Shown here piece by piece: positions 1-64,000 of a DNA stretch of 64,000 nt. The notes under the pieces were generated by a model, which was not told the origin of the DNA, did not search any database, and saw only the letters and a list, made by a program, of their open reading frames with translations. Both the position numbers and the translations under genes were made by a program. The DNA comes from Gammaproteobacteria bacterium. GTDB taxonomy: Bacteria > Pseudomonadota > Gammaproteobacteria > Steroidobacterales > XN24. Each line of letters starts with the position of its first letter. The first letter of the stretch is position 1. The stretch spans positions 2,387,527-2,451,526 of the forward strand of contig CP070833.1 in the NCBI GenBank assembly GCA_020341735.1, in the 5' to 3' direction.

Positions 1-1493
1 CCACGCGCGCTGTTAACGACGACAGGCGCGGGCACCAGCTCGGCTGCCGTCTCGAATTTTCGGTTCAGGCGGTCGACTACCTCTCGGTATTCGTCTGCAT
101 CCTCCGTGTAACGGCCCTCCGCATTGTGGCCGGAGCCGCGGGTAAAATACGCGCCCTTGGGGTGGACGCCGGGGAGGCTGCGATATGGGATCCCATCTCC
201 GTCGTGATCGTAGTAGCGCCAGAAATGCTCCGCCTTCTCGAGGTCCGTCTCGCTCAGCACCTTGCCCCGGTCCCAGCGATAGTCGTCATCCCATTGCAGT
301 AACGGACACATCCAGTCGTTCATGCCGATGTCCAGATCTGACAGCACGAATATCGGGGTCTGCAGGCGTTCCGCCAGATCGAACGCGGCGACCGCCATCT
401 CGAAACACTCGGTCGGATCAGCCGGGAAAAGGATCGGATGACGGGTGTCTCCATGGGAGCAGTAAGCAGCGCTGAGGATGTCACATTGCTGTGTCCGGGT
501 AGGCATCCCCGTGGATGGTCCAACCCGCTGGACATCGAAGATCACGGCCGGAATCTCGGCAAAATATCCGAAGCCGATGAACTCACTCATCAGCGAAATC
601 CCGGGGCCGCTGGTGGGTGTAAACGCTCTCGCCCCCATCCAGCCCGCGCCCAGAACCATGCCGATGGCGGCGAGCTCGTCTTCTGCCTGAACGATGCAGT
701 AGCGGTTCTCGCCCGTCTCCGCGTCTGTCCGATGCTGCGCACACAGGCTGCGGAACGCGTCCATCAGGGAGGTGGACGGGGTGATGGGGTACCACGCGCC
801 CACCGTAACGCCCGCGTAGAGACACCCCAGGGCAGCTGCCGAATTGCCGTCAATCATGATGTGGTCACGAGTGAGGTCCATGCTTTCGACTCGCAGCGAC
901 AACGGACACTCGAAGTGGTCCCGCGCATAATCGTAGCCGAGGTGAATCGCCTGCATGTTGGCGTCGGCAAGCTTCGGCTTTCTTGCGAATGTCTCGCCCA
1001 AGAGCTGCTTGATGACCTCCAGATCGAGTTCCAGCAGGGCCGCAAGTGCGCCGACATAGGTGACGTTCTTCATCAGTATTCGGGCGCGAATACCGTCAAA
1101 ATGCTCGTTGCAGATCTTCGCCAATGGAATGCCAAGGATCGTGACGTCCTCGCGCACCAGTTCGTGACTGCGGGGCCAGGTAGAGTCGTAGATCAGCACA
1201 CCGCCGGGGGAGACGTCAGACAGGTCCTGTCGGTATGTCTCCGCGTTCATCGCCACCATGATGTCGACGCGGCCGGAGCGGGCAATGTGCCCGTCGCGGC
1301 TTACCCGGATCTCATACCAGGTCGGCAGTCCCTGGATGTTTGACGGAAAGAAATTCTTTCCGACCACAGGGACGCCCATCCTGAAGATGGATTTCATCAG
1401 CAGGCTGTTGGCGCTCGCCGAGCCCGTCCCGTTGACGTTCGCCAGCTTGATGACGAAGTCGTTTATGCGCTCCGCCGATTGCGGCTCAGGCAT
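1..1493 (-). CDS. korA: 2-oxoacid (likely 2-oxoglutarate):ferredoxin oxidoreductase alpha subunit (fused gamma/alpha type); C-terminal end cut by the window edge
   Basis: Own minus-strand translation from ATG (1493-1491): MPEPQSAERINDFVIKLANVNGTGSASANSLLMKSIFRMGVPVVGKNFFPSNIQGLPTWYEIRVS...GAWYPITPSTSLMD...TPTSGPGISLMSE...VQRVGPSTGMPT. The frame stays open to position 1. It is absent from the ORF track because there is no stop in the window. The motifs are typical of KorA/PorA-family enzymes. Confidence 0.88.
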   Translation of the reverse strand, partial: MPEPQSAERINDFVIKLANVNGTGSASANSLLMKSIFRMGVPVVGKNFFPSNIQGLPTWYEIRVSRDGHIARSGRVDIMVAMNAETYRQDLSDVSPGGVLIYDSTWPRSHELVREDVTILGIPLAKICNEHFDGIRARILMKNVTYVGALAALLELDLEVIKQLLGETFARKPKLADANMQAIHLGYDYARDHFECPLSLRVESMDLTRDHIMIDGNSAAALGCLYAGVTVGAWYPITPSTSLMDAFRSLCAQHRTDAETGENRYCIVQAEDELAAIGMVLGAGWMGARAFTPTSGPGISLMSEFIGFGYFAEIPAVIFDVQRVGPSTGMPTRTQQCDILSAAYCSHGDTRHPILFPADPTECFEMAVAAFDLAERLQTPIFVLSDLDIGMNDWMCPLLQWDDDYRWDRGKVLSETDLEKAEHFWRYYDHDGDGIPYRSLPGVHPKGAYFTRGSGHNAEGRYTEDADEYREVVDRLNRKFETAAELVPAPVVVNSAR

Positions 1494-3274
1494 GCCTCTT
1501 CCTCATCGATTGCATAGGGGAAACTGAAGCGGGATTTCTGCATGTCCCAGGCGGCGGTCGGGCAGCGCTCAGCGCACAGCCCGCAGTGGACACAGAGGTT
1601 CTCGTCCTTAACCATCACCCGCGCCGTGTGCATGAGCGGGCCGGACACGAACAAAAGTTGATCCGGATTTTCAGACGGGGCTTTCAGCCGTTGTCGCAGA
1701 TCTTCCTCCGTTCCGTTACCGGTGATCGTCAGACAATCGGTGGGACAGATGTCGATGCACGCATCGCACTCGATACAGAGGCGATCGGTGAACGCGGTCT
1801 GGATATCGCAATTGAGGCAACGCTGCACCTCTTTCTCCGCCTGCTCAGGGGAGAAGCCGAGCTCCACCTCAATGTTCAGCTTCCTGAACCGCTGCGTCAG
1901 GCTGACGTGCGGCATGAGACCGCGCTCGAGCGGGTTGTAATCATTCTTGTAGGACCATTCGTGGATGCCCATCTTTCGGCTGGAAAGATTCATGGTCACG
2001 GGCAGCCGATCGGAAACGTCCGCGCCGGTGCAATGCTTGTGAACGGAAACGGCGGCCTGATGCCCGTGCTCGACGGCCCAGATGATGTTCTTGGGCCCGA
2101 AAGCCGCATCTCCACCGAAGAAAACTCCGGCCCGGGTCGACTGGAAAGTGGTCTCGTCGACGATGGGCACATCCCATTTGTCGAATTCGATGCCGAGGCC
2201 GCGCTCGACCCACGGAAAAGCATTCTCCTGTCCAATCGCGAGGACAACGTCATCCGCCGGGATGAATCGCTCGCCTATCACGCGCTGGTCGGTTATCCGG
2301 CCGTCATCATCGACCTGATACTCCATCTGATCGAACCGCATACCGACCAGCCGGCCGTCTTCCAGAACGAATTCCTTGGGCGAGTGATTGACTACGATCT
2401 CGACGTTTTCCTCTTCAGCATCCTCCAGTTCCCAGTCGGACGCCTTGAAGAAGTCTCTCGGCTTGCGGGCCATGACTTTCACGTCAGTGGAACCCAGCCG
2501 CAGTGAACTCCGGCAGCAGTCCATAGCGGTGTTGCCCACCCCGATGATCAGGACTCTCTCACCGATTTTTTCAACATGGTCGAAGGCAACGGACTCCAGC
2601 CAGTCGATCCCGATATGTATGTTGGCGGAGGCCTCCTCGCGCCCTGGCAGATCGAGGTCCTTGCCGCGGGGCGCGCCGCTGCCGACGAACACGGCGTCCC
2701 AACCCTCGTCGAGCAGGGCCTCCATACTGTCGATCCGGTGGCCCAGCTTGAGTTCGACCCCCATATCCAGGATGACGTCGATCTCCGAGTCGAGGATCTC
2801 CGCCGGAAGCCGGAAAGCGGGGATATTTGTCCGCATCAGGCCGCCGGGCCTGGCCAGAGCTTCGAAGATCGTCACCTGATAGCCGAGCGGCACCAGATCG
2901 TTGGCAACCGTCAGCGACGCCGGACCGGCGCCGATACAGGCCACCCGCTTGCCATTAGAGGTTTCGGGTACGACAGGCAAGCGGTCCTTGAACGCGCCCT
3001 TGAGGTCCGAGGCAACCCTTTTGAGGCGGCAAATCGCCACCGGCTTGTCTTCTACGCGGCCGCGTCGGCAGGCCGGTTCGCACGGACGATCGCAGACACG
3101 GCCCAGTACGCCCGGGAACACATTGGACTCCCGGTTGACCATGTAGGCATCGGTGAATTGCCCCTGGGCGATTAGCCGGATGTACTCGGGGACGTCTGTA
3201 TGAGCGGGGCAGGCCCACTGGCAGTCGACTACCCGGTGAAAATACTCCGGGTTCGAGGTATCGGTCGGCTTCAT
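1463..3274 (-). CDS. GltD-like NAD(P)H-dependent FAD oxidoreductase fused to a 2x[4Fe-4S] ferredoxin domain (KorC-like partner of the 2-oxoacid:ferredoxin oxidoreductase)
   Basis: 603-aa ORF. N-terminal Cys cluster as in the glutamate synthase small subunit (CQWACPAHTDVPEYI, CDRPCEPAC). Dinucleotide-binding motifs VACIGAGPASL and VLIIGVGNTAMD. C-terminal CLNCDIQ...CIECDACIDICP and CVHCGLCAERCP ferredoxin motifs. Overlaps the korA start by 31 nt. Confidence 0.88.
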   Translation of the reverse strand: MKPTDTSNPEYFHRVVDCQWACPAHTDVPEYIRLIAQGQFTDAYMVNRESNVFPGVLGRVCDRPCEPACRRGRVEDKPVAICRLKRVASDLKGAFKDRLPVVPETSNGKRVACIGAGPASLTVANDLVPLGYQVTIFEALARPGGLMRTNIPAFRLPAEILDSEIDVILDMGVELKLGHRIDSMEALLDEGWDAVFVGSGAPRGKDLDLPGREEASANIHIGIDWLESVAFDHVEKIGERVLIIGVGNTAMDCCRSSLRLGSTDVKVMARKPRDFFKASDWELEDAEEENVEIVVNHSPKEFVLEDGRLVGMRFDQMEYQVDDDGRITDQRVIGERFIPADDVVLAIGQENAFPWVERGLGIEFDKWDVPIVDETTFQSTRAGVFFGGDAAFGPKNIIWAVEHGHQAAVSVHKHCTGADVSDRLPVTMNLSSRKMGIHEWSYKNDYNPLERGLMPHVSLTQRFRKLNIEVELGFSPEQAEKEVQRCLNCDIQTAFTDRLCIECDACIDICPTDCLTITGNGTEEDLRQRLKAPSENPDQLLFVSGPLMHTARVMVKDENLCVHCGLCAERCPTAAWDMQKSRFSFPYAIDEEEACLSRNRRSA

Positions 3275-3593
3275 TCGCCTACGGGCGTGCGTCTCCGCAT
3301 CGCCGCGCTCCTCCTGTGCGGCCGTTGTGACCGGCCGTCGCTGGCATACTTTAATGATTCAGGGAGGAAAAACAACGATGATGAAATCACCGCAGGTGCA
3401 GCATTTTCATGCGCTGCCGCGGCACCGCACCGCGGCAGCCCGGATTGCCGGGGCGCATAGCTGGAAGATGATTTCCGCCTGCGACCGCGGTTGCACCGTC
3501 CGTCGGCATTGACCGGGTCCTCATCCACCGGGCAGGCGAAGGCGTCAGGCAAGTGTCGGCGGAAGACATCGCACGCGCGGTATCAGGCGTGAA

Positions 3594-4073
3594 TCAACCG
3601 GCCCCTCTGCGGCTGATGTCCAGGAACTCGGCGCCCCTGAGTAACTTCCGGAAACCGGTGCGATCTACGTGAATCAGGTCTTCGTGGTCACCCGCTTCGA
3701 AATAGATGTCTTCTTTCTTCATCAGTGAACGATCAACCACGGTCGGGACCCGGTAGTCGGGGCCCAGCGGCGGGACCGCACCCTGCTCGCAGTCGAAAAA
3801 GACAGTCCCGAGTTCATCCTCGGTCATTAGCACGAGACCGGGCCGGTGCAGCAAAGCCTGCAGGCACTCCAGGTCCAGCACTCGATTGGCAGGCATTACG
3901 GCGAGCAGTGGACCGAGATCGTCCTTAAGTGCAACCGCCTTCGCCAATTCACCTTCGGCTATGTGGGCTTTGCGCGCAGTCTCAGCGCTGGTGGCTGAGT
4001 GATGATGGCGCAGGATTTGGAAATCGACGTCGGTCAGTGTCAGCGCAAAATCTACTGTATCGGCAATGCCCAT
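3594..4073 (-). CDS. YbaK/prolyl-tRNA-synthetase-associated (aminoacyl-tRNA deacylase-like) domain protein
   Basis: Internal ATG at 4073 (MGIADTVDFALTL...) gives 159 aa. The ...LGPLLAVMPANRVLDL...LMTEDELGTVFFDCEQGAVPPLG...IYFEAGDHEDLIHV pattern resembles the YbaK/EbsC family. The upstream 73 codons of the track ORF look like non-coding read-through. Confidence 0.7.
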   Translation of the reverse strand: MGIADTVDFALTLTDVDFQILRHHHSATSAETARKAHIAEGELAKAVALKDDLGPLLAVMPANRVLDLECLQALLHRPGLVLMTEDELGTVFFDCEQGAVPPLGPDYRVPTVVDRSLMKKEDIYFEAGDHEDLIHVDRTGFRKLLRGAEFLDISRRGAG

Positions 4074-4264
4074 GGCTCGTCTCCGCGTGCTCTTGGTCTC
4101 GTTGATGGCAATAAAAGTATAGCGCCGCATTGCGGGCAGACCCATCTGCGGTTCTCGCCAGCGAGACCCGGGCATGCCCGCCATCGGTTTTTTCGGGCCC
4201 TGATCCATCGTCCAGCGGCCGGCCGGGGAGCCCCTGCGGCACCCGCTGATTCGCTGCCAAACAT

Positions 4265-5044
4265 TTACCAGGGTATCTGTGAGCCGTCCCATGCGTAGAA
4301 CCCGCCGCTATCATCCGGCGCCAGTCTGTCGATGACGGACAGCAGCCTTCGGGCAGAATAATCACTGGAAAGTAGCTGCTCCTCGGGGACACCTGACTGG
4401 AAAGGTTTCGATAGAGACGTATCCACCGTCCCCGGGTGCAGCGCTACGACTATCGCACCCGGAGCGCGACGTTTCAGCTCGATCGCGGTGCAGCGCAACA
4501 GCTGGTTCAGAGCGGCTTTGGATGCACGATAGGCGTACCACCCTCCAAGTCGGTTGTCTCCGATGCTGCCTACGCGCGCGGAAATGGCGGCGAACACAGA
4601 ACGCTCCCGCCGAGGCAGCATCGGACCGAGATGGCGGGCCACCAGAGCGGGCCCGATTGCGTTGACCGCAATGATTCGTGCCAGATTGTCCTGCGAAAGA
4701 TCCTCCAGACGTCGCTCTGGAGACGTACGACCTGGCTCGTGCAGGATCCCGAAGGCACAGATTACCAGTCGGATCTGCGCCTGAGCATCGGCCAGTCGGG
4801 CTGCCAGGCCGGCGACTGATTGCTCCTGCAGCACGTCCACTGCAGATGCCACGACGGAGCCTCTGCCCTCTGCCACCAGCGCCTCGACGGTCGCTGAGTC
4901 CGGTGACCTACTGGCCACAACGGTCGAGTCGAATCGGCCGCTGGCCCCGATCTGCCGCACCAGTTCGGCGCCGATGCCGCCGGCGCCGAGTACTATGGCG
5001 GTTCCGCCGGAGGGCAATGATCGAAGCCGATTCTCGGTTGTCAT
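4265..5044 (-). CDS. Short-chain dehydrogenase/reductase (SDR) family oxidoreductase
   Basis: TAIVLGAGGIGAEL Rossmann motif and YRASKAALN catalytic Y-x3-K motif. 259 aa. Confidence 0.85.
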   Translation of the reverse strand: MTTENRLRSLPSGGTAIVLGAGGIGAELVRQIGASGRFDSTVVASRSPDSATVEALVAEGRGSVVASAVDVLQEQSVAGLAARLADAQAQIRLVICAFGILHEPGRTSPERRLEDLSQDNLARIIAVNAIGPALVARHLGPMLPRRERSVFAAISARVGSIGDNRLGGWYAYRASKAALNQLLRCTAIELKRRAPGAIVVALHPGTVDTSLSKPFQSGVPEEQLLSSDYSARRLLSVIDRLAPDDSGGFYAWDGSQIPW

Positions 5045-5153
5045 TTCAGTCGCGTTCCAAACACCACGGCAAAGAGGGTCTTCGGCGCTCCGACCATAGC
5101 CGATTCCGATCTCACATTTGCGGCTTCGGCTATGCTAGCCTTCCCGCACCCCG

Positions 5154-5600
5154 ATGAAACAGATCCTCGACAGATTCAAGAATGGACTGCACGGCTTCAG
5201 GGAACGCTCCCATCAAAAGCAGTTCGTCGATGCAGTGATGGCAGCAGCAGCGCTGGTCGCCCTGGCGGACCGCGATCACAGGCTATCAGAGCTGGTGACG
5301 CGCGACCGTGTGCTGTCGCGCCTTGGTGAGCTAAAGCCGGTGAGCGTGCGCGACGCGGTGGAGACCTATGACCGCCACGCACGCGCACTGATCGATGATC
5401 CCGACCGAAGCCGGCAGGAGATATTCAAGCTCCTGGGGGAATTCTCTGGGGACAGCGAAGAAGTGACCACCCTGGTTCGGGCCTGCCTCGCCATCGGTCA
5501 CGCGGACACGGATTTTAGCCCCAGAGAACGAAGCGTGGTCGAGCAGATTTGTGGCGCAATCGGAGTCGATCCCGGCGAACTCGGGGTCTACGACATCTGA
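5154..5600 (+). CDS. TerB-family (tellurite-resistance TerB-like) protein
   Basis: 148 aa. Resembles TerB domain proteins: FVDAVMAAAALVALADRDHRLSE...ACLAIGHADTDFSPRERSVVEQICGAIGV. Confidence 0.65.
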   Translation: MKQILDRFKNGLHGFRERSHQKQFVDAVMAAAALVALADRDHRLSELVTRDRVLSRLGELKPVSVRDAVETYDRHARALIDDPDRSRQEIFKLLGEFSGDSEEVTTLVRACLAIGHADTDFSPRERSVVEQICGAIGVDPGELGVYDI

Positions 5601-5631
5601 ATCGACCCGCACCGATCGCCTCCTCCAGGCG

Positions 5632-6177
5632 ATGACCAGGCACCCGATGAAAAGAATCGCTCCGACATTGCTGATGGTGATCGCCCTGCAGGTACAGGCC
5701 GCGCACCCCCCGAAGGTCTGCAGTGATATGGAAGCGGTCCACGCGCTGGACTTCTGGCTGGGAAGCTGGGACGTTCTCGATCGCGAGGGCGACCTGCTGG
5801 GCCACAATCGGATCGAATCTGTTGTCGGAGGCTGCGCGATCGTCGAGGAATGGACCGGAGCACAGGGTTTCGAGGGCCGCAGCCTGTTCTATTTCCATAG
5901 CTGGCTCGGACAATGGCGCCAGATCTGGATAACCTCGGCCCCACAGCAGCCGGGCAGCGTCAAGGAGAAGAGGCTGGTGGAAAGTTTCAGCGACGGCGGC
6001 GTGCGGTTCCGCGGAGAGATCATGATATCGCCCGAGCATTACGTGCAGGACCGCACGACGCTGCGCCCCCTGCCCGATGGCCGGGTACATCAGCTGATCG
6101 AATGGTCCAACGATGATGGCAAGACCTGGAATCGCAGTTTCGAAGGCTGGTATGTCGCTTCGGAGCCGCAAAAGTGA
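5632..6177 (+). CDS. Secreted hypothetical protein
   Basis: Signal-peptide-like N-terminus MTRHPMKRIAPTLLMVIALQVQA. The start was chosen at an internal ATG; the track ORF begins at 5551 inside the TerB gene. I do not recognise the family with confidence. Confidence 0.55.
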   Translation: MTRHPMKRIAPTLLMVIALQVQAAHPPKVCSDMEAVHALDFWLGSWDVLDREGDLLGHNRIESVVGGCAIVEEWTGAQGFEGRSLFYFHSWLGQWRQIWITSAPQQPGSVKEKRLVESFSDGGVRFRGEIMISPEHYVQDRTTLRPLPDGRVHQLIEWSNDDGKTWNRSFEGWYVASEPQK

Positions 6178-6370
6178 GCCCGGGTCGAGAACCGGGAGAG
6201 ACCGTGGCAATCGACTCATTGCCAGACCACGAACACCGTTCGTGAGCCGCGGGGTAAACAGGCCGTCCTGGTCGATCGGCAACGATGACGGCGATCCACG
6301 GTTGGCCTGATTTGCGGTCTGGAGCGCACGGCTTGCCCGGCCGCGCCATCCTCTCTAGGCTTGCCATGGA

Positions 6371-9004
6371 ATGGGTGGGAGATTCGGCCGGATGACACTG
6401 ATTTCAGAAGGATCGCGTTCAAGGCGCGGCGGATGGCTGGCCGTGTTTATGATGGCGGGCCTCACGATATCCGCTCCTGGACCGGCGCAGGAGACAACGC
6501 CCCCACAGCCTGTGGCACCGGCAGCGGAGTCTCCGCCAGAGCCGACGGCGATCGCCGCGGCAGATATTCCGACGCGCGCCGAAGCCGAGAAGACCTGGCT
6601 GCGCGGCGTCGCCGCACTTACTGCGCCCCAGCAGCGAACAACCGAGATCGAAGAACAACTGAAGTCGATGCGGGACGAGATCGAGCGGCTGCAGTCGGTT
6701 GACCTGAACTCGGAGGCGATCGGTCAGCGGACGCTGCGCGACCAGCGCGGGCGCTGGGCCCTGGTCGACTCTCGCTTGACAGGCTGGCAGGACACGATCG
6801 CCCGGCGTGCCCAGGAGATCGATACGCAGACGACCACGCTGAAGGTTCGCCGGGTTGATTGGGAACTGACACTCAAATCGGCGAGAGAAGCCGATCTGCC
6901 CGATGCTCTGGTGGAGCAGGTCCAGGAGATGCTCTCCGCGTTCGACGAACTTGACAAGTTGCTGCGCGAGCGGCGTGCCCCGTTGCTGACGCTGGGCAGC
7001 GTCATCTCGGTGCTGAATGTCCAGGCCGACGACGCCCTGGATGCGATCAAGACCGCGGAGGCTCAGCAGAGGGGGCGCCTGCTGGTCCGCGATGCCGAGC
7101 CGCTCTGGCGACTGCTGAGCCCCAGAGAACAGACGCAAGAGGATGCGGAGCAGGAACCCGTCGAGACGGACACGATCGAGGTCGCGCAGGAGTTGATCGG
7201 CGGCGAGATATCGAGCGCCTGGAACCAGAACCTCGCATCGATCACGCATTACGTCGAAGACAACACGGATCGCGTACTGACCCACATCATCCTATTCCTC
7301 GCGCTGGCCGTCACGTTGTGGCTGCTGCAGAAACGTCGCGAGGTCTGGGCGCCGGGCGCGGCCACTCCCCGGGAGGGTGTCGTCGACATCTTCGCCCACC
7401 CGATCGCATCCGCTGCCCTGCTGGTCCTGGTCGCCCCCCGGCTGGTGTATCCGGGAGCCCCGCTAGCCCTCTTCGACCTGATCCGCATGATGGCCGTACT
7501 GCCCATCATCGCCCTATTGGGCAAAGTGCTCGCACCGCGCCAACATCCCTCCATGTACGCGCTGTTGGGCCTGTTCGCGCTGGATATGGCGCGCGGACTG
7601 GTCGATACACAACCATTTTCGAGCCGCATGTCCTTACTCGTGATCACGTTGCTGGGCCTTGCGGTGATTATCTGGACCCTTGCTACGCGGCGAGATCTTG
7701 CGGGCAACCTGGAAGGTGCCTGGGCGCGGGTCGCCCACCTCGTGGCGCGAGTATCACTCGTCACGTTGACCGCCAGCATAATCGCCAATATCGTTGGCAT
7801 CGTCAGTCTCGCCGAGCTCCTCGGCGAAGGCACGATCACCACGATCTTCGCCGGTTTCGGGCTGCATGCGCTGCTGCTCGTGCTGCTCGGACTGCTCGAC
7901 GTCATCCTGCAGTCGCCGGCCGGCTCTGGCATCCGCGCTTTCAAGCGTAATGCGGACATCGTAAGAGAGCGTGTTAGCGCCGGTCTGTACCTGATAGCAC
8001 TGGCGGCCTGGATATTTGCGATGCTGAGTTTCTTCAGGCTCTGGCCGTTCGTCCGGGATCACACCGCCGGACTGTTCTCGTCGAGCCTGTCCGTGGGCAC
8101 TTTCCAGATCAGCCTCGGAGACGTCGTCGCATTCATCGTCGCCCTCTGGGTGGGCACGCTGCTGTCCCGTTTCATTCGGTTCATTCTCGCCGAGGACGTG
8201 TTCACGCGGGTCCGACTCCCGCGGGGCGTGCCAGCCACGATCAGCATGATGGTCAACTACGGGATCATCACCGTCGCCTTCTTCATCGCCCTGGCCGTGG
8301 CGGGATTCGATCTCACCCGATTCGCACTTATCGCGGGTGCATTATCGGTAGGCATTGGTTTTGGACTGCAGAATGTCGTCAACAACTTCGTGTCGGGACT
8401 GATCCTGGCGTTCGAGCGACCGATCTCTGTAGGCGATTCCGTAGAAGTCGGGCCACTGATGGGCAGGGTTAATCGAATCGGCATCCGCTCAAGCGTTGTA
8501 CGCACTTTCGACGGCTCCGAGGTCATCGTGCCGAATGCGGATTTCATCTCCAAGGAGGTGATCAACTGGACGCTGTCCGACGTCAATCGACGCCTGATCG
8601 TTCCGGCCGGCGTCGCTTATGGCTCGAACCCGCACCAGGTGCTGGAACTTCTGGTCAAGGTCGCCCGGACCCATCCGGACGTGTTGCAGGAGCCTGAACC
8701 GTACGCGTTGTTCATCGGCTTCGGAGCCAGTTCACTGGACTTCGAACTGCGCGCATGGTGCGACTTCAGTGAGGGGCTGCGGATAAAGACCGAACTCAAT
8801 CTCGGCATCCACGACGCGCTCAAGGAAGCCGGGATCGAGATTCCCTTCCCGCAACGGGATCTCCACCTCAGGTCCGTCGATGCGCAAGCGGGACAAGCGA
8901 TCTCCGGGCGAGCGTTGTTACGCTATCCGAATCAGAAGGACGCGGCCGGCGACCAGGAAATCGTCCAGGCAGACACGTCCGTCATCCCGGAAGCAGAAGA
9001 GTAG
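6371..9004 (+). CDS. Large mechanosensitive ion channel, MscS family (MscK/KefA-like)
   Basis: 877 aa. Signal/TM segment, then a long periplasmic coiled-coil region, then multiple TM helices. C-terminal MscS core (GALSVGIGFGLQNVVNNFVSGLILAFERPISVGDSVEV...GRVNRIGIRSSVVRTFDGSEVIVPNADFIS). Confidence 0.9.
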   Translation: MGGRFGRMTLISEGSRSRRGGWLAVFMMAGLTISAPGPAQETTPPQPVAPAAESPPEPTAIAAADIPTRAEAEKTWLRGVAALTAPQQRTTEIEEQLKSMRDEIERLQSVDLNSEAIGQRTLRDQRGRWALVDSRLTGWQDTIARRAQEIDTQTTTLKVRRVDWELTLKSAREADLPDALVEQVQEMLSAFDELDKLLRERRAPLLTLGSVISVLNVQADDALDAIKTAEAQQRGRLLVRDAEPLWRLLSPREQTQEDAEQEPVETDTIEVAQELIGGEISSAWNQNLASITHYVEDNTDRVLTHIILFLALAVTLWLLQKRREVWAPGAATPREGVVDIFAHPIASAALLVLVAPRLVYPGAPLALFDLIRMMAVLPIIALLGKVLAPRQHPSMYALLGLFALDMARGLVDTQPFSSRMSLLVITLLGLAVIIWTLATRRDLAGNLEGAWARVAHLVARVSLVTLTASIIANIVGIVSLAELLGEGTITTIFAGFGLHALLLVLLGLLDVILQSPAGSGIRAFKRNADIVRERVSAGLYLIALAAWIFAMLSFFRLWPFVRDHTAGLFSSSLSVGTFQISLGDVVAFIVALWVGTLLSRFIRFILAEDVFTRVRLPRGVPATISMMVNYGIITVAFFIALAVAGFDLTRFALIAGALSVGIGFGLQNVVNNFVSGLILAFERPISVGDSVEVGPLMGRVNRIGIRSSVVRTFDGSEVIVPNADFISKEVINWTLSDVNRRLIVPAGVAYGSNPHQVLELLVKVARTHPDVLQEPEPYALFIGFGASSLDFELRAWCDFSEGLRIKTELNLGIHDALKEAGIEIPFPQRDLHLRSVDAQAGQAISGRALLRYPNQKDAAGDQEIVQADTSVIPEAEE

Positions 9005-9209
9005 CGGCCAGCAGCGTGTCGCCTAGCCGCCGAAACCGTCTTTTGCAGGCCGGGCATTACTGCCTGGGCGGCCACCGGGAGTCCGCCCGATGGCCAACAC
9101 TGTCTACCCAACGCGCGGTCGATCACCGGTCGCAGGTCACCGACTTATCGACAAACATTGGTCTGCCGTGGACACGCGACCAGGTCTTGTCAGGCGCCAG
9201 GGCTTGGGC

Positions 9210-10343
9210 ATGAAACTGACGGGATTCGACATCATCATCACAGGACGGCGCCGGGCAGGCCCGATTTCTGCCGGCGCGGTGCGTCATGCTAGTAGCCAGA
9301 GCCTGTTCGTCGGACTGCGTGATGATGTCGGCACCATCGGTTGGGGAGAGACCTGTCTAGATCCCGGATCCAGCGGCGACGCGATGAGTTCCGCCCGGGA
9401 TGCGCTCCGGCAGACGATTCTCCCGGCGCTTCTCACGCTGAAGATCGACGGGCTGGAGGATGCATACAGGATGGCGCAAGACCTGCTGCATGAACTCCCT
9501 TGCGAAATGCAGCCGGCATTCTGTGCTGCGGAGTTGGCGCTTCTGGACATCGCGGGACGGCGATTCCGTCGCAGCGCGGGCCGAATCCTGGGCCCGACCG
9601 TGCGAACTTCGATCCACTACAGTGGCCTGATCTCGACGACCGACGAGGCCGAGCTCGTGAGGGACGCGGGCAACCTGCGTCGATCGGGAATCAGGCACGT
9701 CAAAATGTGTCTGACCGACGATATCCAGACAAACCTCAGGATGATGGACATCGTGCGCAATCGGCTTGGCGCCGAGGCGGAGATCCGGGTGCGTGCGGCC
9801 GCGGGCTGGACGGCGGATGAAGCCATGGCACAGCTGGAAGCGCTTGCTCCCTATCATCTGGCGGGAATCGAGCAGCCCGTGTCGCCTGATGACGTGGGCG
9901 GCCTGCGGCAAGTCACCCGAGCCGGACTGGCGCCGGTAATCGCCGATGATGCCCTGGTGACTGTCGATGACGCTGCACGCCTGATCGAAGCGCAAGCGTG
10001 CGATATTTTCAGTATCCGTCCGGCGAAGTGTGGAGGATTGATCAACTCTGCACGGATCCACAGCATGGCGAGAACGGCCGGTCTCGGATGCCAACTTGGA
10101 GCCCTGTCAGGCGAGGGTGCCCTGCTTATGGCTGCAGGATTGCAGTTCGCCTGCCGGTCTGAAGGCATCCGCTGGGCGGAAAGCGGTCTCGATCCGCTCC
10201 CGGAAGAAAGCGCGATCGCGGATCCGGACCTGACCCTCGGCCCGGGCGGCCTGGCGCAGCCGCTGACTGGCCCCGGCCTTGGAGTCAGAATCCGGCTGGA
10301 ACGACTGATGGAGTCCGCCGCCCAGAAGATCTCGGTCGGATAG
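9210..10343 (+). CDS. Enolase-superfamily enzyme (mandelate racemase/muconate lactonising enzyme family; dipeptide epimerase/OSBS-like)
   Basis: Internal ATG at 9210 (MKLTGFDII...). Motifs: IGWGE, HVKMCL (KxK-type), AGIEQPV, IADDAL, IRPAKCGG. Confidence 0.82.
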   Translation: MKLTGFDIIITGRRRAGPISAGAVRHASSQSLFVGLRDDVGTIGWGETCLDPGSSGDAMSSARDALRQTILPALLTLKIDGLEDAYRMAQDLLHELPCEMQPAFCAAELALLDIAGRRFRRSAGRILGPTVRTSIHYSGLISTTDEAELVRDAGNLRRSGIRHVKMCLTDDIQTNLRMMDIVRNRLGAEAEIRVRAAAGWTADEAMAQLEALAPYHLAGIEQPVSPDDVGGLRQVTRAGLAPVIADDALVTVDDAARLIEAQACDIFSIRPAKCGGLINSARIHSMARTAGLGCQLGALSGEGALLMAAGLQFACRSEGIRWAESGLDPLPEESAIADPDLTLGPGGLAQPLTGPGLGVRIRLERLMESAAQKISVG

Positions 10344-10602
10344 CCGCAAACGGAAAACGTGGCGGCGTGGCTGATTCGGGGCGCGCGTGAGTCAGCACTT
10401 ACCTGAACCTGCACCGCCCGAATGCCCCCCGAGTACCGACAGTCACCGTTAGTGGTGGCTCTGATAGAAGAATCCCCCGCTTCGCACTGCAACATTTATC
10501 CTGCAACAGCGACCATCCAGTCAGTCTGATAAACCGACTGTAAGCAAAAAAATACATTAAAAATCAATAAGATCTTGTCTTTTATACGTAGTTTTCGCGT
10601 AA

Positions 10603-10644
10603 TTGACACAGATCAATGCGGTGCACAAGTCACTCCCCTAATAT
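10603..10644 (+). promoter_or_regulatory. Predicted class II FNR/ANR-dependent promoter: FNR box TTGACacagATCAA (10603-10616) plus -10 TAATAT (10639-10644)
   Basis: The box matches TTGAT-N4-ATCAA at 9 of 10 positions. Its centre is about 41.5 nt upstream of a TSS expected 6-7 nt after the TAATAT hexamer. It lies in the only strongly AT-rich stretch of the window (about 10510-10690), upstream of the cytochrome cluster. Confidence 0.6.
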
Positions 10645-10838
10645 TATCATCGTTTGCTAATTTAGATATTCTGAATTGAATGTCCTGATGCCTGCAACAG
10701 GCGTCACAAGGGGAGAAGAAGAGATGTTTTTGCGCCGGCAGCCACGGGCCCGGACCGCATCGCGGTCAGGGCCCGTTTGCGTTGCGACGCCGTTCGACAA
10801 AGTTCCCGATTACCAGAAACGAGCAAGGAGCTAGGGAA

Positions 10839-11198
10839 ATGAAAACGCCACTTGGAATCATGACCGCAGCACTGGTCGGATTCATCGCTCTGGGTCTGAC
10901 CGGCATCCCGATATCGCCGGCACAGGGCGCAGACGGCAAGGAGCTGTATCGCGAGTACTGCAAGACCTGTCACGAAGCCGATTCACCTCACGGTGAATAC
11001 ACGCCGATGTCGCTGATCCAGGATCAGTGGACACGTTTCTTCGACAAAAAGTATGTCCGCAAACACAAGGACGTCATCGACGAGAAACATGGCGGCAAAC
11101 CAGTGACCGAGACGATCTCCCCGGACGATCTCGAGCTGATCAAAGAGTTCTCGATCAAAGGGGCCGCCGACTCGGAACACCCGATGACCTGCGGCTGA
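10839..11198 (+). CDS. Periplasmic monohaem c-type cytochrome
   Basis: SD AAGGAG upstream of ATG 10839. Signal peptide MKTPLGIMTAALVGFIALGLTGIPISPAQG. Single CKTCH haem motif. 119 aa. Confidence 0.85.
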   Translation: MKTPLGIMTAALVGFIALGLTGIPISPAQGADGKELYREYCKTCHEADSPHGEYTPMSLIQDQWTRFFDKKYVRKHKDVIDEKHGGKPVTETISPDDLELIKEFSIKGAADSEHPMTCG

Positions 11199-11214
11199 CA
11201 GGGAGGACAAGATA

Positions 11215-13041
11215 ATGTTACGCAAATTCCTTATAACAACTGCGGCGGCGGCGGTGCTTCCACTGTCCGCCCCGACGACCGCGTGGGCCGACAGCCAGAC
11301 GCTGACGGCCGATGAACTGATGCAGCAGGTGGAATGGCTGCAGGTGCAGATGAGCACCCTTCTCCAGCAGATAGAAGAGATCAAGACGCAGTCAGGAGAG
11401 GCCTCCAGCGCGGCAAATACTGCCGCGAAGAAGGCTGATGATCTCGAGGAGAGGACGGCTTATCTGGAAGATGACGTCGAAGATCTGGACGACCGACTGA
11501 TGGGTCCGGAGCGCCATACGGCTTTGGACAGCATCCGCTTCAGCGGAGACTTCCGCACCCAGGCGCACAGCATCTCTGTGGACATGGCTGATCGCATCGA
11601 CGGAATCAACGTGCAGAAAGACCTTGTGAATACGCTGTTCTACTTCGGTGCCACGAACCAACCACCCATGACGCCAGACCTGAGCGACGTGGATCAATTC
11701 ATCGCACAGAACTACGACGGCTATCTGTACTACCTGGATAACGTCGTCACGTTCGACTTCATCAAACAACAGGTCGAAGGCCTGATGCAGCAGGATCCGG
11801 CGCTGGCCGAACAACTGCTCGGACTGCTGGCTTCTCAGGAAGACAGCTTCATACCGGGATACAACCACGACAACGACATCGTCTATACCACGAGACTGCG
11901 CATGAACATGGCCGCAGACGTGGCCGAAGACGTCGTGTTCGAAGGCCGTCTCGGCATGTACAAGACCTGGGGCGACTCCAGCAACGTGCAGGTATTCAAC
12001 GGCCAGCCGACTTCCATCGGCTGGGACGGCACGACGGTTGGCGTACCGCCCAGCTCGGACATCATCCGGCTGGAGCGGGGTTACTTCACCTGGCGAGACA
12101 TCGCCGACCTGCCGATGTACCTCTCCGTCGGCCGCCGGCCCTCGACCGGTGGCGCACCGCTCAACTTCCGCGAAGACGAGCCCCGTGGCGGCACCCCGAT
12201 CGGCGCGCTGTTCAACTACCAGTTCGACGGCATCACCTGGGGCTACCACTTCAGCGAGAAGTCGACCTTCCGCATCTGCTACGGCCTCGGTTACGAGTCC
12301 GAGTGGGGTAACGGCAGCGAGTACAAGCCGCCGTCCGACCGTCTGGACGACACCTGGTTCGTGGGCGCCGTCTGGGACGTCTGGAATGACGAAGACATGC
12401 TGGTACAGCTCAATGTCGCCACCGCCCAGGATATTGGCGATGGCTTCAACGGCCTGACCGTGCTGCCCTTTGACCCGGTCACGGGGCAGGACGCGCCACC
12501 GGCGGTGATCCGTTACACGCCGACCGACAATATCGGCAACATGAACCTGGCAGGGCTGGTGATGGTACGCCACGACGGACCGTTCGACTGGTTCGCCAGC
12601 GTCAACTACTCCGAATCGGATCCCAACGATGTCACCACTCCGTTCGGTGGCATGTTCGCCGACCCGTTCGAGACGCCGGATGACGAAGACGGTCACATGT
12701 ACTACCTGGGCGCGCGCTACAACTTCCCGAACGAGAAGACCAAGCTCGGCCTCGAGTTCAACCACGGGTCGGAATACTGGTTCAACTTCGCGCTGGCGGA
12801 AGACGACTTCCTCGGCCCGAAGACCAGCGTCCGTGGCGACGTCTGGGAGGTCTACCTGACCCATCGGATCCGCGACAAGTTCATATTCAAGATCGACTAC
12901 ATCGATTACTCGTATGATTACTCCGGCTCCGGCTGGATCCTGGGTGCACCCAAGGATCTGGGGGACAACGGCAACATCCTGGCAACGCCGACCTACGACG
13001 ACGCCAGCAAGTTCATGGCCAGCTTCACCGCTCGCTTCTGA
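11215..13041 (+). CDS. Putative outer-membrane beta-barrel protein with N-terminal coiled coil (resembles my recollection of the DUF3373 family)
   Basis: Signal peptide ...APTTAWA/DS. Heptad-like acidic coiled coil (LMQQVEWLQVQMSTLLQQIEEIKTQ...DDLEERTAYLEDDVEDLDDRL). Long Gly/Tyr/Asp-rich region with alternating hydrophobicity. C-terminal ...SFTARF ends in Phe, as in outer-membrane barrels. 16 nt after the cytochrome c stop. Confidence 0.72.
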   Translation: MLRKFLITTAAAAVLPLSAPTTAWADSQTLTADELMQQVEWLQVQMSTLLQQIEEIKTQSGEASSAANTAAKKADDLEERTAYLEDDVEDLDDRLMGPERHTALDSIRFSGDFRTQAHSISVDMADRIDGINVQKDLVNTLFYFGATNQPPMTPDLSDVDQFIAQNYDGYLYYLDNVVTFDFIKQQVEGLMQQDPALAEQLLGLLASQEDSFIPGYNHDNDIVYTTRLRMNMAADVAEDVVFEGRLGMYKTWGDSSNVQVFNGQPTSIGWDGTTVGVPPSSDIIRLERGYFTWRDIADLPMYLSVGRRPSTGGAPLNFREDEPRGGTPIGALFNYQFDGITWGYHFSEKSTFRICYGLGYESEWGNGSEYKPPSDRLDDTWFVGAVWDVWNDEDMLVQLNVATAQDIGDGFNGLTVLPFDPVTGQDAPPAVIRYTPTDNIGNMNLAGLVMVRHDGPFDWFASVNYSESDPNDVTTPFGGMFADPFETPDDEDGHMYYLGARYNFPNEKTKLGLEFNHGSEYWFNFALAEDDFLGPKTSVRGDVWEVYLTHRIRDKFIFKIDYIDYSYDYSGSGWILGAPKDLGDNGNILATPTYDDASKFMASFTARF

Positions 13042-13057
13042 TCAGGAGGAAGGCGCC

Positions 13058-14467
13058 ATGCGGATCAAGACGCTGGCGACTCTCGTGATCCTCGGAATCG
13101 CCGCCTCCTCAACGGGGGCGGCAGCCGAGTACTCTCACGAGAAGCACGTCAAGGAATACAAAGGCACGCGTACCTGTATCAAGTGCCACAGGGACGAAGC
13201 CGAGAACTTCTTCCACTCGCAGCACTATCAGTGGCAGGGCGCGACACCCGACCTGGTGAACACGGATGGTGAGCGCTTCGGCAAATTGTCGATGGTGAAC
13301 GACTTCTGCACCAACCCGTCCGGTCCGCAGTGGATTGGAGAGGTTAAGAACGCAGAAGGCAAGGTTCTCGCCAAGGGTTGCTCCAAGTGTCACGCCGGTC
13401 TCGGCAAGGTGCCGGGCGATGAGGTGACCAAGCAGGAACTTGAGAATATCGACTGCCTCATATGCCACACCTCCGGCTATCGGCGCGACCTGTATGCCAC
13501 CGAAGACGGTGGCTGGGAGTGGAAACCGATCCTGTGGAAGAACCAGGAAGGGATGAACTCGGTGGCGCGGAGGATCTCGCAGCCGACACGGACGATGTGT
13601 CTGCGTTGCCACGCGGCCTCGGGCGGTGGCCCGAACTTCAAGCGGGGCGATATCGAGTACGCCCTCAAGGATCCACCGCGGGATTTCGACGTGCACATGT
13701 CGGCCGACGGCCACGACATGGACTGCGTCGCCTGTCATGGCGGAGACAAGCACCGGGTACGCGGAAGGGGATCGGACCTGGCCGCGACAGACTCGCCGGA
13801 GAACCCGCTAAGCTGCTCGGGTGAATGTCACAGCGAGACGCCGCATGAAGTGGCCGCGATCGACTCGCATACGGACCGCGTGTACTGCACGACCTGTCAT
13901 ATCCCGACCTTCGCCAAGGACGAACCGACGGACATGCGACGCGACTGGTCGGATATCCATTTCTCCGAGGAGAAGGGCAAGTACACCTATGCTGTCGAAC
14001 TGCAGCAGAATGTGGTTCCGGAGTACGCCTGGTTCAACGGCGCGAGTTTCTCGCAAGTGCCAGGCAAGGCGGTAACGCATGACGATGAAGGCAATGTGAT
14101 CATCTCGCTACCGGACGGATCGCGTGCCGATCCGGACGCTCGCATCCACGCGTTCAAGGTCCATGCGGGTCGACTGCCGATATTAGACGACAGGAAGTGG
14201 CTGGTCCCGATCGCCACCGAGGAGTTCTATGCCCACGGTGACATCGACAGGGCGGTCAGGGAAGCAGCACACCTGTTCTACGGACTCGACGACATCCAGT
14301 ACAGCTGGAGCGACACTATCCGCTACATGGGCATCTTCCACGAGGTCACGCCGAAGGAGGATGCGCTCGGGTGTCTCGACTGCCACCGTCCTGGAGGCAG
14401 GATGGACTGGCAGGCATTGGGATATGACGGCGATCCGCTCGAGGAGCGTCTGCAAGCATCCCGATGA
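13058..14467 (+). CDS. Secreted multihaem c-type cytochrome (7 CxxCH + 1 CxxxCH; octahaem class)
   Basis: SD AGGAGGA then ATG 13058. Signal peptide MRIKTLATLVILGIAASSTGAAA. Haem motifs: CIKCH, CSKCH, CLICH, CLRCH, CVACH, CSGECH, CTTCH, CLDCH. 469 aa. Confidence 0.9.
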   Translation: MRIKTLATLVILGIAASSTGAAAEYSHEKHVKEYKGTRTCIKCHRDEAENFFHSQHYQWQGATPDLVNTDGERFGKLSMVNDFCTNPSGPQWIGEVKNAEGKVLAKGCSKCHAGLGKVPGDEVTKQELENIDCLICHTSGYRRDLYATEDGGWEWKPILWKNQEGMNSVARRISQPTRTMCLRCHAASGGGPNFKRGDIEYALKDPPRDFDVHMSADGHDMDCVACHGGDKHRVRGRGSDLAATDSPENPLSCSGECHSETPHEVAAIDSHTDRVYCTTCHIPTFAKDEPTDMRRDWSDIHFSEEKGKYTYAVELQQNVVPEYAWFNGASFSQVPGKAVTHDDEGNVIISLPDGSRADPDARIHAFKVHAGRLPILDDRKWLVPIATEEFYAHGDIDRAVREAAHLFYGLDDIQYSWSDTIRYMGIFHEVTPKEDALGCLDCHRPGGRMDWQALGYDGDPLEERLQASR

Positions 14468-14488
14468 TGCCTCCTTGCTCGGGGCGGA

Positions 14489-14524
14489 GCCGGCGGGTCA
14501 TCGAGACCCGCCGGCTATTATTTG
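14489..14524 (+). terminator. Rho-independent terminator after the cytochrome cluster
   Basis: Perfect 11-bp stem GCCGGCGGGTC / GACCCGCCGGC with loop ATCGA (14489-14515), followed by TATTATTTG. Confidence 0.75.
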
Positions 14525-14597
14525 CCCGAAAGTCAGTTGGCAATTCTCCAGACGCCTCGCAAATAGATGATCCCAGATCCGATTGCCCGGAAATGGT

Positions 14598-14638
14598 TTG
14601 ACTTCCGCGTGGTTTTAACGATAATAGGAATCATTCGC
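14598..14638 (+). promoter_or_regulatory. Sigma70-like promoter (TTGACT-N16-GATAAT) overlapped by a Fur-box-like sequence GATAATAGGAATCATTCGC (14620-14638)
   Basis: 14 of 19 matches to the GATAATGATAATCATTATC consensus, with a perfect first hexamer. It covers the -10 region, 20 nt upstream of ATG 14658. Confidence 0.5.
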
Positions 14639-14657
14639 ATCTAATGAGCCGACACTT

Positions 14658-14975
14658 ATGTTCGAATCGCTGTCAGTCTTGGCCCGCCAGGCGGAGCGCC
14701 TGGGATCACGTCAGGCGGCTCGCTTTGAAAAGTTTCAAACCAGCAGGGGCAGCTATTTTGTGACTTGGGATCCGGAACCGGTCAACGCGCTAATCACCGC
14801 GGAGGGCCTGTCCGCAGGGGATCTGGAGTTCGACACTCCGTGGGAACGCCATCGCCTGATCCGGGAACTGTTCCTGCTTGGCTGCCGCGACGAGATCGGA
14901 TCAGACGCAGAATCGCATATCACCGAATTCGCTCGGCAATTGCTGGCGGACGGGGATCAGCCTCCTGCAGGCTGA
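14658..14975 (+). CDS. Small hypothetical cytoplasmic protein (105 aa), possibly iron/Fur regulated
   Basis: ORF with its own promoter-like and Fur-box-like elements. No family recognised. Confidence 0.5.
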   Translation: MFESLSVLARQAERLGSRQAARFEKFQTSRGSYFVTWDPEPVNALITAEGLSAGDLEFDTPWERHRLIRELFLLGCRDEIGSDAESHITEFARQLLADGDQPPAG

Positions 14976-15007
14976 GTCTGCCAGCTGCCGGCGCGAGAAG
15001 TCTCCGT

Positions 15008-15817
15008 TTACTGCGTCGCGGTCTCGCGGGTAAGCCCACCGAAATCGAACAAACCCGGGTCCATAAGATGTGAGGGCACCACATTCTTTAAGCCCGCAAG
15101 GATGGATTCCACCCGGTTGGGGTTCTCGATCTCCCAGCGACGCAGCATTTTCTTCACCTGTTTGCGCTGCAGATTCTCCTGTGAACCACACAGGTTGCAC
15201 GGGATGATGGGAAATTCACGGGCATGCGCGTAGCGTGCGAGGTCTCGCTCGCGACAATAGGCAAGCGGTCGGATGACGATGTGCCGGCCGTCGTCGGACC
15301 GGAGCTTCGGCGGCATGGCCTTGAGCTTGCCGCCAAAGAACATGTTCAGAAACAGCGTTTCCATAATATCGTCGGCGTGATGACCGAGCGCAATCTTGGT
15401 GAACCCTTCCTGCGCCGCGAACGTGTAGAGCGCGCCGCGCCGCAGGCGGGAGCACAATCCGCACATTGTTTTGCCCTCCGGGATGACCCGGGAGACGACG
15501 CTGTAAGTGTCCTGTTCCAGAATGTGGAAGGGTACGTCCAGAGACTGCAGATAATCAGGCAGCACGTGCGCGGGGAACCCGGGCTGTTTCTGGTCCAGGT
15601 TGACCGCGACCAGATCGAAATGCACCGGAGCGCTGCGCTGCAGACTCATCAGCAGGTCCAGTAGCGTATAGCTGTCCTTGCCGCCGGACAGGCAGACCAT
15701 GACCTTGTCGCCCTCCTCGATCATGCGGAAGTCCTCGATCGCCTTCCCCGTCAATCCGCGGAGGCGCGCCTGCAGTCGGCGTGCATTGTTTGAGATCCTC
15801 ACGGCTGCGGTGCTCAT
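15008..15817 (-). CDS. ttcA: tRNA 2-thiocytidine(32) synthetase TtcA
   Basis: Collinear with E. coli TtcA as I recall it: [43 protein letters not shown]...[13 protein letters not shown]...ALGHHADD...[11 protein letters not shown] at 15817 preferred over the TTG at 15829. Confidence 0.93.
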
Positions 15818-16054
15818 ATGCCAAGCCAAGTGTTGCAGAAAGACGGGAATTCTAACCGGCCGAGCCGCCGGTCAGGCAAACCGTGCCGACCCTCCCGGAG
15901 CGATAGCCGACAGAAACATTCGGTAATTTCGACCTATTTACCTCCGTAACGCCTTTGATCTTGGGGTCTGGGAAGAAGACATCCACGGCGCTGAACACAC
16001 GCTGAAGTCTGCAGCCCTCACCTATACTCGCGGACATAGCAGAGGAATCTGTTG

Positions 16055-17422
16055 ATGAAGCGATTCATGGGCGCGCTCGCGACCTACCCGGCTCGGGCGC
16101 TGGCGGGTTGGTACGGCATCCTTGTCGTCTCGGGCACACTTTTGCTCCTGTTACCGGCATGCCGGGCCGCAGACACCTCCCCGATGTCCTTCTCAGACGC
16201 GCTGTTTACAGCGACGAGTGCGGCCTGCGTGACCGGATTGGTGGTCAGGGACGTGGCGGAGTTCTCGGCGCTCGGCCAGGGCGTCATCCTCGCCCTCATC
16301 CAGCTCGGCGGTATCGGCATCATGACCGTCGCAACCCTGGTCGTGGTTCAGCTGACCGGCCGCCAGACCCTGCGGCAGCTGGTCCTGGCGCGGGAGAGCC
16401 TCGGCGTGGGGCTGCACGAGGACCTGGGTCGCGTGCTGGTTCGGGTGATCTCGGTAACCGTCGTTTTCGAACTGATTGGGGCGGTTGTGCTGGCGGCGTA
16501 TCGCGTCTCCGACCTGAGCTTGCCGCAAGCCGCCTGGTGGGGCCTGTTTCACTCCGTTTCCGCATTCTGCAACGCCGGCTTCGCGCTGTCGCCAGACAAC
16601 CTGGCACCCTGGGTGGATAGCGCATTGGTCAATCTGACCGTCATCGGACTGGTCGTGCTCGGGGGTCTGGGGTTCCCTGTCCTGGTCGACCTGTTTTCGC
16701 GCCGCCGGAGTCGGCCGCTGCGCTGGCGAGAATTGCATTTCCATAGCCAGCTCGTCATCACGGCCTCCGCGGCACTGCTGCTGATCGGCACGCTGGCTAT
16801 CCTTGCGCTGGAATATTCCAATGCGTTCGCGGGTCAAGGACTGGCACAGTCCACGATGACCGCGTTTTTTCACAGCGCTTCGGCGCGCACCGCCGGATTC
16901 TCGACGCTGGATATTGCCGGGTTCAGTAACGCGACCCTTTTCGTACTGATTCTGCTGATGTGGGTCGGCGGAGGTCCCGGCTCGGCCGCCGGCGGAATAA
17001 AGGTAACGACGATTGCCGTCCTGGTCCTCTATGGCTACGGGAGAATGCGCGGCCGCCAAGAGATCGGCCTGTTCCACCACCGGATCAGCACCCACTCTGT
17101 AGCGACGGCCGCAGTCGTCGTCATCGCCGGCATCACGCTGATCGTCACCAGTCTCGTGTTCATGCTGATGGCAGAGCAATCAGGAATTCCACACAATGGG
17201 GGCGCCGATTTTCTGGATATCACGTTCGAGACCTTCTCGGCATTTTCGACTGTAGGACTGTCCATGGGCATCACCCCGGAGCTGGGCGAGCTCGGCCGAT
17301 TTATCACAGTGCTTACCATGTACGTCGGCCGCATCGGACCTCTGATAGTGTTTACTCTTCTGTCACGACGGCCCCATGGCCCCGCCATCAGACATCCGGA
17401 AGCGGAGATTCAAATTGGCTGA
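16055..17422 (+). CDS. trkH: TrkH/KtrB-family potassium uptake membrane subunit
   Basis: 455 aa polytopic protein with repeated pore-loop-like motifs (TATSAACVTGL, SAFCNAGF, SARTAGFS, STVGLSMG). Confidence 0.88.
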   Translation: MKRFMGALATYPARALAGWYGILVVSGTLLLLLPACRAADTSPMSFSDALFTATSAACVTGLVVRDVAEFSALGQGVILALIQLGGIGIMTVATLVVVQLTGRQTLRQLVLARESLGVGLHEDLGRVLVRVISVTVVFELIGAVVLAAYRVSDLSLPQAAWWGLFHSVSAFCNAGFALSPDNLAPWVDSALVNLTVIGLVVLGGLGFPVLVDLFSRRRSRPLRWRELHFHSQLVITASAALLLIGTLAILALEYSNAFAGQGLAQSTMTAFFHSASARTAGFSTLDIAGFSNATLFVLILLMWVGGGPGSAAGGIKVTTIAVLVLYGYGRMRGRQEIGLFHHRISTHSVATAAVVVIAGITLIVTSLVFMLMAEQSGIPHNGGADFLDITFETFSAFSTVGLSMGITPELGELGRFITVLTMYVGRIGPLIVFTLLSRRPHGPAIRHPEAEIQIG

Positions 17423-17879
17423 CAAATCACGATTCATAGTTCTCGGACTGGGCAGGTTCGGAGCCACGCTCGCCCGGCGGCTGGCCGCCGATGGTCACCG
17501 GGTTACCGGTATAGACATCTCCGAGGCCGCGGTGCGACCCCTGGAAGAGGAGTTGGACGAGGCACTGGTGGGTGATGCGACCGACAAGGAAATCCTCGAA
17601 GCAACAGATCTCGGGAACGCGGATGCGGTGGTTATTTCCATGGGTGACGAACCTTTGCGCAACATCATCGCTGCCATGCACGTAGTCGAACTCGGGGCGA
17701 CCCGCATCCTGGCCCGGGGGACCGACGCGGTACACGCGCGGATCCTGAGAAAGCTCGGGGATATCGACGTCATCCTTCCGGAGCAGGATATGGGCGCCTA
17801 TGTGGCCGAGGCTCTTAACAGCCCCCTGTCCCTCGGCCAGCAGAGGGCACGGTCCGTGAATGAATCAGGCGAGGAATGA
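17415..17879 (+). CDS. TrkA-N/KtrA-like RCK (NAD-binding) regulatory subunit, short form
   Basis: TTG at 17415 overlaps the trkH stop (ATTGGCTGA) and gives MADKSRFIVLGLGRFGATLARRL (GxGxxG Rossmann). Only about 154 aa, so the C-terminal RCK_C lobe seems absent. The start is uncertain; the track ORF starts at 17376. Confidence 0.75.
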   Translation: MADKSRFIVLGLGRFGATLARRLAADGHRVTGIDISEAAVRPLEEELDEALVGDATDKEILEATDLGNADAVVISMGDEPLRNIIAAMHVVELGATRILARGTDAVHARILRKLGDIDVILPEQDMGAYVAEALNSPLSLGQQRARSVNESGEE

Positions 17880-17967
17880 CAACCCGCCGCTTTCGGCTAT
17901 CATAAGCGGTTCGCGCCGCAACACAGCGAAATCCTTATTCTTCGGAATCGACAGGGACAATCGACTC

Positions 17968-18459
17968 ATGATCATCAGACGCACATCCGCATTTCTTATC
18001 GGACTATGCCTTGCCGCCGGGGCCGTCCTGGCGCAAGAAGTCATCGTCTACCCCGCCAAGGGCCAGAGCGCTGATCAGACGGAGAAAGACAAATTCGAGT
18101 GTTACCAGTGGGCCAAGGGCCAGACCGGATTTGACCCGATGGCGCCGCCGACAGCATCGACGCCACCGCCAACCTCGGAGGCGCCAACCGCAAGCGCGGG
18201 CAAGGGCGCACTCGGTGGAGCCGCAGCCGGCGCGGCGGTCGGTGGGCTCTCCAGTGGTGACTGGGGCAAGGGCGCGGTGATCGGCGCCGTGGCCGGCGGG
18301 CTATTCGGCAACCATCGCAAGCACAAACAGCAAGACGCGAACCGGTCCCGTCAGGACGAGTGGTCACAGCAACAAGCGCAGCAGTATCAGCAGCAGCGTT
18401 ACAACTACAACCGAGCCTACGCCGCCTGCCTTGAAGGCCGCGGCTATACAGTCAACTAG
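17968..18459 (+). CDS. Secreted glycine-zipper protein
   Basis: Signal peptide MIIRRTSAFLIGLCLAAGAVLAQ. Gly/Ala zipper GKGALGGAAAGAAVGGLSSGDWGKGAVIGAVAGGLFG, then a Gln-rich tail. Confidence 0.6.
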   Translation: MIIRRTSAFLIGLCLAAGAVLAQEVIVYPAKGQSADQTEKDKFECYQWAKGQTGFDPMAPPTASTPPPTSEAPTASAGKGALGGAAAGAAVGGLSSGDWGKGAVIGAVAGGLFGNHRKHKQQDANRSRQDEWSQQQAQQYQQQRYNYNRAYAACLEGRGYTVN

Positions 18460-18469
18460 GAGAGTCGCG

Positions 18470-18907
18470 ATGGGTTATCTGAAAGCATTTACAATCGCCA
18501 TTGCCGCCTCTGTGCTGAGCTTCTCTGCCGCCATCGGCGCGAACGAGACCAAGCTCAAGGACGTGATCATCTGCGCCGTCACGGAGATGCATGCCTGCGA
18601 GCTGTACCAGGGGTGTCGCGAGCTGAAACCCAATGAGACGAATGCCCCGGACTTCATGAAGATCGATCTGAAAGATATGGAACTCACCGGGCGTCGCTAT
18701 GACGGCACTTACGCCACGCTGAAGATCGGCAGCAAGACGAGGCTTCCCAAGCTACTGCTTCTGCAGGGCATCAATGGAGAGCCGGAAGAACTGCAGGACG
18801 GGCTAGCCTACAACATGGCCATCCAGGTAGATACTGGCCGCATGGCGGCATCAGTCGCCTCCACCGAGACCGTCTATTCGCTGCTCGGCACCTGTCACGC
18901 GCTATAG
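18470..18907 (+). CDS. Secreted hypothetical protein
   Basis: SD AGGAGAG then ATG 18470. Signal peptide MGYLKAFTIAIAASVLSFSAAIGA. No family recognised. Confidence 0.55.
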   Translation: MGYLKAFTIAIAASVLSFSAAIGANETKLKDVIICAVTEMHACELYQGCRELKPNETNAPDFMKIDLKDMELTGRRYDGTYATLKIGSKTRLPKLLLLQGINGEPEELQDGLAYNMAIQVDTGRMAASVASTETVYSLLGTCHAL

Positions 18908-18935
18908 CCGCCCGACATCGATAGGTATCTTGTTA

Positions 18936-18960
18936 AAGGGGGGCACAGCCCCTCTTTTTC
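18936..18960. terminator. Hairpin plus T-run between convergent genes (possible bidirectional terminator)
   Basis: AAAGGGGGGCACAGCCCCTCTTTTTC: GGGGC/GCCCC stem, ACA loop, flanked by an A-run and a T-run. Confidence 0.6.
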
Positions 18961-19106
18961 TTGGCCAGTGCGCCTGCCGCGTGATGCACCAACTGATGAC
19001 CTCGGCCGATTCAAAGAACTTCTTCGGCGACTCGCCGACGCGCGACCGAGGGAGATGCCGGAGATGTTCTCGAGACGAGCGGTGTCCCGATATCGATCAG
19101 ATGAAT

Positions 19107-19745
19107 TCAGGCGACCCGCTGCACTCCGCCACCTGCGAAAAGGGCTTCGAGTTGGCTTATCGCCTCAGCTTCATTGTTACGCGCCGTCCCCGGGTCGATA
19201 CCCTGCCCCTCCGCGTGGATAAATCTGACATCTTCGATACCCAGGAACCCGAAGTAGCCGCGCAGGAATGACTCCTGGAAATCCATCGGCGCCTCGGACG
19301 CGTCGTTGGTATAGAAACCGCCGCGGGCGGTGAGTACGAACACCTGCCGGCCGCCGAGCAGGCCGCGGGGGCCGGACGGACTGTAATCGAATGTCTTGCC
19401 GGCCCGACCCACCATGTCGATCCAGGCCTTGAAACCGGAGGTGACCGTGAAGTTGTACATGGGTGAGCCGATGACGACATGATCCGCGGCGACCAGTTCT
19501 CCGATCAGGTCGTCCGAAAGGGCCAGCAGTCGTCGGTCATCCGCCGTCAGCACCTCTTCCGGCTTGGCGAAGGCCGCGAGCGTGCGCTCGTCCAGATGCG
19601 GCGGCGGCGCGACGCCGAGATCGCGCGGGATCACCCGACCGCCAGGGAAACGGTCACGCCACAGGGACACGAAAGTCTCCACCAACCGGCGGGTGACGGC
19701 CGTTGTCGTCATCGGACTGGTATTGATAGCAAGTAAGGTGCTCAT
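19107..19745 (-). CDS. azoR: FMN-dependent NADH-azoreductase
   Basis: 212 aa. LLAINTSP...LIGELVAADHVVIGSPMYNFTVTSGFKAWIDMVGRAGKTF...FLGIEDVRFIHAEG is typical of AzoR/AcpD. Confidence 0.88.
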   Translation of the reverse strand: MSTLLAINTSPMTTTAVTRRLVETFVSLWRDRFPGGRVIPRDLGVAPPPHLDERTLAAFAKPEEVLTADDRRLLALSDDLIGELVAADHVVIGSPMYNFTVTSGFKAWIDMVGRAGKTFDYSPSGPRGLLGGRQVFVLTARGGFYTNDASEAPMDFQESFLRGYFGFLGIEDVRFIHAEGQGIDPGTARNNEAEAISQLEALFAGGGVQRVA

Positions 19746-19982
19746 GGCTCGCTCCGCATCAGGCGCGCATTATACGGGCACGCGGCGAGCGGGTCCGACG
19801 CACGGGTTGCCCTGACTCGTCGGATGAACCGGATGTCTTGTGCGCCGCGGAAAGGGGGTCATTTCGTCCGCTGAAAAGCCTCGGATTCTGCCTGGGATCA
19901 CCTGCGATCGATCGACAAAGACCTGGCTATCCCCTGGCGCTTGCAGGTGTCAGCGTGAAAGCTTCGGTGACCGTCCCCGGGC

Positions 19983-20453
19983 TCAGAGTGCCTTCAGAAC
20001 GCGGGCCTCCTTGCGGCCGCCGAACAGAACGCGCGCCTGCTCACCGGCGCGAAAATCCACATCGGAAGACTGCACGATCACCAGGGTGTCGCCGCGATCC
20101 ATGTCCAGCGTGATCTCCAGACCTGCCTCGGTCGTCGCGGCCTGCTCAAGCTCGCGCCCCGCGACAGCGCCGGCCACACCTCCGACGGCGCCGGCGAACC
20201 GGGAACCATCACCATCGCCGATGATCCGTCCAAGGCTGTATCCCACTGCCCCTCCGCCTACGGTACCCAGATTCGTGTATTCGCCCTCGATGGTAACGGC
20301 TCGCGTTGCGACCACGGTGCCGTACTGGACCCTGTACGCCTGGCGCGCATCTCGTCGGCTGTAGTCCGCACCGCCCAGTCCCCGCGCACAGCCGCTGATA
20401 GCGATGACCAGCGAAAGGCCGGCGATCAGTTTTACCGTCGAGGTCGTGCCCAT
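19983..20453 (-). CDS. Outer-membrane lipoprotein, SlyB/Pcp-like glycine-zipper family
   Basis: Start at an internal ATG gives MGTTSTVKLIAGLSLVIAISGC (lipobox ISGC). Glycine zippers GTVGGGAVGYSLGRIIG and GAVGGVAGAVAG. Confidence 0.72.
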   Translation of the reverse strand: MGTTSTVKLIAGLSLVIAISGCARGLGGADYSRRDARQAYRVQYGTVVATRAVTIEGEYTNLGTVGGGAVGYSLGRIIGDGDGSRFAGAVGGVAGAVAGRELEQAATTEAGLEITLDMDRGDTLVIVQSSDVDFRAGEQARVLFGGRKEARVLKAL

Positions 20454-20574
20454 GGCGAGTCTCAGATGCGGCGGCTCACTGTACATAGAACGCACCAGCG
20501 TCAATCCCGTTGACACGTGGTCATTCCTGGTCCGCTATCATCTGACCCCATCGCTGTGGTCGTGGGGAGGCGCC

Positions 20575-21945
20575 ATGCAGCAGATCGAAGTGCAACAGGC
20601 CTGGTCATCAAGACTGGTATTCCTGATGGCGGCCGTCGGCGCGGCCGTGGGCCTGGGCAATCTGTGGCGATTCCCTTACACAGCGGGGGTCAGTGGCGGC
20701 GCCGCTTTCGTCATCGTATATCTGGGCGCCGTCGTCCTGGTCGCCGTGCCCATCGTCATGGGAGAGTTGCTCATCGGCCGTCGGGGCCGCAAGAGCCCAC
20801 CGGGAAGTTTCCAGAAACTGGCAGCGGCAGCATCGGCCAGCCCCGCCTGGCGTTGGCTGGGGATTCTGAATGTCGCGGCCGTCTTCATCATCCTGTCTTT
20901 CTACAGCGTCATCGCCGGATGGGCGCTCGCCTATGTCCCTAAGATCGCGACCGGCGTCTTTACCGGGGCCAGCGGAGAACAGGTAAACGCGATTTACGAC
21001 GCCCTGCTCGCGTCTCCGGTCAAGCTCGCCATCTGGCATGGCGGATTCATCCTCCTGACGCTTCTGATCGTCGCCAAAGGTCTTCAGGCCGGCATCGAGC
21101 GGGCGGTCAAGTTCCTCATGCCCGCACTGTTCTTCATGTTGATCGTGCTGGTTATCTACGCGGGTGTTGCGGGTAACCTGCCGAAGGCACTGAACTTCCT
21201 GTTCCAGGCGGATTTTTCCAAGATTAGCGCCGACGTCGTGCTCGATGCCGTGGGTCAGGCATTCTTCTCGGTGAGCGTGGCCATGGCGATCCTGATCACG
21301 TACGGATCCTACCTGGCCAAAGAAGTCTCCATTCCCGGAGCATCGGTCATAATCGCGGGCGCCGATACGCTTGTTGCCCTGCTGGCGGGCTTGGCGATCT
21401 TCCCGCTGGTGTTCGCCAACGGACTCGACCCGGCGGCAGGACCCGGCCTGATCTTCGTTACATTGCCGCTGGCCTTTGGCGGCATGCCGGGGGGAGCCTT
21501 GTTCGGCACCGTCTTCTTCCTGTTGTTCATCGTCTCGGCTCTGACGTCCTCTATCGCCGTCATGGAACCCATCGTGGCATGGGCGGATGAACACAGGGGG
21601 ATGCGTCGATCGATCACGACGCCCATCATCGGCCTGCTTGCCTGGCTCCTCGGCCTGACGACCGTGTTTTCCTTCAACATCTGGAGCGATTTCTACCCGC
21701 TGGCCGGGTTCGAAACCTTCGCCAACACCAACCTGTTCGGCCTGCAGGAATACCTGGCCGTCAACATCATGCTGCCCCTGGGCGGCCTGCTGATCGCCGT
21801 ATTCATCGGCTGGGTCATGCCGCGGAGTGAATCGATGGATGAACTGGGCATGGGAGACTCGGGGCTCTACCGCTTCTGGCGGTTCCTGGTTCGCTATGTC
21901 TGCCCCATCGCCGTCGCCGGGATCCTGCTGTCCAACTGGCTGTAG
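20575..21945 (+). CDS. Sodium-dependent transporter, SNF (neurotransmitter:sodium symporter) family
   Basis: SD GGGGAGG then ATG 20575. Hallmark WSSRLVFLMAAVGAAVGLGNLWRFPY motif. About 12 TM segments. Confidence 0.9.
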   Translation: MQQIEVQQAWSSRLVFLMAAVGAAVGLGNLWRFPYTAGVSGGAAFVIVYLGAVVLVAVPIVMGELLIGRRGRKSPPGSFQKLAAAASASPAWRWLGILNVAAVFIILSFYSVIAGWALAYVPKIATGVFTGASGEQVNAIYDALLASPVKLAIWHGGFILLTLLIVAKGLQAGIERAVKFLMPALFFMLIVLVIYAGVAGNLPKALNFLFQADFSKISADVVLDAVGQAFFSVSVAMAILITYGSYLAKEVSIPGASVIIAGADTLVALLAGLAIFPLVFANGLDPAAGPGLIFVTLPLAFGGMPGGALFGTVFFLLFIVSALTSSIAVMEPIVAWADEHRGMRRSITTPIIGLLAWLLGLTTVFSFNIWSDFYPLAGFETFANTNLFGLQEYLAVNIMLPLGGLLIAVFIGWVMPRSESMDELGMGDSGLYRFWRFLVRYVCPIAVAGILLSNWL

Positions 21946-21987
21946 AGACGTATCCGCGCCAAACCCCGCAGCGCGTTGATCCCGGAT

Positions 21988-22644
21988 TCAGGCGGACGAA
22001 ACGTCCGTTAGTCCGACCGGGCAGGCGACGCCGGTGCCGCCCAGTCCGCAATAACCATTCGGGTTCCTGGCCAGGTACTGCTGGTGGTATTCCTCCGCGT
22101 AGTAGAAGTCCGAGCGTTCCGCGATTTCGGTGGTAATCGCGCCGTAACCGCGGTCGTTCAGGGCGATCTGATACTGCTCGCGTGACTGCTGCGCGACCAC
22201 TAATTGGTCATGAGTCCGAACGTAGACCGCGGATCGATACTGGCTGCCTATATCGTTGCCCTGCCGCATGCCCTGTGTCGGGTCATGCGCCTCCCAGAAG
22301 ACCGTCATCAGATCCCGGAAACCGAGTTCGTCGGGCATATAGACGACGCGGACGACCTCGGTATGTCCTGTGCGCCCTGAGCAAACCTCTTCATATGTGG
22401 GGTTAGGAGTCGTGCCGCCGCTGTACCCAACTGCCGTCACGAAAACGCCCGGGGTCTCCCAGAAGCAACGCTCGGCGCCCCAAAAGCAACCGAGACCGAA
22501 GGTGACGCAGGCCGCCTGGTCCGGATACGGCCCGCCCATCAACCGGCCGCTCACGAAGTGGGCGCCCGGGACCATAATGGGTTCGCTCCTGCCGGGGAGA
22601 GCCTCCCCGGCGGCCGGGATTCGTGTAGATTTCATCCAGCTCAT
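21988..22644 (-). CDS. msrA: Peptide-methionine (S)-S-oxide reductase
   Basis: [13 protein letters not shown] active-site motif, and ...[10 protein letters not shown]...[23 protein letters not shown]...[10 protein letters not shown]. Confidence 0.93.
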
Positions 22645-22797
22645 GTCTACTCCGATCATATTCGCCTGTATCAGTTCGCCTCCGGCCCCGGGCCGGATGT
22701 CCCGACCACAGGCCTGATCATGGATTATTGTCGATTACGGCATCCCGCTCCGCCACCCTGATAGACTGCCCCGGCGAAGTCCCGCAAGAGACATATC

Positions 22798-23157
22798 ATG
22801 ATCCGGTTCATAAGCTGCCTACGACGGAAGCCCGAAATCTCGCATGCAGAATTCCAACGATTCTGGGAATCGGAGGAACTCGAGTCGTTGATCATGCGCA
22901 TGGCCGAAGCTATCGGCGCCGACCATTACTCGAAGAAGCGCACCCTGGTGGTCGATGCGAATGAACGTATACAGAGGATCAGGGGAGGCGCAGATCCTTT
23001 CGACGGCGTCATCGAATACTGGTTCTCGGGGCGTGTCGCAGGACTTGACGAGATTTTCGCCAGCGACGCCAATCGCGATCTGATGGAGCAAATGAACGCT
23101 CTCCAGTCCTGTTTTGCGGACCTGAGCCGCTCCTGCGGGTTTTTCACGGAAGGATAG
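22798..23157 (+). CDS. EthD-domain protein
   Basis: 119 aa. MIRFISCLRRKPEISHAEFQRFW... and a C-terminal pattern typical of the EthD-like dimeric alpha/beta-barrel family. Assigned from memory of the family. Confidence 0.6.
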   Translation: MIRFISCLRRKPEISHAEFQRFWESEELESLIMRMAEAIGADHYSKKRTLVVDANERIQRIRGGADPFDGVIEYWFSGRVAGLDEIFASDANRDLMEQMNALQSCFADLSRSCGFFTEG

Positions 23158-23493
23158 TTAATCACCGCATAGCGAGCTTGATTGCGTGCCCGGGCGCCGT
23201 ACCGGACGACATCTCGTGGCCCGTGACAGGTGAACGACGGCCCTCGGGGAAGAATCCATGCCGCCTCTCGAACCGAACTGACAAATCCTCACGTTGTCCG
23301 CATTCGAGCCCCGTCTGCAGCGGGCAACCAGAGCAATAGCAAGCGTGTTTTCAATGCAAATCGATGGCCGCGGGGTGCCAGGTGGCGATGGAGGCCTCCG
23401 TATGTATCCCGTGACAGCTCGGACCCGCCTGGCATCACTTTCCGGCCCCTGCAGCGAAGCGGGGGTTGCGATCACATCAGGAAACTCCGCACC

Positions 23494-24822
23494 TTGACGG
23501 ACACACGGAAACGCCAAAAGTCACGCGTGCCGACGACCAGGGTCGGCCGGATGTTGCGGCTTGGCCTGACGGCCGGCGAACTCGCGGCGGGAGGCGTCGT
23601 TGAGGGTCTGCGACGATTGGCCTCGTCCGATCAACAGGAGACGGTCAGTGCGCTCCTTACCGGCGCCAACGCCAAGCGGCTGGCCAAGCGCCTCTCGCAC
23701 ATGCGGGGTGCGGCGATGAAACTGGGACAGCTGCTGTCACTGGAGAGTGAGCATGTGTTGCCCAGGGAGTTCGCACAGGCGCTGGCCATCCTCGGAGACT
23801 CCGCGGACACCATGCCGGTCGCCCAGCTGAATCGCCTCCTGGGACGGGAGTACGGCAAAGGCTGGCATGCAAGGTTCGAGACCTTCGAGTACGAGCCGGT
23901 GGCGGCAGCCTCCATCGGACAGGTCCATCATGCACGTTCCCTCGATGGCAGGGAGCTGGCGTTGAAAATCCAGTATCCGGGGGTGGCCAGGAGCATCGAC
24001 AGCGACGTCAACAACATGGCCACGTTATTGCGCCTGTCGCGGATCCTCCCGGTGGAGATGGATATCTCCGGCATCGTCGCCGAAGCCAAGCGCCAACTCC
24101 GGCAGGAAGCTGACTACCTCCAGGAGGCTGACTACCTGGAGAGATATCGTCGACTTGTCGCGGATGAACCGCGCTTCAGGGTTCCGCAGGTGCATCGCGA
24201 CCTGACGACCCGCCGCATACTCGCAATGGACTATGTCCATGGCCAGCCGCTGACCTCCCTCGCAGGCCCCGACATTCCGCAGCGTCGTCGGGACCGGGTG
24301 GGTGCCTCCCTGTATCACCTGTTATTCAGGGAGCTGTTCGAATTCCGGGTGATGCAGACGGATCCGAATTTTGCCAATTACCTGGTGGACGAAGAGACCG
24401 CCGACATCGATCTGCTCGACTTCGGATCCACCGTGGACTTCAGCGAATCATTCGCTGATCGTTATCGGCGAATCTGCAGGGCGATGCTGGCGGATGACAT
24501 GGATTCGGTGCAAGCAGTCGCGCAGGAGATAGGCTACCTCCAGCAGGACGACCCGCCCGACCATGTCGCCCGGATAATCGAATTGCTGTTGATGATCTGC
24601 GAGCCTCTTCGACACCGGGGCGATTATGACTTCGGCGGTTCCGACCTGACTGCTCGTGCCCGCGATGCCGGCATGGATCTCGTCTTCCGCAGCGGACATT
24701 TCCGGGCGCCCCCTCCCGAGACGATCTTCCTGCACCGCAAGCTAATTGGCTCGTTCCTGCTGTGCGCACGTATCCGTGCCCGCGCAGACGTCCGCAGCCT
24801 CGTCGTGCCGTTCCTCGCCTGA
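23494..24822 (+). CDS. ABC1/UbiB-family atypical kinase
   Basis: Motifs GAAMKLGQLLS, AAASIGQVHHA, LALKIQYPGV, EADYLQEA, HGQPL, MQTDPNFANY, IDLLDFGS. The conserved N-terminal SRVPTTRVGRMLRLG segment lies upstream of the first ATG, so I propose the in-frame TTG at 23494. The start is uncertain. Confidence 0.82.
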   Translation: MTDTRKRQKSRVPTTRVGRMLRLGLTAGELAAGGVVEGLRRLASSDQQETVSALLTGANAKRLAKRLSHMRGAAMKLGQLLSLESEHVLPREFAQALAILGDSADTMPVAQLNRLLGREYGKGWHARFETFEYEPVAAASIGQVHHARSLDGRELALKIQYPGVARSIDSDVNNMATLLRLSRILPVEMDISGIVAEAKRQLRQEADYLQEADYLERYRRLVADEPRFRVPQVHRDLTTRRILAMDYVHGQPLTSLAGPDIPQRRRDRVGASLYHLLFRELFEFRVMQTDPNFANYLVDEETADIDLLDFGSTVDFSESFADRYRRICRAMLADDMDSVQAVAQEIGYLQQDDPPDHVARIIELLLMICEPLRHRGDYDFGGSDLTARARDAGMDLVFRSGHFRAPPPETIFLHRKLIGSFLLCARIRARADVRSLVVPFLA

Positions 24823-24930
24823 CGCCCAGGTCTGACTGGCGGTTACTTTTCTTCCCGCTGCGGTCGGACAGGCGCAACATGGGAGTCCTTTGCCGGCGGC
24901 GGCGTCTCGCGCGGTTGAGGGCGCACCCCC

Positions 24931-25329
24931 TCAGGGCCGGGCATCCAGCGTGACCCGGACCCTGATCCTGTCTCCGGGATCGAAGTCGAGTACACGCGTG
25001 TACTGCACGCCACCATAGCTGTAGTGCACTCGGTAACCGGTGATACGGGTCCGAGACTCGGCGATGCACTGACTACGTTCTGCCTTCTCCATCGCTTGCC
25101 CGATCGCGGCCGCCAGACCGGCGACATCAGACCCGCGCGATGGGACGGTCACTGGTGCACGTTGTTGACCGCAGAGCGGTCGAGTCTTGTCCGCTCTTTG
25201 GTAGGCATCGTCCTTCAGTAATTCCACGGCGGACACCGGCGCGTAATCGTAGAACACCTCCTCGGCCTGAGCCGCGGCACACAGAGCCAGGCCCAGTATC
25301 ACCAGGATACCGCTCGAGACGCTGTTCAT
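24931..25329 (-). CDS. Small secreted protein sharing the C-terminal motif of the YcfJ-like protein (last gene of the envelope operon)
   Basis: Signal peptide MNSVSSGILVILGLALCAAAQA. The C-terminal GYRVHYSYGGVQYTRVLDFDPGDRIRVRV parallels GYRVTYRYAGREYTTRTHEHPGKRIRVRV of the 31127-31684 product. 4-nt overlap with the upstream gene. Confidence 0.65.
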   Translation of the reverse strand: MNSVSSGILVILGLALCAAAQAEEVFYDYAPVSAVELLKDDAYQRADKTRPLCGQQRAPVTVPSRGSDVAGLAAAIGQAMEKAERSQCIAESRTRITGYRVHYSYGGVQYTRVLDFDPGDRIRVRVTLDARP

Positions 25330-26123
25330 CGTCTCCTCCCCGCCAGCGGAAATCCGGCCATCGTCAGGTGCCTGACGCCGGAGTCATACTCCTCTCGGCT
25401 ATCGAAAAGCATCACCACCCGGAAGCGGCCGACATCCTGCCGGAACCAGTCCAGCCTCAGTTCGGGCACACGCTCCTCCAGTACCGCAACGAATGACTCG
25501 GCGCGATAGGGCGCCCTGAACACCGCAACTTCCATCTGTCCATCCGTAACCGGCACGCCCGCCGGCTGCCCAGTCCGCCCGTCGCCCAGCACGTAACGCA
25601 GGTGACGATAGATATAGGCGCTGTACCACCTGGCCCCTTCCGGAATCGGATCACCGTCCGTCCCGATCCGGCCAGGTCCGTAGTTGTAGGCGGCCAGCGC
25701 TCGGTGCAGGTCGCCGTCGTATCGCTGAAGTAACTCTTTGAGGTAACGCGCGCCTGCCTCGACGTTCCTGCACGGTTCGTGCAGTTCTCGTACCCGGCTG
25801 AAGCCGAGGTGCCGACCCGTTCCCGGCCAGAGTATCTGCATCAGCCCGCGGGCATTCGCGGATGACACGGCATCCGGGTTGAAATTGCTTTCCCCCCTGG
25901 CGATGGCGGCAAGCAGGCTTATCGGCAAGTCGTGAGCGGCCGCCGCCCGGCGGAAGCACCGCTCGAAGGGCAGAGATACGGCAGGCTCCAGCTGTGTTTC
26001 AGTGGCGAGAAAGTCCTTCCAGGCCAATCCGGGCCCGCCCGGTCCGATCGCCCGGCCCCAGGCGGTCGATACAGCGACGGAGAGCAGCATGCATCCGAGG
26101 GCCTGAAGGAGCGCGACTTTCAC
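25326..26123 (-). CDS. Lytic transglycosylase (SLT domain) with a C-terminal SPOR-like domain
   Basis: Signal peptide. SLT motifs AIARGESNFNP, ARGLMQI, AAYNYGPG. C-terminal MEVAVFRAPYRAESFVAVLE...GRFRVVMLFDSREE resembles a SPOR repeat. GTG start overlaps the previous stop by 4 nt. Confidence 0.85.
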   Translation of the reverse strand: MKVALLQALGCMLLSVAVSTAWGRAIGPGGPGLAWKDFLATETQLEPAVSLPFERCFRRAAAAHDLPISLLAAIARGESNFNPDAVSSANARGLMQILWPGTGRHLGFSRVRELHEPCRNVEAGARYLKELLQRYDGDLHRALAAYNYGPGRIGTDGDPIPEGARWYSAYIYRHLRYVLGDGRTGQPAGVPVTDGQMEVAVFRAPYRAESFVAVLEERVPELRLDWFRQDVGRFRVVMLFDSREEYDSGVRHLTMAGFPLAGRRR

Positions 26124-26722
26124 AGGTCCCCTCCCTTCAGGCGCAGGCCGCTGATCGACTCTATCTCCTCGATTCGCTTTGCCCGGTCCTCATCCGCGGT
26201 CACCCGGAAAGATATGAGGTACCTCCCGGGCCCGGCCTTGTTCACCCTGAACTCCCTGCCCGTCGACGCTTGCAGGTGGCGCGCAAAGCCGTCGGCCGAG
26301 GCCTGGCTGCGGAAGGCGACGAAAAAAGTTTCCCATTCGGAATCCTTGGCGACCAATTCTGTTTCGTCACCGCGCGATCCCCCCGCGGCGGATGCTGCCC
26401 CGGGTGCCTCGAGTTCTCCTGCCTTCCCCGATGGCCCGGTCGATGTGGTGATGCTGCTCGACTCGCCGATGGACACCCCGCTCGGTGACTCTGCTTCCAG
26501 CCCGGGCCGGATCGAATCCTCGCCTGGCGACATGCCAGACTCAAGGGGGTGAGAGTCAAAGGCCCCTCCCGCCGGCTCGGGCAAAGCCTGTGGCGCAGGT
26601 GGAGCGGAGTCGATCACCACCCGATCCACTTTTGGCGCGGCCCCGATCGATGGGGCCCCGGCCATCAGATATGCAACCAGGCCGGTGAGTGCAGATCCTG
26701 TCAGAAAACCTAGAAAGCGCAT
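26120..26722 (-). CDS. Membrane-anchored protein with a low-complexity linker and C-terminal SPOR-like domain
   Basis: SD GGGAGGAAG then ATG 26722. N-terminal TM MRFLGFLTGSALTGLVAYLMAG. Pro/Ser/Gly-rich linker. C-terminal WETFFVAFRSQASADGFARHLQ...GRYLISFRVTADEDRAKRI (SPOR-like beta-alpha-beta-beta pattern). Confidence 0.7.
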   Translation of the reverse strand: MRFLGFLTGSALTGLVAYLMAGAPSIGAAPKVDRVVIDSAPPAPQALPEPAGGAFDSHPLESGMSPGEDSIRPGLEAESPSGVSIGESSSITTSTGPSGKAGELEAPGAASAAGGSRGDETELVAKDSEWETFFVAFRSQASADGFARHLQASTGREFRVNKAGPGRYLISFRVTADEDRAKRIEEIESISGLRLKGGDL

Positions 26723-26744
26723 TTTCTCTTCCTCCCAATCCGCA

Positions 26745-28157
26745 TCAGGGCTTGCCGGCCATACGGATGTCTGCCGGCGATGGGGTCGCCAGACCGCGCC
26801 ACACGATCTGGTTCGGGAAACTCTCCAGGCGGCGTTCGAGCGTTCGGAGTCGCGCCCGTGCCGGCGCGCCGCGCAGCCGCATGGGGTCGCAGCTCGCAGG
26901 AACTGCGGCGACTTCCGATGCAAGCGCATCGCCGGCTCGCTCCGTCTGCGCTCCGATAGCGAAAATCATGATCCGCTCGTCCGCTGCGGATGGCGGCAGG
27001 GTCAGACGGACCAGTTCGCCGTCCGCCGTGACCGACCCGGTGCCACAGCGTTCCGAATCCAGCCGTTGCAATCTGCCATCGCCAAGCACCATCAGGACCT
27101 CCAGTCGCTCAAGCTTGCCGGGCCTGACCTGGAGTGCGGGTTGCAGCGGCGATTGGCAAAACTCTTGTCCGCAACGTTGCCTGAGAAGGACGAAGCGGAC
27201 CTCTTCCAGCGCAGGGGGATCGGGCCGCGCCGGGACAGGGGGTCGAGACCGATCTCGCGGTTTGCTGCTGGCATAGGCGGACGCCCTGATGCTCGGCAGT
27301 TCGTCGGCTGGCCTGGTTGGCGCAAGACCGATCCAGACCTGCTCGAGGCCCTCGCCGAGGCGATGCCGCTCGGCAGTCATCACCAGGTCGGCATCAGACT
27401 CGCCGGTCGCGTGACGAATCAACCCCAGCCGACCGAGGTACTGGGACACCATGGTGGCCGCAGGCTGATCCCCGACGTCGGTCTTTTGCATGTTGATCCA
27501 TACGCGGGGCCTGTCCGCGGGATGGGCAAGCAACGCACACGCGACGGTGCGAGCAATTTCGGCCGCCAACAGATCCTCTTGATCAGCCGCGAAGGGAAGC
27601 CCACGCTGACCTCTCAGGTCATCACGGATTCCAGGCGTATCAAACCGCTCGCTGTCCTTGCGCGGGAGCACGCCGCTCCACTGGCGTGAGATGCCACTGA
27701 CCCAGCTTCGCTCTTCCAGGTCGAGAACTCGTACGCGTACGCGCACCTGCTGACCGCGGACCCGTGTCGCATCGAGTGCTATCAGATAACTTTCCTCGGG
27801 TGGCTGGCAGTGCAGATCGGTAGCCGTCGAACCACGCCGAAACTCGGGTGGCATGGGCCGCAACGCGATCTTTACGCCGGATCGGGCACCCAGCGCGCCC
27901 TCCAGATTGGCGGCCAGATCGGTCGATAACAGATCCGGCCTGGGGTGCTCGTCGTCGCCGTCGAATACCGTTACGCGGATGGGCTCGCCTTTGAAGCGCG
28001 GGTGGGTAGCCATGGTTTCGGTCAGCCACGGCGTCAGTTCTTCATCGAACCATCGGTCGAGGTCGGTCACAGCCAGCACAGGATTGGCCAGGAGCGCCAG
28101 GGCCATGACCAGTAGACTGCGGGGGAAAGCCGATATCGACCATGCTCTACCCATCAT
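26745..28157 (-). CDS. Secreted 470-aa hypothetical protein (periplasmic component of the envelope operon)
   Basis: SD GGGAGGTGA then ATGATG. Signal peptide ...LLVMALALLANPVLA/VT. No family recognised. 11-nt overlap with the upstream gene. Confidence 0.7.
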   Translation of the reverse strand: MMGRAWSISAFPRSLLVMALALLANPVLAVTDLDRWFDEELTPWLTETMATHPRFKGEPIRVTVFDGDDEHPRPDLLSTDLAANLEGALGARSGVKIALRPMPPEFRRGSTATDLHCQPPEESYLIALDATRVRGQQVRVRVRVLDLEERSWVSGISRQWSGVLPRKDSERFDTPGIRDDLRGQRGLPFAADQEDLLAAEIARTVACALLAHPADRPRVWINMQKTDVGDQPAATMVSQYLGRLGLIRHATGESDADLVMTAERHRLGEGLEQVWIGLAPTRPADELPSIRASAYASSKPRDRSRPPVPARPDPPALEEVRFVLLRQRCGQEFCQSPLQPALQVRPGKLERLEVLMVLGDGRLQRLDSERCGTGSVTADGELVRLTLPPSAADERIMIFAIGAQTERAGDALASEVAAVPASCDPMRLRGAPARARLRTLERRLESFPNQIVWRGLATPSPADIRMAGKP

Positions 28158-28851
28158 TCACCTCCCGGGTGACGTTGCCGGTGGCATCGATCACCAGCAC
28201 GCCGCCACCGCCCTTCGCCAGGTGATCCCGTAGCGCGGCGACCGTTCTGCCGGGAAGGGTCACACCCCATAGCGCGTCATCCGGGCCGGGGTAGCTGGCG
28301 CGCAGGAGTGTCGGGATAGTCTCCGGCGCCATTCTGTAAAAAGCCTCCGGTGCCGTTGCAGAAACGAAATCGACGCCGCGCCGCAGGTCCAGCCGCCGCA
28401 CTCCTGCCGCCGTCGCCACGAAAACAGCAGCTTCGCCGCGGGATACCATGCGCAGCAAGGCAGCGTCGGAAGCGAAACGCAGGAGCAGCCCCTGCTCTGC
28501 CGGTTGCGCCTCGTCAAGCTTGACCGCCGGCGACCTGGCCACGCTGACTTCAGGCATGGGCGCGGAACGCTTCTCCGCCGCCGGCATCGATCGAGTCTCC
28601 AAGGGTTCGACCACTGGTTCGGGTGGCGCCCGCCTCTGGGCGGTCGCCGCTTGGGGCGCTTCCGTCGCGACGACGGATTCCACAGGAACCGGCGACTGAT
28701 CGACCGGTTGTCTTGAGTGCTCCACCAGGCTCGATATCGCCACCAGGCATAGCGCCAGTATGGCCACGAACCGCATGACGTCGGCCTGTAGTTCCGTATC
28801 CGGCAGGCTCGCCGGCCCAGCATTGCCGATTGAGGATCGGGACTGCATCAT
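28147..28851 (-). CDS. Single-pass membrane protein with an ExbD/TolR-like N-terminal anchor, Pro/Ala-rich linker and unknown C-terminal domain
   Basis: SD GGAGGAG then ATGATG, overlapping the stop of the MotA/ExbB-like gene by 4 nt. ...LQADVMRFVAILALCLVAISSLV places Asp24 in a DVM context like ExbD ...FIDVMLVLLIIF. Linker: VPVESVVATEAPQAATAQRRAPPEPVVEP. Confidence 0.65.
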   Translation of the reverse strand: MMQSRSSIGNAGPASLPDTELQADVMRFVAILALCLVAISSLVEHSRQPVDQSPVPVESVVATEAPQAATAQRRAPPEPVVEPLETRSMPAAEKRSAPMPEVSVARSPAVKLDEAQPAEQGLLLRFASDAALLRMVSRGEAAVFVATAAGVRRLDLRRGVDFVSATAPEAFYRMAPETIPTLLRASYPGPDDALWGVTLPGRTVAALRDHLAKGGGGVLVIDATGNVTREVNDG

Positions 28852-29477
28852 CGCTCCTCCGCCCTGGTCTCCGGTGTTGCAAGCCGACGCTCGATGCCCG
28901 ACACGCTCACTCGCAGCGCGGCCAAATCCCTGTTTTGCTCCCGCTCGTAGTAGCGGGCAAGATCTGCACCGATGCTGAGTGCCTTCCAGGCCCGCATCAG
29001 GTAGCCACCGATGCCGCCGACGATGGTCGTCGAGAGCGCCAGCAAGATGCCACCGTCGACCATGCGCTCGAGTACCTGGACTCCACCCGATGCGCTGTCT
29101 GAAAGGCCCTCGACCAGGGCTCCACGCATCCCGATCGCCGTCCAGATAACGCCGACGCCGAAGAACAGACTGGTCCAGATGTCTGACAGATGATCGGCCT
29201 GTCTGACCGTCTCCGCCGGCGCCCGCCTGTCGATCGCGTGGCGGAGGCGCACGAGGCTGACGGCGAACAGCACCAGCAACATCAGGAAAGCCGGAATCGA
29301 GTACCCCAGGTTATGCCAAAGCCAGCTGACGGAGAGCCCGAAGGCATCTGTCATAACTGGAACGGCGTGCAAAGCTGCAGCCCCGTCCGGCACCCGCACG
29401 ACCAGGAGCGAAACCAGGGCGGAAGTCACTACCCCCGCCGACATGCCGATCAGGAAGTCCCTGGGTCGACTCGACAT
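28848..29477 (-). CDS. MotA/TolQ/ExbB-family proton-channel (stator-like) protein
   Basis: SD AGGAG then ATG 29477. 209 aa with four hydrophobic segments. Family-like signatures: IWTSLFFGVGVIWTAIGM (compare GLLGTVxGM) and GILLALSTTIVGGIGGYLM (compare ALxTTaxGL). C-terminal charged helix. Confidence 0.75.
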   Translation of the reverse strand: MSSRPRDFLIGMSAGVVTSALVSLLVVRVPDGAAALHAVPVMTDAFGLSVSWLWHNLGYSIPAFLMLLVLFAVSLVRLRHAIDRRAPAETVRQADHLSDIWTSLFFGVGVIWTAIGMRGALVEGLSDSASGGVQVLERMVDGGILLALSTTIVGGIGGYLMRAWKALSIGADLARYYEREQNRDLAALRVSVSGIERRLATPETRAEER

Positions 29478-29486
29478 AACTGACTC

Positions 29487-30038
29487 CTATCGACCGCCGG
29501 CGACGCAGGCTCGGCAGGTCGCCTCCAGGACCAGTTCAGTTTCTTTCAGCAATCTGTCTGCCCGGTAGTAACTCTCCCGATCGAGAGCCGCCTGCAGCAG
29601 ACCCCGTTCCTTGTCGGCCAGCTCGCTCTCCATATCCGCCATTACGCGTCCCTTGATGGGACAGGTCTGGGCGCAATTGTTGTAGTCCCCACGCAGTGAA
29701 ACGAACTTCACATTGAAGTACCGATTCCAGGTCTCCTGGGCCTGCCGGCGACTCAGCAATCCCTGGTCGCTGGTCCACAACAGGAAGTTGCTGAAGGCCT
29801 GCTTGTTGTCAGCGGTCGGGTCCCCGGCCGCCACGTCGATCAGTTGATCCATGTAACGATCGAAATGGGCCACGCAGCCGCCATCGAGTCGGGATTCGGC
29901 AGAAGCGATGGCCGCCGTCAGGTCGCGAGTTCCGGAAAGTTCGCACTTTGGCGTTGGCGTCGTGGCACACCCGGAAACAGCACCGATCGCTGTGAACAAG
30001 ACCGCGAGCGCGGCAGCCAATCTTGTGATATTCATCAT
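29487..30038 (-). CDS. Cys-rich lipoprotein, unknown function
   Basis: SD GAGAGGTGG then ATGATG at 30038. Lipobox MMNITRLAAALAVLFTAIGAVSGC. Seven further Cys residues in the mature part (PKCE, GGCV, NNCAQTCP, ATCRAC). Confidence 0.7.
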   Translation of the reverse strand: MMNITRLAAALAVLFTAIGAVSGCATTPTPKCELSGTRDLTAAIASAESRLDGGCVAHFDRYMDQLIDVAAGDPTADNKQAFSNFLLWTSDQGLLSRRQAQETWNRYFNVKFVSLRGDYNNCAQTCPIKGRVMADMESELADKERGLLQAALDRESYYRADRLLKETELVLEATCRACVAGGR

Positions 30039-30054
30039 GACATCCACCTCTCTG

Positions 30055-30894
30055 TCACCATTCCAGCGGGCTTTGATACGCCACCTCGCCGGCCCCCGGA
30101 GGCGGCCCGGCCAGTTCGACAACCTGCCCGGCCTCACCGAACAGGATCGATTTCACCCCGTCCACGACGGCCTGCATCTCCGGCGTGATAACGCCGAAGG
30201 ACTGATTGAGTTCCTCCAGCAAGGTCGCGCGCCCAATCTCCTCACGCGTCTGCGCGATCAGTGCGGAGGCTTCTTCCATGTCGAGGTAGATATCCGAGGC
30301 GACTACGGCTAGCGAGTGACCCGTGTTTCGCCCGGGCTGGGCGACGAGCTGGTAGTACTGGCGGAATCGCTGAGAAAGCCGCAGACCGGACCTGCCACGC
30401 AACTCTGGCTCGACGTTCGTTGACCCGTCGGGTTGCTGGCCGAGCAGCGTTTCCTGGAGCGTCCATGGCGTCATCTTCAGGCCCAGTTCGGCGCGCAGAC
30501 GCGTCTCCAGGCTGTCGCGCGTACTGTTGACGGCGCGCTCCATGTCCGGGAGGCGTTGAGACATGGTCTCCAACATCTCCATGTATGTCGCACCGAGCTG
30601 CCTGGATATCTGGGCGCAGCCCGGATCGTCGGTGGCGCCCTCGCATTTGCTCTGGATGTATAGCTGCTGCTGTCGATCCAGCCGGGCGATGATATCCTGC
30701 AGGCCGCTCTCCATCTCCTCGGCGACCTGACCTGTCTCTTTGATGTCCTCCAGCACGGTCGTGGGAAAAAGCTGGAGTGCAGGTCCCCGCGCCGCGCCCG
30801 TCAATAGCGGTAGTGTCGAAATAATGCATGCGGTGGCCATAGCCAGAGACGGCGCACCGTCGCGGCCGTTCCCGCATCGAGCATTCGGTTTCAT
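30055..30894 (-). CDS. Secreted, predicted alpha-helical hypothetical protein (first gene of the envelope operon)
   Basis: SD GGGAGG 5 nt before ATG 30894. Signal-like MATACIISTLPLLTGAARG. Glu/Gln/Leu-rich helical sequence. No family recognised. Confidence 0.65.
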   Translation of the reverse strand: MKPNARCGNGRDGAPSLAMATACIISTLPLLTGAARGPALQLFPTTVLEDIKETGQVAEEMESGLQDIIARLDRQQQLYIQSKCEGATDDPGCAQISRQLGATYMEMLETMSQRLPDMERAVNSTRDSLETRLRAELGLKMTPWTLQETLLGQQPDGSTNVEPELRGRSGLRLSQRFRQYYQLVAQPGRNTGHSLAVVASDIYLDMEEASALIAQTREEIGRATLLEELNQSFGVITPEMQAVVDGVKSILFGEAGQVVELAGPPPGAGEVAYQSPLEW

Positions 30895-30957
30895 CTAAGC
30901 CTCCCATGGCCCGGCGGGCCCTTCCTGTCGGCGAGACACAAAAGTAGCCCCGCCAAC

Positions 30958-30974
30958 CTGAACCGACGCTGAAC
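30958..30974 (-). promoter_or_regulatory. PhoP box (GTTCAG-N5-GTTCAG on the minus strand) upstream of the envelope operon
   Basis: The plus strand reads CTGAACcgacgCTGAAC, a perfect direct repeat with 11-bp phasing. On the minus strand it is followed after 11 nt by TACTTT (TAnnnT, -10-like, 30946-30941). It lies 64 nt upstream of ATG 30894. Confidence 0.7.
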
Positions 30975-30994
30975 GACCGGGAAACCCTGCGCGC

Positions 30995-31022
30995 CGCGAG
31001 TGGCGCATGTTTTTCACTCGCG
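30995..31022. repeat. Perfect 8-bp inverted repeat CGCGAGTG-N12-CACTCGCG between the two PhoP boxes
   Basis: Read directly from the sequence. Possible operator or hairpin; function unknown. Confidence 0.4.
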
Positions 31023-31037
31023 CGAGATCCTCTTCAC

Positions 31038-31054
31038 GTTCAGCTTCGGTTCAG
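31038..31054 (+). promoter_or_regulatory. PhoP box (GTTCAGcttcgGTTCAG) upstream of the ycfJ-like / PepSY / phoPQ unit
   Basis: Perfect direct repeat, followed after 10 nt by TAGTCT (TAnnnT, 31065-31070). It lies 73 nt upstream of ATG 31127. It mirrors the box at 30958-30974. Confidence 0.7.
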
Positions 31055-31126
31055 GCCGCATGCGTAGTCTGGGAATCGCGAGGCGGGAGATCCCGGCTCA
31101 ACGGACAGCAGAAGAGGAGCACAAAG

Positions 31127-31684
31127 ATGATCCGCAAGACTCTCGTCCTGATGACGGCCGCCGCGGCGGTCGCCTTACCTTCCCTGGCCCTGGCCGGCCA
31201 TGATGGTTACCAGTACGCCAAAGTAGTGGACGTCGAACCGGTCTATCGGTACGTGAGCTACCAGGTTCCACAGAGAGAATGCTGGACAGAGGTCGAATAC
31301 GAACCACGGCCACGTGCCAGACACCGGACAAGTTCCACTCTGCCGACGATCGCGGGTGGCATTGTCGGTGGCGTTGTCGGCCGGCAGTTCGGCAGCGGCA
31401 GAGGCCGGGACGCCATGACCGTACTTGGCACCCTGATTGGCGCCGCCGTAGGCCACGACGCGAGCCATCGCACCAGCACCAGACACGCTGACTACGAGTA
31501 TGGCCGCAGCCGTGGTTATGAGGTTGAGCGCTGCGAAACTCGTTACATCACTCAGGAGGATCGGGAAATTGACGGCTATCGCGTCACTTACCGATATGCG
31601 GGCCGCGAATATACGACCAGGACGCACGAGCATCCCGGCAAGCGGATCCGTGTCCGGGTCGACGTGACACCGGCCGTCGCGTAA
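31127..31684 (+). CDS. YcfJ-like glycine-zipper 2TM-domain protein
   Basis: SD AGAGGAG then ATG 31127, then a signal peptide. Collinear with E. coli YcfJ as I recall it: YQYAKVVDVEPVY...PQRECW...IAGGIVGGVVGRQFGSGRGRDAMTVLGTLIGAAVG...RCETRY...GYRVTYRYAGREY...RIRV. Confidence 0.78.
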   Translation: MIRKTLVLMTAAAAVALPSLALAGHDGYQYAKVVDVEPVYRYVSYQVPQRECWTEVEYEPRPRARHRTSSTLPTIAGGIVGGVVGRQFGSGRGRDAMTVLGTLIGAAVGHDASHRTSTRHADYEYGRSRGYEVERCETRYITQEDREIDGYRVTYRYAGREYTTRTHEHPGKRIRVRVDVTPAVA

Positions 31685-31762
31685 ACCGATCGGGCCGTCA
31701 GCTCAACGTTTCATGCAGGGATGAAATTGCGTTGCCCCCACGCATGTCTGACAATGCCATGC

Positions 31763-32068
31763 ATGTCCCGAACCCTGCTGATAGCAGCGATGCTGGCGGT
31801 CCTGATCGCTTCCTCCCCGGCCTGGAGCGCGGTGCGGCCGGACTCTTCCGCTCATCACGCCCAGGCCTCCACATTTCGGCCTGCCGCGGATGAGGTTTCA
31901 CTCGACGAGGCCATTCGCACCGTCCGGGATGCCTACGGCGAAGTCACGATCCTGAAAGCAGAGACCCGTGGTCGTAACGGCCGGCGTGTCCATCGAGTCA
32001 AGTTCCTCACTGATTCCGGACGGGTGAAGACCGTCGAGGTCGATGCCCGTACCGGGGATCTCCGTTGA
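31763..32068 (+). CDS. PepSY-domain periplasmic protein
   Basis: Signal peptide MSRTLLIAAMLAVLIASSPAWSA. C-terminal LDEAIRTVRDAYGEVTILKAE...HRVKFLTDSGRVKTVEVDARTG is PepSY-like. Ends 4 nt before phoP. Confidence 0.7.
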   Translation: MSRTLLIAAMLAVLIASSPAWSAVRPDSSAHHAQASTFRPAADEVSLDEAIRTVRDAYGEVTILKAETRGRNGRRVHRVKFLTDSGRVKTVEVDARTGDLR

Positions 32069-32072
32069 GTCG

Positions 32073-32756
32073 ATGCGTGTCCTTGTCGTAGAGGACGAAG
32101 AAGCGCTGCGCGCCAGCATTGTCGCCGAGCTGCGCGGGCACGGCTATACCGTCGATGAGGCGTCTGACGGCGAGGAAGGACACTATTTCGGATCCGAATT
32201 CCATCCGGACGTCGCCATCGTTGATCTCGGCCTGCCTCGCCTTCCCGGCCTCGAGCTCATTCGCCGCCTCCGCGGCGAGGGACATGACTTCCCCATCCTG
32301 ATACTGACGGCCAGGGGACGGTGGGAGGAGAAAGTTGATGGACTCGAAGCGGGTGCCGACGACTATGTCGTCAAACCATTCCACATGGAGGAACTGCTGG
32401 CGCGGCTGAACGCTCTCCTGCGGCGCGCTGGGGGCTGGGCAAGCCCACGGCTGTGCAGCGGTCCGGTAAGCATCGACACCCGCGCCCAGACGGTCAGCGT
32501 GTCCAAGCGGCCAGTAGAGTTGACCGCCTTCGAGTATCGCCTGCTCGAATGCCTGCTGATGCGGACAGGTGAAGTCGTCTCCAAGACCGAGCTGACAGAG
32601 CGTCTCTACGAGCAGGATTTCGACCGCGATTCGAATGTCATCGAAGTCTTTGTAGGACGACTGCGCCGTAAGCTGGACCCTGACGGCAATCTGCGTCCTA
32701 TCGAAACTCTTCGCGGCAGAGGGTATCGATGGAGGCTCCCCAGGGAAAGCGCATGA
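32073..32756 (+). CDS. phoP: OmpR-family response regulator, PhoP-like
   Basis: MRVLVVEDEEALR...DVAIVDLGLP...FPILILTARGRWEEKVDGLEAGADDYVVKPFHMEELLARLNALLRR...NVIEVFVGRLRRKL...RGRGY. Very close to Pseudomonas PhoP as I remember it. PhoP boxes lie nearby. Confidence 0.8.
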   Translation: MRVLVVEDEEALRASIVAELRGHGYTVDEASDGEEGHYFGSEFHPDVAIVDLGLPRLPGLELIRRLRGEGHDFPILILTARGRWEEKVDGLEAGADDYVVKPFHMEELLARLNALLRRAGGWASPRLCSGPVSIDTRAQTVSVSKRPVELTAFEYRLLECLLMRTGEVVSKTELTERLYEQDFDRDSNVIEVFVGRLRRKLDPDGNLRPIETLRGRGYRWRLPRESA

Positions 32757-34114
32757 AAGTGGGCGGATCACTGAGCACTCGGGTGCTGACCGCAGCTACC
32801 TTGTTGCTGATGATCTTCTTCGGACTCGCATTCGCGGCTCTCGATATCGCATTCAGGCGCGCAGCCGAGCGGTCGCTGGAAGACGTGCTCGAGTCCCAGG
32901 TCCTGGGTCTGCTCGCCGCCGCAGACCCCGATCAGTCGGGTATGCTCAACCTGCCGCCAGACCTGCCGGAGCCGAAATTTTCTCGTCCGGGATCGGGCCT
33001 TTATGGTCGCCTCATCGATGACCAGGAAGAGACCGTCTGGATCTCCCGATCTGCGGTCGGCATGCGACTGCCGGCCTTCATACCAGCCACGCCCGGGCGC
33101 ATCGAATTTAGGCGTTTTTCGCTTGCCGACGGTACGGATCTGATGAGCGCAGCTCTCCGGATAGAGTGGGAATTCAGCGACGGACAGCTTGCGCCTTTCG
33201 TGTTCAGTGTCTCAAGCAGCCTGGACAGCCTGATGGCACAGGTGCGCCGTTATCGAAACTGGCTGAGCGGCGGATTCGCCGCCCTGGTTTTGATCCTGAT
33301 CGGTGCCCAGATTCTGGTGCTGCGCTTCTTGTTGCGGCCGTTACAACAGGCCGAAGAAGAAGTCCGTGAAATCGAGGCCGGCGCCAGACGGCGTCTGAGC
33401 GAGGGTTACCCGACGGAGATCGAGGCGCGGTCGAGCAGCGTCAACATGCTGATCGACAGCGAACGAGCACGCAGCGAGCGCTACCGTGAATCGCTGGATA
33501 ATCTCGCTCACAGTCTGAAGACGCCGCTGGCGGTCATTCGCACCCAGGCCGAGTCGCCGGACCGGATCGATCCGGATATCGTCGAGGAACAGGTCGCCAC
33601 CATGCAAGGAATCGTCGACTACCAGTTGCAGAGAGCCACCACCGGAGGCGCCCCTCTCGGCCGCAAGCACACGAAAGCCCTGCCCCTCGCCCGGTCGCTG
33701 CTCGACGCATTGAGCAAGGTCTATCGTGAGAAGCCGGTGCGGATAGACCGGGACCTCGAGTCGGATGCGGTGTTCCCCGGTGGTCGCGGCGACCTGACGG
33801 AGATCCTCGGTAACCTGCTCGACAACGCATTCAAGTTCTGCCGTCAACGGGTCCGTCTGTGCATCAGCACTGGATCTGCGGCGGTCGGCACTGGCGGGGG
33901 AATAGAGATCCTGGTCGAGGATGATGGCCCGGGACTTCCGGATACGAACTCGCCGAGGCTGCTCGAGCGGGGTGTGCGGGGCACTCAGAGGGCTCCCGGT
34001 CAGGGGATTGGACTGGCCGTGGTGCGGGATATCGTCGAAGCCTACGGGGGCGAGATCACTCTGGCGAGATCCACGCTCGGCGGCGCTGCTATCCGCGTGA
34101 CAATAGGTACCTGA
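32753..34114 (+). CDS. phoQ: Sensor histidine kinase, PhoQ-like
   Basis: ATGA start/stop overlap with phoP. Two TM segments flank a periplasmic domain. H-box LDNLAHSLKTPLAV. N, G1 and G2 boxes (LGNLLDNAFKF, VEDDGPGL, GQGIGLAVV). Confidence 0.8.
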   Translation: MKVGGSLSTRVLTAATLLLMIFFGLAFAALDIAFRRAAERSLEDVLESQVLGLLAAADPDQSGMLNLPPDLPEPKFSRPGSGLYGRLIDDQEETVWISRSAVGMRLPAFIPATPGRIEFRRFSLADGTDLMSAALRIEWEFSDGQLAPFVFSVSSSLDSLMAQVRRYRNWLSGGFAALVLILIGAQILVLRFLLRPLQQAEEEVREIEAGARRRLSEGYPTEIEARSSSVNMLIDSERARSERYRESLDNLAHSLKTPLAVIRTQAESPDRIDPDIVEEQVATMQGIVDYQLQRATTGGAPLGRKHTKALPLARSLLDALSKVYREKPVRIDRDLESDAVFPGGRGDLTEILGNLLDNAFKFCRQRVRLCISTGSAAVGTGGGIEILVEDDGPGLPDTNSPRLLERGVRGTQRAPGQGIGLAVVRDIVEAYGGEITLARSTLGGAAIRVTIGT

Positions 34115-34130
34115 TCACAGGCCTGTCGGA

Positions 34131-35027
34131 TCAGGCCGAACGATTGACTTGTCGCGGCGGATCAGCCCTGCAGGCACGCTCCAGCTGGAAAGCTATCAGC
34201 TCCTGCCGTTTGCGATCGAGTACAGATGAGCCCTGCAGCAGTTTGGCTGCTTCTTTTGGGTTAACTACCGACACCGAGCCGTCGCCCCTCCTGTCGACGA
34301 ACCAGCCTGGCAGCGAGAGCACCGGCGTCACGGGCACATCTTCGCCCAGCCTGGCGCGTAGCCAGTTGCTCAGCCATTTCGCCTGCCGTCCAGCCTTATC
34401 CAGGTAGCCGGTGTCCGAATGGCTTGGAAAGCTCAGACGGTGACCATCGAACAGGACCGTAGCGTCCTCGGCACCGCGACCCCGGTCCGAACGCAATTGC
34501 GCCTTTGTTTCTACCGCCAGGACGCCGGTCGGCCCGATGACGACGTGATCGATATTGGATCCGGCGGCGGGGACGTCATGGAATATACGGCAGCCATGGC
34601 GCATGAGCCTGTCCAGCTCCTGACCCGTTGCCAGCTCGCCGTCCAGTCCCATTCGGATGGCACGCAGGGACCGGTAATTGTAGAGCGTCCGGCTTAACAG
34701 GAAGAGAAATCCGCCGACACCTGCAACCATGTAGAGCATCGCCAGTTCCAAGCCGGCCGCATCGGGATTCCATTTCTGTACTGACAGCCACATGCTGTAA
34801 AACCACAGAGGCACGAACAGGCCGAAGCCGAAAGACAGGGCAAGCTCGAGCTGCAGCTCTTCGAGACGACGCTGCAGACTGAAGCCTGCAGGCCGCAGGA
34901 AATCCCTGTTGAACGGTGACTTGCGACGACGAAGACCTTCGGCATGGCGGAGCGCGTTTATCATCACGAGGATGATGAGCATCGGCAGTATCGCTGCTCC
35001 TGCCGGAACCAGTATCGACGAATCCAT
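34131..35027 (-). CDS. Membrane-anchored NERD (nuclease-related) domain protein
   Basis: Three N-terminal TM segments, then GELATGQELDRLMRHGCRIFHDVPAAGSNIDHVVIGPTGVLAVETKA (NERD-like core). Start chosen at an internal ATG (MDSSILV...). Confidence 0.7.
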   Translation of the reverse strand: MDSSILVPAGAAILPMLIILVMINALRHAEGLRRRKSPFNRDFLRPAGFSLQRRLEELQLELALSFGFGLFVPLWFYSMWLSVQKWNPDAAGLELAMLYMVAGVGGFLFLLSRTLYNYRSLRAIRMGLDGELATGQELDRLMRHGCRIFHDVPAAGSNIDHVVIGPTGVLAVETKAQLRSDRGRGAEDATVLFDGHRLSFPSHSDTGYLDKAGRQAKWLSNWLRARLGEDVPVTPVLSLPGWFVDRRGDGSVSVVNPKEAAKLLQGSSVLDRKRQELIAFQLERACRADPPRQVNRSA

Positions 35028-35158
35028 ACGGCTGCGTTCCCGTCTCTTGGCGACGACGACACACGCCGGCATCGCAGATTTTCAAGCCGAGAGTGTATCC
35101 ACTGGACATAATCAGGGTCTGTGCGCCAGATCACACGACAGGAAAATCGTGTCGCGGT

Positions 35159-36421
35159 TCAGGATTGGTCGGATTTCGTTTCTTCAGTCGAGCATTCGGC
35201 CGGCAGCCGGATGGTGAAAGTCGACCCCTTCCCCGGCTCGCTGTCGACAAACAGATCGCCGCCGAGCAGACGGCAAAACCTCCTGCTGATCGCGAGCCCC
35301 AGGCCGGTGCCACCATACTTCCGGCTGGTCGAATTATCTGCCTGAGTGAAGGCGTTGAACAGCTTGTTGGCCTGCTCCGGCGACAAGCCAATGCCGGTAT
35401 CCGACACCGCCAGGCTGATCCAATCTCGCCCCTCCTGCATCGTCCTGCTTGCGGTGATGCCAACGGTGCCCTGGTCGGTAAACTTGGCCGCGTTGCTAAG
35501 CAGATTGAACAAAGCCTGGCGCACCTTTATCAGGTCAACATAGGCGGTGCCTATATCCGGTGGGCAATCGACGATCAGATCGTTGCCGTTCTTCTCCACA
35601 AGTGGCTGTATCGTACCGACGACGCCCTCAACCAGCTCGGCAATATCGACGTCCTCACGAAATATCGTCATCCGGCCAGCCTCGATCTTGGAAAGATCGA
35701 GTACATCGTTAATCAGGGCCAGCAAGTGCTCACCCGCCTGGTGGATCTTTTTCAGATCCGGTATGAGGTCCTCCTGCTCGAGATCCTCCAACTCCTCCTG
35801 AACCATCTCGCTGTAACCGAGGATGGCGTTCAGGGGCGTCCGCAGTTCGTGGCTCATATTCGCGAGGAACGAGCTCTTGGCCTTGTTGGCTTCCTCCGCA
35901 GATTCCCGCGCTTCCTCCAGCTCTGCCGTGCGGTGCGCTACCGTCTCCTCCAGTTCCTCCTGGTGTCGGCGCAGTTCCGCATTGGCATCCTGGATCTCCT
36001 CCATGAGTTCGTCACGGCTCCTTCTGCCCATGATTGCGAGGAGGCTCTCCTGGACCTCTGGAGTCAGACCGGTCGCGGCAAGTGGCATGCGTCGCACCGC
36101 CCTGATTACATAGCCGCTGTCGCCATCGGCGCCGACGTTGAATTCATCAAAGAGGCCATTCGACTGGGGAATATTTCCAGGCGGAGCGGTCGCCGCGAAG
36201 ACCATCTCGAGATCGATACCCGAGTCATCAGACAGGACCGCAATCCTTAGTGACGAGGCCGGCGTCTCGTCGACGAGCAGCCGTGCGATCTCGGAGGTGA
36301 TCATTTGCAGACGAGCGGTCGTGATCGCATCTGCCCCAAGAGTCCTGGCCACGTCGCGTAGCTTGTGCCGCGCCCAGTGGACACTCTCCGGACTGATGAG
36401 CCTGACATCGCCCAGTCTCAC
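35159..36421 (-). CDS. Soluble histidine kinase (no TM, no receiver domain); output kinase of the stressosome operon
   Basis: GTG start overlaps the PP2C stop (GTGA). About 130-aa unknown N-terminal domain, then a coiled coil. H-box [23 protein letters not shown]. HATPase N/G boxes ([24 protein letters not shown]). Confidence 0.85.
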
Positions 36422-37008
36422 TGACGACCCACCTTGACTGCTATACAGGCGGCGTCGTCATAGTCCTTGCCGAATAGCTCGACGATGTTGCGGGCGATCG
36501 AGGAAGGCGTATCGCTTATCAAGTGCCTGTAGTCCGCCAACTCGAAGCGATCCTTCACGCCGTCGGTATAAAACAGCAGCGTGTCGCCGCAATCCAGTTG
36601 CAGTGTCTGGGGTGTGCTGCGGCGGAGATGCGCTCCCACCGTGCCGTCTTTGGAGACCAGCCGGGTGGCGCGCCGCCAGACTCTCCTCGCAGCGGTGTTG
36701 CCGACACCGACGTATTCCATCTCGCCCTTGTCGGGGAGGATACGGGCCAGCCCGACCGCGGCACCCCGCCCACCCTTAAGCCGGGCGTGCAGCGTCTCGA
36801 TGATCGTCAGCAGATCTGTTTCCTCGGTGTCGTTGAGATACTCGGCAATTCCCTTGGCGACCACGTTGGCCTCCGCACCGTGGCCCAGAACATCGACGAT
36901 GGCCACCAGCAATGCCTCGCCTACGTCTCTGACAACCGCCAGATCACCCCCGGAAGGCTCGCCGAACATCGGCCTGACCCAGGTGCCGAACTGCAGATTC
37001 AAAGCCAC
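36418..37008 (-). CDS. PP2C/SpoIIE-family phosphatase, RsbX-like
   Basis: The proposed GTG at 37008 overlaps the rsbT stop and gives about 196 aa. SGGDLAVV...[10 protein letters not shown]...YVGVGN...LLFYTDGV...[10 protein letters not shown]. The start is uncertain; the track ORF extends to 37323. Confidence 0.75.
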
Positions 37009-37400
37009 TTCCTGATCGTGACACGGGTGCCGGCGCCCGGTTCGGTCTTGATATCGAAATCGTCCATCAGTCGGCGCACGCCGGGGAGACCCAGCCCCAG
37101 TGTCCGTCCCGTGCTGTACCGATCCTCCATGGCCTTCTCTATGTCTGTAATTCCGGGCCCCTGGTCCTGGGCTCTGATCTCGATGCCGGCGCCCCTGGGG
37201 GCCGACACGCGAAGCAGGATGATCTCGCCCTGGCCGGCGTATTTGACGATGTTGCGCGCCAGCTCGGAAACGGCGGTGGCGACTCTGCAACTGGTACTGA
37301 CATCGAAACCGGCTTCCTGGCATTGCTGCCTGGCTCGCATTATGGCTACGGCCACATCACTCTCCTGGCCAATCCGAATGTGTCTTGGTCTGTCAGACAC
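36999..37400 (-). CDS. rsbT: RsbT-like serine kinase (GHKL anti-sigma-type kinase)
   Basis: GGAGGG then GTG at 37400, overlapping the rsbS stop. IRIGQESDVAVAIMRARQQCQEAGF...ELARNIVKYAGQGEIIL...DQGPGI...GLGLPGVRRLMDDFDI. Confidence 0.8.
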   Translation of the reverse strand: MSDRPRHIRIGQESDVAVAIMRARQQCQEAGFDVSTSCRVATAVSELARNIVKYAGQGEIILLRVSAPRGAGIEIRAQDQGPGITDIEKAMEDRYSTGRTLGLGLPGVRRLMDDFDIKTEPGAGTRVTIRKWL

Positions 37401-37884
37401 TCTTCTGACCCTCCGGCTCGTCAACTTGCTGCGGACTCCCTGCGTCGTCCGGTCCGGCGATGGTGTCCGCCTCTTCCGCGACGTCGAACTCGGGCGCAAA
37501 CTCCTTTTGTTCGTTATCCGGGGTACTGTCCCGCAGACGCCTGACCGCCTGCTCCACGCCGATCGCAGTCTCCAGACCCTCGACATCGGCATCCATCTCC
37601 ACCAACGCCGCCACGATACCGGGCTGCAGGCCGACGAGGATCGGTCGACCGCCCATGAGGGCGGCCATGTTCAGGACACGGCGCAGCTGAGTGAACTCCT
37701 GGACATCCATGAACGGCACTGCACTCACGTCGATTATGATGCCCCTCGGCCGCGTGCGCTGGACGGCTTCGAGCAGATGCTCTCTGAAGTTAGCCAGCAC
37801 AGACTCAGTGAGTTCCACCTGCACCGATCCGACGAGGTGACCCTCGAACTCGTTGACGTAGACGCTTGCCGCTGTCTCGGTCAT
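37393..37884 (-). CDS. rsbS: RsbS-like STAS-domain protein with an acidic C-terminal extension
   Basis: STAS pattern: LVGSVQVELTESVL...GIIIDVSAVPFMDVQEF..LRRVLNMAALMGGRPILVGLQPGIVAALVEMD. About 45 extra acidic residues at the C-terminus. Confidence 0.8.
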   Translation of the reverse strand: MTETAASVYVNEFEGHLVGSVQVELTESVLANFREHLLEAVQRTRPRGIIIDVSAVPFMDVQEFTQLRRVLNMAALMGGRPILVGLQPGIVAALVEMDADVEGLETAIGVEQAVRRLRDSTPDNEQKEFAPEFDVAEEADTIAGPDDAGSPQQVDEPEGQKSV

Positions 37885-37896
37885 TTACTTCATCTG

Positions 37897-38808
37897 TTAC
37901 TGGCTGGACAGGACGATACCCGTCTGCCTGAATGCCTGGGTCAGAGCATCCTGAAGAGTGGCGGTCGTCTTGACGTTGCCGACGTCGATACCCAGTTCCA
38001 CGATGGTCTGGGCGATAGCGGGCGACACTCCGGAGATGATGCATTCACAACCCATCAGGCTGGTGGCCTTGGTGATCTTGATCAGGTGGTTGGCGACGGC
38101 TGTATCCACGACGGCGACTCCGCTGATGTCCAGGATGATCACCGTAGAACGAGTCTCCGCGATCCGGGACAACATGGCCGTCATCACGTCCTGAGCACGG
38201 CGGGAATCGATGATCCCCACCACCGGCAGCATAAGGATGTCGTTCCACAATGCTGTCACCGGCGTCGACATTTCCATCATCGCCCGGCTCTGCTCGCTCA
38301 GCTGTCGGTTTATCAGTGCGGAAAATGTTTCCACCGCCAGAGATGTATCCAGGTGAACGAGCTTGGACACCGAGCTGACTGTCGCGCCATGCTGGGGGCC
38401 GCCCTGGCTCCCGTCGTAATAAGTGTCGTTGATCATCACCAGGAAGTGATTGACCGCGGCGAAGTAGCTCTGCAGAGACAGTCCGATGCGCGCATGAGCC
38501 TCGCCGACCGATCGTCGGCTGCGGATATATTCATCGTCCACCTCTGCCTCGAAAAAATGCCGCCAGAAGATATGCTGGAGCTTGCGGACCGACGCCTCCT
38601 TGTCGGGGTCCGAGAAAAACCGGGCGTACTCGGGCTGCTGTCTCAGCCAGATGTAGAATTCTTCTATCATCTCGCCCAGCTTGGGCGCCATGATCTTGCC
38701 GTACTCCCTGATCCGTTGCAGATCACCCTCATCAATCCGGTAGAGCGTCATGAGTTCATCGGCACCCAGGCCGCTACACATATTGGTGCGATTTGTGGCC
38801 GAATCCAT
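37897..38808 (-). CDS. rsbR: RsbR-like stressosome sensor: N-terminal sensor globin (protoglobin-like) plus C-terminal STAS
   Basis: SD GGAGAG then ATG 38808. The globin-coupled-sensor pattern includes a proximal-His context VGEAHARIGLSLQSYF. C-terminal STAS: LPVVGIIDSRRAQDVM...VIILDISGVAVVDTAVANHL...LMGCECIISGVSPAIAQTIV. Confidence 0.8.
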   Translation of the reverse strand: MDSATNRTNMCSGLGADELMTLYRIDEGDLQRIREYGKIMAPKLGEMIEEFYIWLRQQPEYARFFSDPDKEASVRKLQHIFWRHFFEAEVDDEYIRSRRSVGEAHARIGLSLQSYFAAVNHFLVMINDTYYDGSQGGPQHGATVSSVSKLVHLDTSLAVETFSALINRQLSEQSRAMMEMSTPVTALWNDILMLPVVGIIDSRRAQDVMTAMLSRIAETRSTVIILDISGVAVVDTAVANHLIKITKATSLMGCECIISGVSPAIAQTIVELGIDVGNVKTTATLQDALTQAFRQTGIVLSSQ

Positions 38809-39052
38809 TAATGTCTCTCCGCCGTCTGGTTCTCGGGCTCGCCAGTCTCGCAAAAAACCGGTCGGGTTGCAGCACAATCATGATGGCGGACCAGAGGGAC
38901 GTGGCGCGGACAACACGGTTCCTCTGGCAATCAATCCGGGTGGCCGCCAGCGTATTCCCCGGATGGCGGGCGTCGCCGCGACTCTACACCCGGACGACCC
39001 GCCTAGCTTGGCACGTGGCCGACAACGGCGCCGAAAATTCAGGAGCAATGAC

Positions 39053-39574
39053 ATGCTCAGACCGCATACGAACACTTATTGGCTCGAGCCCAGCAGAATC
39101 CTCGCAGGGGAGTATCCGGGGGACGAGGATGCCAAATTTTGCTTGCGGAGACTTGAAACCTACCTTGAATGCGGTATCACCGATTTCATTGATCTGACAA
39201 CTCCCGGGGAGCTTCCGGCTTACGACCAACTGCTCGCCCGCCTGGGCGAAACATCGCGGATGGAGCCCGGATACGAGAGATTTCCGATCGTCGATCGCAG
39301 CGTGCCTGAGTCCCGAGCGCAGATGCTGGAGATACTCGACGAAATCGACCGCCGCGTTGCTGCGGGGGGTACCGTCTATGTGCACTGCTGGGGCGGAGTC
39401 GGAAGAACAGGTACCGTCCTGGGCTGTTATCTGGTCCGACAGGGTCTGACCGGGGATGCCGCCCTGGCAGAACTGGCCAGGCTTTGGTCACAGATGGAGA
39501 AATCCTCCTGGCATCCCACGACTCCGGAAACCCCTGAGCAATTCGCCTTCGTCCGGGGCTGGCGTGAACGATGA
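39053..39574 (+). CDS. Cys-based dual-specificity/tyrosine-phosphatase-like protein
   Basis: SD AGGAGC then ATG 39053. Intact P-loop VHCWGGVGRTG (HCx5R). Candidate general acid in PIVDRSVP. Divergent from rsbR. Confidence 0.75.
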   Translation: MLRPHTNTYWLEPSRILAGEYPGDEDAKFCLRRLETYLECGITDFIDLTTPGELPAYDQLLARLGETSRMEPGYERFPIVDRSVPESRAQMLEILDEIDRRVAAGGTVYVHCWGGVGRTGTVLGCYLVRQGLTGDAALAELARLWSQMEKSSWHPTTPETPEQFAFVRGWRER

Positions 39575-39781
39575 TAGCCGGCTGTTTATCCGCCGACCCT
39601 GCCCTTTCCATACCAGATGACGCTGCCGCCGCTTGCCCGCAGTTCCCGATAGCGGCGGCGTCCCGGCTGAGCTATACATTTAGTAACAGTGGACGGCGAA
39701 AGACCCCGATCCGGGGTCGAGCAGCGTCAGTCATTTTGCTCCCGGGTCGGTGGGTCCGCCACCCGTACGGGAGTTTTTGCA

Positions 39782-40468
39782 ATGAAATTCGTCGATTTCC
39801 GCCATTCGCCTGACCGCCCATCGCCGAATCTCCCGCCCGTTGGCCATCTGATCCTCTGGGCTGCATTCATTCTCTTCCTGATCATGCTGGCGCTGGGGCC
39901 CAACAAGGCGATGGGCGCTGGCGAAGAGCTCGATGCGGGCACCTTCAGCATCGACTGCCCACAGGGGAGTGACTGGGAGATTTTTCGTGAGCCGGACCGC
40001 ATCTTCCTCAAACGCCATCGATTTGCCGGCCAGGAACGGATCGGAACTACCGCGCTACTGGTGATGCGCACCCGCCCGGTACCCGAAAAATGCGGACTTT
40101 CAGCCGAACAGACCGCACAAAACTACTGCGATGACGAGGAGTTTGAGCTGTGGCTGAACGGACAGATCACCGGACTCTTCGGAATATCGGACGTCGCCCG
40201 CGACGAGATCGAGATGGAAGGCAAAAGCCTTTACGCGATGCGCTATCTGCAGGAGTTCGCGCAGGAGTATGGAGGCGCCAGCACGGAGAATCATCTCTAT
40301 ATCTATTTCCCGCCCGGCTTCGAGTCAGACAGCTATTTCTTCGTCTTCCTGCAGACGGAAGCCTGCCTGAGGCACCACTGCCCCGAGGCTCACGACGTCA
40401 TGGATGAAACCCCGGTAAGGACTGCCGTGCGTTCATTGAGGATCGCCTCCGCGGCCGGCCGACCCTGA
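39782..40468 (+). CDS. Membrane-anchored hypothetical protein
   Basis: Start chosen at an internal ATG (MKFVDF...). One TM segment (HLILWAAFILFLIMLALG). No family recognised. Confidence 0.5.
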   Translation: MKFVDFRHSPDRPSPNLPPVGHLILWAAFILFLIMLALGPNKAMGAGEELDAGTFSIDCPQGSDWEIFREPDRIFLKRHRFAGQERIGTTALLVMRTRPVPEKCGLSAEQTAQNYCDDEEFELWLNGQITGLFGISDVARDEIEMEGKSLYAMRYLQEFAQEYGGASTENHLYIYFPPGFESDSYFFVFLQTEACLRHHCPEAHDVMDETPVRTAVRSLRIASAAGRP

Positions 40469-40587
40469 TTTTCGGATCTCCGGATCAGCCGGCATGGGGA
40501 CATGCACGTCGGCCCCGCCTGACAATTCGATGGCATAAGCGGCGTGGGTGGGCTTTATTTAGGGGAGTATGCGACTGGATTAGAGCG

Positions 40588-43332
40588 TTGAACCTAGACC
40601 GGCGATCAACAGCGACCGGAATCGGCTTCGGAGAGGAAGCGGGACAAGATGTACCGTCCGGCAGGTGGCATGCGGTCGGCATCGATGAGGTTCTTCGCGA
40701 CGTGGATGGGAATCGCGGCGGCCTGACCGAGGAAGCTGCGGAAGCAAGACTGCGCGACATCGGTCCCAACCAGCTACCGCGGGCACCAGCCCCGACCTTG
40801 GCGGAAATTTTCCTGCGTCAGTTTCGCAGCCCTCTTATCTACGTGCTCGCGGCTGCGGCCATGGTCTCCTTGTCGCTGGGCGAGATCAAGGATGCCGCCT
40901 TTATATTTGGCGTGTTACTCATCAACGCGATTATTGGCACGGTTCAGGAGAATCGTGCGGAACACGCGAGTCGAGCGCTGCAGCAATTATTGAAAATACG
41001 GGCGACCGTGCGGCGCGATGCCCAGGTCAAGGAGATTGATGCCGAACTGCTCGTGCCGGGGGATGTCGTCTATCTCGAATCCGGGAACCGGGTACCCGCA
41101 GATTCACGCATCATCAGTGCCCACGGCCTTGAGGCGGACGAATCCCTCCTGACTGGCGAATCGGTGCCAGTCCTGAAACAACCCGACTGGATCGGAGATG
41201 CGGACACGCCACTCGCGGACCGACACAACATGGTCCACGCGGGCTCCATTATCTCTCGCGGGCGATGCCAGGCCGTTGTCGTCGGGACAGGGATCCGCAG
41301 CGCTATCGGGCGTCTGGCGCTCGACGTGCTCGCGCCGGATTCCGGCAAGCCGCCGCTGGTCTACCGGATGGAGCAGTTCACACGCTGGATCGCGATCGCT
41401 GTCCTGACGGCCGCCGCCATTGTTGCCGTGCTGGGCACGGTCCTCGGTGGATATTCCGTCACCGAGATGTTCATGTTCGGCGTCGCGCTCGCCGTGTCGG
41501 CCATTCCGGAAGGCCTGCCCGTCGCACTCACGGTCGCGCTGGCGATCGGCACGACCCGGATGGCTCGCCGCGGGGTCATCGTGCGTCACCTGACCGCCGT
41601 GGAAGGTCTGGGCAGCTGCACACTGATCGCCAGCGACAAGACGGGGACGCTGACCTGCAACGAACTGACGGTTCGGCAGGTCCGGCTACCCGGGGATGAT
41701 TGCTTCGACGTCACCGGGCAGGGCTTCATCCCTGAGGGTCATTTCCTGAGTGGCGGCATGCCCATCGAGCCGGATGAGGGTGTCGCACTCGCAGACCTCG
41801 CCCGCGCCGTCGTGCTGTGCAACGAGGCGGATCTCCATCACATAGACGGCGGCTGGACATGGCGCGGCGACCCGACCGATGTCGCGCTTCTCACGATGGC
41901 ATACAAACTTGGCTGGAGGCGGGAGACTTCGCTCGAACATCACCCCCAGGTCAACGAGATCCCATTTGAGGCCGAACGCCAGTTCGCTGCGACATTCCAT
42001 CGCGTGGATGGGCGAGTACGGGCGATGGTCAAAGGCGCGCCGGAGCGGGTCCTCGAAATGTGCGATGACGATCCGGAAACACTCGACCGGCTTCTTGAGG
42101 TGGCGCAGGAGATGGCACGTGAAGGTTACCGGATCCTCGCCGTTGCGGACGGTATCGTTGACGGAGTCGACGATACCCATGCGCCGCCCGCTCCTGACGA
42201 TCTGCGCCCGCTGGGACTCGTCGGGATGATCGATCCCCTGCGACAGGGCGTGGGTGAAGCCGTCGCGCAGGCACGCCGGGCCGGTGTCGAAACCATCATG
42301 GTGACAGGGGACCATCCCGTCACGGCACTGGCGATCTCGAAGGATCTGGGCCTGACCGATGACGCCACCACGGTTGTGACCGGTACCGAGCTCACCGACG
42401 CGGGCGATGAGGGACTTGTGGACGTCGTCAGCAAGGGGCGTGTTTTCGCCAGAGTCGCGCCTCACCAGAAGCTGGAGATCGTCAATGCCGCCCGCGAGGC
42501 AGGTCACTTCGTCGCCGTCACCGGTGACGGCGCCAATGACGCTCCCGCGCTGAAAGCGGCAAACATTGGCGTGGCCATGGGCAAGAGCGGTACCGACGTG
42601 GCAAGGGAGGCCGCAGAACTTGTCTTGAGCGACGATCATTTCGCCACGATAACTGCCGGGATCGAGGAAGGCCGGATCGCCTACGACAACATTCGCAACG
42701 TCATTTATCTTCTTGTCTCGACCGGTTTTGCTGAAGTAGTGCTCGTGGCACTCGCGATCTCGAACGGGATGCCGCTACCGCTGCTGCCGGTCCAGCTGCT
42801 GTGGCTCAATCTGGTCACCAACGGAATCCAGGATGTTGCACTGGCCTTCGAGCCGGGCCATCAGAATGTGCTAAAACGTGGGCCGCGACCGCCGGGAGAG
42901 TCGATCTTCAACAGGCTGATGATCGAGCGCACCGTCATCGGAGCGCTGCTGATGGGTGTCGTGGGCTTCGCCCTGTTCTCTTGGGCGATCAACTCGGGTT
43001 GGAGCGAGTCAGCCGCCCGCAATGGACTGCTGCTTCTGATGGTCTTGTTCGAGAACGTCCATCTCTTCAATTGTAGATCCGAAACGCGATCTGCATTCGC
43101 TCTCTCACCTCTCAAGAGCCCGGTGCTCCTCATCGGCATGATCGTTGCCTTCTCTATCCACGTGTCCATGCTGTATCTGCCGTGGGGCAACCTGCTGTTG
43201 TCGACGGAACCGGTCAGCCTTGACCAGTGGTTGATGTTGGCGGCACTCAGCCTGTCTATCCTGTTTGTGATGGAACTGCACAAGCTTTCATGGGCATTGC
43301 GTCATGGAGCGTTCAGGCGACAAGCCGAATAG
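40588..43332 (+). CDS. Cation-transporting P-type ATPase (type II-like, HAD-IC)
   Basis: 914 aa. TGES, DKTGTLT, MVTGD, VAVTGDGANDAPALK motifs. The TTG start is the only in-frame candidate upstream of the conserved WHAVGIDEVL N-terminus. Confidence 0.88.
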   Translation: MNLDRRSTATGIGFGEEAGQDVPSGRWHAVGIDEVLRDVDGNRGGLTEEAAEARLRDIGPNQLPRAPAPTLAEIFLRQFRSPLIYVLAAAAMVSLSLGEIKDAAFIFGVLLINAIIGTVQENRAEHASRALQQLLKIRATVRRDAQVKEIDAELLVPGDVVYLESGNRVPADSRIISAHGLEADESLLTGESVPVLKQPDWIGDADTPLADRHNMVHAGSIISRGRCQAVVVGTGIRSAIGRLALDVLAPDSGKPPLVYRMEQFTRWIAIAVLTAAAIVAVLGTVLGGYSVTEMFMFGVALAVSAIPEGLPVALTVALAIGTTRMARRGVIVRHLTAVEGLGSCTLIASDKTGTLTCNELTVRQVRLPGDDCFDVTGQGFIPEGHFLSGGMPIEPDEGVALADLARAVVLCNEADLHHIDGGWTWRGDPTDVALLTMAYKLGWRRETSLEHHPQVNEIPFEAERQFAATFHRVDGRVRAMVKGAPERVLEMCDDDPETLDRLLEVAQEMAREGYRILAVADGIVDGVDDTHAPPAPDDLRPLGLVGMIDPLRQGVGEAVAQARRAGVETIMVTGDHPVTALAISKDLGLTDDATTVVTGTELTDAGDEGLVDVVSKGRVFARVAPHQKLEIVNAAREAGHFVAVTGDGANDAPALKAANIGVAMGKSGTDVAREAAELVLSDDHFATITAGIEEGRIAYDNIRNVIYLLVSTGFAEVVLVALAISNGMPLPLLPVQLLWLNLVTNGIQDVALAFEPGHQNVLKRGPRPPGESIFNRLMIERTVIGALLMGVVGFALFSWAINSGWSESAARNGLLLLMVLFENVHLFNCRSETRSAFALSPLKSPVLLIGMIVAFSIHVSMLYLPWGNLLLSTEPVSLDQWLMLAALSLSILFVMELHKLSWALRHGAFRRQAE

Positions 43333-43370
43333 CGGCTGACTGTCGCTGTGGCTGTCGGTTCCTCGCCCTG

Positions 43371-43970
43371 TCAGGGTTGGCGAGATCTGCGCCGACGCAG
43401 CACTTCGCGCAGGCCACCGCGAAGATTTGGCGACCAATCCGGGATCAGCAGGACCATCGCGACCTCCTCGAGCACAGCAGCCACGCTCAAGGATACGGAG
43501 AGATAGAACAGCCAGACGTAGAATCCCCACAGGAATAAGACGACCACAAATATTGCGAACACCAGTACGGCCAATCGTACGAGTCCGGTATGGAAACTCG
43601 CCAGGCGGCGGTAGCGAAACAGCGCCAGTAAGTGCTGGAAACCCCACAAGCCAAGGACTAGCCAGATCAGTAGACCATGATCAGCATAGACCTGAAAATG
43701 AAACACCCACACGCCGTATGCCGCAGTCAACATCAATGCGGCATCCGCGACCGAGTCCAGCAATGATCCCAGCCGTGACGTCCAATCGAAGGCCCGGGCG
43801 AGGATCCCATCAAGCCCGTCGCTGGCCAGTGCGATGATCAGCAGCCAGGCGAACAAGCGCTCTTTCTGCGACCAGGCCAGCCAGACGAGTAGTGGCGTCG
43901 AGAGCAGACGCGCAACGGAGATCGCGTTGGGCAAGTGTCGCAGTACAGATCTGGAGCGATTAATTTCCAC
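43371..43970 (-). CDS. CDP-alcohol phosphatidyltransferase family protein
   Basis: PNAISVARLL...ALASDGLDGILARAF...GSLLDSVADAALM contains the D-x2-DG-x2-AR...G-x3-D-x3-D motif. Polytopic. Confidence 0.82.
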   Translation of the reverse strand: MEINRSRSVLRHLPNAISVARLLSTPLLVWLAWSQKERLFAWLLIIALASDGLDGILARAFDWTSRLGSLLDSVADAALMLTAAYGVWVFHFQVYADHGLLIWLVLGLWGFQHLLALFRYRRLASFHTGLVRLAVLVFAIFVVVLFLWGFYVWLFYLSVSLSVAAVLEEVAMVLLIPDWSPNLRGGLREVLRRRRSRQP

Positions 43971-44076
43971 TATCTTTCATGCTCCGAACCTGGGAGCGTC
44001 CCTAGACTCCGCATAATCACAAGGCAACGAAAATCCACGTGGGCTAGTCGCAGATTTATCATGGTCTAGAGTAAGT

Positions 44077-45102
44077 ATGGCATCCACTCCGGTCGGGCGG
44101 CGTCTCCGACAGGGAATTCTTGGCATCGAGGTAATCAACAGGATGAACGAGCGCGAATCACTGCGCGGAAAGACATTCCGGGCATTGGAGGTTGGTCTCG
44201 CCGGCCGCGGACCCATTCGTTTGATACATGTGTTCGTTATTCTTCTCATCCTCGCCAACGTTGCCGCGGTGGTCCTGGCATCCTACCCGCCTTACGCAGA
44301 GCGATTCGGACAGGCTTTCTGGACTTTCGAACTGGTCTCCGTGGCTATATTCTCAGTCGAATATGCGCTACGGCTATGGTGCATCGTCGAAGCCCCCAGG
44401 TATCGCAGCATCACACCATTGCGGGCCCGTCTACGGTACATGGTGTCGCCGGTCGCTCTCGTCGATCTGTTGGCAATCCTGCCCTTTTATCTGAGCTTCC
44501 TGTTTAAGGTCGATCTTCGGTTCCTGCGGGTACTGAGGCTGCTGCGACTGCTCAAGCTGGGCCACTACTTCCCTGGCCTCGACGTGTTCTTGTATGTGCT
44601 GCGCGTGCAGTTGCCGGCGCTGGCGGCGGCATCTCTTGTGATGGTCGTCCTGATCCTGTTCTCCGCCTGCCTGATGTTCATGCTGGAGAGTACCGCGCAA
44701 CCCGACGCGTTCGGCACGGTCGGCGCGGCGATATGGTGGGCGGTGGTGACATTGACCACGGTCGGATACGGCGACGTTACCCCGATAACGACGCTCGGAA
44801 AGATGCTGGGTACAGTCATCATGCTCCTCGGCGTTGGCACCGTCGCCCTTCCGGCAGCCATGCTGGCGGGCCGGTTCTCCGAAGAGATTCAGGCGCGCCG
44901 CGGCCAGCTCGAGACGCTGATTGCCCGTTACATAGGCGACGGGCGACTGGATCCACAAGAGCAAGAGGATATTCGCAAGCTCGGCAGAGACCTGGGCATG
45001 CCGGACGACGTGGTGGATCAGATCGTCGCCGGTCAACGTGCCAGGATTGGCAGGACGATTAGCTGTCCTCACTGTGGGCAGGATTTCGCACCGCCGACCT
45101 GA
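44077..45102 (+). CDS. Voltage-gated potassium channel (6TM, Kv-like)
   Basis: S4 with Arg at every third position (RFLRVLRLLRLLKLGH). Selectivity filter TLTTVGYGDV. Soluble C-terminal tail. The start is uncertain (44077 or 44143). Confidence 0.85.
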   Translation: MASTPVGRRLRQGILGIEVINRMNERESLRGKTFRALEVGLAGRGPIRLIHVFVILLILANVAAVVLASYPPYAERFGQAFWTFELVSVAIFSVEYALRLWCIVEAPRYRSITPLRARLRYMVSPVALVDLLAILPFYLSFLFKVDLRFLRVLRLLRLLKLGHYFPGLDVFLYVLRVQLPALAAASLVMVVLILFSACLMFMLESTAQPDAFGTVGAAIWWAVVTLTTVGYGDVTPITTLGKMLGTVIMLLGVGTVALPAAMLAGRFSEEIQARRGQLETLIARYIGDGRLDPQEQEDIRKLGRDLGMPDDVVDQIVAGQRARIGRTISCPHCGQDFAPPT

Positions 45103-45270
45103 ATGCCTGCCGCTCCCCTTGTCCGGCACATTCGTCCTTGCGCATCATCGGCCGGTCATGGTTCTCAGGTGGGGTGTTTACCCCATGTGAAGCGCCGACA
45201 TCTCCTTTTATATTAGTTGCACGTAATGGATGTCGAAGGGCGTCCTGGAACCGGCAAGGAGGTGGCGACC

Positions 45271-45468
45271 ATGAAGCGGTTCTCGATTCTGATCGCGTGT
45301 TTCCTGTTGATTGGCGCCACTGCCATCGACCCGATGCCACAGCACGCCCGGTCGACCTTCAGCCCGATCCCAGCCAGCCTTCCGGATATCGAGTATTCGG
45401 TTCTACCGGCATCAACGGAGGAAACGCCAAGGCCGCGACTCGATTACAGCGGCGAGGCCAATCAATGA
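45271..45468 (+). CDS. Small secreted hypothetical protein (65 aa)
   Basis: Strong SD AAGGAGG then ATG 45271. Signal peptide MKRFSILIACFLLIGATA. Confidence 0.45.
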   Translation: MKRFSILIACFLLIGATAIDPMPQHARSTFSPIPASLPDIEYSVLPASTEETPRPRLDYSGEANQ

Positions 45469-45550
45469 TTCAGCCCTCGTCCGAATCAGACGGCGGTATC
45501 GCCACACTCGGTCATCTCCCCTTCCGAGCAGTCCAGCCGTCATTTCGGAC

Positions 45551-46594
45551 TTATGCCGGCGGCGCAACGCCGCCGGCTTCTTCCTTGAGATATCGCCCTG
45601 GCGACTTCCCTGTCCAGCGTCTGAACGCCCGACTGAACGTACTCTGATCCGAGTATCCCAGCAGGAAGGCTGCCTGCCCGATCGAGCGGCCTTCGTCAGT
45701 GAGTAACTTCTCCGCCAGACCGCGCCTGGTCTCCTCCAGCAGGTTCCTGAAATTCGTGCCTTCCTTTCGCAGATCCCTCTGCAGGCTGCTCACGCTGCGA
45801 TTCAATCGGTGGGCTATCTCCCGTTCTGTTGCGTTCCCGGAAGACAGCAACTGGGTGAGCAACTCGCGTACCTTTGCTACTACCTCAGCTTCGTCCACCT
45901 GCGCCAGCATCCTGGCCAGCCATTTGTCGGCCTCGCCGGCCAGCTCCGGATTACCGGCAGGAAGCGGCTGCCTGATGTCCCCTATCTGCAGCGCTATCGC
46001 ATTCTCCCCGGCTCCGAACTCGACCGGAGCCTGGAACCATTCCTCATACCTCAATCGCTGACCGGGGTCCGGCCTCTTCAGGCGGACCCAGATCGGAGCA
46101 AAGTCTTCTGTCGATGCCCGGCGGCACATGGCGATCAGTGCAGCCAGGCTTGCTTCTCCAAGCATGATCGGGAAAGGCTCTACCCCGCCGGCCGCATCGA
46201 AACTGTAGACGGCGAGTCCGTGCTCGGCGCGCCGCTGGAATACTGCAGCCGTGCTTGCAACGCGGTGATAGCGTAACCACCGGTCGAGCGCATCCTCTAG
46301 CGTGCTGCTGGCCAGCCAGGCGAAACCCAGAACCTGAGTATTACCAGGCCGGAGATGCCGGCCCACAACCAGCCCGAGACAGGGATCACCAGTGCATTGC
46401 GCCGCTTCCTGCCAGAGTTTTCGGAGGGCAGAGAACGGATAGCGGGCACCGGCCTTGCCGATCATGCTCGGATCCAACCCGGCCCGGATGAAGAGAGGCC
46501 GCGGGTCGACCCCGTAATGCCGCTCCAGCGTCTCTGCCAGAGCGCCGGACATGCTGGCGAGAGAGGTAGGCTCGTTGCGCGGACCCGAGGTCAT
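45551..46594 (-). CDS. AraC-family transcriptional regulator (N-terminal ligand-binding domain, C-terminal HTH)
   Basis: C-terminal ...REIAHRLNRSVSSLQRDLRKEGTNFRNLLEETRRGLAEKLL...IGQAAFLLGYSDQSTFSRAFRRWTGKSPGRY. Start chosen at an internal ATG. Confidence 0.82.
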   Translation of the reverse strand: MTSGPRNEPTSLASMSGALAETLERHYGVDPRPLFIRAGLDPSMIGKAGARYPFSALRKLWQEAAQCTGDPCLGLVVGRHLRPGNTQVLGFAWLASSTLEDALDRWLRYHRVASTAAVFQRRAEHGLAVYSFDAAGGVEPFPIMLGEASLAALIAMCRRASTEDFAPIWVRLKRPDPGQRLRYEEWFQAPVEFGAGENAIALQIGDIRQPLPAGNPELAGEADKWLARMLAQVDEAEVVAKVRELLTQLLSSGNATEREIAHRLNRSVSSLQRDLRKEGTNFRNLLEETRRGLAEKLLTDEGRSIGQAAFLLGYSDQSTFSRAFRRWTGKSPGRYLKEEAGGVAPPA

Positions 46595-46809
46595 CGTGCT
46601 CGTAAGTGCACATTGTCTGACAGCGAAGCGCAAGGCTTTTCTGCAAACGTTCCCCGTGCATGAGTATCTGCGGCTGCTCCCAAGCGCCCGGAGGCCGCAG
46701 TCTCTCGCGGTCGTTGCGAGGAGCCGTGGGAACATCGACCTCCCGGCCAGATGGGTCGCGACGACGTTCGTTTGCTGTCGCGACCGCTCGCTAAATGCTC
46801 ACGCCTCTA

Positions 46810-48015
46810 TCAGACCGTGCGGGTTGCGATGGCAGGCGAGATAGCCGAAGCCTTGCGGGCCGGTCCTGCCACGCCCAGCAAACCGAGCAGCCACAGCGCA
46901 AGGACCCCTGCAGGAACGTACAGAGGGTCCAGTCGCTCGAGTTCGAAGCTTGCGACCATCCAGTAGTTCACCGCGATCGTCAGCACGGACCCCAGCATCA
47001 CTCCGGCCGTGGTGATCATCCAGTTCTCGACCATGAAATAGCGAAGGATGTCCTGCCGCCGTGCACCTACGGCCCGGCGCGTCCCAATCTGCTTGATACG
47101 CTGACGAACCGCAAAGCTGGCCAGCCCGACGATGCCAACGCCGGTGACCATCACCATGAGGCTGACCACAACAGCCAGCACCACCGCCATACCGCGGTCT
47201 CCCTGGTAGCTGGAGTCACGGATCTCGCTGTGGGTGCGCAGCGACTTCACGACGCGCCGGTCATTTGTCGCCAGCAGCGTCTGCTCCACCTGCGGCATTA
47301 CGCGGTCACGCTCTCCAGGCTCAGCCCTGACAATGTAGTAATTGGATTCGACCGGCATGACGCGCGGGACGAGCATGACGTTCTCTAGCTCGTCCCAACC
47401 AACCCATGCCCCATGCATCGTGTCGAGAACACCGATCACCGTGACGGGATTGCCTAGTTTGTCGTAGACGGTGGCACCGGCCTGGGCGCCACCCTCTGGG
47501 AACAGCGCATCCAGGTACGCCCTCGTCATGATGACCTGGCTTATCGGCACGCCAAAGCTCTCCGGGTACTCGACATCCTCCGCGGTGAAGGCTCTACCTG
47601 ACTCCAGCTTCACGCCGAATGCGTTGACGGCGTCCGCGTTGACGAAGTACTGCGCGCCGTTCACCCGCGGCGCCCCGTCTTCCGATGAACCGGCGAGTTC
47701 GGTACCCCAGCCGCTCCCGGACAACGGGACGTGCTGCGAACTCGTTACGGCGAGCACGCCGGGGATGGCCTCGAGCTCAGCGAGGTCCTGCGGAACGCTC
47801 TCCTGGAGATTGAAGTCTTCGCCAAAGCCGAAGCTCTGCACGGTGACGATGTTGTCCACATCCATGCCCGTGGGCCGGGTGATCTTGTCGATCCTCTGCT
47901 TGATTATGAATACGGCGTTGACGATGACCGCCAGCGTGAGCGCGATCTGCAAGGCCATCAGGATGGGGCCGGTCTTGTTACGGAGAGAAGCTCTCCAGAT
48001 GGGTCCGAATTCCAT
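46810..48015 (-). CDS. ABC exporter permease, FtsX/MacB-type
   Basis: N-terminal TM, large periplasmic domain, C-terminal FtsX-like 3-TM bundle (...IGTRRAVGARRQDILRYF...). Confidence 0.85.
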   Translation of the reverse strand: MEFGPIWRASLRNKTGPILMALQIALTLAVIVNAVFIIKQRIDKITRPTGMDVDNIVTVQSFGFGEDFNLQESVPQDLAELEAIPGVLAVTSSQHVPLSGSGWGTELAGSSEDGAPRVNGAQYFVNADAVNAFGVKLESGRAFTAEDVEYPESFGVPISQVIMTRAYLDALFPEGGAQAGATVYDKLGNPVTVIGVLDTMHGAWVGWDELENVMLVPRVMPVESNYYIVRAEPGERDRVMPQVEQTLLATNDRRVVKSLRTHSEIRDSSYQGDRGMAVVLAVVVSLMVMVTGVGIVGLASFAVRQRIKQIGTRRAVGARRQDILRYFMVENWMITTAGVMLGSVLTIAVNYWMVASFELERLDPLYVPAGVLALWLLGLLGVAGPARKASAISPAIATRTV

Positions 48016-48039
48016 GAACTTTCTCCTGTGAGGTATCCC

Positions 48040-49356
48040 TTATTGCAGGCGCAGATAAGCGCCGGGGGGTACCCGGCAGACGCGCCATGCCGGATAGAGA
48101 CCGGCGATGACGGTGGTCACAACGGCGCTGGCGATAGCGATCCCGACCATGGTCAGGTCGAGTCTGGCCAGATGTTCGAAACCGGGGAACAGCTGTTGGA
48201 TGCCCTTCAGCGCCAGCCAGGCGAAGCCGAGGCCGGCGAGACCGCCTGCGGCGCCGAGAGCGCCAACCTCGATAAGCTGCTGACGGAAAACCGCTCCACG
48301 GCTGGCGCCCAGTGCGCGGCGGATCCCGATCTGCGGCGCCTTACCGAGAAACTTCGTCAGCATCAAGCCGACGATATTGAACAAGCAGACAACCAGGAAC
48401 AGGAACGCGATGCCGATAAGCACCTTGTTGTCGTCACGAACGACCTGGCGGACTTCTAGCCATTGCTCCACTGCCGTGATGCGATTGTTGAGCGGCCGGG
48501 CGAACCTGCCGAGCTCCTTCTGTTCTTCTACGTATCCGTCTATGAATGCCTGGTAGGCATCGCGCTCTACCTCGGAAGGCAACTCCACCCAGTACTGCCA
48601 CCATACGCACTCGGCGCCGAGAAATTCTTCGAACGAATTGATGTCCTCGTCTTTCCAGCAGTTGGTGTTACCCGAGGAGAACAGTTCGAGTTCACGACCG
48701 ACGCCGGATGGAATGAACATTTGTTCAGGCTCATCGAAGGCCCCGTTGTTGACGTCGTAGTATTTCGGCACCGGGTACCAGTCTTCCGAGACACCGACGA
48801 CGGTGAATTCCCGATCATTGATACGCAGGGTTCTGCCGGTACTGTCCTCGCCACCGAACAATTCGTCGTTGCGCGACTTACTTATGACGACAAGGAGCTG
48901 GCCTGCATCATCGGCATCCCGACTCCACGCGGCACCGTAGACGAAGGGGATGTCGAACAGGGCGAAGAAGTCACCGTCGGTGAGCCGGGCCTGGGCCTGG
49001 AATGGCTTGAGGTCGACGCGCGTCGGCTGAACGACCAGCGAGACCTTATGCATCGCGGCCTGCCGACGTGGAATGTCGGATTCACGCAACGCCATCGCAT
49101 CAATGTACGTAAGCTCCCAGGGCGCCTGCTCCGGGAGATCCTCCCGATAAGCCTGGGCGGGATCCCAGCTATCCAGCTGCACGGCATAGAGCACATCACT
49201 CTTGTGCGGAATGGGATTGTTGGCCATCAGGTAATAAATGGTCACGGCAGCCATGAAGATGCCGATACCCAGGGCGATCGTGGCCACCATCAACGAAGTC
49301 GTCGCCGGCGCAGCGAACAAGCTTCGGCTAGCGAGTTTCAGGTAGTAACGGAACAC
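48040..49356 (-). CDS. ABC exporter permease, FtsX/MacB-type (second copy)
   Basis: AGGAGA then GTG at 49356 gives MFRYYLKLASRSL... C-terminal ...IGIRRALGASRGAVFRQ... FtsX motif. Confidence 0.82.
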   Translation of the reverse strand: MFRYYLKLASRSLFAAPATTSLMVATIALGIGIFMAAVTIYYLMANNPIPHKSDVLYAVQLDSWDPAQAYREDLPEQAPWELTYIDAMALRESDIPRRQAAMHKVSLVVQPTRVDLKPFQAQARLTDGDFFALFDIPFVYGAAWSRDADDAGQLLVVISKSRNDELFGGEDSTGRTLRINDREFTVVGVSEDWYPVPKYYDVNNGAFDEPEQMFIPSGVGRELELFSSGNTNCWKDEDINSFEEFLGAECVWWQYWVELPSEVERDAYQAFIDGYVEEQKELGRFARPLNNRITAVEQWLEVRQVVRDDNKVLIGIAFLFLVVCLFNIVGLMLTKFLGKAPQIGIRRALGASRGAVFRQQLIEVGALGAAGGLAGLGFAWLALKGIQQLFPGFEHLARLDLTMVGIAIASAVVTTVIAGLYPAWRVCRVPPGAYLRLQ

Positions 49357-49367
49357 AGTCGTATCTC

Positions 49368-50096
<729 letters not shown>

Positions 50097-50106
50097 GTTT
50101 CTTCCC

Positions 50107-51429
50107 TCAGTCTTGGAGTAGTACGGTCCCGGCTCCCTCGAACTGCGCCAGGTCGGAGATGATGATGGTCTGGCCCTCCTCCAGACCGGTGAGGACTTCC
50201 ACCTCGCCGATGCTGGTAGCGCCAACCTGGATTTCGCGTCGATGGGCCAGCCCGCCTTCGACGACGTACGCGATACGCCCGCTACCGCTGTCGAGAAATG
50301 GCCCGCGCTGTACGGTGAGCGTGTCTTGTTTCGACTCGAGCAGTATCCGGGCCGATACACGCTGGTTCTGCCTGAGTCCGTCCGGTGGATCGCCGGCGAA
50401 ACGCACCCGGCCTGACACCTGGTTCTCTCTCACCTCCGGCGATATCGCGGTGATCTCGCCAGCGTGGGTCGATCCGCTGAAAGTGATTTCTGCAGGCATG
50501 CCGAGACCGAGGTCGTCGCCATACTCCTGGGGTACCTGGATATCGATCTCGAAGGCGGTGAGATCCACCACCGTCATCAGCGGCTGGTTCTCTGCTACCT
50601 GTGCCTTCTGATCTACCGATAGTGATCCGACGATACCGGCTACCGGCGAGCGCACCTCCAGCTCGGCGACGCGTCGCTCCAGTTCGCTGACGAAAAGCCG
50701 CTGACGATCCCTCTCCAGCGCGCGCGTCGCTATTTCAAACCCCAGGCTTTCACTTTCCAGGCGTGCGTTCGCCTCCGCGTGGTCGAACTCGAGCCTGGCC
50801 CGGGCGAGATCGTCCTTGGCTTTCTCGAAGTCCTGCAGACTGATGATCTGCTCGTCCCAGGACGCCTGGGCTCTGCGCAATTCCCGCTCGGCGGCTGTCA
50901 CGGCGACCCTCGCCATGTCTGTCGTCTGCTGGTTACGCAATTCGCGTTTCTTCTTCTCGATGCCCTGCCTTGTCAGTTCCGTTTCCATACGCTGTAGCGT
51001 GGCGAGTTCCTGATCGAGCTCGTTGGCCAGCCGCGGGCTCTCCACGCCGGCCAGAACCTGTGACTCGCTGACCGTGTCTCCCGCCTCGACCATCAGCGTG
51101 ACCACGCCTTCCGCCGGGGCGTACACAGTGGGCTTCACCGCGGCGACAACACGCCCCCTGACCGCCACATCGCGCACGAAATCGTTGCGCGTTACGGTTG
51201 CCAGCCTGAGCCGCTCAAGCGGTACGGAACGGTCCGCAGATGCGATTCGCTGAACAGCGGGGGAGACTGCCGCTGACGTAGCTACCAGGGACAGGATGAA
51301 AAGACCGATCATCCAGCGTCGTCGACTGGACATGGGAGGCCGCTCGACGACCTGGTCCTGGGCCGCGGTGTCACGGATCGTCGCGCGTGCGGTCACGGCT
51401 GTCCCCCGTTGCGGATTGGCTGAACTCAT
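50107..51429 (-). CDS. Periplasmic adaptor (HlyD/MacA-type membrane fusion protein)
   Basis: N-terminal TM, lipoyl-like and coiled-coil segments, beta-barrel C-terminus. Immediately upstream of the ABC genes. Confidence 0.85.
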   Translation of the reverse strand: MSSANPQRGTAVTARATIRDTAAQDQVVERPPMSSRRRWMIGLFILSLVATSAAVSPAVQRIASADRSVPLERLRLATVTRNDFVRDVAVRGRVVAAVKPTVYAPAEGVVTLMVEAGDTVSESQVLAGVESPRLANELDQELATLQRMETELTRQGIEKKKRELRNQQTTDMARVAVTAAERELRRAQASWDEQIISLQDFEKAKDDLARARLEFDHAEANARLESESLGFEIATRALERDRQRLFVSELERRVAELEVRSPVAGIVGSLSVDQKAQVAENQPLMTVVDLTAFEIDIQVPQEYGDDLGLGMPAEITFSGSTHAGEITAISPEVRENQVSGRVRFAGDPPDGLRQNQRVSARILLESKQDTLTVQRGPFLDSGSGRIAYVVEGGLAHRREIQVGATSIGEVEVLTGLEEGQTIIISDLAQFEGAGTVLLQD

Positions 51430-51658
51430 GGCAATCGCTGTCGCTCCCCGATCTATTCAGATGAACAGTCCCGACACCTGATCGCATCTGGCCTGTTCTG
51501 CTTATGACGCACGATCGGCGATCCGGGTTTGAATCGGGATGGAAAACAGAGATGCTATGGTTGCTTCCGAAGGGCATGGGCGCCATGTCGGAACGGTGTC
51601 TCGTGGGATAATCTCTGCATCGATTCCATGACGGTGAACAAAGTTGCGGGTACGTCTG

Positions 51659-52612
51659 ATGAGAAAAATCTGCTTGTTGACAGCTTCGTTGGCTCTTTTG
51701 TGTGCCTGCGACAAACCGGGGGCACCGGCCGCCACCGAGGCGGCGACCGGTAGAGTCGCATCGGAGGCGCCAGCCGTAACTGCTCAGGGGATCATGGACG
51801 CCGCGAACGCTACCTACGTCGGCATTTACGATGAGCCAGTGTCTCTGCGAGACGGGATCTTCGAAGGGCAGCCTTTTGTCGAGGGCGGGGCGTCCCGGCC
51901 ACACGTGGAACTCGTGCGTGAATTCTCCGTGACCGGTGATCTCACCGGTGACGGATCGGATGAGACCGTCGTGCTTCTTGCTGAAAATTCAGGTGGATCC
52001 GGGACCTTCGGCTATCTGGCGGTACTGGCAGGAACAAGTGTCGGCAGCACGAGCCTTGAGACAGCACCGATTGGAGACCGGGTACAGATCCAGTCTGCGT
52101 CCATACAGGAACAGGAATTACTCATCCAGGTTATCGAAGCCGGCCCGGATGATGCAGCCTGCTGTCCTTCGAACAAGGCGTTGAGACGCTGGACCCTGGA
52201 GGGTGCGCGCCTGGCGGAGGGGGAAGCGGAATCCGCTGGCACTCTGTCGGTCGCCGATCTCGAGGGGCTGGAATGGCATCTTGAAGAAATGGGCGCGGCC
52301 ACAGACTTTGGGGAGGGCGTCCCGATTACCGTGGTTTTCGATACCGGCCGGGTTGCCGGGCACAGCGGCTGCAATCGATACATGGGTGCGGCGGAAGCAG
52401 GCGGCATGCCTGGCGAGATTTCCTTGGGGCAGCTGGCGGGCACGATGATGGCCTGTCCGGATCCTCTAATGCAGCTCGAGCGCACGTATCTAGGCGCGCT
52501 CGGCCAGGTAACTCGATTTGGGTTCAAGGCAGGCAGACTGGTACTGACCAGCATTAATGAGGCCGGTGAGGTGGGTAACCTGGTCTATTCGCCTCATCCG
52601 TTACCCGAATAG
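51659..52612 (+). CDS. Lipoprotein with a C-terminal META (HslJ-like) domain
   Basis: Lipobox MRKICLLTASLALLCAC. C-terminal LEGLEWHLEEMG...VVFDTGRVAGHSGCNRYMG...LAGTMMACPDPLMQLERTYLGAL is META-domain-like. Confidence 0.72.
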   Translation: MRKICLLTASLALLCACDKPGAPAATEAATGRVASEAPAVTAQGIMDAANATYVGIYDEPVSLRDGIFEGQPFVEGGASRPHVELVREFSVTGDLTGDGSDETVVLLAENSGGSGTFGYLAVLAGTSVGSTSLETAPIGDRVQIQSASIQEQELLIQVIEAGPDDAACCPSNKALRRWTLEGARLAEGEAESAGTLSVADLEGLEWHLEEMGAATDFGEGVPITVVFDTGRVAGHSGCNRYMGAAEAGGMPGEISLGQLAGTMMACPDPLMQLERTYLGALGQVTRFGFKAGRLVLTSINEAGEVGNLVYSPHPLPE

Positions 52613-52825
52613 GCCGATTGATTTTCTCAGGCGGCCGCGCGACGGACGGCTCGTTTGCCGGTCGCTGGCGCATCGCGTATCGTCCGGAATCGTTCGCAAC
52701 GCTTGTCTTGTCTCCGGCGACATCGGCCTCCTGCTCCTGATCTGGACGCAACGCATCTCGTTAGCGAACCGCATTCATTGCGCTTCGGGCCCCGGGTCCG
52801 CGAGAAGCATTACAGGGAGCTGTAG

Positions 52826-53356
52826 ATGCAGCACAGATTCGCAATTCGCGCCGTTACCGCCATCGCCTTCTGGCTGGCGATGACGCACAACAATGTGAGT
52901 GCGCAGGACGAGCAACCAGCCGCCGAGGAGAGTCCCGTGATAGAAGACGGCCGCAGCGTTTCAATCGAATACACACTAAGGCTCGAAGACGGCACCGTCG
53001 CCGACACTAACGTCGATGGTGAACCGCTGGTCTACACGCACGGCAACGGGCAACTGCTGCCGGCCCTGGAGAAAGAACTGGAGGGGATGGCCCTCGCGGA
53101 TACGCGCAGCATCGAGATCTCGGTAGCCGACGGCTACGGAGAAGTCGACCCGGGACTGTTTCGGGAAGTGCCACAGGAGCAAGTTCCGGAAGAAGCGAGG
53201 CAGGTCGGACAGGTTCTCTACGCGGAGAGTCCGAACGGACAACCCTTTCAGATAAAGGTGCACGAGATTAAAGACGAGGTCATCGTCCTCGACCTGAATC
53301 ACCCCCTGGCGGGTGAGGCATTGATCTTCGACATCAGGATCGTGTCCATCGATTAA
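52826..53356 (+). CDS. FKBP-type peptidyl-prolyl cis-trans isomerase (SlyD-like fold with signal peptide)
   Basis: VSIEYTLRLEDGTVADTN...PLVYTHGNGQLLPALEKELEGM...DLNHPLAGEALIFDIRIVSI. Confidence 0.82.
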   Translation: MQHRFAIRAVTAIAFWLAMTHNNVSAQDEQPAAEESPVIEDGRSVSIEYTLRLEDGTVADTNVDGEPLVYTHGNGQLLPALEKELEGMALADTRSIEISVADGYGEVDPGLFREVPQEQVPEEARQVGQVLYAESPNGQPFQIKVHEIKDEVIVLDLNHPLAGEALIFDIRIVSID

Positions 53357-53648
53357 GACGGCTAACTGGATTTCGACAGCAACGCACGTACCGCCTCAGC
53401 CAGGTGCACTCCGATCCTTGACGCCGGATCGCTCCGTTTTGGCTGGATGGGAGGGAAGCGGCATAATGGCGCCGGAAGGGGAAGGTCGTGGTCTGCTCCC
53501 ATCGCACGTGGTGAATCCCAGGAGCCCGCTCGAGCGAAGTCTCCAGGGGGGCACAGTTTGACGGTGGCGAGTATGTCCGGCCCGCGGTACGGACCATCCC
53601 GAAGACAATGATCGCCTCTCAATATTTCAGTAGCCGGAGGAAGTTGCT

Positions 53649-55055
53649 GTGGTCGATCTAGATATGGTCTTTCTGGCGCGTCTGCAGTTCGCATTCACGA
53701 TCAGTTTCCACATCATTTTCCCGGCCTTTACGATAGGGCTCGCCAGCTATCTGGCCATGCTCGAGGGCTTGTGGCTGAAGACAGGCCGGGACGTCTATCT
53801 CCAGCTATATCGATTCTGGGTAAAGATCTTCGCCGTCTCCTTCGGCATGGGTGTCGTGTCCGGACTGGTGATGAGCTATCAGTTCGGCACGAACTGGAGT
53901 CTGTTCTCCGAGATTACCGGCAACGTCCTGGGTCCGTTACTCGGCTACGAAGTCCTGACGGCTTTCTTCCTCGAGGCGTCCTTCCTCGGCATCATGCTGT
54001 TCGGCTGGAATCGCGTCGGCCCGCGACTGCATTTCATCTCGACGGTCGTCGTAGCCGTTGGAACGCTTTTCTCGGCCTTCTGGATCCTCGCAGCAAATAG
54101 CTGGATGCAAACTCCCGCCGGACACGAGATACGTGACGGGATCTTCCACGCAACCGACTGGATCGAGGTCATCTTTAACCCTTCGTTCCCTTACCGATTC
54201 AGCCACATGGTGCTTGGAGCCTATTGCACGACCGCCCTCGTCGTCGGAGCAGTCGGTGCATTTCACCTGCTGCGCGGTACCAATCGGGAACCCGCTCGGG
54301 TCATGACGCACATGGCGCTTGGATTCCTTGCAATCGTCGTTCCAGCTCAGATGATCGCCGGACACGAGCACGGAGCAAACGTCTACGAGCATCAGCCAGT
54401 GAAGCTCGCTGCCATGGAAGGGCACTGGGAAACCTATGAGAACAACGCTCCGCTGGTGTTGGTCGGATTTCCGAATGAAGAGACGGAGAGCAATGACTAT
54501 GCGCTGTCGATTCCGAAGGTGGGCAGCCTGATTGTGACCGGCTCGTTCGACGGTAAGATCCGCGGCCTGAAGGAATGGCCGGCCAGCGAACGCCCGCCTG
54601 TCGGATGGGTGTTCTGGAGTTTCCGGGTGATGGTCGGTCTCGGAATGGTCATGTTGTTTATTGGCTTGTTTGGCGCTGTGCTCGTCTGGCGACGTAACGT
54701 CGAGACGCAACGTTGGTTCTTGCGCCTGTGCATCGCAGCAGGACCAGCCGGATTCATCGCGGTCATCGCCGGGTGGTTTACCGCGGAGATCGGCCGGCAG
54801 CCCTACACGGTCTATGGCCTGCTGCGAACCGTTGACTCGGTGTCTCCGGTCACCGCGGGCGCGGTTGGTACATCGTTGATCGTTTTCATCTTCGCCTACA
54901 GCATCGTGTTTGCGGCCGGGATGTACTACATATTGAAACTTGCAAAGCGCGGACCGGAGGGCCCGGCCCATCCGCCAAGCGCGAAACCGGACGAACCCGT
55001 GCTGGGCGTGCCACTCGCGCTCGGCAGGGAGGATTCCGCAGAGGCGGCTGGCTAG
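53649..55055 (+). CDS. cydA: Cytochrome bd-type (cyanide-insensitive-like) ubiquinol oxidase subunit I
   Basis: SD GGAGGA then GTG 53649. LARLQFAFTISFHIIFPAF...GWFTAEIGRQPYTVYGLLRT hallmark motifs. The short Q-loop region suggests the CioA type. Confidence 0.92.
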   Translation: MVDLDMVFLARLQFAFTISFHIIFPAFTIGLASYLAMLEGLWLKTGRDVYLQLYRFWVKIFAVSFGMGVVSGLVMSYQFGTNWSLFSEITGNVLGPLLGYEVLTAFFLEASFLGIMLFGWNRVGPRLHFISTVVVAVGTLFSAFWILAANSWMQTPAGHEIRDGIFHATDWIEVIFNPSFPYRFSHMVLGAYCTTALVVGAVGAFHLLRGTNREPARVMTHMALGFLAIVVPAQMIAGHEHGANVYEHQPVKLAAMEGHWETYENNAPLVLVGFPNEETESNDYALSIPKVGSLIVTGSFDGKIRGLKEWPASERPPVGWVFWSFRVMVGLGMVMLFIGLFGAVLVWRRNVETQRWFLRLCIAAGPAGFIAVIAGWFTAEIGRQPYTVYGLLRTVDSVSPVTAGAVGTSLIVFIFAYSIVFAAGMYYILKLAKRGPEGPAHPPSAKPDEPVLGVPLALGREDSAEAAG

Positions 55056-55086
55056 ACCAGCACGAATAGCACGAGGGTCACAGGCT

Positions 55087-56118
55087 ATGGACTGGATCGA
55101 TCTGCCCACGACCTGGGCCGCACTCCTGGCGGTGGCGGTGTTCATGTACATCCTGCTCGACGGAATGGATCTGGGTGTCGGCATCTTGTTTCCGTTCGCC
55201 AGTACAGACCAGGACCGGGACATCATGATGAATTCCATCGCGCCGGTCTGGGACGGGAACGAGACCTGGCTGGTTCTGGGCGGTGGCGGTCTGTTTGCCG
55301 CGTTTCCCAAGGCATATGCGGCACTGATGCCTGCCGTTTACATGCCCATCGGATTCATGCTCACCGCATTGATCTTCCGCGGCGTGGCTTTCGAATTCCG
55401 CTTCAAGGCTAGCGGCTCAGGGCAGCGAGTCTGGGATCAGGCGTTCCATTGGGGCTCCGTGATCGCAACATTTTCTCAAGGGCTGGTGCTCGGAGCGATC
55501 GTTCAGGGCGTGACCCTGGACGATGGGCGCTTCGCGGGTGGTATGTTCGACTGGCTGACGCCATTCAGCTTTGTCGTCGGCTGCGCCATGGTCTGGGGCT
55601 ACGTGCTCCTGGGCAGCACCTGGATGGTCATCAAGACAGAGGGTGAACTTCTGGAGTGGGCTCGGCGCGTCGGCTTGATCTCGGCGGGTGTTGTGCTGCT
55701 GATGATGGCCGTGGTGAGCTTCTGGGTGCCGGCACTGGATGCTGCCGCAGCCGATCGTTGGGGCCTTCGGTATCCGGACGTGGACTGGGCTAAGCTGCTG
55801 CCACTGACACCCATACCGCTACTGGTGGTCGTCGCCTTCTGGAAGCTGGTATCGAGCCTGCGGAAAGACACCACCTATGCGCCGCATATCTGGGCCTCGT
55901 CGTTATTCCTTCTCGGATTCATCGGTCTGATGGTCGGTATCAATCCGTATCTCGTCCCCTACGACCTGACCATTTATGACGCGGCCGCCGCACCGAAGTC
56001 GCAGGCTCTGTTGCTGGTGGGCGCGGTCGTCATGTTGCCCATCATTCTGGGTTACACGGCTTATGTGTATTGGATTTTCCGTGGCAAGGTGAAAGCGGAT
56101 GCCGGCTATCACGCCTGA
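55087..56118 (+). CDS. cydB: Cytochrome bd-type ubiquinol oxidase subunit II
   Basis: MDWIDLPTTWAALLAVAVFMYILLDGMDLGVGILFP...WDGNETWLVLGGG, typical of CydB/CioB. Confidence 0.92.
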   Translation: MDWIDLPTTWAALLAVAVFMYILLDGMDLGVGILFPFASTDQDRDIMMNSIAPVWDGNETWLVLGGGGLFAAFPKAYAALMPAVYMPIGFMLTALIFRGVAFEFRFKASGSGQRVWDQAFHWGSVIATFSQGLVLGAIVQGVTLDDGRFAGGMFDWLTPFSFVVGCAMVWGYVLLGSTWMVIKTEGELLEWARRVGLISAGVVLLMMAVVSFWVPALDAAAADRWGLRYPDVDWAKLLPLTPIPLLVVVAFWKLVSSLRKDTTYAPHIWASSLFLLGFIGLMVGINPYLVPYDLTIYDAAAAPKSQALLLVGAVVMLPIILGYTAYVYWIFRGKVKADAGYHA

Positions 56119-56248
56119 CAGCGATCCGTACGCGGGTGCTCCACGGAGTCGCTGGCGCAGGCTGGGGTGGTTCGCACTGCTCTACGCGGCAAGCCTTGCC
56201 GCCTGGAGTGCCCTCGCCTATCTGATTCGGGTGATGATCGTCCCCTAG
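56099..56248 (+). CDS. Small membrane protein (49 aa), DUF2474-like, overlapping the cydB stop
   Basis: Below the ORF-track size cutoff; found by manual translation: MPAITPDSDPYAGAPRSRWRRLGWFALLYAASLAAWSALAYLIRVMIVP. One TM after a basic patch. 20-nt overlap with cydB. Such small proteins follow cioAB in pseudomonads, as far as I recall. Confidence 0.55.
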   Translation: MPAITPDSDPYAGAPRSRWRRLGWFALLYAASLAAWSALAYLIRVMIVP

Positions 56249-56351
56249 ATTTCTCCCGGCTTGCCGGATTCTCGTCCGGCGGCGATACTCTGGTCGCAGC
56301 CAACCCGGGAGGGTAACGCTGCGCAAGCCTCTCCACATCTGTCTGCTCGCC

Positions 56352-57842
56352 ATGGCGCTCGTCTTCATCGGCTGTGGCCGGCAGCCGCCCTCGGAGACGG
56401 AGATCCGATCTGAGGAGGTCGGCTCGGCGTCTCCCCTGTCTCATCGCCCGGAAGACGTCGATGGCCTGCAGGTTCCGGAGGAATTGCAGGGCATCGTGGA
56501 TCCATGGTTCGGTGACCTGTCCGACATGGTCGAGCGTAGACTCGTGCGAGTTGCCGTCGCGCGCGGCGGCTTCTTCTATTACATCCGCGACGGCAGGCAG
56601 CATGGACTCACCTCCGAGGCCGTGCGTCTGTTCGAGAAATTCCTCAACCGGAAACTCGGCCTCTCCGGCACGAACAGGGTGCACGTCATCGCGCTGCCGC
56701 TTACCCGGGATCAGCTACTGGGTGCGGTGGTAGATGGTCATGCGGACATCGCGGCCGGCGGACTGACCGAGACTGCCGACCGAAGGAGACTTGTGGACTT
56801 CTCCTCACCCTGGCTGACCGGCGTCAGGGAACTGGTGGTCACAGGACCGGTCGCGCGTCCACTTGCGAGCCTGGACGATCTTTCCGGCAGGGAGGTCGTC
56901 GTAAGGGTATCCAGTTCGTATTACGAGAGCCTGCTGGCGCTGAGCGAGCGTTTTGTTGCAGCAGGCAGCCCGGCCATAGATATCCTGCCAGCCCACGAGA
57001 TCTTCGAAGACGAGGACCTGTTGGAGATGGCGTCGGTTGGCATGATCGGCATCACGGTGGCGGACGATTACGTAGCGCGATTCTGGTCACAGGTATTTGC
57101 GGATCTGACCTTGCATGACGACCTGTCTGTACGTGAGGCGGGTGCCATCGCCTGGGGCATCCGCAAAAAAAGCCCGGAGCTGAAGGCAGCAGTCAACGAG
57201 TTCATAAACATTAACCGACTCGGCACGAAGACCGGCAATATCGTGCGAAATCGCTACCTCGACAACCCGGATCGCGTCGTCAACGCTCTGTCCGGCGATC
57301 GTCTGGCGCAACTGTCAAAGGAAGCGCCCTATTTCCGTGAGTACGCGAATCGTTTCGGTCTCGACTGGCTCCAGCTAGCCGCCCAGGGATTCCAGGAATC
57401 AAAGCTGGACAACCGGAGACGCAGCCCCGCGGGCGCCATTGGAATCATGCAGGTCATGCCCCAGACCGCACGCATGATGGGGGTCCGCGACTACAAGTCG
57501 ATGGAGGGCAGCATACACGCTGGCGCCAAGTATATGCGCCACCTGATCGACCAATATTTCCCTGACGAGAGCATTGATCCAATGAACCGATGGCTGTTCG
57601 CACTTGCCGGTTACAACGCGGGCGGCGCAAGAATCAGTCGCTATCGTGAAAAGGCGGCAGCGGATGGTCTGGACCCGGATCGATGGTTCGGCGAGGTGGA
57701 ACAAGTGGCGGCTGACAGGATCGGATCGGAAACCGTTAACTACGTGCGCAATGTCATGAAGTACTACCTTGCATACAGGATGACCTTCGAACGCGAGCAA
57801 CTGCGCCGCGATGTTCTCGCGCGCCTCGGGCGGGTGGACTGA
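56352..57842 (+). CDS. mltF: Membrane-bound lytic murein transglycosylase F-like (solute-binding-protein-3 domain plus SLT domain)
   Basis: N-terminal SBP_bac_3-like region (LRVAV...DGHADIAAGGLT...). C-terminal SLT motifs (QGFQESKLDNRRRSPAGAIGIMQVMP, AGYNAGG). The true start may lie upstream (see findings). Confidence 0.85.
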   Translation: MALVFIGCGRQPPSETEIRSEEVGSASPLSHRPEDVDGLQVPEELQGIVDPWFGDLSDMVERRLVRVAVARGGFFYYIRDGRQHGLTSEAVRLFEKFLNRKLGLSGTNRVHVIALPLTRDQLLGAVVDGHADIAAGGLTETADRRRLVDFSSPWLTGVRELVVTGPVARPLASLDDLSGREVVVRVSSSYYESLLALSERFVAAGSPAIDILPAHEIFEDEDLLEMASVGMIGITVADDYVARFWSQVFADLTLHDDLSVREAGAIAWGIRKKSPELKAAVNEFININRLGTKTGNIVRNRYLDNPDRVVNALSGDRLAQLSKEAPYFREYANRFGLDWLQLAAQGFQESKLDNRRRSPAGAIGIMQVMPQTARMMGVRDYKSMEGSIHAGAKYMRHLIDQYFPDESIDPMNRWLFALAGYNAGGARISRYREKAAADGLDPDRWFGEVEQVAADRIGSETVNYVRNVMKYYLAYRMTFEREQLRRDVLARLGRVD

Positions 57843-57871
57843 AGTCAGGCTCGGGCAGCGCCAACCCGGCC

Positions 57872-58225
57872 TTACAAACCCAGCTCCCTGCAGACGGTCT
57901 CGACGACCAACTTGTCGTCCTCAAAACCGATCAATGACTCGCGATCGTCTTCCGCATCCGACTCCATCACGAAATACAGCACAGCGGCCTGGACCGTACG
58001 CCGATGCTCCTCACCCGAGTCAATAGTCAATGTATCGATCAGCCGATGGCATCGGTTGGCTATCGCCTGAGCTGTATCCACGTCCATGTGATCCACATCC
58101 CGAGACGAAACCTCCACGCTGACAAGGTACGTAGCCACGCGACGGCGCAACTCCTCGCTCGAGAGGCGCGGGCCGGCCATCAGCTCCCTGAGCATGACAG
58201 CGATGGTCCCGGGCAGTGACTCCAT
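57872..58225 (-). CDS. Hypothetical acidic cytoplasmic protein
   Basis: ORF downstream of the Cys-less phosphatase paralogue. Start uncertain (58225 ATG or 58333 GTG). No family recognised. Confidence 0.4.
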   Translation of the reverse strand: MESLPGTIAVMLRELMAGPRLSSEELRRRVATYLVSVEVSSRDVDHMDVDTAQAIANRCHRLIDTLTIDSGEEHRRTVQAAVLYFVMESDAEDDRESLIGFEDDKLVVETVCRELGL

Positions 58226-58361
58226 TATCCGGGCAACTGAAAATGCACCATCGGGCTCGCGGTCACTGGTCAAATTCGGCTCCTCGTGACCATCTCTCGG
58301 GCGCGGCCTTTCGGGTCCTGGCGATCCATGCACCGATCAGCGGCTGGATCATTGCAGCAGC

Positions 58362-58895
58362 TCAGGATTGACCGGCGCCCGCCTCCCACTCACGGATGTA
58401 TTCGATCTGTTGGTCCGTCTCGGGGATCTGTGGCTCCCATGCGCTCTTCTCCATGGAACTGTAAAGGATCGCCAGCTTGCGGATCGCCCGGTCACCATCA
58501 AGGCCACATTCCACGAGATAACAGCCGATCGCCACACCGGTTCGGCCGACGCCGCGATTCGCATGAATATACGTCGTCTCGCCACGGCTCATCGCGTCAC
58601 TGATCTCGCGGAACACGGCAGCCATCTGTACCGGACTGCGGGGAATTCCTTTGTCACGTACGGGGTGATGGCTGTACTGGACATCGACACCTAGCATGTC
58701 GGCCTCCCGATGCAGTATCTCCGCATAGGCAAGGCATTCCTTCTTCTCGGACAGGTCGATGAACTGTCCGATACCGGAGACCAGGAAACGGCGGATCCGG
58801 CGGGTGGCCTCCTCAGGCCCGTCGACGCCGGGATGCTCACCTGCAAGCAGCACGTCCGGAATCACCCAGAAAGCGTTGTCGATAGGTTTAGTCAT
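58362..58895 (-). CDS. Paralogue of the 39053-39574 phosphatase lacking the catalytic Cys (pseudophosphatase-like)
   Basis: Collinear with the other copy along its full length (FIDL, P..D...P, GVGRTG..GCYLV..GL.GD.A, SSMEKS.W.P..PET..Q). The P-loop reads IHANRGVGRTG instead of VHCWGGVGRTG. Confidence 0.75.
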   Translation of the reverse strand: MTKPIDNAFWVIPDVLLAGEHPGVDGPEEATRRIRRFLVSGIGQFIDLSEKKECLAYAEILHREADMLGVDVQYSHHPVRDKGIPRSPVQMAAVFREISDAMSRGETTYIHANRGVGRTGVAIGCYLVECGLDGDRAIRKLAILYSSMEKSAWEPQIPETDQQIEYIREWEAGAGQS

Positions 58896-58901
58896 CCTGC
58901 C

Positions 58902-60389
58902 TCAGTCAACTCCCCGTTCCGGTCGCCGAAGACTGACCTGCGCGTGAAATCGCCCGCCACGTATAACGGCCTCCAACTGGCGGAAATTGGCCACGTCCTG
59001 GGACGGGTCCGCGCCGAGCACGAGCAGATCTGCAATCTTCCCGGCCTCCACCGTGCCGATTTCGCCCTCCCGCTGCATCGCCCGGGCACTGTTCAGCGTC
59101 GCGGCCACGATGACGTCTATCGCCGGCATGCCGGCCGCCTGCATGGCCTCCATTTCAGCATGAATCGAAGGTCCGGCAACAGTCAGTGGATTGCCCGCAT
59201 CCGTACCCATCGCGATGGTACCACCGGCTTGATGGACGGCCATCAGGTTGCCAGCCATCACCTGGTAGCTTTTTGCCGCACGATCCGCGTAGGCGTCAAG
59301 TCTCTCGCGGTCGAACCGGCCGAACTGGCCGGATTCCGCCGACTGCGCGATCTTCGCCAAAGTGTCCTGGTCAACGCAGCGGTTCGGATCATCCACATCG
59401 GGCGGCGGATCTCCGGTGAGCACTGACTCGTACATTCGAACGTAACCACCTCTCACCGCCAGCGTCGGCGTGTATATTACTTCCCGCGCCGGGTCTGTCA
59501 GCATTTCGAGGAATTCGGCATCGACCGGCTCGTCCTGCACGCTGTGGACAAGCAGCCGCGCGCCGGCGCGTAGCGCAACCTTGGCCTCCCGAAGCCGGGT
59601 CGCGTGCACCAACAACTGCACGCCGTAGGTGGCCGCCTCGTCGCCCACCGCCGAGAGTCGGGCGTCCAGCTCGTCCCGCATATCCTGTGATGGCGCCAGG
59701 AACCAGACCTTGATCGCATCGGTGTGGTTTGCAGCCAGGTATCGTACTCCCGCGCGCCCGGATTCTTCGTCATTCAGCTCGATGATCCTGCTTTCCGCCG
59801 GCAACACCCATTTCGGTGGGCTGACGTGGCTGATCAACGGCCCCGCCGCCGCAACATGTGGCGCAAAGGGATCCCCGCGGACGCGATCCCTCAGGGTCCA
59901 TGTCCAAGGGAAGCCACCGACGTCGAAAACCGCGGTGACGCCCGAACACAGGTAGGCTCGGAGATACCTCTCCGGCATGGTCCGCTGGCGGAACTCGACG
60001 GCCTCGAACGGATAGATGGACCGGACGTCCAGGGCATCGGGACGGCCATCGCCCCAGGCCGTCTGGTCAAAGTGCACGTGCGCATCAACGATGCCGGGCG
60101 TGATCCACCGACCGGAGACATCGATCAGGCGGGCGGAGTCCGGCACACCGCAATCTGACGAAGGTCCCGCACACGCTATCCGATCACTTTCGATCAGCAC
60201 GACGGCGTCATCAACAGGCACGCCGCCGGTCCCGTCGATCAGGGTCCCACCCACCAGCGCAACCAGCGTCGATCCAGCGGGAGACTGGACACGTTCATCG
60301 AGCGCGGGGCGGTCCGAACATGCGGCCAAAAAGAATGCCGTCAAAATGGCGATGGCGAAACTTGCGATCAGCCCGCTGAATCTATGCAT
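58902..60389 (-). CDS. Secreted/lipoprotein amidohydrolase-family metallohydrolase
   Basis: Lipobox ...LTAFFLAAC. GGTLIDGTG...WITPGIVDAHVHF (HxH metal motif)...LVHA...GTDAGNP, typical of the amidohydrolase superfamily. Confidence 0.82.
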   Translation of the reverse strand: MHRFSGLIASFAIAILTAFFLAACSDRPALDERVQSPAGSTLVALVGGTLIDGTGGVPVDDAVVLIESDRIACAGPSSDCGVPDSARLIDVSGRWITPGIVDAHVHFDQTAWGDGRPDALDVRSIYPFEAVEFRQRTMPERYLRAYLCSGVTAVFDVGGFPWTWTLRDRVRGDPFAPHVAAAGPLISHVSPPKWVLPAESRIIELNDEESGRAGVRYLAANHTDAIKVWFLAPSQDMRDELDARLSAVGDEAATYGVQLLVHATRLREAKVALRAGARLLVHSVQDEPVDAEFLEMLTDPAREVIYTPTLAVRGGYVRMYESVLTGDPPPDVDDPNRCVDQDTLAKIAQSAESGQFGRFDRERLDAYADRAAKSYQVMAGNLMAVHQAGGTIAMGTDAGNPLTVAGPSIHAEMEAMQAAGMPAIDVIVAATLNSARAMQREGEIGTVEAGKIADLLVLGADPSQDVANFRQLEAVIRGGRFHAQVSLRRPERGVD

Positions 60390-60653
60390 GGGGGCGTAGT
60401 GTACTTATGGTGGCTTGCGGGTAAAGCGCTGACAGGGATCGCGGCCACCTGGAAAGCCCTGCCAGGCGCTGCGGGTAAAATCCCAGCGAGTGATGCGGGC
60501 GCCAGGGCGCGGCTGCGGGTTTCATTGGATGGACCGGGGACAACCGCGTTCGTCTCACTACTGCATCAGGGCAATCCGGTGGTTACGGGACTCGAACGGA
60601 CCGGCTTACATCCTCATCCGCTCAGGCCATCCTGAACATGGCGGGGTGAACAG

Positions 60654-61307
60654 TTAACCCTGGGCAGCGAGGCGATCCGCCCAGCGGGTGGTTTCGGGCA
60701 GTCGGTAGCGTGTCAGACAGGCGAGCGTGTAGTGGATCGCCGTTTCCAGAGACACACGATGTCCCGCCGACACGAACAGAGGCCGCACCCCGGCCCGAGT
60801 CCGCAGCACGGCGCCGATCCTCTCCTGCCCGTCCATCAGCGGAGTCCAGTCACCCTTGCGGTCGGGAACATCGGCATGGGTACCGATCAGCCGACTCTTC
60901 GCCACGCCTATCGTCGGCAGGCCAGTCAACACCCCGAGGTGACAGGCCAGACCGAATCTCCGCGGGTGTGCAGATCCCTGTCCATCGCACAGGATCAGAT
61001 CCGGCGCCATGTGTAACCGATCGATGGCCTCGAGCAATACCGGTATCTCTCGGAATGAGAGCAGTCCGGGAACGTACGGAAAGGTTGTCGGCCGGCGCGC
61101 AATTGCGTGCTCTACGAGCTGAAGTCCGGGAAATTCCAGCACAGCAACTGCGCCGCGGGTGACCTTCATATCGTCCTCGAATGCCACGTCTGTTCCGGCG
61201 ACATGCCTGACCGCCCCGAGATCGTCATCTCGGACGACCAATCCTCGCAGCTTCTGCTGGATGTTTCGGGCCTCGGCCGGCGTAACGTCCCAGGGGTGCG
61301 CGGTCAC
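60654..61307 (-). CDS. nfi: Endonuclease V (deoxyinosine 3' endonuclease)
   Basis: [14 protein letters not shown]...VAGTDVAF...[19 protein letters not shown]...[39 protein letters not shown]...PLFVSAGHR. Start proposed at the in-frame GTG 61307; uncertain. Confidence 0.85.
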
Positions 61308-61567
61308 GCTTTCATCCGGCCACGACTGGGCGATGGCCAGGCCCCCGCTAGACGAAGTCCGGCGGTCGGAGGAAGTATCGTGACAGTCAGCGGGACACGC
61401 ATCCGGATCATTGAGAACACGGCCATACCGGCCGAGTCTAGCATCGACATTGCCATGGGCTGTTGCGGCCTCGATCAAATCGCGATTGCCGTTTGTAACC
61501 GAGACACTGGCGCCTATACTGACCTCGCCGAACGCACGCAGCCACGACAGCAACTCGACGGGTCTCG

Positions 61568-63070
61568 ATGAACAGAGACGACGCCAGCGGACCGGGGTCG
61601 GGCCCCTCGGTAAAGATACCCAGCCTGGGAGACGCGATCACGCCCGTCATCGTATTGATCCTGCTGTTGTCTTTCTCCGTCTATCTGTTCGGCGACGACT
61701 CGTCCTACGGGGCCAACCAGGTAGCCCTGATCATCGCATCCGTCGTCGCCAGCTTTATCGCAGTAAAGAACGGACATCGCTGGCAGGACCTCCACAGCGC
61801 CATCTCATCCGGTATCTCCGTGGCGATCGGCGCCATGCTCATACTGCTCTCGGTAGGCGCGTTGATCGGTAGCTGGATGCTGGCCGGCACCGTGCCGGCG
61901 ATGGTCTATTACGGCCTCGAGGTCATGCATCCGTCGATCTTCTACGCGGCCACCTGTCTGATATGCGCTCTGGTCGCAGTCGCTGTCGGTAGCTCCTGGA
62001 CCGTCGCCGGAACCATCGGTATCGGCTTGATGGGCGTCGGCATCGGTCTCGGGTTGCGGCCGGAGATCGCAGCAGGCGCGATCATCTCGGGATCCTACTT
62101 TGGTGACAAGATGTCACCGTTATCAGATACCACGAACCTGGCGCCGGCGGTCGCCGGTGCCGAATTATTCACCCATATCCGCCACATGGCGTGGACCACG
62201 GGACCGTCCTTCCTGATCGCGCTGTTCCTGTTCATAACAATCGGCATATTTGCCTCGCCGCAGGGAGACGACATGCAGCTCGGCGGATTGTCCGAGGTCC
62301 TGCAGCGCGAATTCCGTCTGGGCGCGATAAATCTATTACCCGTCGCGCTGATCGTCTGGATGGCGATCAAACGGATACACGCCCTTCCGACTATCCTGGC
62401 GGGCGCCGCAGCGGGCGCGGTACTCGCGGCTTTCCTGCAGCCCGAGCAGGCCGTGACTCTGGCCTCGTCTCCCGACCTGCCGCACTGGCTGGCCGTCATC
62501 AAAGGCGTGTGGATCTCGTTGTTCGACGGCTACGCGTCAAACACGGGCGACGCGACCATAGACGACCTGCTCACCAGGGGCGGTATGATCAGTTTCCTCA
62601 ACACGATCTTCCTGATCCTGACCGCCCTTTCGTTCGGGGCTGTGATGGAGCATACAGGGCTGCTCGAGAGAATGATTTCGGGATTGGTGCGCGCGGCCCG
62701 CGGCACGGGATCGCTCATCTCGGCCGTCGTCGGAACCACGATTCTCTCCAATATCGTCACGGCTGATCAGTACATGTCCATCGTCGTCCCGGGCCGAATG
62801 TTCAGGGAGGAGTTCCGGCGGCGCAGGCTCAAGGCGCGAAATCTCTCGCGCACCATAGAGGATGCAGGAACCCTGACTTCGCCGTTAATTCCCTGGAACA
62901 CCTGCGGGGCCTACATGGCGGCGACACTGGGCGTGGCAACGGTAGCCTACCTCCCCTTTTGCTTCCTGAATCTGGTCAATCCGCTGGTGGCGATTCTCTA
63001 CGGAGTTCGGGACATAAAGATCGAGAGATATGGCGACAAAGAGCCGATACCGGCGATCGACCATGCCTGA
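61568..63070 (+). CDS. nhaC: Na+/H+ antiporter, NhaC family
   Basis: 500-aa polytopic protein. ...[22 protein letters not shown]... and ...[19 protein letters not shown]... are typical NhaC motifs. Confidence 0.85.
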
Positions 63071-63152
63071 TTGCTTTCGCCAGACCGGGGGCAAGCGCTC
63101 TCCGGTTTGCCGGCCGTCACCTGCACCGATCGTCCAGGCTCGGCCAACTCGA

Positions 63153-64000
63153 CTACAGACTGCCCAGGTACTGGGCATTCTGCGAATCCTTGAGTAGCGG
63201 CCTGTTCACCAGACGGAAATCGCTGAAGAACATCATGAAGCGATCTTCACTGCCCGGCGAAAAGACACCGACGCGGCGTATCTTGTGCAACCGGAGTTGT
63301 CGGCCGTCCGGTCCGTTACGGATCGCGTCCATTGGAATCTGGTACAGGTTATAGCCAGGCTTCACGACCATGGTCAGGTCGGTGCGGTCCCCTTCGGCCT
63401 TCTCTCTCCGCTTGTCGTCGACCCGAAGAATGATCTCCCGGGAATGATCGAGTTCCGAATAGATCTCGATCTGCAGGGCGTTGTACCCGCGCCAGTCCGT
63501 ATAGGGTTCGTGCACCATGACCCCGGCCCCCGGCGCGGTATCGAACAGGACCATCGCGGTGATGCGCTCATTCCTGGATTTCCACTGCCTCGGCGGCATC
63601 CCGACGAACAGGAGTGAGTCACGCACCTCTATGAATCGCTGCTGCCAGGCGTCAGTCATGTCCACTACTCGCGGGTAGGCTCCATTCCGGCCCGCATAAG
63701 ACAAGGCCACCGGGAAGAGCGACTGCATTACGATCACCACGACCAGTACGGAACTCCAACCGATGACCTGGCGCGGGCGGCCCCGCAGACGATCATGCTC
63801 GCGGCGGAGTGGACGATCCAGCGCGGCGCTGAGAGTAAGAAATGCGATGCCGCCGAATATGTTGCGCAACAACCGGTCTTCGGCAGACGCGGACGCGTCG
63901 GGGAAGAACAGCTCCAATCCGACGCTCATGATCAGAACCGCTACGCCAGCCACGGCGTAGTAGAGCGACCGCTTGCGGATCCAGCGTCGACCGATCAGGG
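63153..64000 (-). CDS. Membrane protein with a C-terminal soluble domain, unknown function; N-terminus beyond the window edge
   Basis: The frame stays open from 63953 to position 64000 (...LIGRRWIRKRSLYYAVAGVAVLIM...), so the track start at 63953 is probably internal. No family recognised. Confidence 0.5.
   Translation of the reverse strand, partial: LIGRRWIRKRSLYYAVAGVAVLIMSVGLELFFPDASASAEDRLLRNIFGGIAFLTLSAALDRPLRREHDRLRGRPRQVIGWSSVLVVVIVMQSLFPVALSYAGRNGAYPRVVDMTDAWQQRFIEVRDSLLFVGMPPRQWKSRNERITAMVLFDTAPGAGVMVHEPYTDWRGYNALQIEIYSELDHSREIILRVDDKRREKAEGDRTDLTMVVKPGYNLYQIPMDAIRNGPDGRQLRLHKIRRVGVFSPGSEDRFMMFFSDFRLVNRPLLKDSQNAQYLGSL

Follow-up and report, generated by a model that had tools for sequence, protein, structure and literature searches.

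A canonical three-gene OTR operon with a DUF3373 outer-membrane barrel in an uncultured gammaproteobacterium

In Shewanella oneidensis, the otr locus is made up of SO_4142, SO_4143 and SO_4144 (otr). Shewanella-type loci of this kind encode, in this order, a small cytochrome c (~108 aa), a barrel of the DUF3373 family (~574 aa) and an octahaem tetrathionate reductase (OTR). The Shewanella enzyme was purified as a soluble protein in which haem II is catalytic, and in vitro it also reduces nitrite and hydroxylamine (PMC4484225). A Lys ligand and an active-site Cys are the features defining the OTR catalytic site, and the native substrate is still termed cryptic (bioRxiv 10.1101/2023.04.20.537704). 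The Fnr regulon list of S. oneidensis contains otr, SO4142 and SO4143, and in a transcriptome study otr and SO4142 were found to be co-regulated.

A homologue of the barrel studied here is Omp50 of Campylobacter jejuni (PDB 10aw/10dn; TCDB 1.B.60/1.B.62), an outer-membrane protein reportedly described as a porin by Bolla et al. in 2000; its gene is not known to be adjacent to an OTR or cytochrome gene. Barrel genes adjoin genes of periplasmic multihaem cytochromes in the MtrCAB, PioAB and Geobacter Pcc systems, which are tied to anaerobic respiration. The barrel of the first of these, MtrB, has 26 strands.

The locus presented here lies in a 64,000-nucleotide stretch (the window) of the genome of a Gammaproteobacteria bacterium (XN24, GCA_020341735.1, CP070833.1). 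Three co-directional genes at positions 10839-14467 of the + strand form a canonical three-gene OTR operon in this uncultured gammaproteobacterium. An earlier note had offered two readings of the trio, a trans-outer-membrane electron conduit or a periplasmic octahaem reductase with an outer-membrane partner; the latter is favoured by our analysis and the former disfavoured. The trio is a standard, very widely conserved OTR-family operon, which most likely specifies a periplasmic reductase with a channel and a redox partner of its own and not a novel electron wire through the outer membrane. Its novelty is lowered by a fact that the note lacked, namely that the same trio flanks the crystallised Shewanella-type OTR.

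Organization of the locus and its control regions

The features of the locus, all on the + strand, are as follows.

10603-10616, +, FNR/CRP-type palindrome TTGACacagATCAA, 9/10 match to TTGAT-N4-ATCAA
10657-10666, +, conserved CTAATTTAGA, candidate -10 region, nearly invariant in the upstream-region alignment
10724-10834, +, putative short upstream ORF of 36 codons read from the sequence, preceded by GGGGAG and spanning the leader hairpin
10738-10785, +, leader hairpin rich in G+C with a T-rich run after it; terminator-like attenuator candidate ~60 nt 5' of gene 1
10839-11198, +, gene 1, Sec-exported monohaem cytochrome c, 119 aa (ORF translation, Pfam)
11215-13041, +, gene 2, DUF3373/Omp50-family outer-membrane beta-barrel, 608 aa (PF11853, Omp50 homology, AlphaFold2)
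13058-14467, +, gene 3, Sec-exported octahaem cytochrome c of the OTR family, 469 aa (TIGR04315, 1SP3)
14488-14526, +, intrinsic terminator closing the operon, 12-bp stem and then a T-rich tail

The genes are as closely spaced as the earlier note had read them, with both intergenic gaps of exactly 16 nt. Each gene has a Shine-Dalgarno site: gene 1 starts after AAGGA, and GGAGG and AGGAGG are located 8 nt upstream of the ATG of genes 2 and 3, respectively. The next gene downstream (15008-15829) is on the opposite strand and matches by position the ATP_bind_3 gene of one of the compared loci, L001. No lipobox is present in any of the three proteins, and no gene for a surface cytochrome or lipoprotein is present in the operon, which differs in this respect from MtrCAB-type complexes with their surface lipoprotein cytochrome.

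The FNR-type site and the strong terminator that had been pointed out at the two ends were both located. The terminator stem (14488-14516) is comprised of 12 bp, 10 of them G-C pairs, with a folding energy of -35.8 kcal/mol (z = -6.1). In an alignment of six gammaproteobacterial loci, the TTGA..CA..TCA core is the most conserved upstream element. Of 69 loci, 6 have an exact TTGA-N6-TCAA upstream of gene 1, compared with ~0.4 expected by our own estimate, and these 6 all come from Gammaproteobacteria. The box parallels the Fnr regulon assignment of the Shewanella otr genes. If CTAATTTAGA is the -10 region, the box would sit near -61; with the non-conserved TAATAT at 10639-10644 as an alternative -10, it would be placed at -41.5.

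The leader hairpin has a folding energy of -35.5 kcal/mol (z = -4.9) and is conserved, with changes on both sides in 8 pairs among five loci. It is followed by a TTTTTTT run in loci L009 and L001, and no match to an Rfam family was found. At the place of the 36-codon ORF, relatives of the locus also carry a Shine-Dalgarno-like motif and a start codon.

Characteristics of the three proteins

As had been noted, the translation of gene 1 begins with a signal peptide (…SPAQG|ADGKE) and contains one CKTCH motif. The protein is a family-specific monohaem cytochrome. Its score against Pfam Cytochrome_CBB3 is 27.3 bits (cut-off 27), its profile matches in the PDB are limited to the CxxCH helix of class I cytochromes, and its family is small, with 152 matches among 1.8 billion representatives. 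Invariant residues are C41, C44, H45, P56, Q63, W64, H76, A109, D111, P115 and C118. Both His76 and Cys118 occur in 69/69 sequences, the latter almost always as the second-last residue, while no Met is invariant (Met57 in 60/69, Met116 in 59/69). The C-terminus …AADSEHPMTCG-COOH resembles that of the Shewanella counterpart (…AADSDQPQTCG), and the family, Shewanella included, is characterised by a …DSExPxTCG tail, although a few distant relatives are devoid of the terminal Cys. At the level of sequence, the missing invariant Met together with the invariant terminal Cys hints at more than simple electron shuttling. The predicted structure of gene 1 is unusable (pLDDT 44).

The product of gene 2 belongs to the Omp50/DUF3373 family; a coiled coil at its N-terminus precedes an outer-membrane beta-barrel with about 18 strands. 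The signal peptide (…TAWA|D), the acidic helical segment (residues 26-105, 20 D/E vs 6 K/R) and the beta-rich remainder ending in Phe (…TARF) are as previously described, and the DUF3373 family, suggested earlier, proved to be the right one (PF11853, E 9e-103, 344.9 bits). The suspected dissimilarity to MtrB-type porins is likewise borne out: profile search gave no MtrB_PioB match, gene 2 has no sequence relation to MtrB/PioB, and MtrB has 26 strands instead of about 18. The strand count comes from an AlphaFold2 model (pLDDT 74), in which the coiled coil is followed by strand 1, a 92-aa helical insert in loop 1 (125-216) and 17 more strands. The model shows the canonical topology, in which short turns (2-6 residues) face the periplasm and the loops on the outer side are long, and Foldseek retrieved AlgE, OprB and general porins with probability 1.0.

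Similarity to Omp50 (PDB 10aw) was detected with E 1e-13 by single sequence and 9e-24 by profile. In both proteins an N-terminal coiled coil precedes strand 1, but the helical insert of ~85-92 aa that separates strand 1 from strand 2 is missing from Omp50, and profile positions 76-159 are unmatched. PDB entries 10aw and 10dn hold 6 chains in total, of one Omp50 sequence, which is compatible with trimers. DUF3373 is placed among putative porins in TCDB (family 1.B.62). The barrels of Shewanella and Marinobacter are only 37-39% identical to gene 2, and its coiled coil is longer than in the Shewanella counterpart. Within the family, this stalk ranges from about 25 to 65 residues and is the least conserved segment (mean column identity 0.34), while loops are conserved like strands (L2 0.83, L3 0.85). 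Weak alanine-zipper/Lpp-like matches were found for the coiled coil. By a crude register analysis, predicted lumen-facing strand residues include 13 conserved basic and 6 conserved acidic ones.

Gene 3 encodes an OTR-family octahaem cytochrome with a Sec signal peptide (…GAAA|EY), no lipobox and an intact catalytic centre. The eight haem motifs counted earlier in its 469 aa are seven CxxCH and one CxxxCH (haem 6, C253-S-G-E-C257-H258), the latter being CxxCH in Shewanella OTR. The OTR-like character that had been suggested is evident from matches to TIGR04315 (E 7e-91, 305 bits, below the NCBIfam cut-off of 375) and to the crystallised OTR 1SP3, with which residues 37-464 align at E 1e-57. Gene 3 keeps Lys76 as haem ligand, Cys84 and the C108-C111-H112 motif of catalytic haem 2. 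The Lys ligand, the active-site Cys and eight haem sites are common to gene 3 and Shewanella OTR; in both OTR clades taken together, conservation is 95% or higher at Lys76, at Cys84 and at each of the eight haem sites. Differences from Shewanella OTR are clade-specific inserts of about 13 and about 10 residues beside the catalytic haem motif, located around 88-107 and 152-165, and substitutions such as R196 for H172. Weak matches to TIGR04314 and to MtrC/MtrF domain II/IV (34.6 bits, cut-off 30) were also observed. MmcA of Methanosarcina, an OTR-related heptahaem conduit, belongs to the same cytochrome superfamily (bioRxiv 10.1101/2023.04.20.537704) but is devoid of the haem-2 motif and Lys, both retained in gene 3.

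Conservation of the trio and its neighbours

The order gene 1, gene 2, gene 3 is kept in every informative locus, i.e. with upstream DNA present, in 80 species genomes of about ten phyla, with median gaps of about 28 and 13 nt; this settles the question of synteny raised in the earlier note. Homologues of each protein also number in the hundreds (E-values as low as 0), and the features of the trio are more than chance. The same architecture surrounds Shewanella-type and Marinobacter OTRs, being found beside a protein 96% identical to 1SP3, in S. eurypsychrophilus and in Marinobacter. Distance matrices of the three proteins correlate (r 0.67-0.76), and for genes 2 and 3, the sole pair permuted, 0/999 permutations reached the observed value. 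Mean pairwise identity is 54% for the barrel vs 59% for the enzyme. As judged from these comparisons, the trio is passed on as a single unit in different phyla.

In Desulfuromonadia, OTR genes stand alone, without partner genes. Beside the trio, 15 loci separately encode a decahaem cytochrome of the DmsE family and a large GSU2204-family protein. Most hosts of the trio are sediment taxa with links to sulfur cycling.

Proposed function and alternative explanations

On balance, we consider it probable that the operon specifies an anaerobically induced periplasmic reductase of tetrathionate or a related compound, together with its dedicated outer-membrane channel and dedicated cytochrome. At low oxygen, an FNR-type activator would turn the operon on, and attenuation at the leader hairpin may provide further control. 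The barrel, which would probably form a trimer with the coiled-coil stalk holding it together, would act as a substrate-specific channel letting the oxidant of the enzyme into the periplasm at low ambient concentration. Gene 1 would be a dedicated redox partner that passes electrons from quinol-oxidising machinery to the haem chain, with reduction of the substrate at haem 2 of gene 3. The most likely oxidant would be tetrathionate or a related sulfur-cycle intermediate. In tetrathionate-amended sediment, the orthologous otr of Ca. Sulfomarinibacter was reported to be 36-fold up, and its published forward primer is an exact match to gene 3 of one of the compared trios (L062). In Dissulfuribacter, a homologue of the molybdoenzyme tetrathionate reductase also adjoins a porin gene.

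In a porin-cytochrome conduit, the octahaem protein or gene 1 would be sheathed by the barrel or docked to it, and electrons would be exchanged with minerals, electrodes or partner cells on the far side of the outer membrane; this reading is highly improbable. It would accord with the side-by-side encoding and co-evolution of barrel and multihaem cytochrome, with the weak MtrC/MtrF match and with barrel loops conserved far beyond usual porins, and the neighbouring DmsE-family cytochromes suggest some link to extracellular electron transfer. This conduit-like pair is, however, encoded separately from the trio where present. The barrel of about 18 strands resembles the 16-18-strand AlgE, OprB and general porins, with no match to MtrB_PioB, and offers only short turns and a poorly conserved coiled coil to the periplasm. 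The cytochrome of MtrCAB-type systems is a wire, whereas gene 3 is a globular 50-kDa catalytic enzyme, not peptide-minimised, which keeps the Lys-haem lost from the conduit relative MmcA. Together with the absence of a lipobox or surface cytochrome and the lone OTRs of Desulfuromonadia, these features disfavour the conduit. Quite unlikely is also a scaffold without specific transport, in which barrel and stalk anchor reductase and cytochrome beneath the outer membrane or tie that membrane to the cell wall. The weak Lpp-like matches of the coiled coil, Omp50 chains compatible with trimers and the tight co-divergence of barrel and enzyme would suit it, and high conservation of the barrel could equally come from protein-protein contacts. 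A stalk that is least conserved and variable in length is nevertheless unexpected for a specific docking surface, conservation lies in outer loops and lumen-facing residues, and both the reported porin nature of Omp50 and the TCDB filing speak for a channel.

Two further alternatives concern chemistry. The trio may be a sulfur-handling complex in which the penultimate Cys of gene 1 is a haem ligand (His/Cys, cf. TsdA, SoxA) or a SoxY-like swinging arm that brings covalently attached sulfur species to the OTR active site or takes them away from it; it may run oxidatively (thiosulfate, polysulfide, sulfide) or process protein-bound sulfur entering via the barrel. We regard this as unlikely, although Cys118 and His76 are more constant than either Met, the Cys-bearing tail marks the family, and OTR carries a conserved active-site Cys of its own. 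TsdA/TsdB and SoxXA-SoxYZ likewise combine the tetrathionate/thiosulfate couple with a conserved Cys in or near a c-type haem protein, TsdA works via a Cys S-thiosulfonate on its haem-ligating Cys (PMC4423706), and otr adjoins soxY and soxZ in lucinid symbionts (PMC11237559). The C-terminal Cys arm of SoxY recalls the Cys of gene 1, whose role is putative, but no sequence homology of gene 1 to TsdA/TsdB or SoxXA-SoxYZ was detected. His76 could give plain bis-His ligation and leave the Cys another role, some distant relatives lack it, the sole gene 1 model is of no use here, and tetrathionate induction argues for the reductive direction. Nitrite or hydroxylamine as the physiological substrate, in detoxification or respiration of nitrogen oxides, is very unlikely: FNR control is consistent with anaerobic nitrogen respiration, but these compounds need no dedicated outer-membrane channel, the sole in-situ-like expression evidence for the clade is induction by tetrathionate, and the hosts are mostly sediment taxa linked to sulfur cycling.

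Some points weigh against the favoured reductase with its channel. Tetrathionate is small enough for general porins, which leaves no obvious need for a dedicated channel, and OTRs of Desulfuromonadia function without the partner genes. The substrate of the gene 3 clade may differ from that of Shewanella OTR, given the insertions and substitutions near the catalytic haem and the score below the NCBIfam cut-off.

Organization of the OTR operon and its leader

A monohaem cytochrome c (gene 1), a barrel of the DUF3373/Omp50 type (gene 2) and a cytochrome of the octahaem tetrathionate reductase (OTR) family (gene 3) are encoded as a compact trio, together with the upstream and downstream elements listed below.

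Features of the trio region (window coordinates)
10603-10616, upstream of gene 1: FNR-like box TTGACacagATCAA, 9/10 match to TTGAT-N4-ATCAA
Between the FNR-like box and gene 1: CTAATTTAGA, conserved in the upstream alignment
10724-10834, + strand: short leader ORF with its own Shine-Dalgarno-like motif, running into the hairpin
10738-10785, + strand: G+C-rich leader hairpin, -35.5 kcal/mol, z = -4.9
10839-11198, + strand: gene 1, ORF of 119 aa
11215-13041, + strand: gene 2, ORF of 608 aa
13058-14467, + strand: gene 3, ORF of 469 aa
14488-14516, + strand: terminator hairpin of 12 bp, 10 of them G-C, with a T-rich tail, -35.8 kcal/mol, z = -6.1

The three-gene layout with short gaps, signal peptides, haem motifs, FNR-like box and terminator was found as the earlier note had described it. 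Both intergenic gaps are 16 nt long, and genes 2 and 3 carry GGAGG and AGGAGG, respectively, 8 nt 5' of their ATG. Translations of all three genes begin with a Sec-type signal peptide, and no lipobox was read in any of them. The gene that follows the terminator lies on the opposite strand.

Segments flanking the trio (6371-10343 and 15008-17879) code for an MscS-type channel, an enolase-superfamily protein, an ATP_bind_3-family gene and TrkH/TrkA; a flavodoxin-like protein and MsrA were also found around it. These genes were rejected as partners of the trio, none being respiratory and all being unrelated housekeeping genes. The same flank order is kept in the gammaproteobacterial locus L001 (barrel 63% identical), except for one additional TonB-dependent receptor there, which makes the trio a stable insert in the chromosome, with housekeeping genes on either side. 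No second multihaem cytochrome was detected elsewhere in the 64-kb window, in which the sole other ORF with a CxxCH motif (54937-56115, 393 codons stop to stop) has one such motif.

Comparison of six gammaproteobacterial loci identified the FNR-like box as the top-conserved upstream element, with an invariant core. Six of 69 loci have the exact form TTGA-N6-TCAA 5' of gene 1, and all six are gammaproteobacterial. In the window, the centre of the box would fall at -41.5 or -61.5 from the transcription start, depending on which candidate -10 hexamer is chosen. A sigma-70 scan candidate, TGCACA-17-TATCAT, was discarded, as it is not conserved and two such matches were found against 2.0 expected by chance. 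In the acidobacterial locus L004, a PAS-domain sigma-54 activator (3621-5375) is placed directly upstream of the trio. Regulation of the trio therefore differs between phyla, the FNR-type box having been found in Gammaproteobacteria only.

The operon leader is roughly 170-230 nt long, and its ORF and hairpin are also present in L001, L007, L008 and L009. The hairpin is conserved with compensatory changes and is followed by a T run on its 3' side in relatives, an arrangement which resembles a transcription attenuator in its sequence features. A search of the leader against Rfam assigned it to no family and returned one sub-threshold chance match (ncS01, 19 bits vs gathering threshold 58).

Characteristics of the three proteins

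The best family for gene 3 is TIGR04315 ("tetrathionate reductase family octaheme c-type cytochrome"; E 7e-91), at 305.4 bits, which is below the NCBIfam curated cut-off of 375. Homology to the crystallised Shewanella-type OTR (1SP3) is full-length (E 1e-57; residues 37-464 on chain residues 19-436), and P0209, a protein relative 59% identical to gene 3, bears the OTR family name in NCBI. A member of the OTR family is expected to bind eight haems within about 450-490 aa; gene 3 conforms, with seven CxxCH sites and one CxxxCH site, all invariant among aligned relatives. Judged by its sequence, gene 3 represents a distinct clade within the family. Its CxxxCH is the sixth haem motif, C253...C257-H258 (residues 253-258, window 13814-13831). 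Spacing in this motif varies within the clade of gene 3, being CxxCH in 28, CxxxCH in 19 and CxxxxCH in 37 sequences; in the Shewanella clade it is CxxCH.

When 120 relatives of gene 3 were aligned together with 120 Shewanella-type OTRs, conservation was at least 95% at Lys76 and Cys84, at the distal histidines and across the eight haem motifs. Lys76, Cys84 and C108-C111-H112 align with the lysine, the cysteine and the second haem motif of Shewanella-type OTR, the constituents of the OTR catalytic site as described in a preprint on MmcA, the Methanosarcina OTR relative (bioRxiv 10.1101/2023.04.20.537704). Lys76 is accordingly predicted as the ligand of the catalytic second haem of gene 3. In MmcA, which is an electron conduit, the catalytic features of OTR have been lost (same preprint); because gene 3 has kept them, it looks like an enzyme and not like a wire.

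Two clade-specific insertions were also observed in gene 3, one at about residues 88-107 (window 13319-13378), immediately N-terminal to the catalytic haem-2 motif, and the other at about residues 152-165 (window 13511-13552), after haem 3. They contain invariant Trp, Gly and Asn residues and are absent from Shewanella OTR, from which the clade differs by several fixed substitutions as well. The insertions may alter the substrate pocket, and specificity may be shifted by the clade-specific changes close to the catalytic haem.

Gene 2 belongs to DUF3373, as had been suggested in the earlier note: residues 218-608 match PF11853 with E 9e-103 and 344.9 bits, against a gathering threshold of 26.1. 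A protein of solved structure, Omp50 ("50 kDa outer membrane protein"; PDB 10aw, 10dn), is its homologue, with E 1e-13 for the single sequence and 9e-24 with a 46-sequence profile. Omp50 has porin activity; our literature search on its structure found nothing relevant. The AlphaFold2 model of gene 2 (pLDDT 74) comprises helices at residues 32-105 and 18 beta-strands, connected by periplasmic turns of 2-6 residues and by long outer loops, and the protein, which has a signal peptide, ends in ...TARF with a terminal aromatic residue. Foldseek matched the model to AlgE, OprB and general porins with probability 1.0, the best structural matches being channels of 16-18 strands, and TCDB has entered DUF3373 among putative 18-strand porins (1.B.62).

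The first outer loop of gene 2, which joins strands 1 and 2, bears a confidently modelled helical insert of 92 residues (125-216; window 11587-11862). The insert has no counterpart in solved Omp50 but is present in DUF3373 barrels linked to OTR, those of Shewanella and Marinobacter included. Conservation in the loops of gene 2 equals that in its strands and is lowest in the coiled coil. A crude analysis of strand register gave 13 basic vs 6 acidic residues among those that are conserved and face the lumen. The loops, whose degree of conservation is unusual, and the helical insert may contribute to selectivity or to contacts with proteins.

Gene 1 is a borderline class I cytochrome c, scoring 27.3 with Pfam Cytochrome_CBB3 (cut-off 27) and 21.6 with Cytochrom_C (cut-off 21.3). 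In a search of PDB, matches of its profile to class I cytochromes (CcoP and related) were confined to the CxxCH helix, and no kinship with TsdA, SoxA or SoxY was revealed; matches to ClpS were dismissed as spurious. The single-sequence structure model was unusable (pLDDT 44). Invariant residues among 69 orthologues are C41, C44, H45, P56, Q63, W64, H76, A109, D111, P115 and C118. Methionines that are candidates for the sixth ligand are not invariant (Met57 in 60/69, Met116 in 59/69), and the invariant candidates are His76 and Cys118. The family is small, with the Cys-tail as its hallmark: the protein ends in an invariant ...TCG (residues 117-119, window 11187-11195), and Cys118, which lies within ...AADSExPxTCG, is the penultimate residue in nearly all sequences. 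An invariant Cys118 accompanied by no invariant Met might be read as His/Cys ligation of the haem or as a SoxY-like carrier arm, both of which we regard as improbable. Such roles would recall TsdA/SoxA or SoxY chemistry (PMC4423706). They would also recall the lucinid symbionts, in which otr, the gene for OTR, is reported to neighbour soxY (PMC11237559).

Conservation of the trio and the OTR locus of Shewanella

With one genome per species, at least 575 genomes contain a relative of gene 3, and the best 80 of them were examined. Among these 80, Gammaproteobacteria (including Woeseiaceae and Halieaceae) and Acidobacteriota (Thermoanaerobaculia, Holophagae, Blastocatellia, Vicinamibacteria, Sulfomarinibacteraceae) are accompanied by Krumholzibacteriota, Eisenbacteria, Kiritimatiellae, Fibrobacteraceae and Planctomycetaceae. 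Within the same best 80 of at least 575, the genes follow the order 1-2-3 on one strand in every locus with sufficient upstream DNA, so that the synteny on which the earlier note had made its reading depend was confirmed in all informative loci. Median gaps in these loci are about 28 nt and 13 nt. The gammaproteobacterial locus L086 was considered as an exception and rejected, since there (5480-5990) an insertion-sequence transposase stands in place of gene 1 and the bulk of gene 2; roughly 40 codons at the 3' end of the barrel gene survive before an intact gene 3.

Pairwise protein distances of the three genes are correlated (r 0.67-0.76), and for genes 2 and 3 the observed value was reached in none of 999 permutations. 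Mean pairwise identity is 54% for the barrel vs 59% for the enzyme. The nearest relative of the window trio, with 93-97% protein identity, is L007, from an uncultured gammaproteobacterial genome bin. In Desulfuromonas and Malonomonas, OTR loci are alone or in tandem, and no partner genes were found in them. Outside Desulfuromonadia, OTR is almost never encoded alone; the barrel with its helical insert and the Cys-tailed cytochrome accompany it in about ten phyla.

The same arrangement precedes the enzyme of known structure. A protein 96% identical to 1SP3 follows genes for a 108-aa cytochrome c and a 574-aa DUF3373 protein, as in the window, and the trio is likewise arranged in Shewanella eurypsychrophilus and Marinobacter. 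In S. oneidensis, SO4142, SO4143 and otr (SO_4144), the counterparts of genes 1, 2 and 3, appear together in the published list of the Fnr regulon; SO4142 is annotated as a periplasmic monohaem cytochrome c, and it co-varied with otr in a transcriptome study. The module of the earlier note is real and was well described, but the trio adds a member to the known OTR operon type and is no novel sort of conduit or system. Our literature search found no publication that discusses the DUF3373 barrel or the small cytochrome as OTR partners or that links DUF3373 to OTR, and nothing relevant on a porin partner for OTR.

Transmembrane conduit or periplasmic reductase

A wire across the outer membrane of the MtrAB, PioAB or Pcc type is an unlikely explanation of the trio. 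The barrel of such a conduit was taken to have 20 to 26 strands and homology to MtrB/PioB or OmbB, whereas that of gene 2 has about 18 strands, resembles 16-18-strand channels and was not matched by the MtrB_PioB model at E up to 0.1. Strand count and HMM searches thus both speak against the porin-cytochrome conduit considered in the earlier note. The cytochrome does not fit either: the DmsE-family model, which represents the MtrA-type wire, scores 37.8 bits on gene 3 against a cut-off of 192, and gene 3 is globular, of about 50 kDa, with its catalytic site retained. The operon includes no surface cytochrome, and the periplasmic face of gene 2 offers only short turns and a poorly conserved stalk. 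Should electrons cross the outer membrane in the genomes concerned, a separate and more conventional decahaem/GSU2204-family pair stands beside 15 of the trios.

We favour instead a periplasmic reductase, gene 3, which would be served by gene 2 as a dedicated outer-membrane channel and by gene 1 as a dedicated small cytochrome, with the trio probably expressed at low oxygen. This model is preferred because of the induction of otr by tetrathionate, the solubility of Shewanella OTR, and the size, fold and topology of the barrel. Flieder et al. reported that otr of Ca. Sulfomarinibacter was up 36-fold in tetrathionate-amended sediment microcosms, and predicted its OTR to be periplasmic. Their forward primer has an exact match in the trio gene 3 of the Sulfomarinibacter genome L062, and the site of the reverse primer, with three mismatches, is on the other strand 175 nt downstream; the induced otr is therefore of the same clade and operon type as that in the window. 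Shewanella OTR purifies as a soluble protein and has haem II as its catalytic haem (PMC4484225). Indirectly, from the induction of orthologous otr in microcosms, we infer tetrathionate or a related compound as the substrate of gene 3. A parallel case is found in Dissulfuribacter, in which a homologue of the molybdoenzyme tetrathionate reductase adjoins a gene for an OprO/P-like porin.

More speculatively, and with little expectation that it will prove correct, the trio could form one machine associated with the outer membrane. Barrel loops and the conserved helical loop-1 domain would capture a sulfur intermediate. Gene 1 would bind it covalently through Cys118, or use this residue to ligate its own haem, in a SoxY/TsdA-like manner, and would deliver both sulfur and electrons to gene 3 at its Lys-haem/Cys site. 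If true, the trio would be a sulfur-processing respiratory module of an undescribed type, and work on the isolated enzyme would for that reason have left the native function of OTR cryptic. That function was still called cryptic in 2023 despite the solved structure (bioRxiv 10.1101/2023.04.20.537704), and the unstudied partner genes provide a concrete route to it. As abundant sediment groups (Woeseiaceae, Halieaceae, Thermoanaerobaculia/Sulfomarinibacter, Krumholzibacteria) are among its hosts, the trio is relevant to cryptic turnover of tetrathionate and sulfur intermediates in sediments.

In addition, inspection of neighbouring genes disclosed 15 loci, mainly of Acidobacteriota, with two further genes behind the trio and in its orientation. 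They encode a decahaem cytochrome of the GSU2203 family (DmsE family) and a CxxCH protein of the GSU2204 family; neither gene was found in the 64-kb window. As an illustration, this pair occupies 9535-12587 of L006, on the strand of the trio. It also occurs in L026, L028, L029, L031, L064, L065, L068, L069, L071, L078 and L081, and the 15 loci include L020, L054 and L075, where it is partial. The two genes may constitute a separate porin-cytochrome pair tied to the OTR module. In the GSU2204-family gene, the frame runs through an in-frame TGA, likely a selenocysteine codon, into a 133-aa tail with a porin-like end, ...GWTF.

What the first reader, a model, noticed from the sequence alone, without database searches (positions are those of the whole stretch)
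24931..30894. Eight-gene translationally coupled envelope operon built around a MotA/TolQ/ExbB-type stator; Tol-Pal-like gene logic but no recognisable Tol, Ton or Mot partners
Seen in sequence:
- Eight same-strand genes have strong SD sequences. Junctions are 4-nt overlaps (three), one 11-nt overlap, or gaps of 9-22 nt.
- The order is: secreted helical protein (279 aa); Cys-rich lipoprotein; 209-aa MotA/TolQ/ExbB-like 4-TM protein; single-pass protein with an ExbD/TolR-like Asp-containing anchor plus a Pro/Ala-rich linker; 470-aa secreted unknown; TM + linker + SPOR-like protein; SLT lytic transglycosylase with a SPOR-like tail; small secreted protein with a YcfJ-type C-terminal motif.
- A perfect PhoP box sits upstream of the operon.

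Established knowledge: MotA/ExbB/TolQ proteins with an Asp-bearing partner form proton-driven motors. SPOR domains bind denuded septal glycan. The canonical Tol-Pal order is TolQ, TolR, TolA, TolB, Pal, CpoB.

Inference: the order here is channel, anchor/linker, large periplasmic protein, peptidoglycan-binding proteins. That parallels Tol-Pal, but five of the eight products match no family I can recognise. I suggest a distinct PMF-powered, peptidoglycan-directed envelope machine induced through PhoPQ. I cannot tell whether it has already been described.
Basis: partly seen in the sequence, partly recalled or inferred. Interest (0 to 1): 0.85.

Follow-up and report, generated by a model that had tools for sequence, protein, structure and literature searches.

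The report
PhoP-controlled orphan cell-envelope operon
This is a real, widely conserved but undescribed operon of cell-envelope proteins in marine-sediment Gammaproteobacteria, apparently switched on by a PhoP-type regulator; it contains a cell-wall-cutting enzyme and a membrane protein pair that may be, but is not shown to be, a very divergent proton-driven motor.

Summary
Eight minus-strand genes lie at 24931-30894 with the stated junctions and Shine-Dalgarno sites.

- **Conservation:** Genes g1-g7 keep the same order in about 80 examined genomes of Woeseiaceae and related Gammaproteobacteria. g8 is accessory. Distant, rearranged variants (44-62% GC) keep subsets of these genes, always including the g3-g4 pair.
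- **Regulation:** The upstream PhoP box is real. Two exact Pseudomonas-type boxes sit in the divergent promoter region next to a PhoP/PhoQ-like two-component system. A box lies upstream of g1 in 45 of 73 related loci.
- **Firm family assignment:** Only g7, an SLT lytic transglycosylase, matches a known family with confidence.
- **SPOR-like tails:** The C-terminal tails of g6 and g7 are homologous to each other and only weakly SPOR-like.
- **Motor claim:** This is unproven. g3 fails the Pfam, NCBIfam and PDB profile tests. The support is a set of sub-significant hints that all point to TolQ/MotA/ZorA/ExbB. g4 has an invariant Asp at the start of its membrane helix, but its periplasmic domain resembles no solved structure.
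- **Tol-Pal comparison:** No TolA, TolB or Pal equivalents were found.

Verdict: a new, uncharacterised PhoP-regulon envelope module that acts on peptidoglycan. It is possibly powered by a cryptic MotAB-like pair (about 45%). Moderately interesting.

The parts
30958..30974 (-). PhoP-type box GTTCAGCGTCGGTTCAG, facing the g1 operon, 64-80 nt upstream of the g1 ATG. It is followed after 11 nt by a -10-like TACTTT (30941-30946).
   Evidence: Exact match to the consensus. A box with at most 1 mismatch lies on the g1 strand within 200 nt upstream of g1 in 45 of 73 related loci, against 15 hits elsewhere in 983 kb. The -10 assignment is an inference from reading.
30055..30894 (-). g1: 279-aa secreted (signal-peptide) protein with one conserved Cys pair. 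It is the most conserved product and an orphan family.
   Evidence: 70% mean column identity over 39 orthologues. 1708 homologues, all 'hypothetical', with no Pfam domain. No PDB sequence match. Only scattered weak Pfam hits.
29487..30038 (-). g2: 183-aa lipoprotein (lipobox VSG-C, +2 Ala) with six further invariant Cys. Orphan family.
   Evidence: invariant C24, C32, C55, C122, C126, C175, C178. No Pfam, NCBIfam or PDB match. Also present next to g3 in distant variants L094, L095 and L098.
28848..29477 (-). g3: 209-aa membrane protein with four helices, N-in and C-in by the positive-inside rule. TM3 and TM4 are nearly invariant (FFGxGVIWTAIGMR ... DGGILLALSTTIxGGxGGYLMR). It is a candidate, very divergent MotA/TolQ/ExbB-like subunit.
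   Evidence: Alignment. AlphaFold2 (AF2) model pLDDT 81.5. Foldseek top hits are TolQ/MotA/ZorA/ExbB but at E of 0.27 or worse. hhalign P=0.0067 with weak controls. HMM tests negative.
28147..28851 (-). g4: 234-aa single-pass protein. Its membrane helix carries the near-invariant motif LQ[TA]D[VI]MRF. Residues about 48-120 form a Pro/Ala-rich disordered linker. Residues 121-234 form a confidently folded periplasmic domain with no known structural neighbour. The start codon overlaps the g3 stop (ATGA).
   Evidence: AF2 model. Foldseek against PDB: best E=0.64, probability 0.09 or less. No PDB, Pfam or NCBIfam hit. The motif is kept in distant variants.
26745..28157 (-). g5: 470-aa secreted protein, fast-evolving, with conserved Cys. 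The C-terminal part is weakly DUF4384-like.
   Evidence: No PDB match. DUF4384 hit in 2 of 38 members, best E=0.0024. g5-like lipoproteins occur in distant variants.
26120..26722 (-). g6: 200-aa protein with an N-terminal membrane helix, a low-complexity linker and a C-terminal domain of about 70 aa that is SPOR-like.
   Evidence: SPOR (PF05036) is the commonest weak Pfam hit (7 of 35 members, best E=0.076). The domain is homologous to the g7 tail (hhalign probability 87%, P=3.8e-6).
25326..26123 (-). g7: 265-aa secreted family-1 lytic transglycosylase (SLT domain at residues 56-155; motifs ES, GLMQ and AYNYG) with a C-terminal SPOR-like domain.
   Evidence: PF01464 E=3.7e-28. All 39 orthologues hit SLT, and 7 of 39 weakly hit SPOR. 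Glu78 and Ser79 are invariant. Tail homology to g6.
24931..25329 (-). g8: 132-aa secreted protein with a YcfJ-type C-terminal domain and no glycine zipper. It is accessory and not part of the conserved core.
   Evidence: NCBIfam PRK11280 E=1.6e-4 over residues 84-124. Found in only 11 of 80 loci.
31038..31054 (+). Second exact PhoP-type box GTTCAGCTTCGGTTCAG, facing the divergent operon. It is followed after 10 nt by a -10-like TAGTCT.
   Evidence: Paired divergent boxes are conserved in close relatives L001-L007.
31127..34114 (+). Divergent operon: YcfJ-like glycine-zipper protein (31127-31684), PepSY protein (31721-32068), PhoP-like response regulator (ORF 32043-32756, probable start 32073) and PhoQ-like histidine kinase (32729-34114). 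This is the likely regulator of both promoters.
   Evidence: Pfam. NCBIfam best hits are PhoP at 1.2e-67 and PhoQ at 5.7e-57 (next best kinase family 2.8e-25), both below the equivalog cut-offs.

Best explanation
The region is a lineage-wide but undescribed cell-envelope operon belonging to a PhoP-type regulon.

**Shown**
- Seven genes (g1-g7) form a conserved, translationally coupled unit.
- All products are exported or membrane-anchored.
- g7 is an SLT-family lytic transglycosylase.
- g6 and g7 share a related C-terminal domain.
- g3 and g4 are always adjacent, and their membrane helices are their most conserved parts.
- A PhoP-consensus direct repeat sits at the -35 position of the promoter in most lineages.

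**Inferred mechanism**
1. When the neighbouring PhoQ-like kinase is activated (by analogy, low Mg2+, cationic peptides or acid), the PhoP-like regulator binds the box and switches the operon on.
2. g3 and g4 form an inner-membrane complex through their conserved helices.
3. This complex most likely works as a very divergent MotAB/TolQR-type ion-driven unit. The invariant g4 Asp24 would face the invariant g3 Thr113 and Thr150/151.
4. The long flexible linker and novel periplasmic domain of g4 would reach periplasmic g1, g5 and the probably outer-membrane lipoprotein g2.
5. g6 would anchor the assembly to peptidoglycan through its SPOR-like domain.
6. g7 would cut glycan strands locally.

The net role would be stress-induced remodelling or re-tethering of peptidoglycan and outer membrane.
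For: - **Operon anatomy:** gene order, overlaps and Shine-Dalgarno sites read directly.
- **Synteny:** g1-g7 order in essentially all of 80 loci, drawn from 339 GTDB species that carry a g3 relative. The flanks in Woeseiaceae are unrelated housekeeping genes.
- **Rearranged distant variants:** L095 (44% GC) carries relatives of g1-g7 in a different order; the g1 match is weak (hmmsearch E=8e-6). L098 keeps g2, g3, g4, g7 and a g5-like gene. L100 has the g3-g4 pair next to a response regulator and a kinase with a PhoQ-type HAMP domain. These argue for functional linkage rather than mere vertical synteny.
- **PhoP control:** two exact boxes in the window; conserved placement in 45 of 73 loci against a background of 0.0015 per 200-nt window; published consensus; adjacent PhoP/PhoQ-like system.
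- **Lytic transglycosylase:**
- **Paralogous SPOR-like domains:**
- **g3-g4 pairing:** ATGA overlap; near-invariant g4 helix with Asp24; invariant polar and Gly residues in g3 TM3 and TM4.
- **MotA-like hints, none significant alone:** Foldseek ranks 1-9 are TolQ, MotA, ZorA and ExbB, with ZorA at probability 0.82. hhalign puts the two conserved MotA_ExbB motifs in register at P=0.0067, the highest of 24 profile comparisons run. ZorA2 at E=0.098. PF01618 at E=0.43 in one member. Variant L100 reads GGILEALTTT against TolQ PGIAEALIAT.
- **Variable linker:** the g4 linker is Pro-rich here and a ~100-residue stretch of heptad-like charged sequence (read by eye as a probable coiled coil, not modelled) in L098. 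TolA domain II varies in the same way (PMC12204202).
Against: - No HMM-level link of g3 to MotA_ExbB.
- Foldseek E-values are not significant and TM-scores are only 0.25-0.31.
- The hhalign score of 24.3 is only modestly above controls. Block-shuffled templates gave mean 18.7, sd 2.9, with 4 of 60 scoring at least 24.3. An unrelated ExbB-versus-FeoB comparison gave 22.2.
- g3 lacks the large cytoplasmic domain of MotA, ExbB and TolQ.
- g4 Asp24 is followed by invariant Arg27 ahead of the hydrophobic core. It may therefore sit at the membrane boundary rather than inside the membrane as in MotB, ExbD and TolR (read).
- The g4 periplasmic domain has no ExbD/TolR/OmpA similarity.
- The SPOR assignment is below Pfam thresholds and was not recovered against PDB sequences.
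- The roles of g1, g2 and g5 are pure inference.
- PhoP binding and induction were not tested experimentally.
Confidence: 0.5

Rival explanations
1. Same operon and same PhoP control, but with no motor. g3 and g4 would be a passive inner-membrane scaffold or sensor pair that positions the lytic transglycosylase g7 and the SPOR-like anchor g6. The cluster would then be an ordinary stress-induced module for peptidoglycan maintenance.
For: - Every profile-HMM test for MotA_ExbB, ExbD or MotB failed.
- Structural and profile-profile hints are within reach of controls.
- g4 Asp24 is paired with invariant Arg27 at the helix start.
- The g4 periplasmic domain is unlike any known stator subunit.
Against: - Independent weak methods all pick the same superfamily out of thousands.
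- The membrane helices are the most conserved parts of g3 and g4, with invariant Thr, Gly and Asp. This is unusual for a passive anchor.
- The g3-g4 pair persists in every distant variant.
Confidence: 0.33
2. A Zorya-like or other anti-phage or conflict system: a MotAB-like envelope sensor coupled to effectors.
For: - Weak ZorA2 hit at E=0.098. ZorA gave the highest Foldseek probability, 0.82.
- Distant variants L095 and L100 sit among caspase-like Peptidase_C14, DUF4384 and PEGA genes, which often occur in conflict systems.
Against: - No PADLOC model matched at a significant level, and no ZorB/C/D or cytoplasmic effector such as a nuclease was found.
- All products are extracytoplasmic.
- The cluster occupies one syntenic position between housekeeping genes across a whole family, which is not the patchy island distribution typical of defence systems.
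- GC content is unremarkable.
- g3 lacks the long ZorA tail.
Confidence: 0.07
3. The assembly platform of an unrecognised trans-envelope apparatus (secretion or a surface appendage). g7 would be the dedicated transglycosylase that makes the hole, as VirB1, IagB or FlgJ do.
For: - The g7 SLT domain scores against specialised transglycosylases: BB0259 at 1e-20 and IagB at 1.5e-8.
- There is a weak VirB8 hit in 3 of 65 g4 homologues.
Against: - There is no ATPase, secretin, pilin, needle or rod component, and no outer-membrane barrel, in or beside the cluster.
- General housekeeping Slt/Mlt models score similarly.
- The VirB8 hits are at E of 0.1 or worse.
Confidence: 0.1

Closest known systems
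Tol-Pal system (TolQ-TolR-TolA-TolB-Pal-CpoB)
   Same: - An envelope operon with a multi-pass membrane protein followed by a single-pass partner that has an acidic residue at the start of its helix.
- A further protein built as membrane helix, extended linker and globular domain (g6).
- A large periplasmic protein, a lipoprotein, and a link to peptidoglycan processing.
   Different: - No sequence or profile match to TolQ, TolR, TolA, TolB, Pal or CpoB.
- g6 lacks the TolA/TonB SHLS/His motif.
- The g4 periplasmic domain is not TolR-like.
- Gene order differs: g1 and g2 come first.
- It includes a lytic transglycosylase and is PhoP-regulated.
MotAB/PomAB flagellar stators and other 5:2 motors (ExbBD, ZorAB, AglRQS, GldLM)
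   Same: - g3 has MotA-like topology: four helices, N-in and C-in.
- Its last two helices carry Gly- and Thr-rich invariant motifs that align in register with the MotA_ExbB core.
- Foldseek's best PDB hits are these proteins.
- The partner gene is adjacent with overlapping stop and start codons and carries an invariant Asp.
   Different: - It fails all family HMMs.
- The loop between TM2 and TM3 is only about 25 residues, where MotA has a large cytoplasmic domain in that position (ExbB and TolQ, with three helices, have theirs after TM1); g3 has no such domain.
- The conserved Pro of MotA and ExbB is absent.
- In g4 the Asp is followed by an invariant Arg.
- There is no OmpA-like or ExbD-like periplasmic domain.
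- Stoichiometry is unknown.
RlpA (SPOR-domain lytic transglycosylase) and SPOR proteins FtsN/DamX/DedD
   Same: - g7 combines a lytic transglycosylase with a SPOR-like domain, as RlpA does.
- g6 has the FtsN/DedD layout: membrane helix, linker, then C-terminal SPOR-like domain.
   Different: - The g7 catalytic domain is the SLT (goose-lysozyme-like) type, not the RlpA double-psi barrel.
- The SPOR similarity is below the Pfam threshold.
- Septal localisation and binding to denuded glycan are untested.
Pseudomonas aeruginosa oprH-phoP-phoQ and its PhoP regulon
   Same: - Identical binding-site consensus, GTTCAG-N5-RTTCAG.
- A self-regulated operon in which small envelope-protein genes precede phoP-phoQ.
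- The target is an envelope function.
   Different: - The leading genes are YcfJ-like and PepSY, not OprH.
- The regulator and kinase score below the NCBIfam equivalog cut-offs for PhoP and PhoQ.
- The g1-g8 target operon has no counterpart in described PhoP regulons, as far as the searched literature shows.
Newly proposed motor-coupled force transducers (vWA-domain families next to tolQ/tolR-like genes; PMC12204202)
   Same: The concept is the same: orphan envelope proteins with a membrane helix (some with the proton-binding Asp), a disordered or helical linker and a non-TonB globular domain, encoded beside motor genes.
   Different: - Those systems have recognisable TolQ-like genes and vWA domains.
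- Here neither is recognisable.
- The partners here are a lytic transglycosylase and SPOR-like proteins.

Membership tests
MotA/TolQ/ExbB proton channel family (PF01618) | Match to the family profile at or near the curated threshold | tested here: not met
   - No Pfam or NCBIfam hit for g3.
- One of 32 homologues hit PF01618, at E=0.43.
- Family profiles against PDB sequences found no TolQ, ExbB, MotA, PomA or ZorA.
- A profile search of 1.84 billion proteins gave only 244 representatives.
MotA/TolQ/ExbB proton channel family (PF01618) | Structural similarity of the subunit fold (helical hairpin lining the pore plus a C-terminal cytoplasmic helix) | tested here: inconclusive
   The AF2 model has pLDDT 81.5. 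Foldseek ranks 1-9 are TolQ, MotA, ZorA and ExbB, but with E 0.27-0.52 and TM-scores 0.25-0.31. The best partial match is ZorA: 89 columns, rmsd 5.1 A, probability 0.82.
MotA/TolQ/ExbB proton channel family (PF01618) | Conserved pore-lining Thr residues in the last two helices (TolQ T145 and T178; ExbB T148 and T181) | tested here: inconclusive
   T113, T150 and T151 are invariant. hhalign pairs T151 with TolQ T178, but the register in the preceding helix is ambiguous between runs. hhalign gave P=0.0067, against block-shuffle controls in which 4 of 60 scored as high.
MotA/TolQ/ExbB proton channel family (PF01618) | 5:2 assembly with a B subunit, and ion-driven function | not testable with these tools
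   No multimer prediction was available. This needs AF-Multimer/AF3, cryo-EM or genetics.
MotB/ExbD/TolR (B subunits) | Invariant Asp near the cytoplasmic end of the single membrane helix, with the gene adjacent to the A subunit | tested here: met
   The motif LQ[TA]D[VI]MRF is present in all correctly called orthologues and in distant variants. The g4 start overlaps the g3 stop. Caveat: an invariant Arg three residues later is not seen in MotB, ExbD or TolR.
MotB/ExbD/TolR (B subunits) | Profile match (ExbD PF02472, or MotB plus OmpA) or an ExbD/TolR-like or OmpA-like periplasmic fold | tested here: not met
   - No Pfam, NCBIfam or PDB hit.
- hhalign against an ExbD/TolR alignment gave P=0.072 over 28 residues only.
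- Foldseek of the confident C-terminal domain model found no neighbour (best E=0.64).
Tol-Pal system | TolA (SHLS/His membrane helix), TolB beta-propeller, Pal OmpA-like lipoprotein, CpoB | tested here: not met
   - The g6 helix has no His or SHLS motif.
- g5, g2 and g1 have no TolB, Pal or CpoB profile match.
- E. coli TolQ, TolR and TolA find nothing in the window or the loci by tblastn.
SLT family-1 lytic transglycosylase (PF01464) | Profile match above threshold, with the catalytic Glu-Ser motif and the GLMQ and AYNxG motifs | tested here: met
   97.9 bits against a cut-off of 21.3. All 39 orthologues match. E78, S79, M95, Q96 and A145-Y146-N147-Y148-G149 are invariant.
SPOR domain (PF05036) | Profile match at threshold; binding to denuded glycan | tested here: inconclusive
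   SPOR is the most recurrent weak hit for g6 (7 of 35, best E=0.076) and for the g7 tail (7 of 39, best E=0.013). The window copies themselves do not hit. The two domains are homologous to each other. The combined profile found no SPOR structure in PDB sequences. Binding was not testable.
PhoP regulon (Pseudomonas type) | Direct repeat GTTCAG-N5-RTTCAG at the promoter | tested here: met
   Exact boxes at 30958-30974 and 31038-31054. Published consensus. Conserved upstream of g1 in 45 of 73 loci.
PhoP regulon (Pseudomonas type) | Cognate PhoP/PhoQ proteins, with binding and induction | tested here: inconclusive
   The best NCBIfam hits are PhoP (227.7 bits, cut-off 336) and PhoQ (193.5 bits, cut-off 497). 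Both are below the equivalog thresholds. Binding and induction are not testable here.
Zorya (ZorAB plus ZorC/D/E) | ZorA with a long C-terminal tail, ZorB with a peptidoglycan-binding domain, and effector genes | tested here: not met
   Only ZorA2 at E=0.098 over the membrane core. No other PADLOC hit for any of the eight proteins. g3 is 209 aa and has no tail.
YcfJ / glycine-zipper 2TM (PRK11280, PF05433) | Glycine-zipper segment plus the C-terminal domain | tested here: not met
   g8 matches only profile positions 127-167 (E=1.6e-4, 21.6 bits against a cut-off of 99) and has no glycine zipper. The divergent gene at 31127-31684 does have both parts.

The most novel reading that the evidence does not exclude
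g3 and g4 would be a previously unrecognised, extremely divergent branch of the 5:2 ion-driven rotary motor superfamily.
- The A subunit would be minimal: four helices and no cytoplasmic domain.
- The B subunit would carry a new periplasmic fold on a long flexible linker.
- Together with orphan partners g1, g2 and g5, a SPOR-like anchor and a dedicated lytic transglycosylase, it would form a new PhoPQ-induced, proton-powered machine.
- That machine would remodel or re-tether peptidoglycan and outer membrane in Woeseiaceae, among the most abundant bacteria of marine sediments.
- Rearranged relatives in other lineages are associated with caspase and DUF4384 genes.
Probability: 0.4. Interest if true: 0.8.

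Novelty: new variant of a known kind. Interest (0 to 1): 0.58.

Why it matters
- **A possible hidden motor family.** If the g3-g4 pair is an ion-driven unit, it extends the MotAB/ExbBD/TolQR/ZorAB/GldLM superfamily to a family that current profile libraries cannot see. It would add a new output: peptidoglycan cutting and binding under PhoPQ control. Recent surveys state that more such motors remain to be found (PMC12204202, PMC12505986). Surveys that start from MotA_ExbB profile matches could not detect this one, because g3 does not match those profiles.
- **Value without the motor.** The finding still defines five or six orphan protein families. These include a confidently modelled periplasmic domain with no structural neighbour. 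They form one functional module with a clear regulatory handle, in an ecologically dominant and little-studied lineage.
- **A regulon prediction.** It gives a phylogenetically footprinted PhoP regulon member outside the enteric and pseudomonad models.

Tried and rejected
**Family and sequence searches**
- Pfam, NCBIfam and PADLOC scans of all eight products gave only SLT, plus a partial YcfJ hit.
- Scans of whole ortholog sets at permissive E-values gave only weak SPOR, DUF4384, VirB8 and Ppnp signals. The Ppnp/'YaiE' label that JGI gives some g1 homologues looks spurious.
- Profile searches of PDB sequences for g1, g2, g3 (whole and core), g4, g5, g6 and the combined SPOR-like domain found nothing meaningful.
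- The exhaustive profile search for g3 did not bridge to MotA_ExbB.

**Tests of the motor link**
- I built an ExbB/TolQ alignment and an ExbD/TolR alignment, 13 sequences each, from E. coli and plasmid records for hhalign.
- The g3 result is suggestive only.
- The g4 result is negative.
- Foldseek of the g4 model gave no neighbour.

**Other hypotheses considered**
- Phage lysis cassette or mobile element: rejected on syntenic housekeeping flanks, normal GC and signal peptides.
- Internal terminators or sigma-70 promoters: the counts do not exceed shuffled sequence.
- Rfam: nothing in the window.
- Literature searches found no description of this cluster.

**Not done**
- Structures of g1, g2 and g5 (structure cap reached).

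Full report
**1. Observation**

The ORF list and the minus-strand sequence show eight consecutive minus-strand genes:

| Gene | Coordinates | Length |
|---|---|---|
| g1 | 30055-30894 | 279 aa |
| g2 | 29487-30038 | 183 aa from the ATG that gives MMNITRL... and the lipobox VSG-C |
| g3 | 28848-29477 | 209 aa |
| g4 | 28147-28851 | 234 aa |
| g5 | 26745-28157 | 470 aa |
| g6 | 26120-26722 | 200 aa from MRFLGFL... |
| g7 | 25326-26123 | 265 aa, GTG start |
| g8 | 24931-25329 | 132 aa |

Each start has a GGAGG/GGGAGG-type ribosome-binding site. Base composition is uniform with the surroundings. Simple scans give no excess of internal terminators or sigma-70 promoters.

**2. Conservation**

- A g3 search in the 5.8-billion-protein collection returned 2855 homologues. 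All are unnamed and have no Pfam domain. They come from Gammaproteobacteria and Woeseiaceae metagenome-assembled genomes.
- The window protein is identical to one from 'MAG: Gammaproteobacteria bacterium', on a contig of 2.9 Mb.
- A scan of one genome per GTDB species found relatives in 339 species. The 80 best loci were fetched.
- tblastn of the eight window proteins on these loci shows g1-g2-g3-g4-g5-(g6)-g7 in the same order and strand wherever the contig reaches. The counts are g1 78, g2 80, g3 80, g4 78, g5 74, g6 52 and g7 62 of 80. Most gaps in these counts are contig ends or weak g6 similarity.
- g8 is found in only 11 loci, and the divergent YcfJ-like gene in 12.
- By mean column identity, g1 (70%), g2 (68%) and g7 (66%) are the most conserved. 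g3 follows at 49% (a different sequence set). g5 (45%), g4 (36%) and g6 (28%) evolve fast outside short segments.
- In Woeseiaceae the flanks are unrelated housekeeping genes: FeoB, a deoxynucleoside kinase, HPRT and a CDF transporter. The unit is therefore g1-g7.

**3. Distant variants**

I looked up the weakest representatives from the exhaustive g3 profile search.

- **L095** (44% GC) has g1-like, g2-like, g3, g4, g7-like SLT, g6-like and g5-like genes in that different order. A PEGA/DUF4384 lipoprotein and caspase-like genes lie around them.
- **L098** (62% GC) has g2, g3 and g4, then SLT and a g5-like lipoprotein. Its g4 linker is a ~100-residue stretch of heptad-like charged sequence, read by eye as a probable coiled coil, instead of a Pro-rich segment.
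- **L100** (50% GC) has g3-g4 next to a caspase, a DUF4384 protein, a PepSY protein, an OmpR-type regulator and a kinase with a PhoQ-type HAMP domain.

Subsets of the gene set, and in L095 the whole of g1-g7, are kept despite rearrangement. This is good evidence that the products work together.

**4. Regulation**

- A second exact copy, GTTCAGCTTCGGTTCAG, lies at 31038-31054 on the other strand. It faces the divergent operon.
- The window has 4 matches with at most 1 mismatch, against 0.23 expected.
- The motif equals the published P. aeruginosa PhoP consensus GTTCAGNNNNNRTTCAG (PMC3156716).
- Each box is followed after 10-11 nt by a TAnnnT hexamer (TACTTT and TAGTCT). That is the layout of a PhoP-activated promoter in which the box replaces the -35 element. 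This layout is my inference.
- The divergent operon encodes a YcfJ-like glycine-zipper protein, a PepSY protein, a response regulator and a histidine kinase.
- The best NCBIfam hits for the regulator and kinase are PhoP (1.2e-67) and PhoQ (5.7e-57; the next kinase family scores 2.8e-25). Both are below the equivalog cut-offs.
- Across related loci, 45 of 73 have a box with at most 1 mismatch on the g1 strand within 200 nt upstream of g1. Typical distances are 64-125 nt.
- Only 15 hits occur anywhere else in 983 kb, and several of those are the paired divergent boxes. The background is 0.0015 per 200-nt window.
- The loci are related to each other, so these are not independent events. Even so, the site survives where the surrounding non-coding DNA and the neighbouring genes differ.
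- PhoP-type control is therefore well supported. Binding and induction remain untested.

**5. The products**

- **g7** is the only firm family match: the SLT domain PF01464 (E=3.7e-28), with the catalytic Glu-Ser and the GLMQ and AYNYG motifs invariant.
- **g7 tail and g6 C-terminus.** These two domains are homologous to each other (hhalign probability 87%, P=3.8e-6). For both, SPOR is the most recurrent weak Pfam hit (7 of 35 members, best E=0.076; 7 of 39 members, best E=0.013). The window copies do not hit SPOR, and a combined profile did not retrieve SPOR structures from PDB sequences. 'SPOR-like' is plausible but not established.
- **g8** shares only the C-terminal 40 residues of YcfJ (E=1.6e-4).
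- **g1, g2, g4 and g5** match nothing in Pfam, NCBIfam, PADLOC or PDB sequences. The exceptions are a weak DUF4384 signal in two g5 homologues and scattered noise.
- **g1** has 1708 homologues, all unnamed.

**6. Is g3 a MotA/TolQ/ExbB protein?**

*Negative results*
- No Pfam or NCBIfam hit.
- PF01618 appears in 1 of 32 homologues, at E=0.43.
- Whole-length and core profiles find no stator subunit among PDB sequences.
- The exhaustive profile search ends at 244 representatives (208 below 1e-10), without reaching the very large MotA_ExbB family.

*Positive hints*
- The AF2 model (pLDDT 81.5) has helices at 4-27, 38-57, 60-83, 88-125 and 132-200.
- Its best Foldseek hits in the PDB are TolQ, TolQ, MotA, ZorA, ExbB, TolQ, TolQ, ExbB and TolQ. 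Their E-values are 0.27-0.52 and TM-scores 0.25-0.31. ZorA gives probability 0.82 over 89 columns.
- PADLOC ZorA2 scores E=0.098.
- hhalign of a 195-sequence g3 alignment against a 13-sequence ExbB/TolQ alignment (built) aligns the whole protein. The two conserved cores are in register: FFGxGVIWTAIGMR with APxxGLFGTVxGI, and DGGILLALSTTIxGG with APGIAEALxATAIGL. The result is P=0.0067, probability 5.7%.

*Controls*
- Reversed profiles score 16.
- Block-shuffled templates score 18.7 +/- 2.9, and 4 of 60 reach 24.3.
- Eight unrelated families score 10-19 against g3.
- ExbB against FeoB scores 22.2.

The signal is the highest of all comparisons run, but it is not clearly separated from the controls. 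My reading is that several partly independent methods select the same superfamily, yet none is significant. The family-membership test by profile is failed. The claim 'works like MotA' stays open at roughly even odds.

By the positive-inside rule g3 has MotA-like topology. Its cytoplasmic loop, however, is only about 25 residues long.

**7. Is g4 a MotB/ExbD/TolR-like partner?**

- Its most conserved part is the membrane helix.
- The motif LQ[TA]D[VI]MRF[MV]AIL is essentially invariant in 77 orthologues and in the distant variants.
- The g4 start codon overlaps the g3 stop codon.
- The motif includes an invariant Asp24, the hallmark of B subunits.
- An invariant Arg27 follows, before the 19-residue hydrophobic core. 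The Asp may therefore lie at the cytoplasmic boundary rather than inside the membrane, which differs from the canonical proteins.
- AF2 gives a helix at 17-47, a disordered Pro/Ala-rich stretch at 48-120 and a confident alpha/beta domain at 121-234 with pLDDT about 95.
- Foldseek finds no neighbour for this domain in the PDB (best E=0.64, probability 0.09 or less).
- hhalign against ExbD/TolR is negative.
- g4 is therefore not a member of the ExbD, TolR or MotB families. It shares only the adjacent-gene and Asp-helix logic.

**8. Tol-Pal comparison**

- g6 has a TolA/TonB-like layout of helix, linker and globular domain, but no SHLS/His motif.
- g5 shows no TolB signal and g2 no Pal/OmpA signal.
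- E. coli TolQ, TolR and TolA detect nothing in the window or the loci.
- The parallel is an analogy of architecture, not homology.
- I could not check whether these genomes also carry a canonical Tol-Pal system.

**9. Best explanation and rivals**

*Best explanation (confidence 0.5).* This is a PhoP-regulon envelope module in which a g3-g4 inner-membrane complex, probably a cryptic MotAB/TolQR-like ion-driven unit, is coupled to three things:
- a SPOR-like peptidoglycan anchor (g6);
- a dedicated SLT transglycosylase with a SPOR-like tail (g7);
- three orphan periplasmic or lipoprotein partners (g1, g2, g5).

Its role would be remodelling or re-tethering the wall and outer membrane under PhoQ-sensed stress.

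*Status of each step*
- Shown: operon structure, conservation, box conservation, SLT identity, g6/g7 domain homology, g3-g4 linkage and the invariant residues.
- Inferred: ion-driven mechanism, stoichiometry, partner contacts, the inducing signal and the physiological role.

*Rivals*
- The same module without a motor (0.33).
- An unrecognised trans-envelope apparatus with a dedicated transglycosylase (0.10).
- A Zorya-like defence system (0.07). The last is suggested by the ZorA hints and by caspase/DUF4384 neighbours in distant variants. It is contradicted by core-genome synteny and the lack of cytoplasmic effectors.

**10. Novelty and score**

- Literature searches found no description of this cluster.
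- Recent surveys of 5:2 motors and force transducers start from recognisable MotA/TolQ homologues. They note that more systems remain to be found.
- I rate this a new variant of a known kind: an envelope operon with a lytic transglycosylase and a possible stator pair, in which most parts are orphan families.
- Interest is 0.58. The operon is real, abundant in nature, clearly regulated and directly testable, but the exciting part, a hidden motor family, is unproven.

Noticed in passing
window 31038-34114 (+): The divergent operon (YcfJ-like glycine-zipper protein, PepSY protein, PhoP-like regulator, PhoQ-like kinase) has its own exact PhoP box. It is therefore probably self-regulated, like oprH-phoP-phoQ in Pseudomonas. 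This arrangement with paired boxes is conserved in the closest relatives, L001-L007.
   Followed up: partly
window 15991-16007 (-) and 45633-45649 (-): Two further PhoP-box-like sites have one mismatch each. The first lies about 160 nt upstream of the minus-strand ORF 15008-15829 and could mark another regulon member. The second lies inside ORF 45551-46735.
   Followed up: no
window 28147-28509 (g4 residues 121-234): This is a confidently modelled alpha/beta periplasmic domain (pLDDT about 95) with no structural neighbour in the PDB by Foldseek (best E=0.64). It may be a new fold. It was not compared with AlphaFold DB.
   Followed up: partly
L095 1-14219; L100 1534-3630: In distant variants of the cluster, the g3-g4 core sits among caspase-like Peptidase_C14 genes, DUF4384 and PEGA lipoproteins and an anti-sigma-like membrane protein. 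The recurrence of caspase and DUF4384 genes in two lineages is unexplained.
   Followed up: partly
L098 1555-2451: In this variant the g4 homologue replaces the Pro-rich linker with a ~100-residue stretch of heptad-like charged sequence, which I read by eye as a probable coiled coil (no structure or coiled-coil prediction was run). TolA domain II shows the same Pro-rich versus helical alternation across bacteria.
   Followed up: no
L100 179-832: This distant g3 homologue reads DGGILEALTTTIIGG in TM4. That restores the Glu of the TolQ/ExbB motif GIAEAL, which is Leu in the window protein.
   Followed up: no
L092 1-2268 (Bernardetia plasmid): An annotated SPOR-domain protein gene lies directly upstream of a canonical MotA/TolQ/ExbB gene and an ExbD gene. 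This is a precedent for a SPOR protein encoded beside a recognised motor pair.
   Followed up: no
g1 homologues P0192, P0201, P0214, P0227: JGI names some g1 homologues 'YaiE (UPF0345 family)'. The corresponding Pfam family, Ppnp, hits 13 of 39 orthologues only weakly (best E=0.037), so the label looks spurious.
   Followed up: partly
window 23230-24822 (+) and 22798-23157 (+): Downstream and convergent to g8 are an ABC1/UbiB-type atypical kinase and an EthD-domain protein. These are unrelated to the cluster and are not conserved next to it in Woeseiaceae.
   Followed up: partly

Follow-up and report, generated by a model that had tools for sequence, protein, structure and literature searches.

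Two mirror-oriented PhoP boxes predicted to connect a phoPQ unit and a divergent eight-gene envelope operon in a gammaproteobacterium

Does a PhoP-type response regulator control both its own operon and a divergently transcribed operon of eight envelope genes from a single short intergenic region? The question is raised by a 64-kb stretch of gammaproteobacterial DNA (referred to here as the window, at its full length), in which a 232-bp region separates the two transcription units. In P. aeruginosa, the PhoP consensus is GTTCAGNNNNNRTTCAG (PMC3156716), and the PhoP motif derived by ChIP-seq is G/ATTCAG (PMC7916210). In the promoter class termed architecture I, a direct box lies 11-12 nt upstream of the -10 hexamer, as is usual at ancestral targets, phoP and slyB among them (PMC3335776). 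In enterics, the PhoP regulon has a conserved core made up of a glycine-zipper 2TM protein (SlyB) and phoPQ (PMC2650801), and in P. aeruginosa slyB is among the direct targets of PhoP (PMC7916210). The initial annotation of this DNA, made from the sequence alone, referred to a GTTCAG direct repeat with 11-bp phasing in P. aeruginosa, in agreement with both published motifs (PMC3156716, PMC7916210), and proposed that the local regulator activates its own unit and the envelope operon together, which would tie the system to Mg2+ limitation or cationic-peptide stress.

The intergenic region (30895..31126) is bounded by an ATG at 30894 on the minus strand (Shine-Dalgarno sequence GGGAGG) and an ATG at 31127 on the plus strand (AGAGGAG). 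It contains the PhoP box GTTCAGcttcgGTTCAG on the plus strand at 31038..31054, read directly from the sequence and assigned to the promoter of the ycfJ-like/PepSY/phoP/phoQ unit, and the box GTTCAGcgtcgGTTCAG (minus strand reading) at 30958..30974, assigned to the promoter of the eight-gene envelope operon. A pattern search of both strands of the 64 kb returned exactly two GTTCAG-N5-GTTCAG matches, where 0.02 were expected, and none of 100 dinucleotide-preserving shuffles contained two. The earlier observation of exactly two perfect, mirror-oriented boxes in the window is borne out by this search, as is that of a TAnnnT hexamer 10-11 nt past each of them. On the ycfJ side, the predicted -10 hexamer TAGTCT (31065..31070, plus strand) lies 10 nt (gccgcatgcg) past the box, and on the operon side the predicted hexamer TACTTT (30946..30941, minus strand) lies 11 nt (gttggcggggc) past it; both hexamers were assigned by position and both are weak. 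Counted from the GTTCA core, the spacers are 11 nt on the ycfJ side and 12 nt on the operon side. Transcription is predicted to start at about 31077 toward ycfJ and at about 30934 toward the operon, with 5' UTRs of roughly 50 and 40 nt, respectively. No sigma-70 -35/-10 consensus promoter was found in 30700-31300, and a composite pattern search for the operon-side promoter gave 1 match against 0 expected. Each box consists of two RTTCAG hexamers in direct repeat with a 5-nt spacer (11-bp phasing), as in Pseudomonas-type sites, and stands in direct orientation before the -10 in place of a -35 element, as in architecture I. The box-to-(-10) distance that had been put forward for PhoP-activated promoters is that of Salmonella architecture I (PMC3335776) and of two Pseudomonas oprH-phoPQ promoters, which read GTTCAG, 11 nt and TACTCT or TAACCT; E. 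coli phoP P1 reads TGTTTA, 12 nt and CATAAT.

A PhoP-type response regulator of the OmpR family is encoded on the plus strand at 32043..32756, with a likely start codon at ATG 32073 (MRVLVVEDE). PhoP is its top NCBIfam model, followed by RppA (198.6 bits) and PhoB (189.8); the PhoP score of 227.7 bits falls short of the 336 required for the enteric PhoP equivalog. It aligns gap-free with E. coli PhoP at 46% identity and is 51-54% identical to Pseudomonas-group PhoP. The recognition helix reads RDSNVIEVFVGRLRRKL in the window, RDPNVIEVLVGRLRRKL in Pseudomonas-group PhoP (P0253, P0277) and RESHTIDVLMGRLRKKI in E. coli. By this alignment the window regulator has the recognition helix of Pseudomonas PhoP, the compared proteins being close Pseudomonas-group relatives and the motif having been determined for P. 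aeruginosa itself. Because the helix matches, P. aeruginosa PhoP would be expected to act on both promoters.

The gene that follows (32729..34114, plus strand) codes for a PhoQ-type sensor histidine kinase with two transmembrane segments and a ~145-aa periplasmic domain. PhoQ is its top NCBIfam model, and PhoQ is also the best solved relative of its catalytic domain (1.5e-29, against 4e-13 for the next kinase). The protein aligns with a Pseudomonas PhoQ over residues 14-459, i.e., its full length, at 35% identity; the alignment with E. coli PhoQ covers only residue 177 onward, with 37% identity from TM2 to the C-terminus. A Pfam search found no PhoQ_Sensor domain (PF08918) in the local kinase, while E. 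coli PhoQ scores 2.7e-87 for it; on these two grounds an enteric-type sensor domain was ruled out. A Pseudomonas PhoQ likewise has no PF08918 match, and the periplasmic domains of the local protein and this Pseudomonas PhoQ align weakly (29% identity over 83 aa, E 1e-5). Judged from these comparisons, the local pair are orthologues of PhoP and PhoQ, the Pseudomonas-type recognition helix included. PhoPQ systems respond to low Mg2+/Ca2+ and, in enterics, to cationic peptides or acid pH as well. Since the kinase is of the Pseudomonas PhoQ type over its full length, low divalent cations are a reasonable guess for the inducing signal, and divalent-cation limitation is plausible by this homology. 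Cationic-peptide sensing by the local kinase is not supported by its sequence; Pseudomonas-type PhoQ reportedly lacks the acidic patch with which peptide sensing has been associated (PMC4473727).

Evidence that the boxes are regulatory sites also comes from related genomes. A sense-strand RTTCAG-N5-RTTCAK box precedes the homologue of the first operon gene in 78 of the 79 related genomes having upstream DNA, against about 0.03 expected by chance in 500 bp when as many as two mismatches are allowed, a rate scaled from the window count. These boxes were found with the pattern itself, so that conservation within the box is partly by construction; independent evidence is provided by how long the spacer is, by the -10 hexamer and by the strand on which the box lies. 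In the 78 promoters, an invariant 11-nt spacer leads from the operon-side box to a conserved -10 hexamer, TAgcgT (in the box-anchored alignment, T at +28 in 90%, A at +29 in 97% and T at +33 in 97%), while the flanks carry about 0.1 bit of information; the site is conserved in orthologous promoters and its surroundings drift. The second, opposite box is present in 10 of the 10 loci that carry the divergent ycfJ-like/PepSY/phoP/phoQ unit, with a -10 hexamer 10-11 nt downstream of it (TAATCT, TAATGT, TAGTGT or TAAGGT in the related loci). From the start of this box to the ycfJ ATG the distance is 89 nt in the window and in loci L001-L008. Compared with its closest relative, L001, the window is about 95% identical from box to start codon on each side, and the DNA between the boxes has diverged; the gap itself measures 5, 26, 35 or 63 bp depending on the genome. 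For the window, conservation is seen in both promoter modules and not in the 63 bp between the boxes.

The motif is also specific to these promoters. The related loci, 846 kb in total, contain 91 exact matches to RTTCAG-N5-RTTCAK, where arithmetic assuming equal base frequencies predicts about 0.2; 88 of them lie in the promoter regions described above, and the remaining three adjoin phoP units. At eleven loci (L088, L089, L096, L099, L105, L106, L109, L110, L140, L024 and L018), a box followed after 11-12 nt by TAnnnT stands before a ycfJ/PepSY/phoPQ or phoPQ operon located away from the envelope operon. Among the matches listed, many metagenomic phoP-like loci (50-60% identity) show no box in the fetched DNA, and autoregulation through the RTTCAG-N5 motif is therefore not universal; the metagenome matches to the PhoP profile are a mixture of OmpR-family regulators and serve as supporting examples, not as frequencies. 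Taken together, the comparative data make it very likely that the box is a functional site.

We propose that the region holds two independent activator-dependent promoters in which PhoP substitutes for the -35 element, one serving autoregulation and the other activation of the envelope operon, and we consider this reading of the sequence to have a good probability of being correct. Each box would be a single direct-repeat site (RTTCAG-N5-RTTCAG) for a dimer of a phosphorylated PhoP-type regulator, the one encoded 1 kb away. Located at the -35 position, 10-11 nt upstream of a weak TAnnnT hexamer, PhoP bound at the box would itself bring in RNA polymerase, in the manner of class II activation at Salmonella architecture I promoters. 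The rightward one of the two promoters would then drive the ycfJ-like/PepSY/phoP/phoQ unit in positive autoregulation, and the leftward promoter would drive the eight-gene envelope operon. Both the binding of PhoP at the boxes and its action as an activator and not a repressor are inferred from the sequence.

The binder may instead be a different OmpR-family regulator, encoded elsewhere and having the same or an overlapping specificity, so that the neighboring PhoP-like protein would not be the one that occupies the boxes. OmpR-family paralogues can share half-site preferences, and in about 68 of 80 genome loci the envelope operon is boxed with no phoP gene within 6 kb, from which it follows that adjacency to phoP is not required. 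Against such a regulator, at least 20 independent loci have this motif, in unchanged geometry, ahead of the phoP-type operon itself; the motif equals the one derived experimentally for PhoP of P. aeruginosa; the local regulator bears the Pseudomonas PhoP recognition helix; and the window encodes no other OmpR-type response regulator. We regard this alternative as improbable. The co-regulation that had been suggested for the two operons is strongly supported by phylogenetic footprinting (78/79 on the operon side, 10/10 on the phoPQ side), and from sequence comparison the PhoP wiring of both is almost certainly real.

With PhoP taken as the binder, the sign of its action has to be considered, since PhoP could block the access of RNA polymerase and so repress one promoter or both; at its own operon this would amount to negative autoregulation. 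A site overlapping a promoter can in principle repress, and P. aeruginosa PhoP represses retS and rsmZ via PhoP boxes (PMC3156716). Those repressing boxes lie between the -10 and the start codon, whereas the boxes here are upstream of the -10, at -35; no -35 consensus is found at 30700-31300; and the box-to-(-10) distance is the one found at the oprH, phoP, mgtA and slyB promoters, which PhoP activates. Repression is likewise improbable, with slightly less weight than a regulator encoded elsewhere, and activation by PhoP at both promoters is the preferred reading. That the repeats are due to chance or have no regulatory role, like the inverted repeats that mobile or repetitive elements can leave behind, would fit the 19-nt inverted repeat that the two boxes form (arms 95% complementary, 61 nt between arms) and is effectively refuted by the comparative data, as only 0.02 matches were expected, the window holds no further exact copies, each box is conserved as a module of its own and the gap between them varies from 5 to 63 bp, the operon-side box occurs in 78/79 loci with or without the second box, and the DNA between the boxes is not conserved.

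The arrangement resembles several known systems, each in part. With oprH-phoP-phoQ of P. aeruginosa it shares an identical half-site and 11-bp phasing, an envelope-protein gene ahead of an autoregulated phoPQ in one operon, a recognition helix common to both regulators and a kinase that aligns over its full length; the promoter-proximal box, 11 nt and TAnnnT are as in the two Pseudomonas oprH loci. The Pseudomonas promoter differs in having two tandem boxes (four half-sites) in one direction, whereas the window has one box per promoter in opposite directions. The leading gene is that of the OprH porin in Pseudomonas and those of YcfJ-like glycine-zipper and PepSY proteins in the window, the second promoter in the window drives an unrelated operon of eight genes, and protein identity amounts to just 51-54% for PhoP and 35% for PhoQ.

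In common with the architecture I promoters of Salmonella and E. coli (phoP P1, mgtA, slyB, pmrD and yrbL), both promoters have a single direct box, 11-12 nt to the -10 and no -35 element, and class II activation, typical of ancestral regulon members, is predicted for them (PMC3335776). The pairing of phoPQ with a glycine-zipper 2TM protein is that of the enteric core regulon, and in the window the glycine-zipper gene heads the phoPQ operon. Differences from the enteric system are found in the half-site ((T/G)GTTTA as opposed to RTTCAG), in several positions of the recognition helix, and in the PhoQ_Sensor domain, which enteric PhoQ has and the window kinase lacks. Salmonella pagC-pagD likewise consists of divergent units with their own PhoP boxes, for which independent activation has been proposed (PMC3335776). 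Those promoters, of architectures V and IV, have two boxes each, in reverse orientation or at a distal position, whereas both promoters in the window are of the simple architecture I. The BqsRS/CarRS operon of P. aeruginosa also has PepSY-domain genes beside a two-component system, and small secreted PepSY proteins are co-transcribed there with an OmpR-family regulator and a kinase. The reported site of BqsR is a TTAAG-N6-TTAAG repeat, which differs from RTTCAG-N5-RTTCAG, and the window proteins score best as PhoP and PhoQ.

The regulatory logic is textbook: a PhoP box at -35 and an autoregulated phoPQ operon with an envelope gene at its head. The novelty lies in the target, a tightly conserved operon in which six of eight products have no recognizable domain and which has a box at essentially every copy examined. 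The operon is found throughout Woeseiaceae-like bacteria, and its first gene is encoded in at least 288 genomes. Bacteria of this group are very abundant in marine sediments. The wiring offers a hypothesis as to when the operon is expressed, namely whenever the PhoPQ system is switched on, probably in divalent-cation or envelope stress, and suggests a PhoP regulon whose conserved core departs from the enteric one with the phoPQ/glycine-zipper pairing kept. Whether the operon constitutes an undescribed envelope system that belongs, as a fixed part, to the core PhoP regulon of Woeseiaceae and related uncultured Gammaproteobacteria of marine sediments we would put at about even chances. If it does, PhoP in an abundant clade controls envelope remodeling that has no enteric or Pseudomonas counterpart, and the conserved box gives a direct experimental handle on that system.

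Other candidate elements were considered in the window. Twelve box sites with up to two mismatches occur, against 3.97 expected; the extra ones all lie within long ORFs, except that at 15991-16007, and a pair of near-boxes at 45610-45649 was set aside as a coding coincidence within an AraC-family HTH. The inverted repeat CGCGAGTG/CACTCGCG and a terminator-like hairpin located between the two boxes were both dismissed, since L001 conserves neither. The ycfJ leaders are each able to form a 5' hairpin, with z-scores from +0.45 to -2.45; the alignment-based consensus structure is weak (-3.4 kcal/mol, messy covariation) and the leader has no credible match in Rfam, and a conserved regulatory RNA was rejected on these three grounds.

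Two genes precede phoP in its unit. The first (31127..31684, plus strand) codes for a YcfJ-like protein with a signal peptide and a glycine-zipper 2TM domain (Pfam PF05433, E 1.2e-9, residues 73-112). Its best NCBIfam model is PRK11280 (YcfJ), not SlyB, at 79.5 bits, under the cut-off of 99. A SlyB-type lipoprotein signal was looked for in the N-terminus, MIRKTLVLMTAAAAVALPSLALAGHDG, which contains a hydrophobic segment and no lipobox Cys. The second gene (31721..32068, plus strand) codes for a small secreted PepSY-domain protein (Pfam PF03413, E 1.3e-6) with a signal-peptide-like N-terminus.

All eight genes of the envelope operon are on the minus strand. Six of the eight proteins, the products of genes 1 to 6, have no match to a Pfam family, and the family profiles of genes 1, 2, 3, 4 and 5 found no match among sequences of solved structures. 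Gene 1 (30055..30894) encodes an all-helical protein of 279 aa with a signal or anchor segment, has no Pfam or NCBIfam match, and has 1708 homologues, mostly from uncultured Gammaproteobacteria and Woeseiaceae. Its AF2 model has a pLDDT of 76, and the idea of a ClyA-like pore-former was rejected, the Foldseek matches being non-significant (E ~0.1, TM-scores 0.3-0.38). Gene 2 (29487..30038) encodes a predicted lipoprotein of 183 aa with the lipobox AVSG|C and conserved cysteines. Gene 3 (28848..29477) encodes a membrane protein of 209 aa with four hydrophobic segments (AF2 pLDDT 84), in which the motifs GxxxTAIGM and ALSTTxxGG suggested a relationship to MotA/ExbB/TolQ. A proton channel of this kind was rejected: there is no Pfam match, hhalign against E. 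coli TolQ, ExbB and MotA gave a probability of 0.2%, and one of 53 family members matches PF01618 (E 0.43). TolQ, ExbB, MotA and ZorA are the top Foldseek matches of gene 3, not significant (E 0.2-3, TM-scores 0.25-0.33). Gene 4 (28147..28851) encodes a single-pass membrane protein of 234 aa with a Pro-rich linker and a conserved C-terminal domain, gene 5 (26745..28157) a secreted protein of 470 aa with conserved cysteines, and gene 6 (26120..26722) an N-terminally anchored protein of 200 aa. Gene 7 (25326..26123) encodes a lytic transglycosylase with a signal peptide and an SLT domain (Pfam PF01464, E 3.7e-28). Gene 8 (24931..25329) encodes a secreted protein of 132 aa whose last 50 residues share 46% identity with the C-terminal end of the YcfJ-like protein (BLASTP E 5e-9), and the tblastn matches of these two queries coincide in L018, L026, L038 and L075.

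The 232-bp divergent intergenic region between the start codons at 30894 (ATG, -) and 31127 (ATG, +) carries two GTTCAG-N5-GTTCAG direct repeats, i.e., two predicted PhoP boxes: one on the plus strand at 31038-31054 (GTTCAGcttcgGTTCAG), facing the ycfJ-like gene, and one on the minus strand at 30974-30958 (GTTCAGcgtcgGTTCAG), facing the eight-gene envelope operon. A pattern search of both strands of the 64-kb window returned exactly these two boxes (0.02 expected), in agreement with the by-eye statement of the initial annotation that no other box is present, and a count of two was reached in 0 of 100 dinucleotide-preserving shuffles. The TAnnnT hexamers described there at 10-11 nt were also confirmed: TAGTCT at 31065-31070 (+), 10 nt past the plus box, and TACTTT at 30946-30941 (-), 11 nt past the minus box. 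A consensus scan of 30700-31300 detected no sigma-70 -35/-10 promoter, as expected if both promoters need an activator that replaces the -35 element. Between the boxes, 30991-31022 (+) contains a terminator-like hairpin (GCGCCGCGAGTGGCGC then ATGTTTTT) as well as an 8-bp inverted repeat (CGCGAGTG/CACTCGCG); neither is kept in the closest relative, locus L001.

Operon gene 1, encoding a 279-aa protein, has 1708 homologues, and a one-genome-per-species scan gave 288 loci, 80 of which were fetched. Nearly all of these belong to Woeseiaceae or unclassified Gammaproteobacteria MAGs (protein identity 59-91%), and the first seven operon genes are largely conserved where the fetched DNA reaches far enough. 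When up to two mismatches to GTTCAG-N5-GTTCAG were allowed, 78 of the 79 loci having any upstream DNA had a box, on the sense strand in 78/78 cases, against a chance rate of ~0.03 per 500 bp (scaled from the window count); the lone locus without a box, L026, has an upstream sequence of only 140 nt. Alignment of the 78 promoters by anchoring on the box gave the consensus RTTCAG-N5-RTTCAK, followed by an invariant 11-nt spacer and then TAgcgT (T 90%, A 97%, final T 97%); the 25 nt upstream of the box and all positions past +34 contain ~0.1 bit each. Since the box positions were chosen by the search itself and the strand, spacer length and -10 hexamer were not, these last three features are independent evidence for a conserved promoter architecture.

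The ycfJ-like/PepSY/phoP/phoQ unit is divergent from the operon in 10 loci (L001-L008, L012 and L016), and all ten contain a second, opposite-strand box with a TAATCT-like hexamer 10-11 nt past it (CAGTCT in L012 and L016). In L001-L008, as in the window, the box starts 89 nt upstream of the ycfJ ATG. In seven genomes (L003, L005-L008, L012 and L016) the gap between the boxes is 5 bp, which yields four half-sites with 11-bp phasing in a 39-bp palindromic block, ~100-170 nt upstream of operon gene 1. The gap is 26, 35 or 63 bp in the other loci, the last value being that of the window and L001, which share ~95% identity over each box-to-start-codon stretch and are diverged between the boxes. 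The variable gap and diverged inter-box DNA argue for two separate back-to-back promoter modules and against one symmetric operator. Among the ycfJ leaders compared (the window at 31071-31126, +, L001-L008, L012, L016, L024, L088, L089 and L140), several can form a stem-loop near the predicted 5' end; the stem sequences vary between genomes (e.g., GCGATGGGGagatCCCCGTCGC in L003), the fold z-scores are only +0.45 to -2.45 and alignment-based covariation is weak, and the hairpin may stabilise the mRNA or have no role.

Across the 80 loci (846 kb, both strands), the exact RTTCAG-N5-RTTCAK motif occurs 91 times, compared with ~0.2 expected by our own arithmetic with equal base frequencies; 88 matches fall within operon or phoPQ promoter regions and the remaining 3 are likewise at phoP units. 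In the Chromatiales MAG locus L024 one match is upstream of a ycfJ/PepSY/phoP unit located 4 kb from the envelope operon, and a further box (GTTCAGgggggATTCAG, 2807-2823, +), divergent from this unit, precedes a secreted, extremely His/Arg-rich 157-aa ORF (2885-3358) that is a possible additional regulon member. In L018 the match precedes a ycfJ-like/phoP pair, with phoP co-directional with the operon: the order over 4453-5974 is box, ycfJ-like gene (glycine zipper absent), phoP, operon-side box and envelope operon, all in one direction, where the operon-side box has 2 mismatches and is located within the 3' end of the phoP ORF, and no phoQ comes after phoP. A metagenome scan seeded with a PhoP profile listed mixed OmpR-family loci, and among the matches listed the box + 11-12 nt + TAnnnT layout was found before the phoP-type operon in L088, L089, L096, L099 and L105, and also in L106, L109, L110 and L140. 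These are among the most PhoP-like of the listed matches, and some are ycfJ/PepSY/phoPQ units with no envelope operon nearby; among listed regulators below ~47% identity, a box was found only at L129. Many listed PhoP-like loci at 50-60% identity have no box in the fetched DNA, and therefore autoregulation via the RTTCAG motif is not universal.

The rightward unit encodes a YcfJ-like glycine-zipper 2TM protein (31127-31684, +), a PepSY protein (31721-32068, +), an OmpR-family response regulator (32043-32756, +) and a histidine kinase (32729-34114, +). No OmpR-type protein other than this regulator occurs in the window. Among NCBIfam models it scores best with PhoP (227.7 bits; RppA 198.6, PhoB 189.8), at a score under the enteric equivalog cut-off of 336, and it shares 46% identity, full-length and ungapped, with E. 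coli PhoP and 51-54% with Pseudomonas-group PhoP (retrieved with a PA1179-like query, the database sequences then being used for comparison). The recognition-helix segment reads RDSNVIEVFVGRLRRKL in the window, RDPNVIEVLVGRLRRKL in Pseudomonas-group PhoP and RESHTIDVLMGRLRKKI in E. coli. The P. aeruginosa PhoP consensus is GTTCAGNNNNNRTTCAG (PMC3156716) and its ChIP-seq motif G/ATTCAG (PMC7916210); both bear out the GTTCAG direct repeat cited in the initial annotation, and the consensus derived here is the same. The kinase catalytic domain is nearest to solved PhoQ structures (1.5e-29 vs 4e-13 for the next), and an alignment of the whole protein to a Pseudomonas PhoQ covers residues 14-459 with 35% identity.

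Known PhoP promoters have a similar layout. The oprH promoter is GTTCAGcccggGTTCAGcaagcGTTCAGgggcgGTTCAG + 11 nt + TACTCT in a Pseudomonas genome showing napEFD-oprH-phoP-phoQ synteny, a second Pseudomonas locus ends in GTTCAG + 11 nt + TAACCT, and E. coli phoP P1 is GGTTTAtttaaTGTTTA + 12 nt + CATAAT; measured from the common GTT(T/C)A core, the window has a spacer of 12 nt on the operon side and one of 11 nt on the ycfJ side. In the scheme of Zwir et al. (PMC3335776), an architecture I promoter has one box, in direct orientation, placed 12 nt before the -10 (in yrbL, 11 nt); this layout is predicted to be class II and occurs at ancestral targets including phoP, mgtA and slyB, and the two local promoters match it. 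Across ten enteric species, PhoP activation is universal only for phoPQ and slyB (PMC2650801). The slyB product belongs to the glycine-zipper 2TM lipoproteins according to a bioRxiv abstract, and PhoP also targets slyB directly in P. aeruginosa (PMC7916210). The local phoPQ operon is headed by a glycine-zipper 2TM protein of YcfJ type that lacks a lipobox, unlike the lipoprotein SlyB, and the arrangement resembles oprH-phoPQ with a different envelope protein at the head. The proposed wiring, in which the regulator autoregulates the phoPQ unit and co-activates the envelope operon, is supported by the footprints as strongly as sequence comparison allows, and PhoP would probably activate both promoters. 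The mechanism is already known; the organism and the target operon are new.

The suggested link to cationic-peptide stress is not supported. The enteric PhoQ_Sensor domain, which Pfam finds in E. coli PhoQ at 2.7e-87, is absent from the local kinase, and the kinase can be aligned to E. coli PhoQ only from TM2 onward. A Pseudomonas PhoQ has no PhoQ_Sensor match either; similarity between its periplasmic domain and the local one is weak (29% over 83 residues, pairwise E 1e-5), and P. aeruginosa-type PhoQ reportedly lacks the acidic patch tied to peptide sensing (PMC4473727). Low divalent cations would be a plausible signal, judged by homology only.

The eight genes of the envelope operon (30894 down to 24931, -) are tightly packed or overlapping, and a signal or anchor segment is present at the N-terminus of all eight products. 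The gene 2 product carries a lipobox, and gene 7 encodes an SLT lytic transglycosylase; genes 1-6 have no Pfam or NCBIfam match even at permissive thresholds, family profiles of genes 1-5 have none among solved-structure sequences, and neither these profiles nor the fold searches of genes 1 and 3 assigned the operon a function. The last gene (24931-25329, -) encodes a secreted 132-aa protein lacking a glycine zipper, the C-terminal 50 residues of which are 46% identical to the C-terminus of the YcfJ-like protein (E 5e-9), so that the divergent operon ends with a relative of this domain. The source of the window is an uncultured gammaproteobacterial MAG; an entry of 100% protein identity, 'MAG: Gammaproteobacteria bacterium, JSW21_11545', lies on a contig of 2.89 Mb. 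The model of the 209-aa membrane protein of gene 3 (AF2, pLDDT 84) has TolQ, ExbB, MotA and ZorA as top fold matches; this likeness was rejected (E 0.2-3, TM-scores 0.25-0.33; hhalign probability 0.2% vs E. coli TolQ/ExbB/MotA). The 279-aa protein is modeled as an all-helical bundle (AF2, pLDDT 76) whose ClyA-like fold matches are non-significant. A lytic transglycosylase gene (SLT_2/PG_binding_1; 800-1999, +) also lies directly upstream of oprH-phoPQ in the Pseudomonas locus L166, which may be coincidence. A NERD-domain protein gene (34131-35072, -) is convergent with phoQ, and past it (35159-37323, -) come a histidine-kinase-like ORF and then a PP2C/SpoIIE-type phosphatase-like ORF, both as judged from translations by eye; as far as seen, these are unrelated to the boxes.

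With up to two mismatches allowed, the window contains 12 box-like sites (3.97 expected), and all the extra ones are inside long ORFs except one. An adjacent pair at 45610-45649 (-), with 1 and 2 mismatches, was dismissed as a coding coincidence, since it falls in the part of an AraC-family gene (45551-46735, -; peptide ...GYSDQSTFSRAFRRWTG...) that codes for the C-terminal HTH. The only other intergenic near-box, CTTCAGcgtgtGTTCAG at 15991-16007 (-) with 1 mismatch, is flanked by a PP-loop gene (15008-15817, -) and a TrkH-family cation transporter gene (16055-17422, +). In direct orientation toward the PP-loop gene it has no TAnnnT at 10-12 nt downstream; with respect to trkH its orientation is reverse, and TATACT (16023-16028) lies 15 nt downstream.
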